Shown: in pieces, positions 1 through 42,604 of the stretch | Numbering within the stretch: position 1 is the first letter of the stretch | Layout: every line of letters starts with the position of its first letter | IMG/VR virus record: IMGVR_UViG_3300002063_000003 | Length of the DNA: 42,604 nucleotides | Reading direction: 5' to 3' (one strand) | Origin: a virus | Made by a program: the position numbers and the translations under genes | Notes under the pieces: model-generated | What the model was told of the DNA's origin: nothing | Database searches by the model: none | The model's input: only the letters and a program-made list of their open reading frames with translations

Positions 1-49
1 CTTCAAACTTATATACAATGCGGTATTGATAAATCTCAGTTCCCGTGGA
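1..49. repeat. Terminal direct repeat, left copy (identical to 42556-42604)
   Basis: CTTCAAACTTATATACAATGCGGTATTGATAAATCTCAGTTCCCGTGGA read at both window ends. It lies inside a coding sequence. Confidence 0.97.
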
Positions 50-826
50 ACTATCAAGGGTAGGTAAGTCGGGTTTAATATCCTTGGCAACTTTAAATAG
101 GGAAACCCCATCATATTGCCAGAGACCAGAGTCTTCATCGGTAAAATATATAGAAGATCTAGCTTGAATATAATCCGTTAACTCCCAATCATCTTCGTCC
201 TGTCTTGCCCAGTGATCAGCAAAAGGGGGTGTAATACCCTCAAAAGGTATCTCTTCAGAATAGTAATAAGTTAAACTTAATACGCCCGACTGAAAATTAG
301 TCTGATTTGCTGCTTCAATTGAGTTTGCAAACGAATCTACTCCAGTAAAAGTTGCAGTGAAATCAGTCAAAGATGTGTTAATTGTAGTGACAATGTCACT
401 AACTAGTATAGAAGAGGTGGTATTAGCCATTAAACCAAGAGGAATCTGTGACTGTTCTACTCCATTTAGGAATGTATTTAAGTTATACTGTCCATTAACT
501 ATTTCGATACTAATAGTCGCTATATCTGCCCCAGAGTATGTTACTTCTATCTGTCCTTCTGATATTTTATGCAACCTATCTGTGATGCTTATTCTTTCCT
601 GCAGCCTAGATTGACCCGCAATAGACCTATTAACAAAGGTTACTAGACCTCCACCAGCATTAGACACCGTATCACGTTTGTAACCCTTTCTTTTAGTCAT
701 AGAGAGATCGTCTCCAAAACGTATGTTTTCTATCTCAAGGGCAGTTACATCATTTTTATTTAACTCAGTATTAGTTAAATCTAACCCTGAGAAGTTTCTA
801 AAGTGCTTGGCTAAGTTGAAACCCAT
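1..826 (-). CDS. Large virion structural protein, N-terminal part. The gene wraps across the window ends. Size and position fit a podovirus nozzle/tail-tube-B-like protein.
   Basis: ATG at 826-824, with AGAGGA upstream and 2 nt after the stop of 829..1836. Manual triplet check found no in-frame stop down to base 1. The frame continues exactly into 42555->41165 (826+1391 nt = 739 codons). It is absent from the ORF track because there is no stop at this end. Confidence 0.7.
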   Translation of the reverse strand, partial: MGFNLAKHFRNFSGLDLTNTELNKNDVTALEIENIRFGDDLSMTKRKGYKRDTVSNAGGGLVTFVNRSIAGQSRLQERISITDRLHKISEGQIEVTYSGADIATISIEIVNGQYNLNTFLNGVEQSQIPLGLMANTTSSILVSDIVTTINTSLTDFTATFTGVDSFANSIEAANQTNFQSGVLSLTYYYSEEIPFEGITPPFADHWARQDEDDWELTDYIQARSSIYFTDEDSGLWQYDGVSLFKVAKDIKPDLPTLDSSTGTEIYQYRIVYKFE

Positions 827-828
827 TG

Positions 829-1836
829 TTAGTCCTCTGGAAATTGTGCTATAGACATTATATCATCTGTGACGTACGAGTATGCCTCTTCTATTTCGGC
901 TAACATAGCTACTAGATCTCTACTGTGTACTTGGTACTCAGATGAACCATCTCTCTGTAATAATTTAATTATGGCGTATCTAGTGATATAGTCCATAGCT
1001 AGTGGCTCTAGCTGACAGTGCGTAGAGGAATTGAACCCTCTAACCAAGTAAAGATCTATATTTGGCAGCTCGCCAGAAGCAAGAGTGCCATAACTACTTG
1101 TGTCTAAGTATTCAGTTGTGTTTGAATCTGACAGTGTAACAGTCAGGGCCTGAGTGTCAAAATCGCTGATTCTAACATTACGGGCAACTTGGTTGCCATC
1201 ACAGTCTACCAGGGTCCACTTGTACTTATTACTAATGGCATTAGCATCATAACAGAATGTTGCATCTACATTAAGAATTCCACTTGTAATATTTACCCCA
1301 CTAGAGGCGGTGAACTTAATTGCTGCTTGTTCTATATTAGGCAATGCCTGACAGTATAATATTCTCACAGAATCAGGGACTTTGCAACCTCTATATGATT
1401 TTGTATCTCTAGTTAAATGTATTTTATTTCCAATAACAGTATATCCGCATTCAGTGGCGTTTCCTCCACACTGGCAGTAGTTCATATGGCAGTCACCACA
1501 GCTTGTGCTTGTGTCGTATGAGTTTATGTTATGGGAGTATACCATTTTTTGTAGGCACCCATCTAGCCATAAACTAGATACCTTAGATCTCATGAAAGAG
1601 TCTATGGGCATATTGTACACCTGCACAGCCCCCTCTTCCGTTATTTCTTGTGGGAAATAGAACTTGCCAAACTCGTTTGGGCTCTTTTTTACTATTTTTG
1701 ACTGCAATTGTCTTTGGGCTATATTTAAAAACCGGACAATTTCTTTGTCTGTTATTCCTATATACTCAGACGTGTCTAAGTTTTCAGTCTCAACTCGGAC
1801 TGCTTCTAATAGTTCTTCTACATCATTATATGACAT
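829..1836 (-). CDS. Virion structural protein with a Cys cluster (candidate head-tail adaptor / tail-tube-A-like)
   Basis: 335-aa ORF tightly packed between structural genes. Contains the cluster C113-x2-C-x4-C-x-C-x6-C. The function is inferred from position only. Confidence 0.5.
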   Translation of the reverse strand: MSYNDVEELLEAVRVETENLDTSEYIGITDKEIVRFLNIAQRQLQSKIVKKSPNEFGKFYFPQEITEEGAVQVYNMPIDSFMRSKVSSLWLDGCLQKMVYSHNINSYDTSTSCGDCHMNYCQCGGNATECGYTVIGNKIHLTRDTKSYRGCKVPDSVRILYCQALPNIEQAAIKFTASSGVNITSGILNVDATFCYDANAISNKYKWTLVDCDGNQVARNVRISDFDTQALTVTLSDSNTTEYLDTSSYGTLASGELPNIDLYLVRGFNSSTHCQLEPLAMDYITRYAIIKLLQRDGSSEYQVHSRDLVAMLAEIEEAYSYVTDDIMSIAQFPED

Positions 1837-1839
1837 TTA

Positions 1840-2217
1840 TTACCTCAGTAAAGTATTTGCTAGTGAATTTGCTAGGTTAGAAGTTATTCTTTCCCTTGAT
1901 TGTTGTGAGCTATTCTGTGCTTGTGCCACACCTTTTAGCCTACCGATTTCTGTATTTGCTTCAGCTATTCGCTCATTCTTTTTCTGCTGAAGAATGCCTG
2001 TCACACCGCCAATTACTCCACCTGCAACTGCACCCCAAGGACCTCCCGTAGCAAAGCCTGTAAGCGCTCCCGAAGCAGCTCCACCAGCACCTGTTGCATT
2101 TTGAGGGGCCTGCTGTGTAGCTTTTCCTAAAGTTCCTGCAAGCACTTGGGAAGGGTCCGTATTGTCCCCAAAGTCTAGTGTTGAGTCAAAATCAAAGTTC
2201 AATTTATTGTTTTCCAT
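1840..2217 (-). CDS. Small glycine-rich (glycine-zipper-like) protein
   Basis: 125-aa ORF with the segment GAGGAASGALTGFATGGPWGAVAGGVIGGVTGIL. Start and stop are coupled to the neighbouring genes. Confidence 0.5.
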   Translation of the reverse strand: MENNKLNFDFDSTLDFGDNTDPSQVLAGTLGKATQQAPQNATGAGGAASGALTGFATGGPWGAVAGGVIGGVTGILQQKKNERIAEANTEIGRLKGVAQAQNSSQQSRERITSNLANSLANTLLR

Positions 2218-3155
2218 TAGAAGTTACCTTCCTCCTCATTATCTATTTCAGTTATAGTCATATATGTATTTGAGTTGACTAGTACAGACCCTGAAATTGT
2301 TATTAACATATCTATACTATCTGTACCAGAATACGTAAACTCAGGGAAGCTTATTGGAATATAATGATTACCTTGTTCTGCGGAATTAAATGTAAAATCA
2401 AGTGTATTTGTTCCATTCAAGATTCTTACTTCTAGATTAGATGACGCCGTTATAATACTGGCTACTAGTTTTCCATCTATTCGGTATTTATTGCCTATAG
2501 TAAGGCCACTGAAGTAAGGGATAGTGCTAGTGGTATTCACCTGGCCAGGGAGTAAGTTTATATCCGAGTATACATCACTATTCAGTTTTGTGGTAGATTT
2601 AGAGACCGATTTGATTTCAACATTAGTGCCTGAAACAATTGCTTCCGTCCCCTGCCCTCCAGATATAGTTTGTATTTGAATAGAAACCGAATCACTAGTA
2701 TTTATAGCTGATACTGTATTTGGAGATGAGACCCATTGTGTGCCATCATAAGAATATAAGCCGGCAGCCCTATGTGTTCCATCAGAAAGCTGCAAATCTC
2801 CTGCGATAGGGGAAGTAGGGTCTGAGCTAATGGGTAGAAGGTTTATTTTTTCAATAGGTTGTTCTACCTCAATGTTATTATTAGTGTTTAATTTTAGTAG
2901 ATTTAGAATAGTTCCAACTAGTGTAGATTTGGCTCTTAGAGATTCATTGTTGTTTAGTAGTAGTTTTGTTCCATCAATACCATCATTTGCTAAAGAGTTA
3001 GCGCCTATAGGGCGCCCCTTACCAGAACCTGTATGATCGTGCTCTACAATACGTGTGAGTAAGTTTTCCAAGACACGTTGTCCCCAATTCTTCTCTTTTA
3101 TAGTTGGTACTTCTAGTTGAAGATCGTCGTCTTCACCTAAGGTAAAAAATGCCAT
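2217..3155 (-). CDS. Tail fibre-like protein
   Basis: 312-aa ORF in the fibre block. The C-terminal part aligns loosely with the C-terminus of 3423..5390 (IGNKYRIDG vs IGKSYRANL, and both proteins end in NF). Confidence 0.5.
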   Translation of the reverse strand: MAFFTLGEDDDLQLEVPTIKEKNWGQRVLENLLTRIVEHDHTGSGKGRPIGANSLANDGIDGTKLLLNNNESLRAKSTLVGTILNLLKLNTNNNIEVEQPIEKINLLPISSDPTSPIAGDLQLSDGTHRAAGLYSYDGTQWVSSPNTVSAINTSDSVSIQIQTISGGQGTEAIVSGTNVEIKSVSKSTTKLNSDVYSDINLLPGQVNTTSTIPYFSGLTIGNKYRIDGKLVASIITASSNLEVRILNGTNTLDFTFNSAEQGNHYIPISFPEFTYSGTDSIDMLITISGSVLVNSNTYMTITEIDNEEEGNF

Positions 3156-3406
3156 TATAAAAATCTCCTTATAATTTCTGCTAGCGATATTACTATTGTA
3201 ATAATAGTGGCTGATTGTGCCTTATCTTTAAGGCGTGCATCCTCTAGTTTCTCTAGGCGCTTTTCAGACGCTTCTGTTCTTCTCATATGCTCTTTTAAAG
3301 ACGCTGTATTTACGGCTGTATCTACAGCAATGTTATGCACTTTATCAGCTATTATCTTAACATCTTGGCCTATTTCTTGCAAGTTTTTGTCTATATCTGT
3401 ACTCAT
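3155..3406 (-). CDS. Small coiled-coil protein with a C-terminal hydrophobic segment
   Basis: 83-aa ORF with a charged helical N-terminal part and the tail ATIITIVISLAEIIRRFL. Shares one base (3155) with the start codon of the next gene. Confidence 0.5.
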   Translation of the reverse strand: MSTDIDKNLQEIGQDVKIIADKVHNIAVDTAVNTASLKEHMRRTEASEKRLEKLEDARLKDKAQSATIITIVISLAEIIRRFL

Positions 3407-3422
3407 ATCTATGCCTTATGTA

Positions 3423-5390
3423 TTAAAAATTAGAGACTACGTTAATATCGTAAGGTAGCTCTGTTACCTCAAAATGTGTTCCAGTTCTACCTGTTCCTGC
3501 CCCTATACTGCTTCCTGCGGGTACTATGGCTTCTATTTCAATAGTTGTGGTGGTTGCTACAAACTCCACAACTGATGAACCATTAGTAAACAAGGACTGC
3601 CCAGAAGGGGGTAGATCCCCCATTCTAGTTAGCTGTACACCATCATGTCTAATAAAAAGGGCCACACCAAATCCAGTACCCTGTAACAATCCCTGTAGGT
3701 TTGCTCTATATGACTTTCCTATCACAAGACCCGTAACAGCTAATTGCGCTATACTAGTAGTGGTTACTGTTTGATCAGATGTTAAGTTCTTAAATACTTT
3801 ACGCGCTGTTTTATCTGCCTTTAAAGTTATTTGGGTTTGTAATAAAGTTATATCAGACTGATTATTAGATATATTAGTGGCCTGTATAGATTGTTCTCCC
3901 TGCACTGTAACTATATCACTTGAGAGGCTCTCCGACCTATTCTCTAATTCATCTAATGCGGCTTGTATATCGGATCCAATAGCATTTGTATTATTTGTAT
4001 CGTCGTAAGCAATATCTGCTGCTTCCAGTACAACTACACCTATTTTAGAATTAACGGAGTCAACAGGGGCTGCACCGGGGGCAGCTGGCTGGTTAATTAA
4101 ATCATTATAGTCCCCAGAAGTCGCTACAGTGGCTAAGTCTCCAGGTTGAATAGCGGTTCCTGCCAATACTCCTTGAGCCGCAGTGGCGTAATCCGCTTCA
4201 TTCAAATCTGTGATGTCGGCTTTCAGGTGTGTATGCACAGATTCCGCTTTAGTATCTATTTCTGCCTGTTGCGCGGTAGATACTGGTTTGTTGGAATCCG
4301 ATGTATTGTCTACATTACCTAGTCCAACATCAGTTGAATTCAATATTACTGTTCCTATTTTTCCATTTACAGAGTCAACTGGCGCCCCAGGGGAAGTTGC
4401 CACTTCCCAGTCCCCGTCCTTTCTAATATATTGTGATCCATCTATAGGGGCTTCTGGGAAGCTCACCTTTGCTGTGTTTAGGGCTATAGCAGTGTCTTGT
4501 GTAGTCTGCTCCGTGTTTAATGTAGATATATTAGTTGTATTAGTATCAGTATCCTGCCTGTTAAATGCTTCTCTTGTCTCTAAGACGTCTAAAGCTAGTT
4601 GTACGTTTGTTCCTAGGGCAGACTCATTCCCAGAGTCATCATAGGATATATTGTTAGATGATACACCAGTTAAAAGTAAGTTTTCTAATGTTCTTAAGTT
4701 TACAACATCCTGAGGGTCAACTGGATCTGCAACATTGACTATACGCCTGTTGTTAATAAAAATAGTTCCGTCATTTTCAATTCTAAACCTAACGCTCGAT
4801 CCACCAGAAACAGCCGTGCCCGCATCTGAAATATCAAAACTGCCATCATTAGTCGCAGAAGCCTGCATACCAAACCTAAAGGACTTCAATACGTTCCCTG
4901 AAGTATCTTTTCGGACTAGCATTACAGTTGTAGAGTTTGAGGTTCTATCTAACCTTATAATTCCATTATCAATGTGCAGTTCTCTTTCAGGTGTTTCTGT
5001 CCCAATTCCCAGCCTACCTGCGTTTGATATATATACATCTGATCCTTGAATATCTCCTGATGTGCCATCAGCTCTAATTACAGAGTTGTCTACCGCTACA
5101 ACCTTAGTTACTTTCTGTCCTAACTCGGCCGACACTGTAGCAGCAAAGTTTGGGTCATCATTAAGGGCTGCAGCTAGCTCATTTAGCGTATCTAATGTGG
5201 TTGGGGCCGCATTAACTAAGTCAGCTATTTTAACATCGACCTGAGTTTCTGTTTGATAATTGACATCATTTGTTAAGTTGCTAATATTATCCGTTGGTTG
5301 TATTGCAGTTGAAGAAACATTTTCTATTTCCGATATATCTTCAACTCTATCAAGTCCACCTGTAATTGGGTTAAATCTAAACTTTGCCAT
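3423..5390 (-). CDS. Tail fibre protein
   Basis: 655 aa with an Ala/Thr/Ser/Asn-rich shaft. Carries the repeats PVDSVNGKIGTVIL and PVDSVNSKIGVVVL and the His-x-His motif SVHTHLKADITDL. The N-terminus MAKFRFNPITGGL is shared with 8066..9349. Confidence 0.75.
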   Translation of the reverse strand: MAKFRFNPITGGLDRVEDISEIENVSSTAIQPTDNISNLTNDVNYQTETQVDVKIADLVNAAPTTLDTLNELAAALNDDPNFAATVSAELGQKVTKVVAVDNSVIRADGTSGDIQGSDVYISNAGRLGIGTETPERELHIDNGIIRLDRTSNSTTVMLVRKDTSGNVLKSFRFGMQASATNDGSFDISDAGTAVSGGSSVRFRIENDGTIFINNRRIVNVADPVDPQDVVNLRTLENLLLTGVSSNNISYDDSGNESALGTNVQLALDVLETREAFNRQDTDTNTTNISTLNTEQTTQDTAIALNTAKVSFPEAPIDGSQYIRKDGDWEVATSPGAPVDSVNGKIGTVILNSTDVGLGNVDNTSDSNKPVSTAQQAEIDTKAESVHTHLKADITDLNEADYATAAQGVLAGTAIQPGDLATVATSGDYNDLINQPAAPGAAPVDSVNSKIGVVVLEAADIAYDDTNNTNAIGSDIQAALDELENRSESLSSDIVTVQGEQSIQATNISNNQSDITLLQTQITLKADKTARKVFKNLTSDQTVTTTSIAQLAVTGLVIGKSYRANLQGLLQGTGFGVALFIRHDGVQLTRMGDLPPSGQSLFTNGSSVVEFVATTTTIEIEAIVPAGSSIGAGTGRTGTHFEVTELPYDINVVSNF

Positions 5391-5656
5391 TATGAATCCT
5401 TTTTACCATATGATAGTTTTCCACCTACTCTTACCATAATGTAGAATAGTCTTGCAACTATTCGCCACCCAATGTGGTTTCCTGCCTGTCTAAGAGCATG
5501 TGCTCTAAATCTTTTATCCGCTTGTTTTTGTCCATACTTCATACTCTCATAATCCATGTCGTGTATTTTGCAGCTAGCATTAAACTTACTAGAAACAATT
5601 CTTCTTACCTTTGAAGGTATCCAATAAGGGCCGCAGTAATATTTCTTGCTTGACAT
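5390..5656 (-). CDS. Phospholipase A2-like small protein (parvovirus VP1u-type motif set)
   Basis: 88 aa with YCGPY (Ca-loop-like YxGP), CKIHDMDY (HDxxY) and QADKRF (ADxxF) in the same order as the viral PLA2 domain. It sits between fibre genes. Confidence 0.5.
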   Translation of the reverse strand: MSSKKYYCGPYWIPSKVRRIVSSKFNASCKIHDMDYESMKYGQKQADKRFRAHALRQAGNHIGWRIVARLFYIMVRVGGKLSYGKKDS

Positions 5657-5994
5657 TAAGTGGTAAGCTCCGAGATTATCTTACCTAAAACCACTTGAGT
5701 AGGTAGCGTCATTAAGTCATTATCATAATCACCTTTTGCCACTTTTTCCGTTGCTTGGTTTAGAATATTTGTCATTACTATTTGTATTTGTTCTCTTAAT
5801 GAATTTTGTACCTTATCAAGTAAAACTTTAGTTATTGCTACTGAAGTAAATTGTTCTAAGGTTACTGGGTTATCTATTAAAGGATGTGAATCACCTTCAA
5901 GAGGTTGTGTTATATCCTCTATTCTAGCTTTATATCCTAACTTTTCTGCTAGAAGAGCTACTTGCTCTACTGGTAAATTTATATCTAACTGCAT
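5656..5994 (-). CDS. Hypothetical protein (possible fibre chaperone, from position only)
   Basis: Start refined to ATG 5994-5992, which overlaps the TAA of the upstream gene (TAATG). GGGAGG lies 7 nt upstream. The track start at 6009 is less likely. Confidence 0.55.
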   Translation of the reverse strand: MQLDINLPVEQVALLAEKLGYKARIEDITQPLEGDSHPLIDNPVTLEQFTSVAITKVLLDKVQNSLREQIQIVMTNILNQATEKVAKGDYDNDLMTLPTQVVLGKIISELTT

Positions 5995-8066
5995 TATGCT
6001 ACCTCCCAAGTGTCTATTCCACCTGCTCCTATTACTCGTTTATATAAGATGCCATCAGAGCCTTCTCTAATTTCTACCGCAATAGCATCTGGGGTTATTC
6101 CTAACATTAGTGTTTCATCATCTTCATTTATTATTGTCAGGGCCGTAGTTCCGTTTTGACTTCTAATTGTAGTCTGGTTGGATACATTTGATTGTACAAT
6201 AACGGTTATTGGTACATCAGCAATGATAACTCCTGGGCTTAAATCTCCCACAAGTTGTACTGGGTAAGTAGTTGCTTCGTTAGCTACTCCACCTGCTGCT
6301 GGATGTTTTTGGTCTTCTTTAGAAGTTATAGTAACTCCATTTCTAGTTAAAGGCACTGTATAAGCTAGATCTAAAGAACTTGTTACATCATTCCACTCAA
6401 ATATTTGGGCTGTACCTTGATATGGGCTTGCTATAGCAATACCAGATTGGCCCCCATCTCCTGAATCATCAATAGACTGAGGTTGTGCTATAACTTGTGC
6501 CATCGCTTTAACTGGCATTAAGGGAGTTGCTTCTAACCCTGCACTATCTGCTCCAGAATATGCACTAACTAATCCTGTCGCTAAAAATCTAGTTGCGCCG
6601 TTTGGTTCATAATCAGCATCCGTTGCACCCGTAACTGTGTCTATTGCAATAGGTGATCCTGGGTTAACTGTAAATGTACCTTCGGCATTATCTCTTACAA
6701 AGTAATCAACATCTGTTCCAGCAAAAGGAGCAGACATGTCACCGCTTCTAGGCCATGTAATACCATCATTTGTTAGTGGCATTACTAATCTAAAATCATA
6801 GAAACCAGGGGCATCCATATTAGCGCCTATACATGCCATCATTTGGTTTTTTCCAGATAATATATATTCTTGTACTCCATCTGTTTGTAGCTGTACAAAC
6901 TCCCAGGGAGATAGTTCAATATCTTCTTGTGCTAATATTGTAGTTCCTGAACCATCTGTAAATTTAATTACATTACTTAATGGTCCATTAACTACCCAAA
7001 CTCTACCCTCATTTGAGTTAGAATTTCTAAATGCAAAAAGGAATGTTTCTTTAAATGAAAGGCCGTAACTTAATAATGGCATTGGGGATTCACTTCCTCC
7101 AGATACATTCTCACTCATACCATAAAAGCCTTGAGTGGAAGTTATAATAGCTCCATTAGTGATACCTGAAAATACAATAGGCTCTCCTAATGACATAAAT
7201 TCTCTGTATAAAACAGTACCAGAATTAAAGTCTGCTCCAGAGGCATATACTTCTACAACATTACCATCTCCTAAAGAAGTTCCTTGAACTCTACCAGTAT
7301 TAGTTTGACCGACAGCAAGTACCGTAAGCCCTGGTTGTCCCGCGTCTGCTAATAATTGTTGCTGTAATCCTAGTACCGATCCCGCAGCGACATCTTCTGT
7401 TTGTGTTGAGTCATTTGTTAACTGTAAAAAATTAGTCCCATCAAACTTTTCTAATTCACCTGTAGTAGTATTTAGTACTATTTGATCTAATGTAGCAGTT
7501 GCCGATAAATTTGTTTGAGGATCGAGGTCACTCACTATTCCAGGTGCTGTCTGGCCAGGGATCCAGTTAGACCCATCCCAAACAAGTGTGTCATCAATAC
7601 TAGGTGCAGTAGTAGTAGTATCTACATCAGAGTGCGTATCTATACCACCATCTGCGCTAATTTTTGTTGTATTGACAGCAATAGCTGTATCTTGGGCTGT
7701 TTGTTCAGATTGTATAGTAGATATATCTGTTGTATTACTAGCAATACTAGTGTCCTGGGCTGCATTAGCTGCTTGGATCGCTGATATATCAGCTGCGCTA
7801 GCAGTTAATTGGACCTGAAGCGCTGCTTCAATTGCATCTACTTCTGCCTGAGTGTATTTATCTAGATCAGTGATATCAACTTCCACATGCGTATGTGGTG
7901 CTGGGGTGGTCTCAGGAAGAGTTCCATCATTAGATGTTTCCATCTCCAGTCCCGGTACTTCAAATAATTCTACGTCACCTGACACATTACCAAAAGATGA
8001 TGTACCATCTTCAACAATTGTTATTTCGCCATCTGCGTCTTTAAAGGCTCTAAATTTTATTGGCAT
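5994..8066 (-). CDS. Tail fibre/spike protein with a large unique C-terminal domain
   Basis: 690 aa. The N-terminal third shares PHTHVEVDITDLDKYTQAEVD and IQSEQTAQDTAIAVNTTKISADGGIDTHSDVDT with 8066..9349. About 500 aa at the C-terminus are unique. Confidence 0.75.
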   Translation of the reverse strand: MPIKFRAFKDADGEITIVEDGTSSFGNVSGDVELFEVPGLEMETSNDGTLPETTPAPHTHVEVDITDLDKYTQAEVDAIEAALQVQLTASAADISAIQAANAAQDTSIASNTTDISTIQSEQTAQDTAIAVNTTKISADGGIDTHSDVDTTTTAPSIDDTLVWDGSNWIPGQTAPGIVSDLDPQTNLSATATLDQIVLNTTTGELEKFDGTNFLQLTNDSTQTEDVAAGSVLGLQQQLLADAGQPGLTVLAVGQTNTGRVQGTSLGDGNVVEVYASGADFNSGTVLYREFMSLGEPIVFSGITNGAIITSTQGFYGMSENVSGGSESPMPLLSYGLSFKETFLFAFRNSNSNEGRVWVVNGPLSNVIKFTDGSGTTILAQEDIELSPWEFVQLQTDGVQEYILSGKNQMMACIGANMDAPGFYDFRLVMPLTNDGITWPRSGDMSAPFAGTDVDYFVRDNAEGTFTVNPGSPIAIDTVTGATDADYEPNGATRFLATGLVSAYSGADSAGLEATPLMPVKAMAQVIAQPQSIDDSGDGGQSGIAIASPYQGTAQIFEWNDVTSSLDLAYTVPLTRNGVTITSKEDQKHPAAGGVANEATTYPVQLVGDLSPGVIIADVPITVIVQSNVSNQTTIRSQNGTTALTIINEDDETLMLGITPDAIAVEIREGSDGILYKRVIGAGGIDTWEVA

Positions 8067-9349
8067 TATAATTCCTCTACTAAAATTGAAGTGCCATCTG
8101 CAATAATATTAACACCAGAAGTTGGGGATATTGCTGATAGTTCTAAAGTTTGTCCTGCAGTAACATCTATTACAGTAACTAAAGCTCCTGTACTTTCATC
8201 TGCAGCATTATTTCTATGATAAGTCGCCAGTCTACTTGGGCCTTCGGATACAGGGATAGCAACACCATCTCTTAGCAAAGAAACATTTAATTCTTCTCTA
8301 GCTCCTGTTGAAGTTTCTCCTGTCACTGCAATAGATACTTTTAAAGTACCTGCCCTTGTTATTGTAACAACTCCAGCAGCTACAGAGAAAATGCTAGCAT
8401 TAGAGTTTTTAGTTTCAACTATATTAACAATTGTAGCGGCGTTTAATATGGGGCCCTGATTGGCAGCAATTCCTGCCTGAAAGTACTCCTTGGCTACAGG
8501 AGATGTAGGAACCCAATTGGCTCCATCCCAGGTGAGGTTCTGTCCTATTACTGGAGCAACAGTTGATGTGTCTACGTCAGAATGTGTATCTATAGACCCG
8601 TCCGCTGAAACCTTTGCTGTATTTAATGCAATTGCTGTATCCTGTGCTGTTTGATCAGTCTGGATAGATGCTATATCCGCATTATTACTAGTCACTTGAG
8701 TTTGTATAGCACTGTCGGCGGCAATCCTAGCTGCTTCTTCTGTATCTATATTTGTTTGTAGGGCAGTGTCTGCTGATGTTCTATCTGTAACTTCCTGGGC
8801 GATATCGCCTGCGTTGGTAGAAACGCCAGTAGCATTATTTGATATGGCAGTGTTCTGCGTGGCCTGATCTGTAGCTATGCCTGCAAGCTCTGTGTCATTT
8901 GTATCAATCTGAGACTGTAGTCCAGTCTCAATAGAGTCTACCTCTGCTTGGGTATATTTATCTAGATCAGTGATATCTGCTTCGATGTGTGTATGAACAG
9001 CGCTTGCTGCACCATCTATTTCGTTTTCTAGTTCGTCTATAGCACTTTTAACATCTGTAGCTATGAGTGCAGAAGTAGAATTATCGTAAGGTACTTGTGA
9101 AGCGGTGAATGAAGATAAATAGTCCCAGGTTGTGCCATTACTGATGTATAGGCCTGCCTTCTGTCTATTTATAAAAATAACCCCTGAATTACTTTCAACG
9201 GCATAAATTTGTCCAGAAACGGTAGTTGGGTCAGGTAAGTCAGCAAAGACATTTACTCTACCCTCAAAAAGTGAGCCTCCTACACTATTGGCCCCCTCAA
9301 TCAGAGAGAGCTTTCCTGTAAAAGGGTTAAATCTATACTTAGAATTCAT
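8066..9349 (-). CDS. Tail fibre protein
   Basis: 427 aa with N-terminus MNSKYRFNPFTGKL, the HTHIEADITDLDKYTQAEVD motif and a repetitive Q/T/A/D shaft. It ends in a compact beta-rich C-terminal domain. Confidence 0.75.
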   Translation of the reverse strand: MNSKYRFNPFTGKLSLIEGANSVGGSLFEGRVNVFADLPDPTTVSGQIYAVESNSGVIFINRQKAGLYISNGTTWDYLSSFTASQVPYDNSTSALIATDVKSAIDELENEIDGAASAVHTHIEADITDLDKYTQAEVDSIETGLQSQIDTNDTELAGIATDQATQNTAISNNATGVSTNAGDIAQEVTDRTSADTALQTNIDTEEAARIAADSAIQTQVTSNNADIASIQTDQTAQDTAIALNTAKVSADGSIDTHSDVDTSTVAPVIGQNLTWDGANWVPTSPVAKEYFQAGIAANQGPILNAATIVNIVETKNSNASIFSVAAGVVTITRAGTLKVSIAVTGETSTGAREELNVSLLRDGVAIPVSEGPSRLATYHRNNAADESTGALVTVIDVTAGQTLELSAISPTSGVNIIADGTSILVEEL

Positions 9350-9358
9350 AATTTATCC

Positions 9359-9937
9359 TTATGGTGTACGTTCGACACGAGTAATATTACTATTTGCGTC
9401 GTAAGTGAAACTAATAAGTAAAACTTGAGTTCCTCCTGGTGCTGTTCCTGTAAAATATGTTACAGACTCAATCTCGCCTATTCCATTTCCAGCAGCAACA
9501 TAAGCAATATCGTAGTAATCCCAATCAACATTTACAGTTTCTGCATCCCTGATAGTATCAAGAGTAGCATTACCTACGTCTTGTTTTCCCTCAGTAGCAG
9601 AGCCTACAGAGCTAGCTGCAGCCGTATTTGCTATGATTGTGTCTAATTTAGTATTGGTTGCCTGTGCTTCTGTGATTTGTGCATCCTGCTTAGCTTCCGT
9701 AGAGTCTGAAGTATTTGCACTTTGACTGGCAATTAGCGTGTCGAGCTTAGTATTTGTTGACTGCGCTTCCGCAATTTGGCTTGCTTGGTTTGCCGCTGTA
9801 GTATCAGAAGTGGATCCGCCCCCGGCAGTTCCTCCTACTATATTGACGTCAAGAGCTGTTGAAGTTCCATCGGTTGTGACAGTTAAATCATTATAATTAC
9901 TGCCTCCTTTGACCCTTCCTTTAATTGATGTGCTCAT
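9359..9937 (-). CDS. Virion-associated protein with tandem 33-aa repeats (decoration or fibre-like)
   Basis: 192 aa. QIAEAQSTNTKLDTLIAS...EAKQDA is repeated as QITEAQATNTKLDTIIAN...EGKQDV, followed by a partial third unit. Located directly after the capsid gene terminator. Confidence 0.55.
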   Translation of the reverse strand: MSTSIKGRVKGGSNYNDLTVTTDGTSTALDVNIVGGTAGGGSTSDTTAANQASQIAEAQSTNTKLDTLIASQSANTSDSTEAKQDAQITEAQATNTKLDTIIANTAAASSVGSATEGKQDVGNATLDTIRDAETVNVDWDYYDIAYVAAGNGIGEIESVTYFTGTAPGGTQVLLISFTYDANSNITRVERTP

Positions 9938-9966
9938 TTATTTTCCTTGTTCAAATGTTTAGAAAT

Positions 9967-9996
9967 AAAAAAAGGGAGGGCAGTTTGCGCCTCCCC
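9967..9996 (-). terminator. Rho-independent terminator after the capsid gene
   Basis: On the minus strand: GGGAGG ... CCTCCC stem followed by TTTTTTT (an A-run at 9967-9973 on the plus strand). Confidence 0.75.
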
Positions 9997-10024
9997 TTTT
10001 AGATGGATTAACTATGGTTAGATA

Positions 10025-11404
10025 TTATACTTCACCAAGTTGGTTTGTACGGATACCTGTAATAAGTCCATGGTAGTGTGGGTTAGCAAAGAATGCGCCG
10101 TAAGCAACATATCTAGCTGAAAAGTAGTCAGCACACTCTACAGTTCTAAGGATAGAGCCACTGTCGCTGTCTCTAGAATCCCACATAGGTGCTCCACCTT
10201 TTCTCCACTTAAGAACCATGTGCTCAGAGTTAAGAAGGTAAGCTTCACCTGGCTTTAACCACTCAGAAGAAACAACTTTAACAACTTTACCAGCAACCAT
10301 GATCTCAACACCATCGAAACCGATTGTAGTCTTTCCGCCTCTGCACTTTTTATCTGAACAGTAAGGGATTTGAAGTTGGACAGAACCTTCATAGATCTCT
10401 TCAAGATCACGGAATATCTCTGGAGAGGTTACAACCATGTTAGGAACCTGTCCAGACTTACGCTTAACTTTAAGTAGAGCGTCTCTAAATAGCCTAGAAG
10501 ATACAACTTTATCTGAATCGTTTGCTCTAGTTGAAACATCAATTACAGTTGAACGCATTCTTCTGTTTGAAAAGTCAACACCTTCAAATTGGTTAGCAGT
10601 AGGGTCAGCAACAAGCTCAGCAGCTGTAGCATTACCTAATCTCAAAAATCCAGCTAAACCAGGAAGCTCATCGTCTTTTGATCCAGCAGTGTAGATTCCA
10701 ACGCCAGCGGCAGGTGCAGTCAAAGGAGTACCAGTAGCTACTAATTGAAGAGGAGAGCCAGAGTTTACATCAGCTTCGATTACATCTTGAATAGTAAGGG
10801 CTCTTAAACCTTTACTATCAGCTTGCTCAGAACCATCATCGTCCAAATGAACTTTCATACCTTCTTCATACTTATAAAGAATAGAGTCAGTAGCCAAGTC
10901 TAAAACGAAAGGGTCAACAGAAGTACCCGTACCAGATACAGCAGTGATCTCATCAAGAAGACCAGAACCTTTTCTGTCGTTACACATGATCATTCTTTCA
11001 ATGTTTGCGTTGAAAACGTCAACTACAGGATCAAGAAAACGCTCTGCGAAAGAAGCAATTACGTGCTCAGGATCATTTTTGAAGATAGTCATTGTTTTAC
11101 CATCAACGTTAGTGTAACCGTAAAGGTTTCTACACTTTACTGTGATTCTAGTAGTTTTACCTGCGGTAGAGTCACAGAAAAGGTAACCAGCTGATACGCT
11201 AGCTGCTTGTGACAAGCTAAGTGTGTGCTCCATGTCAGTACCTTTAAAGATACCTTTTTTAACTAATGCCATAACCATAGACTGTCTATAGAATTGTTTT
11301 CTATATTTCATGTCTCTATAGTTATATACTAATTGAGCTTCTGTTAATTTATCGCCTACTTTTGGTTCTAGTGCGAAGTTACGTGCGTTATTTCCTTGTG
11401 CCAT
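10025..11404 (-). CDS. Major capsid protein
   Basis: 459-aa ORF directly after the scaffold-like gene and followed by a strong terminator. The order portal-scaffold-capsid is canonical. No motif-level proof. Confidence 0.8.
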   Translation of the reverse strand: MAQGNNARNFALEPKVGDKLTEAQLVYNYRDMKYRKQFYRQSMVMALVKKGIFKGTDMEHTLSLSQAASVSAGYLFCDSTAGKTTRITVKCRNLYGYTNVDGKTMTIFKNDPEHVIASFAERFLDPVVDVFNANIERMIMCNDRKGSGLLDEITAVSGTGTSVDPFVLDLATDSILYKYEEGMKVHLDDDGSEQADSKGLRALTIQDVIEADVNSGSPLQLVATGTPLTAPAAGVGIYTAGSKDDELPGLAGFLRLGNATAAELVADPTANQFEGVDFSNRRMRSTVIDVSTRANDSDKVVSSRLFRDALLKVKRKSGQVPNMVVTSPEIFRDLEEIYEGSVQLQIPYCSDKKCRGGKTTIGFDGVEIMVAGKVVKVVSSEWLKPGEAYLLNSEHMVLKWRKGGAPMWDSRDSDSGSILRTVECADYFSARYVAYGAFFANPHYHGLITGIRTNQLGEV

Positions 11405-11421
11405 TTAATTTCTCCTGGTCT

Positions 11422-12609
11422 TTAATCAAAAGGGTTATCTTCATCGTAGATTCCAGCAATCTCTCTTCTTTCCATCTCCTCTTGAACCTCAAACCGCTCT
11501 TGTGCAGATAGGTGTGACTGATCATTTGGTTTATGAGCGACACTATTTGATTCCTCTCCTAGTAACTCTCTTTTAGTATGGATAGCTAAAGCTTGCTTAA
11601 CTACTTGGTCAATATTCTCTTTTGACTCATTTGGGTTAAGTTCTATATATTGTTTTAGTTTTGATTTAAATTCATCGTTTACGATATTTGCATATGGCTC
11701 GACTACTGAAGTTAGCATTTGATCAGATGTTACTTGTGGTACTGAGTTACTCTCCGCTATATACTTTTCTACATCCTCAACAAATATTTCTTGCCCTGGG
11801 GGTAGTTTCCTATCTAGCTCAAAGAGTGCTTTGTCCCACTGCTCTTCAGATACACCTAATCTTGATTTTGCAGCGCTTACTTTTTCCTGGACTGCATTCT
11901 GAGCAGCTGCTTTAGCTGATTCTTCCTGCTTTTTCTTCTCTGCTTCTACAGTAGCATCTAATTGCTGTTTGTAGTGTTCCGCCATTTGTTGCGCTTTATA
12001 GGCTTCAAGCTGAGATGGATCCATTTCCTGTCTACGAACGAGCTCAGGGGTGGCTGCTTTTATTAAAATGTCTTTTAAGGCGTACACTGGCTGACCTGTG
12101 AAATCTGCAAGGGCTCCTAATGGATCAGTTTTAAGTAGTTCAGCAAAATCTTGCTTTACTTTCTGGTCCTGTTCTAATCGACTATACAGGCTTTTCTTCT
12201 CATTGTCAAGCTCTCTAAATTTTTTATCAAATCCAAGCCCTCCTGTAATGGCATTATAAGCCTCCTGACCAGAAACTTCTCTCATTTCCCCATCAACTTT
12301 AATTTTTATTTTATCAATTTGCTTAAAAGAGTCCTCGTCGAAGACGCCTCCTGTTGAGCTGTTTCCCTCTTCTGTTTTAACTTCTCCAGCATCTTCTGCT
12401 GCTTTTCTAGGAACTTCTGGCGTCTCCTCTTTCTGTACTTCAATGCTTTCCTGGGCGTTTGCCTCAACAGCTACCTCCTGTGTTTCAATTTTTTCTGATT
12501 CTTCTTGGTTACTGATACTATCAGCCCAATCTGCAGCATCTCCAATTATACCACCCCAGCTGTCGTCCATTTCTTCTACTTGATTGTTATTTTCTTGATT
12601 GTTGTCCAT
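11422..12609 (-). CDS. Scaffolding protein
   Basis: 395 aa, very acidic, E/K/Q-rich with a predicted helical character. Located between the portal and capsid genes. Confidence 0.7.
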   Translation of the reverse strand: MDNNQENNNQVEEMDDSWGGIIGDAADWADSISNQEESEKIETQEVAVEANAQESIEVQKEETPEVPRKAAEDAGEVKTEEGNSSTGGVFDEDSFKQIDKIKIKVDGEMREVSGQEAYNAITGGLGFDKKFRELDNEKKSLYSRLEQDQKVKQDFAELLKTDPLGALADFTGQPVYALKDILIKAATPELVRRQEMDPSQLEAYKAQQMAEHYKQQLDATVEAEKKKQEESAKAAAQNAVQEKVSAAKSRLGVSEEQWDKALFELDRKLPPGQEIFVEDVEKYIAESNSVPQVTSDQMLTSVVEPYANIVNDEFKSKLKQYIELNPNESKENIDQVVKQALAIHTKRELLGEESNSVAHKPNDQSHLSAQERFEVQEEMERREIAGIYDEDNPFD

Positions 12610-12610
12610 A

Positions 12611-14632
12611 TTATTCCTCTACATCTCCGATTTTTTCTGTTACCTGTTCGCCTCTATTTGCTTGTCCGTTAACAATTGCTTGCTGCTGCTGTTGAGATTT
12701 GACAATATCTGCCGAAATACTCATAGCTGCATCTGTTACTGGGAAATTCTTTAGCCTACTTAACTCCGCTGCATAACTAGCTGAAAACTCTGCCTTTTTT
12801 AAAGCTAGAAGCTCGTGAGCCTGAATATGAGTCATAACCGCCTTATAAATTTCGTTACTTGCATACTCTTTGAAATCTCTCGTCTGAATAAAAGCATAAT
12901 GTACTCTTAGGTGAGTTATATGATCTTCATGCGACTCTGGTGGGTTTACAGTCTCAGTATTGATAAAATCTTCATTCTCACTTTCTGCTGAATCGATTGC
13001 TGCCCCTGTGATATCTAAAAGTTTATCCATATCACCAAGTTCAAGTAGCTGTAATATACGCTCAGCGGGCACCTGGCCTTGAATCATTGGCAATATCTCT
13101 ACAAGCCTAGCTCTTTTAGCGGCTGTAGACTCAGGGAAGCCATCTGTGCCCTCTAACTTAACATCATATGGGGTAGATAGTTGGGAGGCATTAAAATGCT
13201 TTAGAAGGCTCTTCTTGTTCGTTCCTACAATCCTAGCTAATCTGTTCTGGTCGTTTTTATAGAAATCCCCAGCAATGGCTAGTGTTAATTGAGCAATGTC
13301 TCTTACTGCATCAGAGTAGGCCCTAATCCTTGATGAAGCCGCCTCAAACTCTAAGTTATCTAAAAACTGTAAACTAGTTGTTGAACGTGCTTCAATATTA
13401 CGCCCAGCGCTTCCTTGCGAGATAGGGTGTAAACCTAATATAGTTGTCATGTGATTCTTAATAGTATTTTTAAGGCCGAGTAAATCACTTGATATTCTAG
13501 GTACTTGAGCCAGTGATGGGGCTACGCCACCAGCAAACTCAACTATGGCGTCATTATTACCCAGAGCTTCTGGACGTCTAATAGCACCCTGTGGTACAAA
13601 GTATTTGGTTCTTGCTGTGTTAGTAACATACTTAACTTCGAGTCTAGTAAATAGGTTATATATACGTTGGAGATGTGAAACTAATTGTATTCTGCTCCTG
13701 CCATGTAGAACTCCAGGTAAAGATAAATCCTTTAGTGGAACAATGTTCAATTTCTCTGTAGTAAATGGGTAAGCCACATCATCCAAGATCATAGAATCTG
13801 TCATAACGATTTTGGCTCCCATGGGGCAGTATTTTGTCCTTTTGTGCCAGAATGTGTATACAGGTATGTGGTCTTCTTGCATCTCTTTACACATATCTTC
13901 TGGGTTAATGACCGCTACACTTGAGATAGTATTTCCATACTCATCATATTCTTTATAAGGGCTCTCCTTTAGGATTTCCTCTCTAGTTAGTTCGTAGTCT
14001 TCTGCTATTTCTTCTACAGACCTTATTTCATAGCTGAAATAATAATCTACGTCTTCAAATTCTTTTTTAGGTTGTAGTAAGACTCTCCATAAAGGAAGTA
14101 CCCTGTGAGCTACATCTCCTACACGTTTTCTAATCCGGCCCTGGTCCCTTTTCCCTTCCAGCTTTTCTAGGGTCTGCTCCTTTGGATGTATTTCTCCGAG
14201 AGTTTCGTCCCAGTTAACTTGCATATAAGACTCACCCATTATATATGATTGCCTTACATAGTCTAGGACTTTGGATTGAAAGTTTTGCTTATCATAGACG
14301 TCATCGATAACTGCCTTGGCTACTTTGGCCGCGCCTTTATCTCCATACTCATTATTTTTAGGTAAAACACGTACCTTTGGGGCTAATTTAGATACTTGAG
14401 ATACATTGTTTTCAATAATATCATATAATACGGGAACGCCTGTCTTGAGGTTACTCTTGTCTAGGGTATCCTTTCCTAGGTATAAAGAAAGGTTATGGTC
14501 TGCGATGTGTACTCTATTTTTAGATTCTTCCATTAGTGCATCTTTAGTGTGCACTAACCATTTTATTTTTTCTTCTTTTTCTTCATCTTTTACTCTAAAG
14601 AAGGGTAATTTTGATTTATCCTTATCGTTCAT
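12611..14632 (-). CDS. Portal protein
   Basis: 673-aa ORF downstream of terminase and immediately upstream of scaffold and capsid. Size and position are typical of a portal. Confidence 0.8.
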   Translation of the reverse strand: MNDKDKSKLPFFRVKDEEKEEKIKWLVHTKDALMEESKNRVHIADHNLSLYLGKDTLDKSNLKTGVPVLYDIIENNVSQVSKLAPKVRVLPKNNEYGDKGAAKVAKAVIDDVYDKQNFQSKVLDYVRQSYIMGESYMQVNWDETLGEIHPKEQTLEKLEGKRDQGRIRKRVGDVAHRVLPLWRVLLQPKKEFEDVDYYFSYEIRSVEEIAEDYELTREEILKESPYKEYDEYGNTISSVAVINPEDMCKEMQEDHIPVYTFWHKRTKYCPMGAKIVMTDSMILDDVAYPFTTEKLNIVPLKDLSLPGVLHGRSRIQLVSHLQRIYNLFTRLEVKYVTNTARTKYFVPQGAIRRPEALGNNDAIVEFAGGVAPSLAQVPRISSDLLGLKNTIKNHMTTILGLHPISQGSAGRNIEARSTTSLQFLDNLEFEAASSRIRAYSDAVRDIAQLTLAIAGDFYKNDQNRLARIVGTNKKSLLKHFNASQLSTPYDVKLEGTDGFPESTAAKRARLVEILPMIQGQVPAERILQLLELGDMDKLLDITGAAIDSAESENEDFINTETVNPPESHEDHITHLRVHYAFIQTRDFKEYASNEIYKAVMTHIQAHELLALKKAEFSASYAAELSRLKNFPVTDAAMSISADIVKSQQQQQAIVNGQANRGEQVTEKIGDVEE

Positions 14633-14961
14633 TATAATCCTCTATCCTCTAAATTAGACATATACTCTTGGTTAAAAGCTTCTGCAACCTTCTTATTGAT
14701 CTCCTCTAAACCCTCTTCCAATTCTTTTTGCATTTCGTTAGGTGGGGTTAGTGCCATAGACTCTTGAATCTTTTTAAGTTTGACTAATTCTGAGGTCAAT
14801 TCCTCATTAACCATAACTAAAGCATCTGTAAGCTTATCTAAGGTGCTCTGATTACTCAGAACAGCTCCTGTGAGGCTTTTTGCCTGTTTAGTAAGCATAT
14901 AACCTCTGTAACCTAAAAACGCTACCACGAGGCTTAGAACGGCTATTAGACTTAACTCCAT
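14632..14961 (-). CDS. Small N-terminally membrane-anchored coiled-coil protein
   Basis: Start refined to ATG 14961-14959 (MELSLIAVLSLVV...) with AAGGAG upstream. The 22-codon extension in the track overlaps the promoter. Confidence 0.55.
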   Translation of the reverse strand: MELSLIAVLSLVVAFLGYRGYMLTKQAKSLTGAVLSNQSTLDKLTDALVMVNEELTSELVKLKKIQESMALTPPNEMQKELEEGLEEINKKVAEAFNQEYMSNLEDRGL

Positions 14962-14985
14962 ATTATCTCCTTGTTGTTTTTTATA

Positions 14986-15015
14986 AATATAACATATCTC
15001 ATTATGAAATGTCAA
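14986..15015 (-). promoter_or_regulatory. Sigma70-like promoter for the portal/capsid block
   Basis: On the minus strand: TTGACA (15015-15010), an 18-nt spacer, then TATATT (14991-14986). An AAGGAG SD and ATG 14961 follow. Confidence 0.5.
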
Positions 15016-15125
15016 CTTTATGTACAATATATACTTATGTGGGGTATTAAAAAATATTTAGGCAATCCGCTTGACATGACTACCCAAAATATGAGTATAA
15101 TGGTTACATATTCTTTTTTATTTTT

Positions 15126-15143
15126 ATATTAGTATACTAATAT
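15126..15143. repeat. Perfect 18-bp palindrome ATATTAGTATACTAATAT
   Basis: Self-complementary as read, flanked by T-runs, in the 180-nt intergenic region between RusA and the portal block. Confidence 0.9.
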
Positions 15144-15207
15144 TTTTATTTTTTCTTAAGTTTAAAAAGATATATAGGGAGTTTAGTTAAACTATATATA
15201 GGGCAAA

Positions 15208-15693
15208 TCACTTATAACAAATTAACTTAATATGAATATCTAAACAATCCTTATCATGAGGTATTTTTCTAGAAATTAACTCCCAAATATACTGATCATC
15301 TATTTCTAAAGTTTGAACATTAACTCCAGTTTTCAAAGCCCTTCCTGAATACTTAGTATTAAATATACTATCTATGAGAAGTTTTAATGAGTTATCTACA
15401 TCCCCTGCTCTCCTAGAGAGACCTCCATCCTTAGCTCTAAATATTTTACTCCTAGGCCACATATAGGTTAACTCTAAACTAATAGCCTGCATTTCTGGAT
15501 CTAGTCTATCAAAGTTCTTTTTAAAGATTTTCATTCTTAAAGCATAATCTGTTAGCTTCTCCCAATAGTCATCCCTTATCCTTCTGGCCTTAGTAGTGTA
15601 CTGACCCCTACCGTATGTAAGTTGGTTAGTAGAACAAACCTCTACATCCTCTAAAGTCATTTCTAACTCAAAGTAACTCTCTTTATCTGTCAT
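15208..15693 (-). CDS. rusA: RusA-type Holliday junction resolvase
   Basis: 161 aa containing AGDVDNSLKLLIDSIF, which matches the RusA D-x-D-N-x2-K-x3-D signature. Confidence 0.65.
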   Translation of the reverse strand: MTDKESYFELEMTLEDVEVCSTNQLTYGRGQYTTKARRIRDDYWEKLTDYALRMKIFKKNFDRLDPEMQAISLELTYMWPRSKIFRAKDGGLSRRAGDVDNSLKLLIDSIFNTKYSGRALKTGVNVQTLEIDDQYIWELISRKIPHDKDCLDIHIKLICYK

Positions 15694-17181
15694 TTATACA
15701 TCCCAATCTATATCTATGTTAAAGTCTATGCTATCTAGCCCATCAGAATCGAATAAAGACGCTATAGAGACGTTTTTATACCCATCTGGTGTCTTAGGTG
15801 CCGGTTTGTGAGAAAGGAGCTCTACGGTGTAATTACAGGCCTGAAAGAAGTATCTCAAAGAATCGATATTATGATCATCACCCTTCCTAATCTTTCCATA
15901 GTCATCTTTTGCGTATCCAAGCATCTCACTTATTAAATTCTCACACCTACTAGAAATACGCATCAACTTCTTATCTAGTACATGATTTATAAGAGACAGC
16001 CCATCATCCTTCTTGGCATTATTCTTGTCTGTCGGTGTATATACAACATCAAATTGGTCCTGTATTTCCTTAGCCGCCCAAACACCTGCCTCATCATACC
16101 TTAAGAACCAATCTTTTTCCCAGTATTTACCAGGCTGCAGATTTAGGGCAATCTGCTTAATCTTTTTTCCTACCCTAGTTATTGTGGTATCTGGACCAGA
16201 CTCATATAGCTCATCCATTACGTCTACCATTCCAGTGTATGGGTTATATGCAATAAACAGTCCACCAAATACACTAGTAGTACCTGGATCAATTACTTGA
16301 TACCACTCCAAGTCATTTGCTACCTTAGTATGCTGTCTACGTAATATATCGTGATCAATCACAAAAGACTTTTCGTTGAAAAGCGGGAATACACTTCTAC
16401 TTCCACCAGCAATAATCTTATTATAGTACTCACGCTGAATTACATCTTCCCTTCCCTGCTTCCTGAGAGCCTCTATATCGTCCATAATCCTTTTATGGAT
16501 CCTTGGTCTATGATTAAGCGGATTGCAGAACGTAGTGGCCTCTATGCACTTCTGAGAGGGGTTTTCTTTTGCTATCTTAAGCATCGCGTTGTATTCACGC
16601 TTATTTCTAGCTAAATGGTCGGCCTTCGTTCCGATTACAACTAGTTTTGCACCCTTAGCTGCAACGTTCATTGACATCGTTCTATGGAATTCTGGGTGGA
16701 ATGCTTTAAACTCATCATATATGATTAAGTCAGGACTTAGTCCGTTTGCATTCTCATACCTTTCGCTACCCATTACCTGGATGTAAGATCCATTCTTTAA
16801 ACGAATAACTAGATCCCTATTGTTTGGCATACCTTGTATAAAGTGCTTTGCAATATCCTCGCCAAGAAACTTTTGCACCCTCCTATTCTTCCAAATGATG
16901 TTCTCACCATCTGCTCTAGTTGGTGCTACGTATAAAATATGGCTCCCTGGGTGTAAGACAGCCTGTTCCCAAGCTATGTGCAAGACTCCATGGGTCTTAC
17001 CACACTTACGTCCCCAAGGAGCGAATATGGTTGTTATATCAGGGTTCTTAAATGCGGTTATCAACTCCACTTGGGGTGGATTGAGTCCGTGCATAATACC
17101 CTCAACATCTTCATGTTCAGGGCGCTCTCTATACAGAGCTTTATTAAGAATAAGGTAGTCTTTCTTACTTATTTTTGCCAT
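15694..17181 (-). CDS. terL: Terminase large subunit
   Basis: 495 aa. Walker A-like GRKCGKT, Walker B LIIYDEF, nuclease-domain motifs VIDPGTT and DDHNIDSLRY. Confidence 0.92.
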   Translation of the reverse strand: MAKISKKDYLILNKALYRERPEHEDVEGIMHGLNPPQVELITAFKNPDITTIFAPWGRKCGKTHGVLHIAWEQAVLHPGSHILYVAPTRADGENIIWKNRRVQKFLGEDIAKHFIQGMPNNRDLVIRLKNGSYIQVMGSERYENANGLSPDLIIYDEFKAFHPEFHRTMSMNVAAKGAKLVVIGTKADHLARNKREYNAMLKIAKENPSQKCIEATTFCNPLNHRPRIHKRIMDDIEALRKQGREDVIQREYYNKIIAGGSRSVFPLFNEKSFVIDHDILRRQHTKVANDLEWYQVIDPGTTSVFGGLFIAYNPYTGMVDVMDELYESGPDTTITRVGKKIKQIALNLQPGKYWEKDWFLRYDEAGVWAAKEIQDQFDVVYTPTDKNNAKKDDGLSLINHVLDKKLMRISSRCENLISEMLGYAKDDYGKIRKGDDHNIDSLRYFFQACNYTVELLSHKPAPKTPDGYKNVSIASLFDSDGLDSIDFNIDIDWDV

Positions 17182-17890
17182 ATACTGCTCTAGCTATGTC
17201 TAGTGCTTTAAGTAGTTGTTTTCTAGTGACAGAAATTGAGTCAATATCGTTACCTGCATAAAGCACACCAACTACTTCGCCTTCATAATTAAAGGTAGGG
17301 GAGCCAGAGTTACCTGGACGAGTTACTACAGAAGATACATATGATTCAACACACCGGATGTCCTGCTCAACATAACCCCCGTAGTTAATGCACACTTTTT
17401 CTGTGTATTGCATAAAGCCTTCCCTAACTGTTAGGGGATATCCTTTAGGGTGACCCATAACAAATAGGGGATCGAAAGCTCTGGGATCCTCCTTAGCTAC
17501 ACTAAGTCCCTTTGTAGCTGTTGATGTAAGGATACAGACATCCGCTCCCTGATCTACGTGAATAACGCGTTGTATGGACGTGCCTACGATTCTAAATCCA
17601 GGGAGAGGAGCAGTTTTATCACTGGCCTCACAGCAGTGTCTGTTTGTTACGGTGTAAATTTTACCTCTATGGTATATAGAGGAAGCAGAACAGTATCTAC
17701 GGCCCGTTATAGTCCGCATAGACTGAATAAAAGGGGCAATGTACCTATACTTTGCTGATTCAGATTTTGAGTTAACTATACTTGATAGTTGAATGTTACT
17801 TTGACTAACAGGTTCTAACCTTCTATTGGCCTCAAGGGAAAGGCCAAAGACCAGCCCTATAATTGCTACTATCTTTAGCATTCTTTTCAT
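17165..17890 (-). CDS. Secreted trypsin/chymotrypsin-fold serine protease
   Basis: Sec-type signal peptide MKRMLKIVAIIGLVFGLSLEA. Catalytic triad contexts TNRHC (His), ADVCIL (Asp) and GNSGSP (Ser). Confidence 0.8.
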   Translation of the reverse strand: MKRMLKIVAIIGLVFGLSLEANRRLEPVSQSNIQLSSIVNSKSESAKYRYIAPFIQSMRTITGRRYCSASSIYHRGKIYTVTNRHCCEASDKTAPLPGFRIVGTSIQRVIHVDQGADVCILTSTATKGLSVAKEDPRAFDPLFVMGHPKGYPLTVREGFMQYTEKVCINYGGYVEQDIRCVESYVSSVVTRPGNSGSPTFNYEGEVVGVLYAGNDIDSISVTRKQLLKALDIARAVYGKNK

Positions 17891-18360
17891 TTTTTCTCCT
17901 TTTTTGGCGCTAGGAATGGATCTAACGACTGCATCTCCGCCATATCTATTACATCATAATCCTCTACATCAGTATGCCCAGGACTTTTAATGTCCTCTTG
18001 TGCTGCCATTTCATCTAGCCCCTGCAATACCTTAGTTATGTTAAGCATATCAACAGAACGCATGGTTTTACCTGACTCTTCAATTGCTAGTAAAGAGTTA
18101 TAAATAACCCTCAACCCTAATGTATGTATTTCTTTTAATTCGTGTCTAGTAGAACTTCTTATGAGTCCTATAAGCTCTTTCGCTGTCTCAGTACGCTCTT
18201 GTTCCCAAGATTGTCTTTGATAATATCTTAAGGTACTACGGGGTATGCCCGTCTCACGGGATATTTGCGTTAAAGGCATATGTTTCATATACATGGCCTG
18301 CGCCTGCTCAATCTGAGACTCAGAGTATTTTTGTGGTTTGAACTTCTTTATCTTACCCAT
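17887..18360 (-). CDS. HTH DNA-binding protein, candidate terminase small subunit
   Basis: 157 aa with the HTH segment LTQISRETGIPRSTLRYYQ. Located upstream of terL in the same operon. Confidence 0.45.
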   Translation of the reverse strand: MGKIKKFKPQKYSESQIEQAQAMYMKHMPLTQISRETGIPRSTLRYYQRQSWEQERTETAKELIGLIRSSTRHELKEIHTLGLRVIYNSLLAIEESGKTMRSVDMLNITKVLQGLDEMAAQEDIKSPGHTDVEDYDVIDMAEMQSLDPFLAPKKEKK

Positions 18361-18638
18361 TTTTGTACTAATTCCCTCTTAGGGATTATATCCGTTACAA
18401 GGAGCTGCCCTAGTTCAGTATTATATTCACCATATAAGTAACAACCATCTCTTAGCCACTTATAATCATAACTAAGCGCTTTTTGCTCTTTGGCTTCGTT
18501 GTAACACATCTTTTCTAATTGTGATTTATCATAAGAGTATATTAGGGTATCAAAAAGCGCATAGGTACCTGTAAAGAGTATAGCTATTAAGGATAGACAC
18601 ATAGCCGCGCTAAACAGTTTATCGAATATACTATTCAT
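18348..18638 (-). CDS. Hypothetical protein with an N-terminal TM anchor
   Basis: 96-aa ORF with the hydrophobic segment AAMCLSLIAILFTGTYALF. Confidence 0.5.
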   Translation of the reverse strand: MNSIFDKLFSAAMCLSLIAILFTGTYALFDTLIYSYDKSQLEKMCYNEAKEQKALSYDYKWLRDGCYLYGEYNTELGQLLVTDIIPKRELVQKWVR

Positions 18639-18873
18639 TATTAGCCCCTTCTGGCTCTTCGTGTTTTAGACTCATACTGACTAGACTAGAGTGAACTAGC
18701 TCCATAAGCTCATTTAAGCCATCTGATTCTTTAACATTACCCGCATCCAGCTCCTGCTTAAGGACTAGGTATAGGGCTTCCATCATCTGAGCACAATTGA
18801 TAAATGCGCCTTTCCAGATATCAGCTGCTGCCTCTAATTTGGCCTTACTTATAGTCTTTTTGTTTAGTTTCAT
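18631..18873 (-). CDS. Hypothetical protein
   Basis: ORF 18631..18882 in the track begins at GTG. ATG 18873 (MKLNKK...) is preferred. Confidence 0.45.
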   Translation of the reverse strand: MKLNKKTISKAKLEAAADIWKGAFINCAQMMEALYLVLKQELDAGNVKESDGLNELMELVHSSLVSMSLKHEEPEGANNE

Positions 18874-19300
18874 TGTTCCCACGTTTACCTCGCTTACGTT
18901 TCTGTTTCTTTTCCTTAATTCTTCGCGCCCTATTGGTTTCCCACTCTTCCACTAGCGTTTTCATAGCGTTTTTCACCCTTTTCGCCTGAGAACACAGTTT
19001 TGGAGCATGATGTCCAACCACCTCACAGACGATTTCCTCAAACATCGCGCTATCCAAGTCCTCTAGCTCATGTACATATGTAGAGGCTAGATAGGCATGC
19101 ATAAGCTCATGCCTAATTACTGCAAGTTCCTGATTTTCAAAGGAAAAATAGATTTCTTTAGTATCACTTTTGATAAATGCAGCTGACCCGGGGACTATTT
19201 TATTAAGCTCATGTTGAGTACCAAGGAATATTGTATACCTATCCCCTCTAATTAGGGTGGTCATTACTTTAGTGACCCTCTGGTCATCCCTTCTGCTCAC
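18845..19300 (-). CDS. HExxH zinc metallopeptidase-like protein (SprT-like) with a highly basic tail
   Basis: GTG start with AAGGGGA upstream. Motif IRHELMHAYL and C-terminus RRIKEKKQKRKRGKRG. First gene after the large ORF-free region. Confidence 0.45.
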   Translation of the reverse strand: MSRRDDQRVTKVMTTLIRGDRYTIFLGTQHELNKIVPGSAAFIKSDTKEIYFSFENQELAVIRHELMHAYLASTYVHELEDLDSAMFEEIVCEVVGHHAPKLCSQAKRVKNAMKTLVEEWETNRARRIKEKKQKRKRGKRGNNETKQKDYK

Positions 19301-20216
19301 TTGTTTCCCCTTATCTGTACCTGGTCAAGTAATAATCTTACCATAATTACATGGGTTTTGTCCAGTTTTGATACACTGCGTTCGCAGAAGGGGAAGTTAA
19401 GTGTACTATAAAGAACATTTTCGCCCTATTTATGTGCTATATAGTACACATTATGGACTACTTTTTAGTCCTTTGACCTGTTTCTTAGTGGCCAGACGCC
19501 CCTATACATATTTACATAGAATTTTATAGAAAAGGTATGCAATTTTACATTTAAAGTGCTCTAAGTGCCCTATATTACTAGCAGAGGGGGCCTAATTTTA
19601 CATAACAGATGTTCATGTGGTGACACCATAGACCCCATGCAAGAGTCATGCCATCCCTAGTGGGGGACCATAAATTTTAGTGGCCCTTATATAGATATTG
19701 TTTATACCTCTACTGATACTTGGCATGGTATGTGCTATTGCAATAAGCTAGCCAGTCCTATAATGAGATGCTGTAGGCAAAGCTGTGCATTAGAGAATGG
19801 TAAATAGCATGATGAATGACATAGTTGGCATGAATGTTGGGCTCCATGTACTCTATCAGTAGCCCTTGCTAAGCCCTATGCTGTCCTCAGATCGAATGTG
19901 TTACCTATATATAGTATCAATAATAGCGGTTTCAATGACTGCGCCGACGCCTAAAGCGTCGAACCTATATGAAACTGTCATGATACTTGATAACGATGAT
20001 TGTTGTATTACTTCACTAGTTCATCTATAATAGAACGGCGAAATTAGGTTGTCAAGTAAATTTTCCCGACATCTAATATACTAGCACTTGAGTGTAAAAA
20101 AGTTTATATTGCCTCATTTTGATACTAGTTATCATTTATTTACTAGCCTATTGCAGAGCGCTAAAGCTCCAGTAAGAGCCCTCAGTATTCGTTTTAATGA
20201 TAGGCAGGTATTCATC
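19301..20216. other. 916-nt ORF-free region: candidate long leader, ncRNA, origin or packaging region
   Basis: The track shows no ORF of 60 or more codons in any frame. My manual scan of ATG-initiated ORFs on both strands found none longer than 29 codons, and none with an SD. Many local inverted and direct repeats. Confidence 0.6.
20027..20055 (-). promoter_or_regulatory. Near-consensus sigma70-like promoter firing leftward
   Basis: On the minus strand: TTGACA (20055-20050), a 17-nt spacer, then TATTAT (20032-20027). Confidence 0.6.
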
Positions 20217-20414
20217 TCATTCATGCCTATTAGCCAATATATTAACTATTGTGTCTAATGCATCAAGCTGAAAGGCATCCATGAGCTCCATTTCAAGCTC
20301 CAATATCTCTCCAATCAAATCATCACCCAGAGCATTAACTAGGTTATCCTCAATACGCTTCATTAACATTTCTTTGTCTAGTTTTACTCGTGATCCACCA
20401 ATAGTAGCGCTCAA
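20217..20414 (-). CDS. Hypothetical acidic early protein
   Basis: 65-aa ORF with a 4-nt overlap with the upstream ORF. Confidence 0.5.
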   Translation of the reverse strand: MSATIGGSRVKLDKEMLMKRIEDNLVNALGDDLIGEILELEMELMDAFQLDALDTIVNILANRHE

Positions 20415-20626
20415 AACTTCCCCCTAACATTCGTACATCTTTCAATTACCTTAAGACACTTTTTAATATGAGCAATTTCTACCCTTATTTTTAAGTTATC
20501 TATAATGTGAGCTATAAATGGCATTGAAGAACATCTAACAGCCCTTAGGAACTGCCTTTTTGTAGTTAAGCACTCAACCTTAACAATATACTCATAGCCT
20601 TTTTGATTTACTGACGTTTTATACAT
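20411..20626 (-). CDS. Hypothetical early protein
   Basis: 71-aa ORF with AAGGAG upstream of ATG 20626. Confidence 0.55.
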   Translation of the reverse strand: MYKTSVNQKGYEYIVKVECLTTKRQFLRAVRCSSMPFIAHIIDNLKIRVEIAHIKKCLKVIERCTNVRGKF

Positions 20627-20734
20627 AACTTTACTCCTTAATTATGTCTATTTATGTAACCATGTGCTGAAAATGGTCTAAACTTGTTGAAGAATGTCGA
20701 TTTTTACACAAGTTTACAATTAGTTTTAATTATG

Positions 20735-20756
20735 TGCGACAATTGATGCGACAATT
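20735..20756. repeat. Tandem direct repeat TGCGACAATT-GA-TGCGACAATT
   Basis: Two identical 10-mers with a 12-bp period, in the 283-nt gap upstream of 20411..20626. Confidence 0.85.
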
Positions 20757-20909
20757 AGTTAAATGGCCTGTAAACACAGAATGCGTTCTCAACCTTGCTA
20801 TTCATGCGCTCAATAGACGCTCTCTCTAAGCATTCGAGCTTATGTGGCCCAACTTTCTTATGGACTGGTTGACTCATTCCAATCATAATTATTATTATAT
20901 AATACATTT

Positions 20910-21131
20910 TTATACCCCCTGGCTTGCAATATAAGCAAATGTTATGCTAAGTATAGCTATGGCTAATAACAATCTTGCGCCACTGCTGTTACCCTGGTTA
21001 TTTTCTAGTCTCTGTCGCTCTAGTACTGTCCTAAGGGACTGCCTAGGCCTATCAGTGGTTACATGTCGATATTGTGGACATATGTCGCCTTCATGTACAC
21101 TAAATTGCGTTTTATAGGTATTCATTATCAT
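20910..21131 (-). CDS. Hypothetical protein with a C-terminal TM segment
   Basis: 73-aa ORF with the tail LLLAIAILSITFAYIA. The start may instead be ATG 21125. Confidence 0.5.
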   Translation of the reverse strand: MIMNTYKTQFSVHEGDICPQYRHVTTDRPRQSLRTVLERQRLENNQGNSSGARLLLAIAILSITFAYIASQGV

Positions 21132-21264
21132 ATTCTCCTTTTGTTAGTACATCAAATGCACGAAAGATGCCATTTAATACAAACCTAACTATGTACATAG
21201 GCAAAATCATCAAAATAAACAACCAATTCACTGGATTTAGCCAGTACTTTTGCTTCTTACTCAT
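21112..21264 (-). CDS. Small membrane protein
   Basis: Start refined to ATG 21264 (MSKKQKYW...), 2 nt after the upstream stop, with GGAG upstream. One TM segment. Confidence 0.5.
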   Translation of the reverse strand: MSKKQKYWLNPVNWLFILMILPMYIVRFVLNGIFRAFDVLTKGEYDNEYL

Positions 21265-21266
21265 TC

Positions 21267-21710
21267 TTACTCCATTCCTAGGGCTAATTTTATACAAGTA
21301 CCAAGCCCATGCTTCTTTACACAATTAGTCGAGTCTGTAGTGTGAGGACTCATCATATTACCTATGTTATTCTTATCTCTCTTCTCTACGTGACCTAAAT
21401 CAAACTCACAGTGCAAAAGCTCATGGCTCATTAAGGCTACACGTTGCTCATATGTAGCTGTAGTCCAAAAACCAGGGTCTATAATAACCTCACTTCTACC
21501 TGAACTAAAGCTCCTACATACTCCGTTAACTGATGGAGACAGGGGCTCAAACTCAACGTGGCTTTGAACTTTAGTATCAACTTCTAGTTCAAAGATCTCT
21601 ACGTAATGAGTCAGATCTGGGTCGATGAACTGAGGCTCTAAATCTTTTTGCACACCACAGCCAGATAAAATCAGTAAAGCTAGAATTGTTATTGTTATTT
21701 TTTTAGTCAT
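21267..21710 (-). CDS. Lipoprotein zinc metallopeptidase-like protein
   Basis: Lipobox LLILSGC. Motif SHELLHCEFDLGH followed by a Met-turn-like NMMSP. Paralogous to 35127..35543. Confidence 0.6.
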   Translation of the reverse strand: MTKKITITILALLILSGCGVQKDLEPQFIDPDLTHYVEIFELEVDTKVQSHVEFEPLSPSVNGVCRSFSSGRSEVIIDPGFWTTATYEQRVALMSHELLHCEFDLGHVEKRDKNNIGNMMSPHTTDSTNCVKKHGLGTCIKLALGME

Positions 21711-21755
21711 ACTATATCATCGGCAGAGTTTTACAAAACTTTAGGGTTATTCTCA
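21711..21755. promoter_or_regulatory. Repeated regulatory motif, copy B
   Basis: ACTATATCATCGGCAGAGTTTTACAAAACTTTAGGGTTATT aligns with copy A at about 75-80 percent identity. The core is ATCGGC ... TTTACAAAACTTTAG. Confidence 0.5.
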
Positions 21756-21946
21756 AGTTTTTTCAATCTTCTGTTAATTGACTCCATACATTCCTGCTTA
21801 GCCTGAAGCTTTTCCGAATCAGCTAGTGAACTAAACTCTTCTTGTTTACCAAATGCTTCGTCCATTACTTTCATCGCCATTTCTAATATGTCTATTGTTT
21901 CCATGTAGTGTTTCTTTTTTAATTGATTCATTTTAAACCGCCTCAC
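21731..21946 (-). CDS. Hypothetical helical early protein
   Basis: 71-aa ORF that overlaps the upstream ORF by 14 nt. Confidence 0.5.
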   Translation of the reverse strand: MRRFKMNQLKKKHYMETIDILEMAMKVMDEAFGKQEEFSSLADSEKLQAKQECMESINRRLKKLENNPKVL

Positions 21947-22196
21947 TTATCATGTCTCTTAAGTAAGTTTCTAGCCTCTCACTCATAATCTCAGTACAGT
22001 TTATGTAGTTGTCTGAGTTTAAATTAGACACATTTACTTGCAACTCTATTTGAGAGTCTGGGTACTGTCTGCTGTAAGTCCCATATACACACACACCACC
22101 TACACTCGTCTCAAAATGCCCAGAAATTTCTCTACCCTGGACAGAATGTCCATCACCATCAATTAAATTATCTCTATATATATACATCTTTCTCAT
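21933..22196 (-). CDS. Hypothetical early protein (first gene of the leftward arm)
   Basis: 87-aa ORF with AAGGAG upstream of ATG 22196. Confidence 0.55.
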   Translation of the reverse strand: MRKMYIYRDNLIDGDGHSVQGREISGHFETSVGGVCVYGTYSRQYPDSQIELQVNVSNLNSDNYINCTEIMSERLETYLRDMISEAV

Positions 22197-22217
22197 CTTG
22201 CGCTCCTTTTTACTTAC

Positions 22218-22260
22218 AATATACCTATCGGCTGGACTTTACAAAACTTTAGTGATTATT
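22218..22260. promoter_or_regulatory. Repeated regulatory motif, copy A
   Basis: AATATACCTATCGGCTGGACTTTACAAAACTTTAGTGATTATT, located in the divergent control region. Confidence 0.5.
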
Positions 22261-22397
22261 TGCATTTTTTACAAAAAAGTTTCAGGCTGTCAATATTTTA
22301 TACAAATGTCATAAGTTTGACACTAATATGCTACAGAATTCAGCTGGGCTGGCCCATGTATTGCATAATACTTAGAATGATTATAAGAAATTATTAT

Positions 22398-22426
22398 TTG
22401 TCAGAGCCAGGCAACCTGTGTATACT
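22398..22426 (+). promoter_or_regulatory. Candidate sigma70-like promoter for the rightward arm
   Basis: TTGTCA (22398-22403), a 17-nt spacer, then TATACT (22421-22426). Confidence 0.4.
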
Positions 22427-22466
22427 GATAGAAAGCACAGAGCTAGCATTAGACGAGATAGAAGAG

Positions 22467-22595
22467 ATGGTTGGATATTTTGCCAAGCATTCATCACGTG
22501 CGGGCCAAATGCGTGGTGAAGTTATTGTGTACGCAGATGGTAGCCACGCAATACGTCATGCATTCACTAAGAAACTAATATGGAGAGAACTATGA
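22467..22595 (+). CDS. Small hypothetical protein (truncated version of track ORF 22260..22595)
   Basis: The upstream two-thirds of the track ORF overlaps promoter-like AT-rich sequence. ATG 22467 lies downstream of the candidate promoter. The SD is weak. Confidence 0.3.
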   Translation: MVGYFAKHSSRAGQMRGEVIVYADGSHAIRHAFTKKLIWREL

Positions 22596-22750
22596 AAAAA
22601 CTAATAAAGCTAATAGCTATAATTTGCATACTAGCCATTGTATTTGTAATAACAGGAACAGAGCCGACATTACTGAATGTGTGCATAGTTTTTGGAATTA
22701 TCAAGCTAGATGAACTAGTCTACTATACTAAGAAAAATGGAGGTAACTGA
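22592..22750 (+). CDS. Small membrane protein (52 aa, below the track cutoff)
   Basis: ATGA overlap with the previous ORF. MKKLIKLIAIICILAIVFVITG... is hydrophobic. The stop overlaps the next start. Confidence 0.5.
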   Translation: MKKLIKLIAIICILAIVFVITGTEPTLLNVCIVFGIIKLDELVYYTKKNGGN

Positions 22751-22926
22751 TGAGAGATAAAAAATGTGATGGAGGCTGTGCTGATTATAATGAATGCCGA
22801 GGTGATGTACAAAAGGTTGTATTAAACTGGGATGGAGATGAGCTTGAGCTTAATTACTGCGAGGAAGCTATATCAACTGACATTGAAAGAGGGTTTAATC
22901 CCCAAATCAAAGAGGAGAAAATATGA
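22750..22926 (+). CDS. Small Cys-containing protein (58 aa, below the track cutoff)
   Basis: MRDKKCDGGCADYNECRG... Start and stop are coupled to the neighbouring genes (TGATG and ATGA). Confidence 0.5.
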   Translation: MRDKKCDGGCADYNECRGDVQKVVLNWDGDELELNYCEEAISTDIERGFNPQIKEEKI

Positions 22927-23291
22927 AATTCTGGGAGGCCATGAGGGCGTTAGAAGAAGGTAAGGCAGTTACAAGGACACCTGAAAGTTACATATATAAG
23001 TACGTTAATAATAAAGTACACCCTAGAATTAGGTTAAAAAGAATGATTCTTGGAACAGATGTCGGGGAGTGGATGCATGATAAAGTATTCACTTCTTTAG
23101 ATACAGAAGCTGATGACTGGGAAATAGCGGAAGAGCCCGACCTTTACTGGCAGTGGAGAACAAAATCAGGTATTATTTTGCATTATGGTGGTTTCTTTAC
23201 TTTTTCAATACATGATTCACAAAAACACGCAGGGCCCTGGATTAAGACAGAAAATGGATTTAAAAAACATGAAACATGGGAGCAATATTAG
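22923..23291 (+). CDS. DUF2829 (Tad2-like) domain protein
   Basis: MKFWEAMRALEEGKAVTR ... LDTEADDWEIAEE matches the remembered DUF2829 pattern F-x-EA-x2-AL-x-EGK-x-V-x-R ... DDWEI. GAGGAG SD. Confidence 0.5.
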   Translation: MKFWEAMRALEEGKAVTRTPESYIYKYVNNKVHPRIRLKRMILGTDVGEWMHDKVFTSLDTEADDWEIAEEPDLYWQWRTKSGIILHYGGFFTFSIHDSQKHAGPWIKTENGFKKHETWEQY

Positions 23292-23485
23292 TGACTAATA
23301 AACAGATACAGTTATTAAAGTACTATGTACAAGTGCCCTATGAACTGCTCAGAAAAACAGAAGGAAGCTCCTTCCCAAATAATTATAAAAAAATTTCTAC
23401 TATACTGGGCAGTAAGTCTGAGGCGGAATTTGTAATTTTAGGAAAACGTTATTTAAATAGAATCAAAGGGGAAACTAGTGAGTAA
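23276..23485 (+). CDS. Hypothetical protein
   Basis: 69-aa ORF. The start may instead be GTG 23291, which overlaps the upstream TAG. Confidence 0.45.
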   Translation: MGAILVTNKQIQLLKYYVQVPYELLRKTEGSSFPNNYKKISTILGSKSEAEFVILGKRYLNRIKGETSE

Positions 23486-25634
23486 AAACATATATAAGGA
23501 TAATTACGCTGAGTATTTAAACAAGGGACTACAGGTAATTCCAGATAAGTATAAATCTAAGATGCCTGCAGTTAAGGGTTGGTCGGATTGGTGTTATAAG
23601 CCAGTGCCACCCGACCAAGCTAATCAATGGGCATCCGATATACCTGAGTCGGGTATATCTCTATGCTTGGGCGAAGCCAGTGGGGTAGTGGCACTAGACT
23701 TTGACGCAGTTGACCCTAAGATCATAGAAATTGTGGAGGCATTACTGCCTGAATCCCCTGTAGAGAAGAAAGGAAGTAAGGGGTGGACCCGCTTCTTTAA
23801 ATACAATGGTGAGCGAACAGGTGCTGTAAAGTATAATGGTGAAGTAGTATTCGAAGTCTTGTCTAGTGGTCGCAAAACTACAATGCCACCGTCAGTTCAT
23901 CCAAATGGGGCTAACTATATTTGGACAGGCTCTGATATATTAGATGCCAATTTAGAAGAACTGCCAATGCTTCCCCCATATTTAGAGAAGCAAATAGAGT
24001 CACTACTTGTTTCCCAATTAGGGGGAGAGAGTAGGGAATTTGGCAAGATTATAAATGGCAGAAACGCAGCCCTTTCTACATATCTGGGAACACTACTTAA
24101 TGACAAATCTATGACAGCTGATTCGACAGTCAAGATGCTCCTGCAGTATGACAAAGATCATAATGAAACCCCATACTTTAGTGATCCTGAAGAACATAGA
24201 CACACTAGTAGTTTTACTAATGCGCTTACATTTTACACAACACATCTAGAATCCATAAACGCAAGAAACTTTAGAGAGAATAAAGAATACCTTGAGCCTG
24301 TAATGCAGGTAGTCGATGATATTGAGTCACTTAAGGAGCGTGCTAGAAAAAAGTCACAAGCGCAGGTAAGTCAAAAAAGCTCAAAAAAGAGAGAGTTTTT
24401 ACTTGCGCCAAATGCTCTCACCTCAATTTGCGAGACGATTGATGCAAACTCCTGGGTAAAACAGCCCGAACTAGCGCTAGGATCTGCACTAGCCATGATA
24501 GCTACACTTGGGTGCAGGAAATTTACCTTTCAGGGGATGGCCCCGAACCTATATATATGTAACATATCACCTAGTGGCACAGGAAAGAATGCTGGGATAG
24601 ACGCTGTTAGAAATATGATGCATGAGAATGGTGCCCACCACTTATTAGGTGCAGGAGACTACGTGTCAAACGCCTCATTAGTTGATTCACTACAATCTAA
24701 GCCGACCAGACTAGATGTTATGGATGAAGTGGGCGGTAAGCTAAAGACTATGAATGGAGGTAAAGCAGAATATGCAGACAAGATTGGAGATATACTCGCT
24801 GAACTGTACACTTCTAGTAACTCTAGATATATGGGAAGGGCCTTAGCATCTATGAATGGAGCACCTTCAGTCAGAGGGGCGTGTGATAAGCCATGTGTTA
24901 ACATATTAGGCGCTACAACCCCTACAGGATTTAGAGAGGGTGTAACTAAAGACGCTATAGCAAAGGGTTTGATGGGTAGGTTTATATTATTTTTTGGGGA
25001 CTCTAAGAATAAATCTGAAAGAGTTAAAAATGTAACTCAGTTACCAGAAGATATAAAGAACCATTTGCATAAACTCGCTAAATTTGACTATAAACAAGAT
25101 GAAGTAAATGCATTGAGTGAGTATCCAAAAGATACCTATGAGATGCAAGCAACTAATGAAGCGAATGCTGCCCTAGATATTATCTTTCGTGAGTTTGATT
25201 CACTAAGGTTAGCTAAAATAGGTACTCCTGAGGCCCCTATTGCAGCAAGGCTATACCAGCAAATGGTAAAACTATGCATGGTACACGCAATATCTAGGCC
25301 TTTTGATAAGCTACCAGAAATTCGCATTGAGGATGTACAGTTTGCTAAAGGGATAATTAAGTGCTATTATGATGAGCTTGAAAATATTGTGACTAAATAC
25401 ATATTTAATTCTAAGCTAGAAAAAGATAGGTATGATGTCTTGGATTTAATAGAGTCTAGGGGAGTTGTTAAGGCGCATGAATTAGTAAGGCTAACACCTC
25501 AGTTTAACAAAAGGCAGCGGCAAGGGGTAATAGAAGACCTAATCGATGCGGAATATATCGGAGTAGATATCGAGAAGGATCTAGAAGCAGGTAAACAGTA
25601 TAACATTTATTATACTAAACCTGATATAGTTTAA
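23478..25634 (+). CDS. Bifunctional primase-polymerase / P-loop helicase
   Basis: Prim-pol motifs VALDFD and SGRKTTMPPSVHPNG..YIW at the N-terminus. Walker A SPSGTGKN and Walker B LDVMDEVG in the centre. Confidence 0.85.
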   Translation: MSKNIYKDNYAEYLNKGLQVIPDKYKSKMPAVKGWSDWCYKPVPPDQANQWASDIPESGISLCLGEASGVVALDFDAVDPKIIEIVEALLPESPVEKKGSKGWTRFFKYNGERTGAVKYNGEVVFEVLSSGRKTTMPPSVHPNGANYIWTGSDILDANLEELPMLPPYLEKQIESLLVSQLGGESREFGKIINGRNAALSTYLGTLLNDKSMTADSTVKMLLQYDKDHNETPYFSDPEEHRHTSSFTNALTFYTTHLESINARNFRENKEYLEPVMQVVDDIESLKERARKKSQAQVSQKSSKKREFLLAPNALTSICETIDANSWVKQPELALGSALAMIATLGCRKFTFQGMAPNLYICNISPSGTGKNAGIDAVRNMMHENGAHHLLGAGDYVSNASLVDSLQSKPTRLDVMDEVGGKLKTMNGGKAEYADKIGDILAELYTSSNSRYMGRALASMNGAPSVRGACDKPCVNILGATTPTGFREGVTKDAIAKGLMGRFILFFGDSKNKSERVKNVTQLPEDIKNHLHKLAKFDYKQDEVNALSEYPKDTYEMQATNEANAALDIIFREFDSLRLAKIGTPEAPIAARLYQQMVKLCMVHAISRPFDKLPEIRIEDVQFAKGIIKCYYDELENIVTKYIFNSKLEKDRYDVLDLIESRGVVKAHELVRLTPQFNKRQRQGVIEDLIDAEYIGVDIEKDLEAGKQYNIYYTKPDIV

Positions 25635-25676
25635 TTAAAAACAATAACATTATACTAAATAAAGTATAGGAGTAAT

Positions 25677-26495
25677 ATGAAAAAAACAGTAGAAGAAGGT
25701 GTCTATAGAGATATGTCAAATGAGGTGTACCACCAAAAGAATGGCTACTACTCTAGCTCAGTTCTTAAAGGCGCCTTAAAAGGCGCTAGTTACTTCTTTG
25801 ACACATATGTGCAAGGTACAGGACCAGACATGAGTAAGAATGAGGCAGCTTTGCACCTAGGTAACTATTTACATATAGCCCTACTAGAGCCAGAGAATCT
25901 AGAGAGTGAGTGTGTAGTTTACCCCGCCGCAACCAGATCAGGGAAGAAATGGAAACTATTTAAGAATGATCCCGAGAACGCAGGCAAGACAATTATTACT
26001 ATGAATGAACTAGACAAAGCTGCAGACTTAATTGACTCTTACAATAAATCCGTAGTTGACTTAGATGGGGACGAGATGGAACCTGCCAAAGGACTTTTCA
26101 CTGGAGGAGACGCAGAATTCTCTCTGTTTACAGAGCTCGAGGGAATGCCTGTAAAGGTTAGGGCCGATTATATCATTGATAAGGGTGACTATATGCTTAT
26201 TAGGGACCTTAAAACCACTAGTAGAGAGTGTAACTCTGCTTATCAGGGTCAGTATGTGTGTAATATGTTCAATTATTTCCTTTCTGGTGCTCTATATGTA
26301 GACGCATTTGCAAAGCACTATGGAAAGCCCTGTAAGTTTCAGTTAGTATTTCTCAGCAAGTCTGATTATAATGTGAATGTTTTTGAGATTGGAGAAGAGT
26401 CGATTGAGAAAGGCCGCACAGATTATAAGAAGGCACTTGAGTGTATTAAGAAATGGCAGAAGATTGGATACAGGACTGGACTTAGATATGTATAA
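25677..26495 (+). CDS. PD-(D/E)XK family exonuclease (RecE/DUF3799-like)
   Basis: YHQKNGYYSSSVLK N-terminal motif, then VRADYI ... IRDLKTT (D ... D/E-x-K). Confidence 0.7.
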   Translation: MKKTVEEGVYRDMSNEVYHQKNGYYSSSVLKGALKGASYFFDTYVQGTGPDMSKNEAALHLGNYLHIALLEPENLESECVVYPAATRSGKKWKLFKNDPENAGKTIITMNELDKAADLIDSYNKSVVDLDGDEMEPAKGLFTGGDAEFSLFTELEGMPVKVRADYIIDKGDYMLIRDLKTTSRECNSAYQGQYVCNMFNYFLSGALYVDAFAKHYGKPCKFQLVFLSKSDYNVNVFEIGEESIEKGRTDYKKALECIKKWQKIGYRTGLRYV

Positions 26496-26579
26496 GTTTT
26501 TTACAATGTCAAAGGCTTATACAGTTAAATCAAATTTATGGCTAGTGTAGTTGGCACTAGCATTGCATTAGTTATTATG

Positions 26580-26762
26580 GAGAAGAGGGAGTGTGGAAGC
26601 TGTGGCATATGTAGTGTGGTTACTACCCTTGGCCACTGGAACACATAAGAGCACCTTGTATAAAGATGGTTCGATCATTAGCTCTGTTATGCCGAGTAGA
26701 ATGTTTGAAAGGCTGAAAGCGTAAGGCGTACATAGCACCAGTAGCTGCGGTGCCCTCTTCTC
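26580..26762 (+). promoter_or_regulatory. Structured RNA element, copy 1 (riboswitch-sized leader domain)
   Basis: Perfect 10-bp closing helix GAGAAGAGGG/CCCTCTTCTC enclosing nested hairpins. Shares ordered blocks and covarying helices with 28705-28807. Confidence 0.5.
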
Positions 26763-26779
26763 AACTTTTAAGGAGAAAC

Positions 26780-27040
26780 ATGACAGATAGAGAAACACGA
26801 AACAAGATACTAGCAGATAAGAGTCTACCTATACATAGACACTATAGGGGTTTTTATACTAAACGAGATATGCTAGAGCAGCTTTTAATGGGTTATACAG
26901 TAACAGAGTCTGCCCAGGAATTAGGTCTTACTTGGGGTTCTGCGATGGATGCGATCAAAAGGCTTAGGAATGCAACAGGCCATACATCAACTAACGCGAT
27001 GATTAGGGGATTAGTTAAAAAACATAGAGGATATTTATAA
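26780..27040 (+). CDS. Small LuxR/GerE-type HTH regulator
   Basis: Start refined to ATG 26780 (AAGGAG SD). ESAQELGLTWGSAMDAIKRLRNATGHTSTNAMI resembles the GerE-type HTH. Confidence 0.45.
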   Translation: MTDRETRNKILADKSLPIHRHYRGFYTKRDMLEQLLMGYTVTESAQELGLTWGSAMDAIKRLRNATGHTSTNAMIRGLVKKHRGYL

Positions 27041-27357
27041 TGGGATGGATAGCAAGTATTTTATTAGCATTATGTGGACTACCTCTAGCATATAAGTCAT
27101 ATAAAGAAGGTCATTCTAGAGGCATTAGCCTATTGTTTTTATTAACATGGTTAGTTGGCGAAGTACTAGCATTAGTATATAGCTGGAACAAAGATGTGTT
27201 ACCACTATTGTTTAACTACGGCCTAAACATATTTTTTATTGGAGTAGTGCTGTATTATAAATTAAAGCCCTCGGACCTTGATAGGTTTTTAAAAAATGTT
27301 AGTAAAGAAAGCATAAAGAGTTTAGACGCAATAGAGAATAGTTGGAGGGCAAATTAG
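27040..27357 (+). CDS. 3-TM membrane protein with a PQ-loop/SemiSWEET-like motif
   Basis: CGLPLAYKSYKEGHSRGISLLFLLTWLVGEVLALVYS resembles the PQ-loop repeat (Q replaced by L). 105 aa. Confidence 0.4.
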   Translation: MGWIASILLALCGLPLAYKSYKEGHSRGISLLFLLTWLVGEVLALVYSWNKDVLPLLFNYGLNIFFIGVVLYYKLKPSDLDRFLKNVSKESIKSLDAIENSWRAN

Positions 27358-27536
27358 TGGACAACGCAGTTTTAATATTATATAGTATATTATATATATC
27401 AATAGTTTTAGTAATGCAGGAATACATGAATCACGAGTTTAGTTTACCAGCACTTGTGGTTGGCTGGATGGCTGGCTCACTTATTTCGCTAAAAATAAAA
27501 GATAGAACAGAGGAGAATAATAATGGGGAAAGTTAA
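27357..27536 (+). CDS. Small 2-TM membrane protein
   Basis: GTG 27357 overlaps the upstream TAG, with GGAGGG 7 nt upstream. Preferred over the TTG 27342 start in the track. Confidence 0.45.
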   Translation: MDNAVLILYSILYISIVLVMQEYMNHEFSLPALVVGWMAGSLISLKIKDRTEENNNGES

Positions 27537-27762
27537 AAGTCTTATAGAACATAGGCAGGAGCAATTAGATCAAAGTATTATTGATATGGTTGAAGGCCGT
27601 TTAACACCTGAACAAGAAGAGGAAACCTTAGGGCAAGTTTTAGAAGAAGCTTACAAACAGGAACTCCAAGAAAAGAAACTTTTAAAGGGGCAGGCATTTG
27701 CCCTAGGAGTTTTGTTTGGAGCATTCTGTTTTACTTTAATATTCACGGTAGCCATGATATGA
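27523..27762 (+). CDS. Tail-anchored membrane protein
   Basis: 79 aa with GAGGAG SD. Acidic helical N-terminus and C-terminal TM segment FALGVLFGAFCFTLIFTVAMI. Confidence 0.55.
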   Translation: MGKVKSLIEHRQEQLDQSIIDMVEGRLTPEQEEETLGQVLEEAYKQELQEKKLLKGQAFALGVLFGAFCFTLIFTVAMI

Positions 27763-28109
27763 AATTATATTTTGACATGATGAAGGAGCACTATAATAGG
27801 GAAAATATCATATGCGAAAGCCCAGACGATAAAGTATTAGGTTTTATGATATACTCCCCTATATCAGAAGATAGCGCTTATATTGATAACATATACGTAG
27901 GGCAGCAGCATAGGAAAGACCGTATCGCAAAAAATTTAGTTAAGATGTTAGTAGCAAAAGGTTTTACAAAGCTAATGAGTCATGTGGATATGACAAGTGC
28001 TGTAGCACATGATGCGATTAAGTTTCATCTAGCTATGGGGGCAGAAATACATGAGGCATCTAAAACAAGAATAATATTTTATAAAGATTACCAAGAGGAG
28101 GAGATCTAA
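27759..28109 (+). CDS. Short GNAT-family acetyltransferase-like protein
   Basis: IYVGQQHRKDRIAKNLVKMLV resembles GNAT motif A. AIKFHLAMGAEI resembles motif B. Only 116 aa. Confidence 0.5.
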   Translation: MKLYFDMMKEHYNRENIICESPDDKVLGFMIYSPISEDSAYIDNIYVGQQHRKDRIAKNLVKMLVAKGFTKLMSHVDMTSAVAHDAIKFHLAMGAEIHEASKTRIIFYKDYQEEEI

Positions 28110-28270
28110 TGGCTACATCAGTAGAAAAAGAAAGAAAAGCAATGCGTGAACGCGCAGAAACACTTAAGCTTATTAAAGAGCTTAAAATAGATATTCAGGA
28201 AATTAAAGAAAGCATGGCACAAAAGTGCGGAGCTAAAAAACCAAAAGTAAACAAAGGAGAGAGAGTATGA
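28109..28270 (+). CDS. Small basic helical protein (53 aa, below the track cutoff)
   Basis: TAATG and ATGA coupling to both neighbours, with GAGGAGGAG upstream. Confidence 0.45.
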   Translation: MATSVEKERKAMRERAETLKLIKELKIDIQEIKESMAQKCGAKKPKVNKGERV

Positions 28271-28698
28271 GCCAACCAGTAAGATTGCCAGTAGGTACAC
28301 ATAGTTTTAAAATTAAGAGCATTGTAATTAAACAAGGGAAAAAAGATCCCGAAAGTAAAATTATGCATTTATCTTTTGAAAAGGTGGACGATGATGGAAA
28401 TGCGGATGAAGGGTTCAAGCCAATCAAGGAATTCTTAGGTGTAGTTCATGGGAGCAAGACCTATATGGACATCTCGACGTCTAAGGCAGACGGGTTACTA
28501 CGCAAGTTAGGAGTTGAAGAGGGACTTGCAAAGTTTAATGGAGACCTAGCTGTTCTAGGTACTAAGAACTTTCTTAAGGACTTCATGTTCGAGACCTTTG
28601 ATGCAGATGTCTATGAAGAGAAGAAAGAGCAAACATTTACTAATGAGCAAGGAGAGGACATTACTTTCAAAGCTCGTAGAATCTCATTAGAAGATTAG
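28267..28698 (+). CDS. Hypothetical protein, DUF669-like (possible ssDNA-binding)
   Basis: 143 aa in the replication module. Only a loose remembered resemblance to DUF669. Confidence 0.35.
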   Translation: MSQPVRLPVGTHSFKIKSIVIKQGKKDPESKIMHLSFEKVDDDGNADEGFKPIKEFLGVVHGSKTYMDISTSKADGLLRKLGVEEGLAKFNGDLAVLGTKNFLKDFMFETFDADVYEEKKEQTFTNEQGEDITFKARRISLED

Positions 28699-28704
28699 TT
28701 AATA

Positions 28705-28807
28705 TTGAGGAGGTGCGGAAGCAACGCACGCGAAAGATAATAGAGTGCTACGAACATAAGGTACTGCCTTAGTATTAGCGATTGCTGGAGTAGCGACCAG
28801 CCCTCAA
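28705..28807 (+). promoter_or_regulatory. Structured RNA element, copy 2
   Basis: Closing helix TTGAGG/CCTCAA, block AGGTGCGGAAGC, block ACATAAG, and hairpin GCTGG-AGTAGCGA-CCAGC followed by CCTC. Colinear with copy 1. Confidence 0.5.
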
Positions 28808-28853
28808 AAAGCGGTCCTACAGCGTTTCTGTAGTTGCTATTTGTTAGCTGACA

Positions 28854-28875
28854 GCCAGGAAAGACTGGCATTTTT
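28854..28875 (+). terminator. Weak terminator-like hairpin plus T-tract
   Basis: GCCAG-GAAAGA-CTGGC followed by A-TTTTT. The stem is only 5 bp. Confidence 0.3.
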
Positions 28876-28888
28876 ATAGGAGAAAAAA

Positions 28889-29059
28889 ATGAAGATAATA
28901 TATAAAACAAGCGCAGGCTATAATTTAAATGAGGTAGAATACCCATCCTTAGAGTCTTTTAAAGAAGATATGGGGGATGAAAATTATGGTGAAACTATAG
29001 AATATGTCTATATAGATAGCAAAGGTGAGTTGAGTATAGGCTTTTTAGATTTTACATAA
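28889..29059 (+). CDS. Small hypothetical protein (56 aa, below the track cutoff)
   Basis: AGGAG SD 6 nt upstream of ATG 28889. MKIIYKTSAGYNLNEVEYPSLESFKEDMG... Confidence 0.5.
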   Translation: MKIIYKTSAGYNLNEVEYPSLESFKEDMGDENYGETIEYVYIDSKGELSIGFLDFT

Positions 29060-29067
29060 GGAATTAT

Positions 29068-30891
29068 ATGATTAACTACGAGATAAAGATTTGGAATGGG
29101 GAGAGGCTTGAGGGCCCTATCAGTTTTGATACTGAGACAGATATTCAGCCCTTCCACACTAGAGATCACAAGTTAGTTACTTTCCAGGCTTACGCAGGAG
29201 GCAAAGATGCTTACCTAGTTGAGCGTGAAGATATAAACTTCTTTCTTAAAATGCACAAATCAAATGTATTTGTAGCACAAAACGCACCTTTTGATGTCTC
29301 TGTTCTTACAGAAAATGGATATATTGATTGGGACTACTGGTTCTATAAGATTGACAATGACAAACTACACGACACTAAATTACTATATATACTACTTAGG
29401 CTAGCAGCAATCGGTATGACGCCACCCATGTCTAGCTTAAAGGAGATATGTAGAGTTATGTTGGGTAGGGACATTGATAAGAATGCAGACATCAGGTGTA
29501 CCTTTGATCAATACGTTGATAGGCCTTATTCCGAGATTAGTGAAGAGCACCAGAAGTATGCTCTTGATGATTCAGTTCACACTTATGACGCGTACAAAGT
29601 GCTACTCAAACGCATTAGAACACACGATACTAAAGAGACACTACTAAGTCACGCTTATCAGATAAAAGGCGCTATTGCCCTAGATCAGATACATAAGAAT
29701 GGTATTGGATTTGACCTAGCCCAGAAGGAAGAAGTTCTTAAGGGCATTTACAAAGAGAGTGACATACTAGAAAGAAGATTGGCGCTATGGGGATGGGTAA
29801 AAGGGAAGCCAGGTAACAAAGGGGCTCTATTCAGAGCACTGGACGCACTCGGAATACTTAAGGAGCTGCCCCTATCACCTAAATCAAAAGAGCCAAGGAC
29901 AGGCGGAGATGAACTAGCACCTCATATGGATAAACAGTTTGTAAGAGATTACCTGCGCTTCCAAGAGATTGATAAAGCGGCATCTTTTATTAGAAATATT
30001 GATAGTGAACGGATTCACCCTAGATATACGACCATACTTAATACAGGCAGAACTAGCTGTTCAGGTAAGTCTGGTGACCATGTCGCATGCAACATTCAAC
30101 AGTTACCAAGAGTAGGGGGCATACGTGAAGTTTTCATCCCAAAGAAGGATCATGTTTTTGTTGACATTGATTATGACTCACTAGAATTAGCGACCTTGTC
30201 GCAGGTATTGATTAACTACTTTACTGAAAGTAACCTAGCAGATGTTTTAAACGAAGGTAAGTGCCCTCATGTGGCCACAGCAGGAAACATCTACAATAAG
30301 TTCGTAGGTAAATGCACTAAACAGAATATGGGCGAGATTAACAAAGATGAGAGACAGTTTGCAAAGATTGCGAACTTTGGTTACCCAGCTAATATGGCAC
30401 CTAGTACTTTCGTAGACTACTGTAAGGGATACGGAGTTAAGGTTGATCTAGAGCAGAGTGAAGCTATCAAGGAAGGTTGGCTAAAAGCTTATCCTGAGAT
30501 GAGGCAATACTTTGATCTACCTAGAAACTACATTGATGGGTCTATGAAGTATTGGAATGAGGAGAAGGGTATTTGGGACACAAAGGATACATACTGGCAA
30601 ATGAGCCTTACAGGACGTAAGAGAGCACGCTGCACGTATACTGCATTCCTGAACACACACTTCCAGGGATTAGCGGCTGATGGGGCCAAGATAGCCTTAT
30701 ATGAGTCATTCAAAGCAGGGCTTAAGATGGTTGGGTTTGTGCATGATGCTATAATCTATGAATGCCCTAAAGAAGATGGTAATGCCGTGTTAGATAAAGC
30801 TAGTGGTATTATGGTCAATGCTATGCAACAGGTTGTGCCTAGCATTACAATTAGAGTCGAAGGCGAAATAAAGGACCGATATTCAAAATGA
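29068..30891 (+). CDS. Family A DNA polymerase with a 3'-5' exonuclease domain
   Basis: Exo motifs FDTETD, NAPFD and YALDD. Pol motif A DIDYDSLELA, motif B RQFAKIANFGYP, motif C VHDAIIYE. Confidence 0.92.
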   Translation: MINYEIKIWNGERLEGPISFDTETDIQPFHTRDHKLVTFQAYAGGKDAYLVEREDINFFLKMHKSNVFVAQNAPFDVSVLTENGYIDWDYWFYKIDNDKLHDTKLLYILLRLAAIGMTPPMSSLKEICRVMLGRDIDKNADIRCTFDQYVDRPYSEISEEHQKYALDDSVHTYDAYKVLLKRIRTHDTKETLLSHAYQIKGAIALDQIHKNGIGFDLAQKEEVLKGIYKESDILERRLALWGWVKGKPGNKGALFRALDALGILKELPLSPKSKEPRTGGDELAPHMDKQFVRDYLRFQEIDKAASFIRNIDSERIHPRYTTILNTGRTSCSGKSGDHVACNIQQLPRVGGIREVFIPKKDHVFVDIDYDSLELATLSQVLINYFTESNLADVLNEGKCPHVATAGNIYNKFVGKCTKQNMGEINKDERQFAKIANFGYPANMAPSTFVDYCKGYGVKVDLEQSEAIKEGWLKAYPEMRQYFDLPRNYIDGSMKYWNEEKGIWDTKDTYWQMSLTGRKRARCTYTAFLNTHFQGLAADGAKIALYESFKAGLKMVGFVHDAIIYECPKEDGNAVLDKASGIMVNAMQQVVPSITIRVEGEIKDRYSK

Positions 30892-31172
30892 ACAACGTAG
30901 CAAAACAATACTGTATTGATCATGATCAAGAGTTTATAGAGTATTTAAGAAAAAGAGGCAGGGATGAGTGGTCAATAGGATATAGATATATGTCTTATAA
31001 TCCATACATTGAAGAGTTTTACAATAAAGGAGTAAAAATGAACGAAACTTACCAAAATATGCGAAAAATGAAAAGAAAAGAATCACTGGAGCGGCAGAAA
31101 GAAAGAGATTTAGAGCTTAAGAAACACGGATGGAAGTATATTTATTATAAGTATGTTAGGAAGGTTATTTAA
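30888..31172 (+). CDS. Hypothetical protein with a basic C-terminus
   Basis: 94-aa ORF with an ATGA overlap with the polymerase gene. Confidence 0.5.
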   Translation: MNNVAKQYCIDHDQEFIEYLRKRGRDEWSIGYRYMSYNPYIEEFYNKGVKMNETYQNMRKMKRKESLERQKERDLELKKHGWKYIYYKYVRKVI

Positions 31173-31420
31173 TGAAACTACTAGATAATATAAGTAATGT
31201 TTATGGAGAAATGGATAATGTGTCTCAAATGATGTCAGAAATCATTAAAGTCTTGCATCATTACGCTGATGAAGATATAAAGAGATATGGTAAGGAGAAA
31301 CTAAAGGAATACCCTGCGTACCGTTTATTGGAAGATATAGACGCATACAATGAGAATTTTTTTGAGTCTGAGCCAGACGTGTTTGATATGGATGAACAAG
31401 AGGAGTTAACAAATGAATAA
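31172..31420 (+). CDS. Small strongly acidic protein
   Basis: 82 aa with the C-terminus FFESEPDVFDMDEQEELTNE. Confidence 0.5.
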   Translation: MKLLDNISNVYGEMDNVSQMMSEIIKVLHHYADEDIKRYGKEKLKEYPAYRLLEDIDAYNENFFESEPDVFDMDEQEELTNE

Positions 31421-31901
31421 GTTATTAGTTTTAGTATTAGCAGCAGCTTTTATGGGATGTGCAGAGTCTGAGTTTTCGGCGTACAATCCAGCTGATGATT
31501 GCAGCATAAGTGGGAGAACTATCTCATGTGCTGATGGAACAATCATTACTATAGAAGATGGTAAAGATGGAGATAAGGGTAATCCTGGACAAGGTGGAGA
31601 GCCGGGCACTATTTCAGAAGTTACAAATGTACCTAAAAATAGTTGTGTCCAAATTGGTGACAGCTTGTGGGCAGAAAATATCCGCAGCGGAGAGATTTTT
31701 GATGTGTATTCAAATAACCAGTGTAAAGACGCTTTAGGAGAGCACTGTGACAATGTAGTACCTTCCTATGGGGTTAGTGGCCTACTGGGCGCAGGACAAC
31801 CAGGATCAGGCACCGTCTGCTCTATATCTGGTACACTAGTCTTTGGTAACGTTCTAGAAGACGACTCATTAGACATAACTGTAGTTGATTTTTTACAATA
31901 A
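31413..31901 (+). CDS. Lipoprotein with a short collagen-like G-X-Y run
   Basis: Lipobox AAAFMGC. GKDGDKGNPGQGGEPG gives five G-X-Y triplets. GAGGAG SD. Confidence 0.6.
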   Translation: MNKLLVLVLAAAFMGCAESEFSAYNPADDCSISGRTISCADGTIITIEDGKDGDKGNPGQGGEPGTISEVTNVPKNSCVQIGDSLWAENIRSGEIFDVYSNNQCKDALGEHCDNVVPSYGVSGLLGAGQPGSGTVCSISGTLVFGNVLEDDSLDITVVDFLQ

Positions 31902-32089
31902 TGAACTACAATGTTGATATATTTTACGAAAAAGACTTTGATCATACTGTGATTAGGGTTTATAATAAACATGGCGTCTACTGGGACGCCTTTGGTGGTA
32001 AGCTGCTTACACTATGCAACGACGCCAAACTTCAGAGACTTAAAAGACAAGTAATTAAGGAGTTCCTAAATGGCAAAGAAAAAAAATAA
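31901..32089 (+). CDS. Hypothetical protein
   Basis: 62-aa ORF with a TAATG junction. Confidence 0.45.
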   Translation: MNYNVDIFYEKDFDHTVIRVYNKHGVYWDAFGGKLLTLCNDAKLQRLKRQVIKEFLNGKEKK

Positions 32090-32873
32090 AGGCCCACGTA
32101 TACTTTATGTTGACATAGAAAATAGCCGAATGGTAGTAACATTTCCGACCTATAGCTTATATAATATAGATCGTATACACCCTCGTCATATAACTCACGA
32201 TTGGTATATAACTTGCGCTGCATGGGCCTGGCTAGATAACGAGAAGCAAAAAGTAGGGAAGATAGAAGGTGCGAAGGCATCTGACTTTAAAAAGGCCTAT
32301 AAAAAAGACTTTAGGAATGACCTAGGTATCGTTAAGAAACTACATGAGGCTATGTCAGAGGCGGATCTAATCGTGGGACATAACTCGGACGCGTTTGATA
32401 TCAAGAAGATCAATTATAAGTTTATTAAGCATGGACTACCCGCTATTAACTTACCACCTACTGTTGATACTTTGAAGAGTGCCAAAAAATATGCGAGAAG
32501 TTCAAGTAATTCTCTATATTACCTAGCTAAAGAATTTGGCGTACCAATGAAGGTAGATTTACCCAGTGGGGTAATGCACGCGGCAGATGATGGGTGCGAA
32601 AAGTCTTTGGATAAGCTATTTGCCTATTGTAAAGGTGATATTAAAGCAGGGGCTAACCTGTACTTTAAATTACTCCCTTATATAAAAAACCACCCTAATT
32701 TAAACCGCATACTAGGCATACAAAAGAAAGCCAATCCCAAGAAGTTAAAAGCTTGTGGCACTTGTGGCTCTGCTAATGTTAGGCCATGGGGAACTTATCC
32801 GACCAAGTCTGGTCCAGTTAGGCGCATATACTGTACTGATTGTGGTTCTAGTACTAAAGGAGGGAAGGCATGA
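32070..32873 (+). CDS. DnaQ-like 3'-5' exonuclease with a C-terminal zinc ribbon
   Basis: YVDIEN (ExoI), GHNSDAFD (ExoII), YCKGDI (ExoIII), and C-terminal CGTCGS ... CTDCGS. AAGGAG SD. Confidence 0.7.
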   Translation: MAKKKNKGPRILYVDIENSRMVVTFPTYSLYNIDRIHPRHITHDWYITCAAWAWLDNEKQKVGKIEGAKASDFKKAYKKDFRNDLGIVKKLHEAMSEADLIVGHNSDAFDIKKINYKFIKHGLPAINLPPTVDTLKSAKKYARSSSNSLYYLAKEFGVPMKVDLPSGVMHAADDGCEKSLDKLFAYCKGDIKAGANLYFKLLPYIKNHPNLNRILGIQKKANPKKLKACGTCGSANVRPWGTYPTKSGPVRRIYCTDCGSSTKGGKA

Positions 32874-33205
32874 GTAAAAAAATGCCAGATTGGCTCAAGA
32901 GGCAGAAGAATATACACCGAGTTAATTATTCAACGCCAGTTCAGTCTGAAAAGGATTATAAAACAGGCTACAACCATGGGTTCCAAAAATGTTACGACTT
33001 AATGTCAGAGAAACAAAATCCTCAACCCATAGAGACAGCCCCTAAAACAAGAGAATTTATCCTTGGAATTGATTCAGAAAACAATGCGTATCAAGTTATT
33101 TATTGGAAAAGGATTTGCGGTAAAGAGCCTTATTGGTGTTGCACTGATGACTACCATTCTTTCTTCCCAACCCATTGGCTACCACTGCCTCATATGGGGG
33201 ATTGA
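32870..33205 (+). CDS. DUF551-like protein
   Basis: C-terminal PTHWLPLPHMG matches the remembered DUF551 signature tHWmPLP. Confidence 0.5.
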   Translation: MSKKMPDWLKRQKNIHRVNYSTPVQSEKDYKTGYNHGFQKCYDLMSEKQNPQPIETAPKTREFILGIDSENNAYQVIYWKRICGKEPYWCCTDDYHSFFPTHWLPLPHMGD

Positions 33206-33495
33206 TGGACGGTAAAATAATACGGGAGAAAGGATCTATATTGGGCATAAGGATAGATAGTATGCAACATGATGTAGTTAACAACATATTGTACGCAAAA
33301 GTATGCTACTTCCCTCTTAACCTAATTGGCCGCAAAGATAAGTCCAAGGCCGGCAAACTAGTTATGGACGATAAATTCTCAATACCTGAGCCAGTATTTA
33401 GGGATAGGTACGAAATTTTAACAAATGCGGACACGGTAAGCCGCCCTGAGGATATGGAATGGGCACCTATAACTAGCATTGAACATGAGGAGTAA
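33205..33495 (+). CDS. Hypothetical protein
   Basis: Start refined to ATG 33205 (TGATG overlap, GGGGGA upstream), rather than the upstream non-ATG start at 33175 used in the track. Confidence 0.5.
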   Translation: MDGKIIREKGSILGIRIDSMQHDVVNNILYAKVCYFPLNLIGRKDKSKAGKLVMDDKFSIPEPVFRDRYEILTNADTVSRPEDMEWAPITSIEHEE

Positions 33496-33496
33496 T

Positions 33497-33661
33497 ATGG
33501 AAATAGATTGGAAAAGCATTGCAATGGAGCTATTTGAGGCGGTTAGAAACATGGACAATTGGAGCACGGAAAAAGCTATTGACTACATGATAGAAGAGAA
33601 AGAGCGCGTAATTAAAAAGTATGAGAAAGAATTATATGGGCCGGAGGATATAGATGAGTAA
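33497..33661 (+). CDS. Small hypothetical protein (54 aa)
   Basis: Start refined to ATG 33497, with GAGGAG 4 nt upstream. Confidence 0.5.
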   Translation: MEIDWKSIAMELFEAVRNMDNWSTEKAIDYMIEEKERVIKKYEKELYGPEDIDE

Positions 33662-34055
33662 AAAAACAATAGCAGTATTCCCAAAAGGAATTGACATCCA
33701 GTTAACAAAAAACTTTTCCAGCTCTGAGCTTGATTGTAAATGCTCTTATTCTAGCTGCACTAAGACTTTAATAGATCTAGATCATATAGTTAAGCTACAG
33801 GCATTGAGAGACCTAACAGGCCCTCTGAAGATTACTAGTGGGTTTAGATGCAAAAGACACAATAAGAACGTAGGAGGGGTACCCACTAGCCAGCACGTTA
33901 AAGGCACAGCCACAGACATTACTAGTAAGAGACTGCATCCTGACATCATTGCAGAGACTGCAGAGCAGCTATTTGATGGAGTAGGTCGTTATGATGCGTT
34001 CACGCACATAGATTCTCGCGGAAATTCTGCTCGCTGGGATAGGAGAAAGAAATAA
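33654..34055 (+). CDS. Peptidase M15 family endolysin (D-Ala-D-Ala carboxypeptidase-like)
   Basis: SGFRCKRHNKNVGGVPTSQHVKGTATDI and FTHIDSRG match the M15 Zn-ligand pattern H ... D ... H. Confidence 0.8.
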   Translation: MSKKTIAVFPKGIDIQLTKNFSSSELDCKCSYSSCTKTLIDLDHIVKLQALRDLTGPLKITSGFRCKRHNKNVGGVPTSQHVKGTATDITSKRLHPDIIAETAEQLFDGVGRYDAFTHIDSRGNSARWDRRKK

Positions 34056-34327
34056 TGTATTATGGACTAAATAGAACCTTGTGCGAGGTCTTAGATGAAA
34101 TGCGCTCTCTGTTGAAGTACACACAGTCAGTAGACACTCTTAAGTCTCTAGTAGAAGAGGCACAGGTAATGGGAAACCGTATGGAAGCTAAGCTTAAAGA
34201 TAGTAAGGATTGGAGTGAACTACATGAATCTATTGCTGAGAAAAAGCATGAGCTTAGGGAATTAAAGAAAGAGATAAAGGCGCATGAGACTTTGTTAGCT
34301 TTAGTGGGAGAAAGACCGCCTAAATAG
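34055..34327 (+). CDS. Hypothetical coiled-coil protein
   Basis: 90-aa ORF with a TAATG junction. Followed by a terminator. Confidence 0.5.
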   Translation: MYYGLNRTLCEVLDEMRSLLKYTQSVDTLKSLVEEAQVMGNRMEAKLKDSKDWSELHESIAEKKHELRELKKEIKAHETLLALVGERPPK

Positions 34328-34358
34328 TAGTCAATGCAAACAAGTTAAACACAATTAG

Positions 34359-34387
34359 AGGCTGTACTGTAAGGTATAGCCTTTTTA
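34359..34387 (+). terminator. Rho-independent terminator
   Basis: AGGCTGTAC-TGTAAG-GTATAGCCT (one G-U pair) followed by TTTT. Confidence 0.7.
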
Positions 34388-34433
34388 GTTGGCACATGCC
34401 TTGCTCTATAGCTAATAACAACAAGGAGAAAAT

Positions 34434-34673
34434 ATGTTATATTTAAACAGCAAAAACGATATTATTTACAGAGCAGCAGAAGGGTTTGGCACAGTTATAT
34501 TCCAAGACGGCTCAGTCAGAGTCACATCGTGGGATAAAATGGTAGCATTTAATTATAGATCTATTGATGAATTTGAGACTGCTATAATTCAAGGGGATTG
34601 TGGTGTATATACACTAGATATGAAGTCGTATAGGAGCCCTATTGTAGATAAAATTGTAGAAGGGATGGAGTAA
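34434..34673 (+). CDS. Hypothetical protein
   Basis: 79-aa ORF with AAGGAG SD. Confidence 0.55.
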   Translation: MLYLNSKNDIIYRAAEGFGTVIFQDGSVRVTSWDKMVAFNYRSIDEFETAIIQGDCGVYTLDMKSYRSPIVDKIVEGME

Positions 34674-35134
34674 TGCTGTCTATAGGTGATACAGTTTTAT
34701 ATCAGGGCGGCAATTACAGAATAACCCGCATTCTGGTAGAATCGTGTGGAAGAAAAGCTTACGAGATAACTTCAATAGATAGATCTAATATAAGAGGTTT
34801 CAGGTATGATCACGAACTAGAACTAGTTTGCAAAACCCCAAAAACTGTAGGCGCCGATAGATACAACGAAGGTAAGCCACAGTTATCTTTGATAGACCCA
34901 AACATACTTTATGCCTTGGCTCGAGTATTAGAATTTGGGTGCACTAAGTACGAAATAGACAACTGGAAGAAGGGGCAAGAGAGAAAAAAGATAATGGACT
35001 CCCTCCTACGTCACACTGTAGCTTTAATGTCCGGTGAAAATAAAGACCCTGAGTCAGGTCTCTCTCATGGGGCACATATTGCAGCTAACATTATGTTTCA
35101 CGAGTATTACATGAAAGAAGGTATGTATGGGTAA
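34673..35134 (+). CDS. dATP/dGTP diphosphohydrolase (MazZ-like) domain protein with an extra N-terminal domain
   Basis: YNEGKPQLSLIDP..ARVLEFGCTKYEIDNWKKG..LLRHTVALMSGENKDPESGLSHGAHIAANIMF matches the remembered family pattern. Confidence 0.6.
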   Translation: MLSIGDTVLYQGGNYRITRILVESCGRKAYEITSIDRSNIRGFRYDHELELVCKTPKTVGADRYNEGKPQLSLIDPNILYALARVLEFGCTKYEIDNWKKGQERKKIMDSLLRHTVALMSGENKDPESGLSHGAHIAANIMFHEYYMKEGMYG

Positions 35135-35543
35135 GCTTATATACCTATTAGCGCTACTTTTGGTAACTTCTTGTAATGAAGTAGGACATAAGGCACACGA
35201 CTCATTAGAAAGGTCTTTAGTAACAAATGTAGCTAGGCGTTTCTCCAAAGATTTTATCACTTTTCGTAAGAAGGGTCAAATAACAGTTGTAGTGACAAAT
35301 TTACCCAACCATATACACGGAGTATGTGAGTCTAGTCGTAAGACAATTTTCTTAAACACTACTTATCTCGTAAGGGATAATTTATCAGCAATGGAGGCGG
35401 TCCTATTTAGGGAATTAGTTAGGTGTAACCTAGATCTCCCTTATAGCATGGGAATAATGAGTAAATTTGTGGGTCATACAGTCACTGCATATCTATATGA
35501 TTATGAAGATAGTGTTAAGTACATAAAGGAGCAGTTGAGATGA
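35127..35543 (+). CDS. Lipoprotein, catalytically degenerate paralogue of 21267..21710
   Basis: Lipobox LLVTSC. HGVCESSRK..LFRELVRCNLDLPY aligns with NGVCRSFSS..SHELLHCEFDLGH, with all three His residues replaced (R, R, Y). Confidence 0.6.
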   Translation: MGKLIYLLALLLVTSCNEVGHKAHDSLERSLVTNVARRFSKDFITFRKKGQITVVVTNLPNHIHGVCESSRKTIFLNTTYLVRDNLSAMEAVLFRELVRCNLDLPYSMGIMSKFVGHTVTAYLYDYEDSVKYIKEQLR

Positions 35544-35662
35544 ATAAACTAGGGTGTATAATATGTGATATATGCCGTATTGTGATACGTGATAGTAATG
35601 ACAGCGCTGACTACCATGAATGTGGAGAGTGTACGGAGGAGAAATATAATGCAGAGGATTAA
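35540..35662 (+). CDS. Small zinc-ribbon-like protein (40 aa, below the track cutoff)
   Basis: ATGA overlap with the upstream gene. CIICDIC ... CGEC provides two CxxC pairs. Confidence 0.4.
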   Translation: MNKLGCIICDICRIVIRDSNDSADYHECGECTEEKYNAED

Positions 35663-35906
35663 GTTTTTCTTAGAATTCTTATGGAATTTTGTAACAAAAA
35701 GCACTCAGTTATCCAAAGTGAGTGTTAGAACTTACAGAATGGATATATGTAAAGGATGTCCTTACTATAATAATAAATGGTGTGATGAGTGTGGATGCTA
35801 CCTACCATTAAAGACGCAGTTTAAAGTCAGTGAGTGCCCCATGGGCAATTGGGGTATGGACGGGGAGCATTCTATAGAAGACCAAATAGATGCGGGATGG
35901 GAGTAA
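35649..35906 (+). CDS. Cys-rich putative zinc-binding protein
   Basis: Start refined to ATG 35649 (GGAGGAG upstream). CKGCPYYNNKWCDECGC ... ECP. Confidence 0.5.
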   Translation: MQRIKFFLEFLWNFVTKSTQLSKVSVRTYRMDICKGCPYYNNKWCDECGCYLPLKTQFKVSECPMGNWGMDGEHSIEDQIDAGWE

Positions 35907-36110
35907 CTAAAATAGATTAGTCTCTTCAATATCGCTTAATAAGTATGTAAACTTCTTTTGATTTAGGAAGACAATAAGCTGTCCTCCTATTTGTTCGACA
36001 CTTTCGACATCATCGACATGAAAGTAGTATTTACGTCCATTAGTAAGCCTAACAAACTTAGCTGTAGTGATGTCCTTTATACGAGTATATTTCTGTCCGC
36101 AGCATCCCAC
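35907..36110 (-). CDS. Hypothetical protein (last gene of the leftward arm)
   Basis: 67-aa ORF. Its stop abuts the stop of the convergent plus-strand gene with no spacer. Confidence 0.5.
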   Translation of the reverse strand: MGCCGQKYTRIKDITTAKFVRLTNGRKYYFHVDDVESVEQIGGQLIVFLNQKKFTYLLSDIEETNLF

Positions 36111-36499
36111 TATTTACCTAGCTTGATAACAGAGGCTGATTTTTCGATGCTTCTTCCAGCACCATATAGACCAAGAAAAGCTGTCGCTAAGGTATATAAT
36201 TCCTCGCTTGCGGCCACTATACCAAAAGAGTCTAGGACAACTATTAGTATTAACGCTATTGAACATATTGGCCTCCAATTTCCTTGCAGCCAGTGACTAG
36301 ATTGTGACTCAGCAACTATAATAGCCTGTCTGGCCTCTAACTCTGCTTTTGCTAGCTCTAAGAAGTGCTCATTAGCTTTAGCCTGTATGCCAGCCAACTC
36401 ATTTTTTAAAGTCATCTTTTCTTCTGTACTAGTGTGTAGGTTATCAACTAGCTTAGCCGCTGGCTTGAATAAATTTGTGATAAATGAAAATGCTCCCAT
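36110..36499 (-). CDS. Holin-like membrane protein (GTA-type 3-TM holin / DUF3154-like)
   Basis: LHTSTEEK ... AESQSSHWLQGNWRPICSIALILIVVLDSFG ... GLYGAGRSIEK matches the remembered family pattern HTS-x-EEK ... NWRP ... DSFG ... GRS-x-EK. Confidence 0.55.
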   Translation of the reverse strand: MGAFSFITNLFKPAAKLVDNLHTSTEEKMTLKNELAGIQAKANEHFLELAKAELEARQAIIVAESQSSHWLQGNWRPICSIALILIVVLDSFGIVAASEELYTLATAFLGLYGAGRSIEKSASVIKLGK

Positions 36500-38967
36500 T
36501 ATATTCCGTTCCTTGATTTCTTTGGTTTTCTTATAGGTACTTCGTCTAAATTAGGTATAGCACCTGCCTGCCCTGGACTACCAATGGCTAAGTCTTCTAT
36601 GAGCTTTTCTTTAACAAATGTAGGGACTAAGTGATTTCCATCTATCTGGCTCTTTAAAGAGGCCTTAGTGTTTTCATCCCAGGTCTTACCTCCCCAGCCA
36701 ATGCCAGGAGCAACTACTTCTTGTGCTATAGGCATTGAGGCGAGCTTTTCCATAATTGGAGCAATGTCATCACCTTGTTCCAGTGAACTGCTTATCATGT
36801 CTGCAATCTCTGGGTTACTAATCCTTAAAACACCCATTATGTCTTCTTTTCTAGCATGAAAGTCTGCATTTGATCTACCTAAAGGGGATTTTTTAAGCTC
36901 CACTCCTCCATGTACGCCTTCCCAATAAGCAGACAAAGGATTTTTCCCAATTTGCTGCTCTTTTTGTTGTCTTCCATACTGCCTTCCCAGTGCTTCTGTT
37001 AAGTTTTTAAGTACTGGTGAATTAGCAATTGCCTCGTCTGATTGCCCAGAAAAGAATTTATTGACTGAGTCAACCTTTGATAAGAAGTTTAAGTCCTGGC
37101 TATTACGTGCCATTTTTAGTGCTAGTGGCTTAACAACAGTCCCAGCAGCTCTCGCTGCGCGAACTCCTAGAACTACTCCAGGAGGTAGTCCAAATACGCT
37201 CTGAGCCACAAACTCTCCTGCAGCTACACCCCCTGCCTGACCAGCTCCGGACATTAAAGATCTAGTAGATACACCAAATATTGCCTTAACTCCTGAAGCA
37301 CCTTCCTTAGTAATATCATATATAGATCCGTTATGTAAATTAGCAAAATCATTTAAAGCCCTTACAGATTTATCCGCAGTTATTAAACTATCTACTTGTT
37401 TAACGGCCTCGTCACCAAAAACGCTAGCCTTAGATCGAGCTTGAGAGAATGTAGCTGACTTAACTTTACCAAATATTCCATTTAAATCAGCTAGGTCGCC
37501 TCCATCTAATCCAGACATAATCCCCTTTACTTCCTGCATTACTTGATTCATATCACCTAGTGATGCTCCTTTTGAGAATTCTTGAGTAAGTGCTTCTGCC
37601 CCCTCTTCAGGTAGTCTAGTAGATCTGATCGCTCTCATCCCCTCTAATGCCTGGTTAACATCCCCTACATATTTAGAGGAGGAAGTTGACGAGCCTCTCT
37701 TGATTGCGGACATTAGCTCTGTCTCAATATCCCCTAGCACTGAATTTAGTTCAGACTTTGTGAACAAAAAGTCAGGTGACGCTTGGTTCTTAAGTAATGA
37801 GTCCAATTGTCGTGTAGCGGTAGCGTATCCAGTTTTTATTTCCTGGGCGGCATTTTTTAAAGCTGTTCTGGCGGCACTTGTCTTACCCTTCTTAATATTT
37901 TCTACATAGGTGGGTATGTTTTCTAAGAGCTCAAAAGCCTCTTGCTTATTATACTTTAGTCCTTCCGGCAATGGTAAGTCAGCTTCTTTTTTTAAGACCC
38001 CTTGAGTAGCTTCCCAGACTTCATCAATTGCCATACCTAATACAGTTTTTTCTGTGAATTCATCCGCAGAGGCCACTGCTGCATCCCTTACTTTACCTAA
38101 GGCTGTTCCTCCAGCTTTAATAGAGCTTACTAGTGTGCTGCCTATAGCTCCTCCAATACCCATATACATTGCCTGAGTCCCCAGCTCCTCTAGGTATTCC
38201 GAAACGTCTGTGTTTCCTTTAAGTGCTTGGATATTGGCTGCACTGAATACAATTTCGTTTGCCACTGTGGCGCTATTTAATCCACGTACTGAAGCAGATA
38301 ATGCATTACCTATAACAGGGATTGTGGACCCTAGTTTAGATGCTTTATCTAAAGCGTTACTAACTTTTGCTACCTTATCCACGCCACTAAATGCTGCTTT
38401 TGCAGCTACTCCGCCGGCTGCTGCTAATCCTATTTCTCCAGCTACTCTGCCTGCTAGTACAGCGTTTGGGCTCCTCTTTTGGGCCTCATCTCTGGCTAGA
38501 GCGCGTGCTTCATCAAACTCTGTGTTGGCCAATCTATCTTTAACTTCTGTAAAGGAGGTTGGTACTGGCTCAATTCCTGTGGCAACTTCAGCTACAGCCG
38601 TTAAAGGATCAACTATAACATCAGCAATTAGCTCACCTGCTCCTCCTAGGCCGCCAACCACACCATCTTTAATGGTTTCTCCCGCAAAGTTAAGGGCTCT
38701 TTCAAAGCTGCTGGCCTTGCTTGCTTCTTCAACTTCAGTTCTTTGTTGAACTGCCTGTTGTCCTGCAGGCACTCTATCAGCCTCTTCTTGAGTAATTTGT
38801 TTTCCTGATAGAATAGATCTAAACTCAGACATTTGAGCTGAGTCGAGTGTATCCTTAGCCTTCTTTTTTACAGATTCTCTAAATGCGTTATCTGTTTTAA
38901 GTCTACTACGAAATCTTTCTAATTTAGCGGCATCGAATGTTTTTAACTTATCTAATACTTTTGACAT
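36499..38967 (-). CDS. Large internal virion / DNA-ejection protein
   Basis: 822 aa, Ala/Gly/Ser-rich with hydrophobic stretches. Sits at the end of the structural arm after the smaller internal proteins. No enzymatic motif recognised. Confidence 0.55.
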   Translation of the reverse strand: MSKVLDKLKTFDAAKLERFRSRLKTDNAFRESVKKKAKDTLDSAQMSEFRSILSGKQITQEEADRVPAGQQAVQQRTEVEEASKASSFERALNFAGETIKDGVVGGLGGAGELIADVIVDPLTAVAEVATGIEPVPTSFTEVKDRLANTEFDEARALARDEAQKRSPNAVLAGRVAGEIGLAAAGGVAAKAAFSGVDKVAKVSNALDKASKLGSTIPVIGNALSASVRGLNSATVANEIVFSAANIQALKGNTDVSEYLEELGTQAMYMGIGGAIGSTLVSSIKAGGTALGKVRDAAVASADEFTEKTVLGMAIDEVWEATQGVLKKEADLPLPEGLKYNKQEAFELLENIPTYVENIKKGKTSAARTALKNAAQEIKTGYATATRQLDSLLKNQASPDFLFTKSELNSVLGDIETELMSAIKRGSSTSSSKYVGDVNQALEGMRAIRSTRLPEEGAEALTQEFSKGASLGDMNQVMQEVKGIMSGLDGGDLADLNGIFGKVKSATFSQARSKASVFGDEAVKQVDSLITADKSVRALNDFANLHNGSIYDITKEGASGVKAIFGVSTRSLMSGAGQAGGVAAGEFVAQSVFGLPPGVVLGVRAARAAGTVVKPLALKMARNSQDLNFLSKVDSVNKFFSGQSDEAIANSPVLKNLTEALGRQYGRQQKEQQIGKNPLSAYWEGVHGGVELKKSPLGRSNADFHARKEDIMGVLRISNPEIADMISSSLEQGDDIAPIMEKLASMPIAQEVVAPGIGWGGKTWDENTKASLKSQIDGNHLVPTFVKEKLIEDLAIGSPGQAGAIPNLDEVPIRKPKKSRNGI

Positions 38968-38976
38968 TATTATTCC

Positions 38977-40143
38977 TTATTGAAAGTCTGCGAATTCATC
39001 TTCATCGCCAAGAGGGTTTCCCGATCTATTTATTTGTTCTAGATCACTGGCATCGGTAAATGCAGATGCGGCACCAAAAGATTGTGCTAACCTACCTCTT
39101 ACTTTTTCTATATCAGCTAGGTTTCTATCTTTTAATGTAGATAGTACTTTTCTCATGTCAGCCTGATCTTGTTTAGTGAAAGCTATATTCTCAGCACCAG
39201 ATTCTTGGTTTATGACTCTTAAGGCCTTACTAATAAAATCTTGCCTACCTGATACAGACCTCAAGTCAGCCTCTGTGATAACTCCGACTTTCTCAACGGC
39301 TTTAATTAAAGCTCTACCAGATATAGCTAGTTTAAAAGGGCTTCCTTCTGTGCCTAGCACAGCTTCTGCTGCCTCAATTTGAGTCAAAGCCTGATTTGCG
39401 CCCTGCACGACCTTGTTGGATTCAAAGGCCTTTACAAACTCCTTCTTTTCAGTTGCAGGCAGTTTCTGTATTTCAATATCCAACTTCTTTTCTCTAATCT
39501 GCCTATCTTTAGCACTACGAGCATTTAAAGACTCTCTGTTCTTCTCGGTTTGTATCTGACCTAGTTTACTAACGCTTTCGCTTTTACCAGAAACACTCAC
39601 TAGGTTACCTTGAGTGTCTCTAATGAATTCGTTGCCCTGCTTATCAATTAAAGTAGTTTGGTTTCCAACCACACTCTTACTTTCCTTCAGCTCACCTTGG
39701 GCGTTAACTTCTTTCTGTAAATTTAACTGATTGTCGAATATTTGATCAGCAATGGCAGCTCGTTGCTTAGAATCTGCTTGCTCTAATTGTATCTCGGTTA
39801 CATCCTGCTTAAAAGCTGCATCGCTTCGCTCATCAACTCTTTTCTGTGTTTCAGCTGTAATCTTGTTAAGGGTCTGTCCAGCAGCAGCACCAAATTGAGA
39901 GCCTGCTAAAGCACCATCTTCTCCGCCAAATAGTCCACCAATAAGCATACCTATTGCTTGGGAGCCAAATGCTTTGCCAATATCAGAGAAAGATGTTCCT
40001 TGCTCAGGTGCAACCTTATTTTGCTTACCTTTATCAGTCAACCTCCTCTTTCTTTTTAGAGGGGACTCAGAACCTAACTCCTGTCTCCTCTGTTCTATAT
40101 CGACTAGAACCTTTCTGCTTGGTTTACGAATATCTTCTGACAT
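38977..40143 (-). CDS. Internal virion protein candidate
   Basis: 388 aa with a Gly-rich hydrophobic segment GMLIGGLFGGEDGALAGSQFGAAAG followed by a long charged helical region. Confidence 0.5.
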   Translation of the reverse strand: MSEDIRKPSRKVLVDIEQRRQELGSESPLKRKRRLTDKGKQNKVAPEQGTSFSDIGKAFGSQAIGMLIGGLFGGEDGALAGSQFGAAAGQTLNKITAETQKRVDERSDAAFKQDVTEIQLEQADSKQRAAIADQIFDNQLNLQKEVNAQGELKESKSVVGNQTTLIDKQGNEFIRDTQGNLVSVSGKSESVSKLGQIQTEKNRESLNARSAKDRQIREKKLDIEIQKLPATEKKEFVKAFESNKVVQGANQALTQIEAAEAVLGTEGSPFKLAISGRALIKAVEKVGVITEADLRSVSGRQDFISKALRVINQESGAENIAFTKQDQADMRKVLSTLKDRNLADIEKVRGRLAQSFGAASAFTDASDLEQINRSGNPLGDEDEFADFQ

Positions 40144-40859
40144 TACTTTTTGCCTCCACTTTGTTTACTAGCTTCAGCGGCTGCTATTAGACTCGCCGCC
40201 TCTTGTTGTCTGATAGCATTTCTTTCATTAGAGACTAAGTTAGAGAAACCTAATTGTGCCTGTAGGTTTAGGGCTTTTTCTTTTTCTCCCTGGGAGATAT
40301 CGAACTGTGCTGTTTTAAAGGCAAAATTAGCTAAGTTATTTGTGGCTGCAGCCTGTTCTTGGCCTCTCTGCAGGGCTAAAGAAGATTCTAGGTTACCCCT
40401 AGCATTAAGAGCCTGTGCCTGTAGTTGTAGCTCTGCTGCGGCAGCAGCCCCTCCTCGGACCCCTGACCTTCCAAGAGATCCCGAAAGCTGCCTACTAGAG
40501 CTGGATTGTTGTCCCTGAAGTTGGTTTAGGGCTATTGATCTCCTCAGATTAGTCTGATCATTATCTCCTTCCGCTGCAGAAGTTAGCCTTTTACGTATAT
40601 CTTCAATTGAAGAGTTTCCTGATAGACGCTCTAGGCCGTCGCCTACAATGCGGCTAGCAAAATCACTACCTTGGGAAATGTCTGAATTTGCGTTACTAGA
40701 TGCTCGTGATTGTATTTGCTCTGGTGTTAGTTTTGCATTCCCTGCAGTAGCTATTGGAGTAGATCCACCCAAAGCATCATCTGCCTTAGAGCCTAACACA
40801 CCCCCTAAAAGGCTGTGCTGTGATCCCACTATTTTACCTATATCATCAAATATACCCAT
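40143..40859 (-). CDS. Internal virion protein candidate
   Basis: 238 aa, Gly/Ser/Ala/Gln-rich and of low complexity. Start and stop coupled to neighbours. Confidence 0.5.
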   Translation of the reverse strand: MGIFDDIGKIVGSQHSLLGGVLGSKADDALGGSTPIATAGNAKLTPEQIQSRASSNANSDISQGSDFASRIVGDGLERLSGNSSIEDIRKRLTSAAEGDNDQTNLRRSIALNQLQGQQSSSSRQLSGSLGRSGVRGGAAAAAELQLQAQALNARGNLESSLALQRGQEQAAATNNLANFAFKTAQFDISQGEKEKALNLQAQLGFSNLVSNERNAIRQQEAASLIAAAEASKQSGGKK

Positions 40860-40862
40860 TCA

Positions 40863-41165
40863 TTACTCCATAATTATTACTTTTGCGGTTATTTTGTTTG
40901 TTCCTGTGTTTTTTAAAAAAATAGATTCAGCAGTCCATTGTTGCTGGCCATCTATTATCTGGCCTTGTGCTGACTGTCCACCTATTATATAGTATGTCGG
41001 GATAGATTGCAAGTTATGGGCTACCTCAACTTCTTCTCCTGCATTTAAAGTGACCTGAACAGTGTCTGCAGCAAAGTTGTCTTCAAAGCTAAGTCTCCTT
41101 AAGACTATTCCCAATTCCCTTAAGAGGTCCTTAAGGCCAAATATTCTTTCTATACTAAATCTCAT
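40863..41165 (-). CDS. Small virion-module protein
   Basis: 100-aa ORF with a TAATG junction to the upstream large gene. Confidence 0.5.
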   Translation of the reverse strand: MRFSIERIFGLKDLLRELGIVLRRLSFEDNFAADTVQVTLNAGEEVEVAHNLQSIPTYYIIGGQSAQGQIIDGQQQWTAESIFLKNTGTNKITAKVIIME

Positions 41166-42604
41166 TACCTATTTCTCATGTACGTATCGTGTTCAGATGC
41201 TATCTCGACTTCAAATCCTGTTAATAGTATGTTTTCATATATGTTAGTATTTGAAAATATGTACCTAATTACCCTAGTTTTTTGGGGTTTTAGCCTTATT
41301 CTGCGGTGTTTAGACCTAGGTTCCCCCCAGGGAGTTACACCCCACTCAAATAGGCCCCAACCATCTGTAGGCTCATTAAAATCTAATGTACCTTTTGATA
41401 CTGTAGTATAAGTCCACTCATGTTGTGTTTCGATATCAATTGAGAATTCCGTCTCATCAAAGTTCTGTAATAAAGTATCTAGTGAGTATATTTTTAGTCT
41501 GACGTGCTTTTTAGGAACAGAAGGTTCCCCGTAAGATAGCCAGTTTGAGCCGTATAGCACTTTAACGGCTGCCTCATTGTCAGCATAATCAATATCTGTG
41601 CCTGTATTTAGAGTAGTATTTACTATAAACTCATTAGCGCCACTAGTGCTTAGCTGGTCTTGAACAAAGTATATTTTTTCTTCAAACTTAGCTGCACCAT
41701 TAGCTAGGTTAATATTGTTCCAAACACTCCATGAACCTGTTCTTGAGTGAAAAGCTAAGGTACGTGAGTCAGAACTAAATCTGTTGCCCCCTATTCTTTC
41801 TGGCAAGTTTATAAGTAAGACATCTTCCTCGTGCCAATGGATTGAGAATGCTCTAATAGAGTGTACTTTACGTAGTTCAGTCTCAAATAGGGAATGTATC
41901 TGCTTACTTCGTAAGGTCAATGAGCTACCACTGACTGAGTATACTCCTTTATTTCCCAGAAACCAGAGTTCCCTATTGTACTCAACTATGGACTGGTTGG
42001 AAATACATCCTACATCTTCATCTGACAGAGTGTCTACTTGGAAGTTGGTTCCATTTAACTCTCCTGTGACCACAAATATAGAGTTGGCTTTAAATATGAA
42101 AAGGTTATTATCTAGTGATTGAATACCAGAGTTTGCTCCTCCGTCCCTTGACTCGGTTATAAACGAGGCTAGTTCGTAGAACCTGTGTGTATCTCGAATG
42201 TCTTCAAATAATACTTTATCTACATCATCAGGTGTTCCTGTAAGGACTATCTGATTTCTCCATATGTCTATATAGGCATACTTGCTAGTATCTACTGTTG
42301 AAAACAAAGGTAAGTCAAAGGTCTCTACTAAATCGTCATCTAAAGTTGTGTCTACAAATGTGGTAGTAGTTGTTAAGGGAAGTTCATCGACTACGAAGAA
42401 AGTATTGCCCTCGTCTACCGTCCTTAGTATTAAAACAGTTGCATTAGTTGTGCCATACTCTTCATATATAGTAGCGTCAGGTAAAGTAAGGGATGCAGCT
42501 CCAACACTATCTAATACATCTGAAGTTACTGTGTAGGTCGGGTTCCCTTGATTATCTTCAAACTTATATACAATGCGGTATTGATAAATCTCAGTTCCCG
42601 TGGA
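41165..42604 (-). CDS. Large virion structural protein, C-terminal part (continuation of 826..1)
   Basis: The track ORF 41165..42307 starts at an internal TTG. Manual check shows the frame stays open through 42604 and matches the frame of 826..1 via the 49-bp repeat. Confidence 0.7.
   Translation of the reverse strand, partial: STGTEIYQYRIVYKFEDNQGNPTYTVTSDVLDSVGAASLTLPDATIYEEYGTTNATVLILRTVDEGNTFFVVDELPLTTTTTFVDTTLDDDLVETFDLPLFSTVDTSKYAYIDIWRNQIVLTGTPDDVDKVLFEDIRDTHRFYELASFITESRDGGANSGIQSLDNNLFIFKANSIFVVTGELNGTNFQVDTLSDEDVGCISNQSIVEYNRELWFLGNKGVYSVSGSSLTLRSKQIHSLFETELRKVHSIRAFSIHWHEEDVLLINLPERIGGNRFSSDSRTLAFHSRTGSWSVWNNINLANGAAKFEEKIYFVQDQLSTSGANEFIVNTTLNTGTDIDYADNEAAVKVLYGSNWLSYGEPSVPKKHVRLKIYSLDTLLQNFDETEFSIDIETQHEWTYTTVSKGTLDFNEPTDGWGLFEWGVTPWGEPRSKHRRIRLKPQKTRVIRYIFSNTNIYENILLTGFEVEIASEHDTYMRNR
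42556..42604. repeat. Terminal direct repeat, right copy (identical to 1-49)
   Basis: Same 49-mer as bases 1-49. This implies a circular or terminally redundant assembly with a 42,555-nt unit. Confidence 0.97.

What the first reader, a model, noticed from the sequence alone, without database searches (positions are those of the whole stretch)
19301..20216. 916-nt ORF-free region with a near-consensus leftward promoter feeding the late operon: long leader, large ncRNA, origin or packaging site
In an otherwise gap-free genome this is by far the largest non-coding stretch. The ORF track shows nothing of 60 or more codons. My manual scan of ATG-initiated ORFs on both strands found none longer than 29 codons, none with an SD.

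The region lies between the end of the leftward early genes (20217) and the first gene of the terminase/structural operon (GTG 19300). A TTGACA-N17-TATTAT promoter (20055-20027, minus strand) would produce a leader of roughly 720 nt before that gene.

The region is dense in local structure:
- A 10-bp inverted repeat GTGTACTATA/TATAGTACAC (19401-19410 / 19440-19449).
- GGACTA/TAGTCC (19455-19471).
- TGGTG-A-CACCA (19618-19628).
- The GC hairpin CGACGC/GCGTCG (19945-19961).
- An ATTGCAAT palindrome.
- AATTTTACAT twice (19541-19550 and 19594-19603), plus ATTTACAT at 19510.

Large ornate phage-associated ncRNAs (GOLLD- or ROOL-type) occupy similar ORF-free slots, but I cannot match this sequence to them by eye.
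Basis: partly seen in the sequence, partly recalled or inferred. Interest (0 to 1): 0.62.

Follow-up and report, generated by a model that had tools for sequence, protein, structure and literature searches.

The report
Phage late-operon control region, sigma-54 promoter
The largest gene-free stretch of this uncultured marine phage is probably the control region ahead of its DNA-packaging and virion genes: it holds an ordinary promoter, a sigma-54-type promoter (a type barely documented in phages), and a long untranslated leader dotted with runs of C, not a large structured RNA.

Summary
19301-20216 is the largest ORF-free stretch of a complete 42.6-kb phage genome, and no stop-codon recoding opens it. 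The listed repeats and the TTGACA-N17-TATTAT promoter are present.

Relatives (large terminase 39-59% identical) nearly all keep an ORF-free gap of 0.3-1.2 kb at the same place. The gap sequence hardly aligns. What is conserved is an architecture:
- Sigma-54-type -24/-12 promoters (TGGCAC-N5-TTGCA) facing the late genes. The window has one good copy (19653-19638) and one weak copy (19754-19739). Relatives have up to six in tandem.
- A 200-360-nt leader carrying strand-specific runs of five to eight C.

The same promoter motif sits 26-44 nt before start codons in other intergenic regions of these genomes. It is about 14-fold over-represented.

No sigma-54 activator ATPase is encoded. Rfam finds nothing in the window or in 13 relatives. 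Excess RNA folding is not a family trait.

This scan had already noted sigma-54 promoters in other phages and at 26552 of this genome.

Verdict: a promoter-plus-leader region, a new variant of a known kind. The role of the C-runs is unexplained.

The parts
19301..20216 (-). ORF-free control region between the leftward small genes and the packaging/structural operon
   Evidence: Largest ORF-free stretch. Not opened by recoding (17-19). A syntenic ORF-free gap is present in relatives (14, 15, 37, 40, 42, 43, 62).
20027..20069 (-). Sigma-70-type promoter TTGACA-N17-TATTAT (20055-20027) with a conserved upstream flank TCGGGAAAATTTACTTGACAA (20069-20049)
   Evidence: 11 of 12 consensus matches. The 21-mer recurs with one mismatch at the same place in relative L029, followed by TATATA.
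19638..19653 (-). Sigma-54-type -24/-12 promoter TGGCATGACTCTTGCA. The predicted start is near 19627, giving a leader of about 327 nt to GTG 19300.
   Evidence: 10 of 11 core matches with GG/GC at the right spacing. Relatives carry 1-6 such sites in the syntenic gap.
19739..19754 (-). Weak sigma-54-like site TGGCTAGCTTATTGCA.
   Evidence: 9 of 11 matches, but it lacks the near-invariant A of TGGCA. TATTGCAAT recurs in relatives' gaps.
19662..19666 (-). C5 run, 9 nt upstream of the sigma-54 site
   Evidence: C-runs are enriched and strand-specific in the gaps of all relatives examined.
19586..19590 (-). C5 run in the leader (AGGCCCCCT, the family's commonest context). In the MFE it pairs with the G-run in AUAGGGGCG (minus-strand GGGG at 19502-19499).
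19401..19449 (-). Hairpin with 18-nt arms in the leader
   Evidence: I1, 89% complementary. Present in the MFE and the centroid.
19388..19395 (-). UUCCCCUU, predicted to pair with the Shine-Dalgarno AAGGGGAA (19312-19305) of the first late gene
   Evidence: MFE and centroid of the leader. Coordinates read. Not general in relatives, which have other SD sequences.
18845..19300 (-). First gene of the packaging/structural operon (151 aa from GTG; gene callers use ATG 19264, 139 aa)
   Evidence: It is followed by the HTH/terS-like gene, the trypsin-like protease and the large terminase.

Best explanation
The gap is the transcriptional control region and untranslated leader of the late (packaging and virion) operon.

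Shown by sequence and comparison:
1. It is non-coding here and at the same place in a large family of ~42-kb uncultured marine podovirus-like phages.
2. It starts with a near-consensus sigma-70 promoter (20055-20027) that points at the late genes.
3. It holds a good sigma-54-type -24/-12 promoter (19653-19638) in the same direction, and a weaker one at 19754-19739.
4. The same motif, correctly oriented, sits 26-44 nt before start codons in other intergenic regions of this phage and its relatives.
5. Behind the last sigma-54 site the late operon alone has a 200-360-nt leader. That leader carries runs of five to eight C on the transcribed-sense strand.

Inferred:
- Host RNA polymerase with sigma-54 starts late transcription near 19627.
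- No activator ATPase is encoded by the phage. The switch must therefore come from a host enhancer-binding protein or from an unrecognised phage factor.
- The sigma-70 promoter gives an earlier or basal transcript. In a 720-nt untranslated stretch without an intrinsic terminator, that transcript is open to Rho-dependent attenuation.
- In the window the leader folds so that UUCCCCUU masks the ribosome-binding site of the first gene.

The C-runs are conserved but unexplained. They may be sites for the terminase, for a regulator, or for Rho loading.
For: Non-coding and syntenic:
- for the window.
- Gaps of 327-1158 nt just upstream of the first packaging-operon gene in L002, L004, L018, L021, L022, L023 and L024.

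Sigma-70 promoter.

Sigma-54 motif:
- In the window, five sites match at 10 of 11 or better, against 0.36 expected (0 of 200 simulations reach five).
- Sites 19653, 26552 and 34390 (10 of 11 or better) and 21172 (9 of 11) are intergenic and face the next gene.
- Across 552 kb of the family there are 44 sites, against 3.1 +/- 2.5 expected. Of these, 21 lie in the 7.5% that is non-coding.
- Positions I did not select on follow the published extended consensus YTGGCACGr: T before TGG in 27 of 45 sites, and a purine at the next two positions in 38 and 32 of 45.
- Relatives hold arrays in the syntenic gap: L018 six, L021 five, L044 four.

Leader and C-runs:
- Leader length is conserved.
- In the eight gaps there are 27 C5 runs against 4 G5 runs. 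Outside the gaps the rate is 0.04-0.45 per kb.
- There are 65 unique C-run sites in 20 gaps.
- Leader fold z is -2.4 on the sense strand and -0.95 on the antisense strand.
Against: - There are no expression data. The host is unknown (no relatives in prokaryote genomes), so its possession of rpoN is unproven.
- No PF00158 activator domain is found in this phage or in five complete relatives. Sigma-54 promoters are silent without an activator.
- Relatives also carry antisense copies of the motif inside the gap, some of them perfect. A simple late-promoter reading does not explain these. They would fit a binding-site array or a sigma-54 sponge.
- The window's second site (19754) lacks a near-invariant base.
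- Contig ends pile up in the gap, and one 43.9-kb linear contig ends in it. The long 'leader' may therefore exist because a cos/pac site or genome terminus lies there.
Confidence: 0.6

Rival explanations
1. The gap, especially the C-run part, is the packaging recognition region or the physical genome terminus (cos/pac site or a collapsed direct terminal repeat). It would lie just upstream of the packaging operon, as cos does in lambda-like phages. This can coexist with the promoters.
For: - At least 10 related contigs start inside the gap. Ends are denser there than in the 2 kb nearer the terminase, and none fall 3.2-4.5 kb upstream.
- Several contigs start within about 20 nt of a C-run.
- A 43.9-kb linear contig (ctg14240l) ends 23 nt before the first late gene, with the rest of the gap at its other end.
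- One assembly of this very phage breaks at 19539.
- The C-runs are specific to this gap, unlike the sigma-54 sites.
- The nearest cultured terminases are T5-like, at 25% identity. From my own knowledge these are phages with fixed ends and terminal repeats.
Against: - The linear contig has no terminal repeat of any length.
- The IMG/VR 'terminal repeats' of this phage and two relatives are 49-123-nt overlaps lying elsewhere.
- Contig ends do not fall at one consistent position.
- Two otherwise identical phages diverge exactly at a GGGGCCCCC palindrome in the gap. Strain mosaicism alone could therefore break assemblies here.
Confidence: 0.25
2. The TGGCAC-N5-TTGCA elements are not used as promoters. 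They would be an array of binding sites, either for a phage DNA-binding protein or as a sponge that ties up the host's scarce sigma-54.
For: - Sites are tandem and closely spaced (28-42 bp in L018 and L044) and occur in both orientations.
- No activator is encoded.
- L018 encodes a 116-aa protein with two Fis-type HTH motifs right next to its array.
Against: - Outside the gap the sites are single, intergenic, correctly oriented, and at promoter-like distance (26-44 nt) from start codons.
- The flanking positions follow the sigma-54 consensus.
Confidence: 0.12
3. The gap encodes a large structured non-coding RNA (GOLLD/ROOL-like or new), made from the sigma-70 promoter.
For: - Minus-strand fold of 19301-20030: z -3.6 from only 20 shuffles, against -1.6 for the plus strand.
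- Leader z -2.4.
- No intrinsic terminator, so the RNA would be long.
Against: - No Rfam match in the window or in 13 relatives.
- Gap sequences do not align.
- Across 15 phages the mean z is -0.81 on the sense strand and -0.79 on the antisense strand.
- The promoter-bearing half has z -1.3.
- The conserved islands are promoter elements, not helices.
Confidence: 0.05
4. The gap is the replication origin, activated by transcription from the tandem promoters as at the T7 primary origin.
For: - Tandem promoters lie next to an AT-rich 5' part in several relatives (27-32% GC in L069, L046, L049, L043).
- The phage has T7-like replication genes.
Against: - In the window the 5' part has the genome's average GC (0.38).
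- Cumulative skew turns at about 22 kb and 36 kb, where the gene direction flips, not at the gap.
- No iterons are found beyond chance repeats.
Confidence: 0.06

Closest known systems
Bacterial sigma-54 (RpoN) -24/-12 promoters with enhancer-binding proteins (glnAp2/NtrC, pspA/PspF, Pu/XylR)
   Same: The core TGGCA(C/T)-N5-TTGCA has GG and GC ten bases apart. The extended consensus matches. The sites sit before genes.
   Different: They lie in a phage. No AAA+ activator is encoded. No recognisable upstream activating sequence was found. Relatives stack up to six sites, some inverted. The late copy is followed by a 200-360-nt leader.
Pseudomonas phage YuA (sigma-70 plus sigma-54-like promoters; Ceyssens et al. 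2008 as cited in PMC10914365)
   Same: A virulent phage that relies on host polymerase and has a sigma-54-like promoter beside sigma-70 ones.
   Different: YuA is an unrelated siphovirus with one such promoter reported. Here the motif recurs at several transcription units and across a whole marine phage family.
Lambda late control region (pR', long transcript crossing cos before Nu1/A)
   Same: A promoter lies far upstream of the terminase genes, with non-coding DNA in front of the packaging operon. That DNA may also hold the packaging site.
   Different: No terminator follows the promoter and no Q-like antiterminator is recognised. A cos site here is unproven.
Large phage-associated ncRNAs (GOLLD RF01998, ROOL, HEARO)
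   Same: They occupy long ORF-free slots in phage genomes.
   Different: There is no covariance-model match, no conserved helices and no family-wide folding excess.

Membership tests
Sigma-54 (-24/-12) promoter | GG and GC doublets exactly ten bases apart within YTGGCACGr-N3-TTGCW | tested here: met
   19653-19638 is TGGCATGACTCTTGCA, 10 of 11 core matches with purines after TGGCAT. Site 19754 is only a partial match.
Sigma-54 (-24/-12) promoter | Occurs more often than chance, in non-coding DNA, and oriented towards the next gene | tested here: met
   Window: 5 sites against 0.36 expected. Family: 44 sites against 3.1 expected, 21 of them in the 7.5% non-coding. Distances to same-strand start codons cluster at 26-44 nt.
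Sigma-54 (-24/-12) promoter | A cognate enhancer-binding AAA+ activator (Sigma54_activat, PF00158) is available | tested here: not met
   No PF00158 match at E<=1 in six-frame searches of this phage or of five complete relatives. A host activator cannot be assessed.
Sigma-54 (-24/-12) promoter | The host encodes rpoN and transcription depends on it | not testable with these tools
   The host is unknown. No relatives were found in 185,579 prokaryote genomes.
Large structured phage ncRNA (GOLLD/ROOL/HEARO/raiA) | Match to the family covariance model | tested here: not met
   Rfam 15 gives no hit at gathering score in the window or in 13 relatives. In the gap at E<=10 there is only noise.
Large structured phage ncRNA (GOLLD/ROOL/HEARO/raiA) | Conserved secondary structure with covariation among relatives | tested here: inconclusive
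   The gaps do not align, so covariation cannot be counted. Family-wide fold z is about -0.8 on both strands.
cos/pac site or terminal repeat | Physical DNA ends (read-start pile-up, coverage step) within the region | not testable with these tools
cos/pac site or terminal repeat | Independent linear assemblies end at the site, with or without a terminal repeat | tested here: inconclusive
   Ten or more contigs start in the gap. One complete-length linear contig ends in it without any repeat. The end positions are not consistent, and strain mosaicism is present.
Replication origin | AT-rich unwinding block, iterons, and a skew switch | tested here: not met
   GC of the window's gap equals the genome mean. 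The skew turns elsewhere. Repeats are at chance level.
Lambda-type late leader (promoter, terminator, antiterminator) | An intrinsic terminator shortly downstream of the late promoter | tested here: not met
   No terminator-like site on the minus strand between 20027 and 19301.

The most novel reading that the evidence does not exclude
A widespread family of uncultured marine phages times its packaging and virion genes with host sigma-54 promoters, often stacked in arrays, without encoding the ATPase activator that every known sigma-54 promoter needs. The conserved long leader with C-runs would then be where a new, non-AAA+ phage factor (or the terminase) acts. That would couple late transcription to another step of the cycle.
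Probability: 0.3. Interest if true: 0.75.

Novelty: new variant of a known kind. Interest (0 to 1): 0.58.

Why it matters
Sigma-54 promoters are thought of as tightly gated cellular switches. In phages they are barely documented: in my literature searches, a single promoter in phage YuA.

A whole phage lineage may place them before its late genes and other transcription units while carrying no activator. If so, either it exploits a host enhancer-binding protein, which would tie phage timing to host physiology, or it has a new way to open sigma-54 complexes.

The family also offers a clear, testable unknown: gap-specific, strand-specific C-runs in a conserved long leader in front of the packaging genes.

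For annotation, it shows that the biggest 'empty' stretch of such phages is regulatory DNA, not a hidden RNA gene.

Tried and rejected
- **Alternative genetic codes** (TAG, TGA or TAA as sense): nothing opens.
- **tRNA/tmRNA:** none.
- **Rfam:** nothing in the window, in the gap at E<=10, or in 13 relatives.
- **DNA similarity to 50,697 phage records:** none.
- **Phage-polymerase (T7-like) promoter idea from the TATAGGG enrichment:** no extended consensus among all such sites and no phage RNA polymerase, so I dropped it.
- **Global alignment of gaps and pairwise blastn:** almost nothing aligns.
- **Close relatives for covariation:** the first late protein has no homologues outside this phage. 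All other assemblies of the phage are 100% identical. Covariation in the window's leader therefore could not be tested.
- **Third copy of the RNA elements noted at 26.5 and 28.7 kb:** no similarity.
- **C-runs as a general anti-Shine-Dalgarno element:** this fits the window only; relatives have other SD sequences.
- **C-runs as a strong C>G Rho-loading zone:** only a slight C excess, +0.06 against -0.11 in the genes.
- **A conserved regulator gene next to the gap:** none is shared.
- **Host assignment through prokaryote genomes:** no hit.

Full report
**What the window is.** The window is a whole IMG/VR virus record of 42,604 nt. Its 'direct terminal repeat' is a 49-nt exact overlap that lies inside a gene, so the assembly is a circle and the true ends are unknown. 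Other assemblies of the same phage are 100% identical over the region.

The genes point to a podovirus-like phage:
- a P22/SU10-type portal, a T7-type tail-fibre N-terminus and a large terminase;
- a primase-helicase, a family A DNA polymerase and exonucleases;
- no phage RNA polymerase.

Genes run leftward from about 22.2 kb to position 1 and on through the end of the record. They run rightward from 22.3 to 36.3 kb. GC skew follows gene direction.

**Check of the observation.** 19301-20216 is the largest stretch without an ORF of 60 codons (916 nt; the next are 356 and 327 nt). No stop-codon reassignment opens it. There is no tRNA. The promoter TTGACA-N17-TATTAT at 20055-20027 on the minus strand matches 11 of 12 positions. 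The first extends to an 18-nt-arm hairpin.

**Relatives.**
- No phage record matches at the DNA level. The nearest cultured large terminases are T5-like, at only 25% identity.
- Metagenomes hold a large family: terminase 35-59% identical and primase up to 63%.
- Every relative whose contig reaches far enough has an ORF-free gap just upstream of the first gene of the packaging operon. The sizes are L002 836 nt, L004 1048, L018 1118, L021 1158, L023 680, L024 717 and L022 327, with more. The gap is therefore a conserved feature and not a dead gene.
- The gap sequences hardly align.

**What is conserved inside.** Shared short words on the late-sense strand are CATGCCAAC, TATTGCAAT and AAAGGCCCCCTT. 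Laid side by side, the first two belong to copies of TGGCA(C/T)-N5-TTGCA, the -24/-12 promoter recognised by sigma-54.

In the window's gap:
- 19653-19638 reads TGGCATGACTCTTGCA (10 of 11).
- 19754-19739 reads TGGCTAGCTTATTGCA (9 of 11). It lacks a base that is A in 44 of 45 family sites.

Elsewhere in the window, sites lie in intergenic DNA and face the next gene:
- 26552 (11 of 11);
- 34390 (10 of 11; 29 nt before the start codon, behind a terminator-like hairpin);
- 21172 (9 of 11; 26 nt before the start codon).

A further site at 22350 (10 of 11) falls inside a called ORF. It lies in the divergent early region.

Statistics:
- The window has five sites at 10 of 11 or better, against 0.36 expected. 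None of 200 simulations reaches five.
- Over 552 kb of the family there are 44 such sites, against 3.1 +/- 2.5 expected. Of these, 21 fall in the 7.5% that is non-coding.
- Positions I did not select on agree with the extended consensus YTGGCACGr (my knowledge of Barrios et al. 1999). T precedes TGG in 27 of 45 sites, and purines follow TGGCAC in 38 and 32 of 45.
- In five complete genomes many sites lie 26-44 nt before a same-strand start codon.
- In the syntenic gap, relatives carry one to six sense-oriented copies: L018 six, L021 five, L044 four.

I read these as promoters. Antisense copies, some of them perfect, also occur in relatives' gaps. In genomes with divergent genes they fit leftward promoters. 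In others they remain unexplained.

**No activator.** Sigma-54 promoters need an AAA+ enhancer-binding protein.
- Six-frame searches with PF00158 find none in this phage or in five complete relatives.
- Pfam screens of 57 ORFs show no sigma-54-related domain.
- L018 encodes a 116-aa protein with two Fis-type helix-turn-helix motifs next to its array, but the window has no counterpart.
- The host is unknown.

**The leader and the C-runs.**
- From the last sense sigma-54 site to the first late gene the distance is 338 nt in the window and mostly 200-360 nt in relatives. At other sites it is 26-44 nt.
- This leader carries runs of five to eight C on the sense strand. The eight gaps hold 27 C5 runs against 4 G5 runs, with 0.04-0.45 per kb outside the gaps.
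- There are 65 unique C-run sites in 20 gaps. They share little beyond the run itself, an A-rich 5' side, and a following T or A.
- The window has C5 runs at 19666-19662 and 19590-19586.
- Unlike the promoter motif, the C-runs are specific to this gap.
- The sense strand of the gaps is only slightly C-rich.
- I could not assign the C-runs a function.

**RNA structure.**
- Rfam finds nothing.
- The window's leader (19594-19295, minus strand) folds better than shuffles: z -2.4, with 1 of 200 shuffles as good. The opposite strand gives -0.95.
- The promoter-bearing half gives -1.3 on the minus strand and +0.1 on the plus strand.
- In the predicted fold, the C5 run at 19590 pairs with the G-run in AUAGGGGCG (minus-strand GGGG at 19502-19499). 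The 18-bp hairpin forms. UUCCCCUU (19395-19388) pairs with the Shine-Dalgarno AAGGGGAA (19312-19305).
- Across 15 phages the last 300 nt of the gap average z -0.81 on the sense strand and -0.79 on the antisense strand.
- A large conserved structured RNA is therefore unlikely. A phage-specific leader fold is possible.

**Packaging or terminus.**
- At least ten related contigs start inside the gap. Ends are denser there than nearer the terminase, and none lie 3.2-4.5 kb upstream.
- A 43.9-kb linear contig ends 23 nt before the first late gene. The remainder of the gap, including the conserved sigma-70 promoter, is at its other end. It has no terminal repeat.
- One assembly of this phage breaks at 19539.
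- Against a terminus: the end positions are not consistent. Also, two otherwise identical phages diverge exactly at a GGGGCCCCC palindrome in the gap. Strain mosaicism could therefore break assemblies.
- This rival stays open, and it can coexist with the promoters.

**Literature and earlier notes.**
- Searches found one precedent, the sigma-54-like promoter of Pseudomonas phage YuA (PMC10914365).
- rpoN effects on Salmonella phages are indirect (PMC8744999).
- I found the motif first and then looked at this scan's notes. They report a sigma-54-type promoter at 26552 of this genome and sigma-54 promoters in other uncultured phages, some with their own activator and one cluster without. These are unchecked AI notes. 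I verified only the 26552 site.

**Verdict.** The gap is most likely the control region and long leader of the late operon. It combines a sigma-70 promoter, a sigma-54-type promoter, and conserved but unexplained C-runs. It is a new variant of a known kind of element. My confidence in the promoter-plus-leader reading is 0.6.

Noticed in passing
window 26552-26567 (+), 34390-34405 (+), 21172-21157 (-), 22350-22365 (+): Further sigma-54-type promoter matches (11/11, 10/11, 9/11, 10/11). The first three are intergenic and face the next gene. Sites 34390 and 21172 lie 29 and 26 nt before start codons. Site 22350 falls inside a called ORF in the divergent early region.
   Followed up: partly
L018 1726-2076: In the closest relative, the gene just before the gap encodes a 116-aa protein with two Fis/NtrC-type helix-turn-helix motifs (faint HTH_8). 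It lies next to six tandem sigma-54 sites. The window has no homologue.
   Followed up: partly
L022 2753 / L036 165: Two phages from sister samples are 100% identical for 8.2 kb to the right of a GGGGCCCCC palindrome in the gap and unrelated to its left. This is a sharp mosaic boundary.
   Followed up: partly
L029 1-432 and L020 1-23 (contig ctg14240l, 43,934 nt): A complete-length linear contig has both ends in the gap and no terminal repeat. It lacks the sigma-54 sites and C-runs seen in other relatives. These could be physical ends or an assembly break.
   Followed up: partly
L074 101-330 and 600-760 (G003 contig start): A more distant relative has arrays of GGTCA(A/G/T)-type hexanucleotide repeats that form small repeat-peptide ORFs at its contig start. 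It has no long gap before its late genes.
   Followed up: no
relatives' large terminase genes (P0003, P0006, P0019, P0022, P0036): Several relatives carry inteins or homing-endonuclease domains inside the large terminase (784-831 aa against 495 aa here).
   Followed up: no
L022-L024 about 70 nt before the first late gene (e.g. L023 3211, L024 3111, L022 3017): A conserved antisense sigma-54-type site fires back into the gap across the C-runs. Its transcript would carry G-runs. The window has no equivalent.
   Followed up: no
window 17165-17890: A trypsin-like protease gene lies between the HTH/terS-like gene and the large terminase. It is conserved in every relative examined.
   Followed up: no

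Follow-up and report, generated by a model that had tools for sequence, protein, structure and literature searches.

A covarying structured-RNA family of phages with two members in the replication module of a 42.6-kb phage genome

Of the gaps in the replication module of the phage genome IMGVR_UViG_3300002063_000003, the two largest were found to hold members of one large family of phage structured RNAs, and it is these RNA elements that explain the gaps. The structure is real, widespread, strand-specific, and covarying, and two copies of it occur here: a divergent member in the first gap (copy 1), and a minimal member in the second (copy 2). Both copies have the features by which membership was judged, namely a closing helix made from the two ends (P1), a 2-nt joint leading into a first hairpin (P2), and a last hairpin (P3).

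The two elements in the window

The DNA analyzed here (the window, 42.6 kb in length) is a complete phage genome whose ends are identical over 49 nt. Three other public assemblies carry the same genome at 100% identity, with both gaps reproduced base for base. No nucleotide relatives of the window were found among 50,697 GenBank phages, and no cultured phage has a PolA more than about 25% identical to its own. The gaps interrupt a rightward gene series that runs from PrimPol to PolA (Table 1). Small open reading frames within the gaps were considered and rejected: the RBS-like GAGGAGG touches the GTG codon with zero spacer, and gene callers skip both gaps. For p143, a search of protein collections returned no homologues; the gene before PolA in the relatives L004-L007 has a conserved C-terminal tail, which hints at distant p143 homologues.

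Table 1. Genes, RNA elements and associated features of the replication module (positions in the window)
Feature	Position	Strand	Description
PrimPol	23478-25634	+	rightward replication module
PD-(D/E)XK nuclease	25677-26495	+	rightward replication module, followed by gap 1
Sigma-54-type promoter motif	26552-26567	+	TGGCACtagcaTTGCA; pattern TGGC-N7-TTGCW
Direct repeat, left	26575-26584	+	TTATGGAGAA; 9/10 match to right copy
Copy 1	26580-26762	+	divergent member, 183 nt
Copy 1 P1	26580-88 / 26754-62		9 bp, flush with P3
Copy 1 joint	26589-90		GA (family majority CG)
Copy 1 P2	26591-95 / 26642-46		GUGUG/CACAU
Copy 1 P2 loop			GAAGC...GGAA, divided by inserted hairpin at about 26601-38
Copy 1 variable domain	26647-734
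Copy 1 P3	26735-39 / 26749-53		loop AGUAGCUGC
Direct repeat, right	26768-77		TTAAGGAGAA; with left copy brackets copy 1
Seven small genes	between gap 1 and gap 2
Copy 2	28705-28807	+	minimal member, 103 nt
Copy 2 P1	28705-10 / 28802-07		6 bp, TTGAGG/CCTCAA, flush with P3
Copy 2 joint	28711-12		AG (family majority CG)
Copy 2 P2	28713-17 / 28725-29		GUGCG/CGCAC, loop GAAGCAA
Copy 2 variable domain	28730-83		one hairpin inside
Copy 2 P3	28784-88 / 28797-801		loop AGUAGCGA
Hairpin CTACAG/CTGTAG	28817-28833	+	6 bp, 3′ of copy 2
Terminator-like hairpin	28854-28875	+	GCCAG-GAAAGA-CTGGC then A-TTTTT; pattern scan
56-aa gene (p56)	start 28889		directly after gap 2
PolA	29068-30891		after the 56-aa gene

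On re-reading, all coordinates and strings of the original prediction proved correct, including those of the two hairpins downstream of copy 2 and the ATG at 28889. The closing helix of copy 2 was confirmed, as were the strings described as a conserved block (AGGTGCGGAAGC at 28711-22 versus AGTGTGGAAGC at 26590-600) and as a terminal hairpin (GCTGG-AGTAGCGA-CCAGC at 28784-801 versus GCACC-AGTAGCTGC-GGTGC at 26735-53). The proposed closing helix of copy 1 is also present, with the correction that it comprises 9 bp, given the 5-bp P3; in the corrected register, both copies read P1, 2 nt, and then GUGYGGAAGC. The ACATAAG and CCTT-GTAT blocks, listed earlier as shared features, are positioned as described, but they belong to the variable domain and are not conserved across the family. 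The ACAT of copy 1 overlaps the 3′ strand of P2.

Direct comparison of the two gaps was uninformative. Their plain Smith-Waterman alignment scored 21, versus 18.6 ± 2.5 in shuffles (not significant), with the Shine-Dalgarno region as the best-scoring segment, and MAFFT misaligned the gaps. Whole-gap folding z-scores were weak (-1.9 and -0.8), and a model built from copy 2 alone (R1) missed copy 1, the indels not being bridged. A descriptor consisting of GTGCGGAAGC with at most one mismatch, a 5-bp hairpin with a loop starting AGTAGC, and a flush P1 of at least 5 bp, matched only the sites of the two copies on either strand of the window and none in 200 dinucleotide-shuffled genomes. The decisive test was a covariance model (R2) for which 44 unrelated IMG/VR sequences were used and the window sequences excluded: run with filters off over the whole window on both strands (85 kb), it gave exactly two matches at E ≤ 10, namely the two copies.

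Copy 2 is certainly a member of the family. R2 matched it at 28704-28808 with 33 bits (E = 8.8e-5, whole window), and its minimum-energy structure in isolation yields P1, P2, and P3 (z = -2.4). Its P3 loop, AGUAGCGA, is an exact common variant of the family loop, the P3 hairpin shares 27/29 identity with that of phage MW202573, and its size is that of the shortest IMG/VR members. Copy 1 is a probable member: the R2 match at 26582-26760 scored 10.3 bits (E = 2.2), a value that on its own falls short of significance, and had the correct ends. Folding of copy 1 in isolation gave P1 and P2, while its 9-nt P3 loop, AGUAGCUGC, contains UAGCU and is one core base off the family consensus. The hairpin inserted after GGAAGC in copy 1 has a counterpart at the same place in member L032.

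The TGGC-N7-TTGCW pattern that precedes copy 1 was observed seven times in the window, versus 0.86 expected, and relatives carry the sigma-54-type motif in their syntenic gaps as well. With the usual distance from the -12 element, transcription is predicted to start at about 26578-80, the first base of copy 1 P1. In relatives, the sigma-54-type promoter leads directly into the ribosome-binding site, with the insert absent, so that copy 1 is an insertion into a short leader. The best PolA relatives compared (L004-L019, 37-59% identity) have the same gene order, and the motif is absent from them.

The regions downstream of the two copies were also inspected. Between the end of copy 1 P1′ (26762) and its SD/ATG, sequence reading and a pattern scan found no terminator-like hairpin with a U-tract. 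Past copy 2, the hairpin at 28817-28833 lies outside the family motif, as the R2 match stops at 28808. The hairpin at 28854-28875, which adjoins the ribosome-binding site of the gene starting at 28889, has the elements by which an intrinsic terminator was scored (5-bp stem with 4 GC pairs, 6-nt loop, A + TTTTT), and is predicted from these to be an intrinsic terminator that is weak by usual standards. A small hairpin with a U-tract also precedes the PolA ribosome-binding site in the motif-free relatives L004, L005, and L006/7, and the 28854-75 hairpin thus looks like a feature of the operon itself.

Architecture and covariation of the family

When gap 2 was searched against GenBank phages with permissive blastn settings, a single borderline match (E = 0.01) was obtained, in the unrelated phage MW202573. 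This locus has the full architecture, with another closing helix (GUAGAGA/UCUCUAC), a 2-nt joint, a P2 hairpin (GGCG-GGAAGCAGA-CGCC), about 137 nt of variable sequence, and then an identical P3 that is flush with P1′. Scans of IMG/VR for exact words found the P3 18-mer in 17 contigs, and the P2 19-mer, a consensus read from the contigs found with the P3 18-mer, in at least 120 viral contigs. At least about 140 members were recovered by the two scans, and nearly all matches listed share the architecture, each with its own P1 sequence. Strict two-block patterns, applied to IMG/VR and GTDB, were rejected, as they returned chance matches in coding DNA with P3 unpaired; the patterns required the GAGGRR/GCCCTC bases of the P1 helices in the window, which are not conserved in the family.

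The layout of the element follows a tRNA-like order of parts. P1 is 6-25 bp long (mode 9 bp) and free in sequence. It is followed by the 2-nt joint, which is CG in 92% of the members listed, and by P2, a 5-bp hairpin with the 9-nt loop GAAAGCAGA. A variable 'cargo' domain then separates P2 from P3, a 5-bp hairpin that is preceded by A in 92% of the members listed and that presents an 8-nt loop, nnUAGCGn, with the core UAGCG; the 3′ strand of P1 abuts P3 with no spacer. Members are 97-231 nt long, and the GC content of their loci ranges from 39% to 72%. When members were folded independently, the three helices were recovered in the minimum-energy structures. Sequences complementary to the loops are not enriched in the variable domains, and no internal pseudoknot was found by this measure.

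The proposal that the window contains two copies of a conserved structured RNA whose helices covary was borne out on a much larger set. Among 100 distinct, model-aligned members, 99.2% of helix cells are paired and double changes occur at 15 of 17 pairs, compared with 99.5% and 14 of 17 in the 44 members from which R2 was built; slid-register controls gave 31-43% pairing. These values are to be read with the selection of members in mind, since pairing was required of P1 and the search word dictated P2, whereas P3 was selected only by AGC in the loop. In P3, where stem pairing was unselected, 99.6% of cells are paired, and each of the five positions shows double changes. G.U pairs are in excess over A.C pairs, 25 to 4 overall and 9 to 1 in P3, indicating that the fold belongs to the given strand, as expected for an RNA.

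The original prediction could match the motif to no Rfam family, and searches of Rfam 15 (4227 models) agree: the window gave no gathering-level match, with only junk at E ≤ 10 in 26480-28920, and no match overlapped the motif in consensus-like members. Full-text literature searches with the signature strings were likewise unmatched; the motif may be among the 8,495 unnamed candidate RNAs catalogued from IMG/VR in 2023 (PMC10690425). Neither complete E. coli genomes nor 72,556 PLSDB plasmids contain the family.

Genomic context and competing explanations

The surroundings of the element vary widely. The downstream open reading frames of 107 members share no family; their Pfam matches are to 19 unrelated families, each represented by two members at most. 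About 63% of members have the orientation of the next gene, as judged with a gene caller that is crude in GC-rich loci, and at least nine have opposite-strand neighbors with firm Pfam matches. Antisense or convergent placement was found in Pseudomonas phage Persinger (after the integrase gene), L050, L033, L157, and L153, among others, and several members that lie antisense between large genes have their own promoter-like hexamers. Many members are located 20-50 nt ahead of a ribosome-binding site and ATG. In 22/124 members, a -10-like hexamer precedes P1 by 4-9 nt, versus 6.3 ± 2.4 at random positions; this offset has the highest count, and L122, L152, L153, L099, and L110 are clear cases. 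An intrinsic terminator occurs within 120 nt in 10/125 members (8%), about 3-fold above the random expectation of 2.9, and directly follows P1′ in a minority (L127, L079, L164). A tRNA lies within 400 nt of 8/129 members, and L146, L094, L027, L028, and L043 are within or beside tRNA arrays.

Carriers include cultured Pseudomonas and Ochrobactrum phages. The element is at an operon head beside a repressor gene in the Pseudomonas phages PotUPM1 and Orimi01, and in early regions in Pseudomonas phage D14H, Ochrobactrum phage POI1126, and MW202573. Two R2 matches per locus were obtained for L085, L091, L096, L100, L104, and L134, the second in L096 being a 44-nt partial match. In L030/L040, 22-nt direct repeats, which duplicate a gene junction, flank the element together with a promoter-like stretch, and in L037, 18-nt direct repeats flank the element. 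The module appears to spread as a cassette, sometimes with a promoter-like -10 hexamer, as in L030/L040.

The explanation that we favor, tentatively and at somewhat less than even confidence, is that the element is a stable, self-contained module of RNA, with two invariant loops offered to a partner that is itself conserved. The heterogeneous neighbors, free orientation, promoter-like hexamers, tRNA-array sites, and tRNA-like order of parts together make this the most likely reading. Copy 1 would be transcribed from the sigma-54-type promoter that abuts P1, and copy 2 as part of the operon. The module would close up via P1, would probably be trimmed from the transcript in the fashion of a tRNA, and would persist as a stable small RNA, whose invariant loops may bind a partner that different hosts have in common, be it a protein or host machinery that recognizes tRNA-shaped RNA. 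In this phage, excision would have the further effect of severing the replication-gene transcript at two places, its 5′ end and the interval between the p143 and p56-PolA genes. Counted against the stable RNA are the lack of a terminator in most members, the weak enrichment of an encoded CCA end, and a P1 that is not fixed at 7 bp. The co-orientation of about 63% of members, and the many that lie just ahead of a ribosome-binding site, leave room for a role in cis.

Such a role is the basis of the main rival explanation, in which the element is a promoter-proximal cis leader that either renders RNA polymerase terminator-resistant, like HK022 put and lambda nut, or serves in the protection or processing of the mRNA 5′ end. 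We consider it unlikely, though well ahead of the remaining alternatives in the weight it deserves: it fits both window copies well, but not the family at large. Copy 1 starts where the sigma-54-type transcript is predicted to start, two terminator-like hairpins lie just downstream of copy 2, and, across the family, -10-like hexamers abut P1 above chance, terminators are enriched downstream, and many members closely precede a ribosome-binding site and ATG. The element also resembles put and nut in being a small structured RNA that is often promoter-proximal at the heads of phage operons, and commonly present twice per genome, with compensatory changes between the copies. Its place next to the immunity region in PotUPM1 and Orimi01, at an operon head by the repressor, is like that of the nut and put sites in lambdoid phages. 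Like put, both window copies lie upstream of co-oriented genes, as do the elements of several cultured phages; Persinger, L050, L033, L157, and L153, among others, break this rule, and many family members are not upstream of co-oriented genes. Together with the opposite-strand neighbors that have firm Pfam matches, and the members located inside tRNA arrays, these placements argue against a general leader function. HK022 put consists of two adjacent stem-loops and is not known to have a closing helix. On the whole HK022 genome, the best R2 match reached 12 bits (E about 1) and lay outside the early leaders, so that put was rejected as the identity of the element. Finally, invariant loops would be superfluous for a bare 5′ stabilizer.

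A new self-cleaving or otherwise catalytic RNA, in which the loops would dock to form an active site and the C-G joint by P1 would be reactive, appears improbable. Its size (97-230 nt), multi-helix junction, variable closing helix, and optional inserted domain would suit a ribozyme, as would its intergenic location in either orientation, near tRNAs, and sometimes in two copies; twister, pistol, hatchet, and HDV-like ribozymes have similar genomic habits. The strong conservation of the CG joint points the same way, but the joints of the window copies are GA and AG. Moreover, the conserved bases are those of the terminal loops, not of the junction strands, and no ribozyme family was matched, even at E ≤ 10.

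Equally hard to credit is a signal in single-stranded DNA, for priming, nicking, or recombination, whose hairpins form in DNA and which is spread by a mobile cassette. Direct repeats flank L030/L040, L037, and copy 1, orientation is only loosely tied to the neighboring genes, the Persinger element adjoins an integrase gene, and both window copies are in the replication module, between PrimPol/nuclease and PolA. These observations are opposed by -10-like hexamers placed to start transcription at P1, by the uniform orientation of elements within tRNA arrays, by the absence of the family from plasmids, and by the lack of a nuclease, relaxase, or transposase consistently nearby. The G.U excess also fits RNA, though DNA tolerates G.T pairs too.

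The original prediction interpreted gap 2 as a riboswitch, with a metabolite- or ion-binding aptamer and the downstream hairpins and U-tract as expression platform. Copy 2 is indeed followed by a hairpin and then, ahead of the next gene, by a terminator-like hairpin with a U-tract. As judged by reading the sequence, the CCAG/CUGG strands of this terminator and of P3 could in principle compete, and a minority of members (above) have a terminator right after P1′. This reading is largely refuted by context and is now very improbable, since the downstream genes of the 107 members have no common function or pathway, 92% of members, as well as copy 1, have no nearby terminator, a terminator-like hairpin occupies the same position in motif-free relatives, the conserved bases sit in two hairpin loops rather than in a junction pocket, and antisense placements occur.

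Resemblance to known RNAs and significance

The resemblance to tRNA lies in the end-closed helix, the 2-nt joint, the first hairpin, the variable middle, and the 5-bp last hairpin that is flush with the 3′ strand. Some members also lie in phage tRNA arrays, and the cargo domain of one (L151) gives a partial-tRNA score of 31.7 bits. In contrast to tRNA, the family has no D-loop or T-loop signatures and no anticodon arm as such, its loops are the 9-nt and 8-nt sequences described above, and P1 varies in length instead of being fixed at 7 bp. A tRNA or tmRNA identity was rejected: ARAGORN found neither in the window nor inside 129 elements, with relaxed thresholds yielding junk, and the Rfam tRNA model did not call the motif.

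Several other small RNAs share some of these features. T4 rnaC and rnaD (species 1 and 2) are likewise small stable phage RNAs in a tRNA array, according to the GenBank annotation, and their function is, to our knowledge, still unknown. The octamer GAGUAGCG, a signature of the family P3 loop, occurs twice in rnaC and nowhere else in the 12 kb examined. However, R2 gave no score for rnaC/rnaD (best local match, 5.6 bits), and the octamers of rnaC fall in stems of the predicted fold, not in loops; the likeness can be offered as a lead only. The PeSL elements of T4-type phages, which consist of a promoter and a simple terminator hairpin, are also short non-coding cassettes between unrelated genes in many phages, and the family element, too, sometimes has its own promoter-like -10 hexamer or is bracketed by a duplicated target sequence. 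It differs from PeSL in being a 100-230-nt multi-helix RNA with invariant loops.

YrlA and the Y RNAs share with the family a closing stem formed from the two ends and, in the case of YrlA and a few family members, a tRNA-like inner domain with D-/T-arm-like sequences. We know of no counterpart of the P2 and P3 hairpins in Y RNAs. Members with tRNA-like cargo matched only the tRNA and tmRNA models of Rfam at E ≤ 0.1, YrlA not among them, and a Y RNA identity was rejected; Ro/Rsr (TROVE) was absent among the Pfam matches of the flanking open reading frames scanned, which was not a targeted search. The loops of the L11-binding domain of 23S rRNA (...GAAGCA... and ...UAGC...) presumably resemble the family loops, but their registers differ, so mimicry was dropped. 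GGUAGCG also resembles the ops DNA element of RfaH; this likeness was set aside, since a transcription-bubble hairpin would have to be shorter than P3.

If the family is as little studied as its absence from Rfam 15 and from the literature searched suggests, it would be among the commoner conserved non-coding elements of phage genomes. For annotation, the finding would imply a correction, in that the element in MW202573 and Orimi01 is currently annotated as a hypothetical protein. In the window, the two gaps are shown to be inserted cassettes, and not ancestral regulatory leaders. It is possible, although doubtful, that the family constitutes an abundant, hitherto unrecognized class of tRNA-shaped cassette RNAs whose two invariant loops engage a conserved host machine or defense factor in Proteobacteria and beyond, or else a new ribozyme class; in the former case, the RNA might serve, for example, as a decoy for a tRNA-recognizing enzyme or an immune nuclease. 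Because carriers are available in culture, the element is directly testable. The invariance of the loops across such different hosts points to a conserved partner, and the identity of this partner could reveal a new way in which phages handle host RNA machinery or immunity.

RNA elements, annotated genes and stable RNAs

In two phage genomes, MW202573 and Orimi01, GenBank 'hypothetical protein' coding sequences overlap the RNA element (see table), and these are probably mis-annotations, of the whole coding sequence in MW202573 and of its start in Orimi01. On a viral contig with a member of the RNA family (L035), the Rfam Betaproteobacteria-1 sRNA was matched at the gathering level (1911-2028, minus strand), approximately 1.3 kb away from that member.

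The octamer GAGUAGCG, the signature of the P3 loop of the family, is present twice in rnaC, the stable 'species 1' RNA of T4 (4909-5047, minus strand), and nowhere else within the 12 kb of T4 examined. Both octamers fall in stems of the predicted rnaC fold. The neighbouring rnaD carries a hairpin loop, GUCGCUA, complementary to UAGCGAC. Neither rnaC nor rnaD was scored by the family model.

The hairpin before PolA and other proteins

In all close relatives, the ribosome-binding site of PolA, or that of a small gene ahead of PolA, comes directly after a small GC hairpin with a U-rich run on its 3′ side. The hairpin is conserved in position and differs in sequence among the relatives; it may be a partial terminator or an element that acts on translation of the polymerase gene. 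The 143-aa protein encoded directly before gap 2, which holds the second copy of the RNA, had no homologues in a protein-collection search. Its C-terminal ...TFKxR..L... tail recurs in the proteins that L004-L007, relatives by PolA, encode at this position, and distant homologues probably exist. By its position, it could be a ssDNA-binding protein.

A protein with a dATP/dGTP diphosphohydrolase N-terminal domain, also present in relatives, is encoded in the window, as are PolA (29068-30891) and PrimPol (23478-25634). This domain is part of the toolkits with which phages that use a modified base deplete a canonical dNTP. A weak Tad2-like match lies where the early operon begins.

Features in the window and in related or motif-bearing genomes
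Feature	Genome	Position	Strand	Remark
'Hypothetical protein' CDS over RNA element	MW202573 (L026)	2842-3087		
'Hypothetical protein' CDS over RNA element	Orimi01 (L169)	2501-2974		
dATP/dGTP diphosphohydrolase N-terminal domain	window	34673-35134		PF18909, E = 5e-26
Tad2-like domain (Thoeris anti-defence)	window	22923-23291		E = 0.0015, under curated cut-off
143-aa protein	window	28267-28698		
Pre-PolA hairpin, U-rich run	window	28854-28875		
Pre-PolA hairpin, U-rich run	L004	about 7960-7990		
Pre-PolA hairpin, U-rich run	L005	about 7935-7960		
Pre-PolA hairpin, U-rich run	L006/L007	just 5′ of PolA start		
Sigma-54-type motif	window	22350-22365, 26552-26567, 34390-34405	+	TGGCAC-N5-TTGCW
Sigma-54-type motif	window	19638-19653, 19739-19754	-	TGGCAC-N5-TTGCW

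Genome completeness and sigma-54-type promoter motifs

Positions 1-49 of the window are identical to 42556-42604, and the window is thus a complete genome of ~42,555 bp, circularly assembled or terminally redundant. The same genome, identical, is found in Logan SRR4188653, JGI 3300002061, and ENA ERZ23497466.

The sigma-54-type promoter motif is strongly enriched, with seven sites in the window against 0.86 expected, and lies in intergenic gaps at the heads of the phage's operons. The motif, as well as palindromic AGTGTCTAA-N3-TTAGACACT boxes upstream of it, is common to relatives L004, L005, and L006-L008. This group of phages may depend on host sigma-54 together with an activator, a reliance that is, to our knowledge, unusual among phages.
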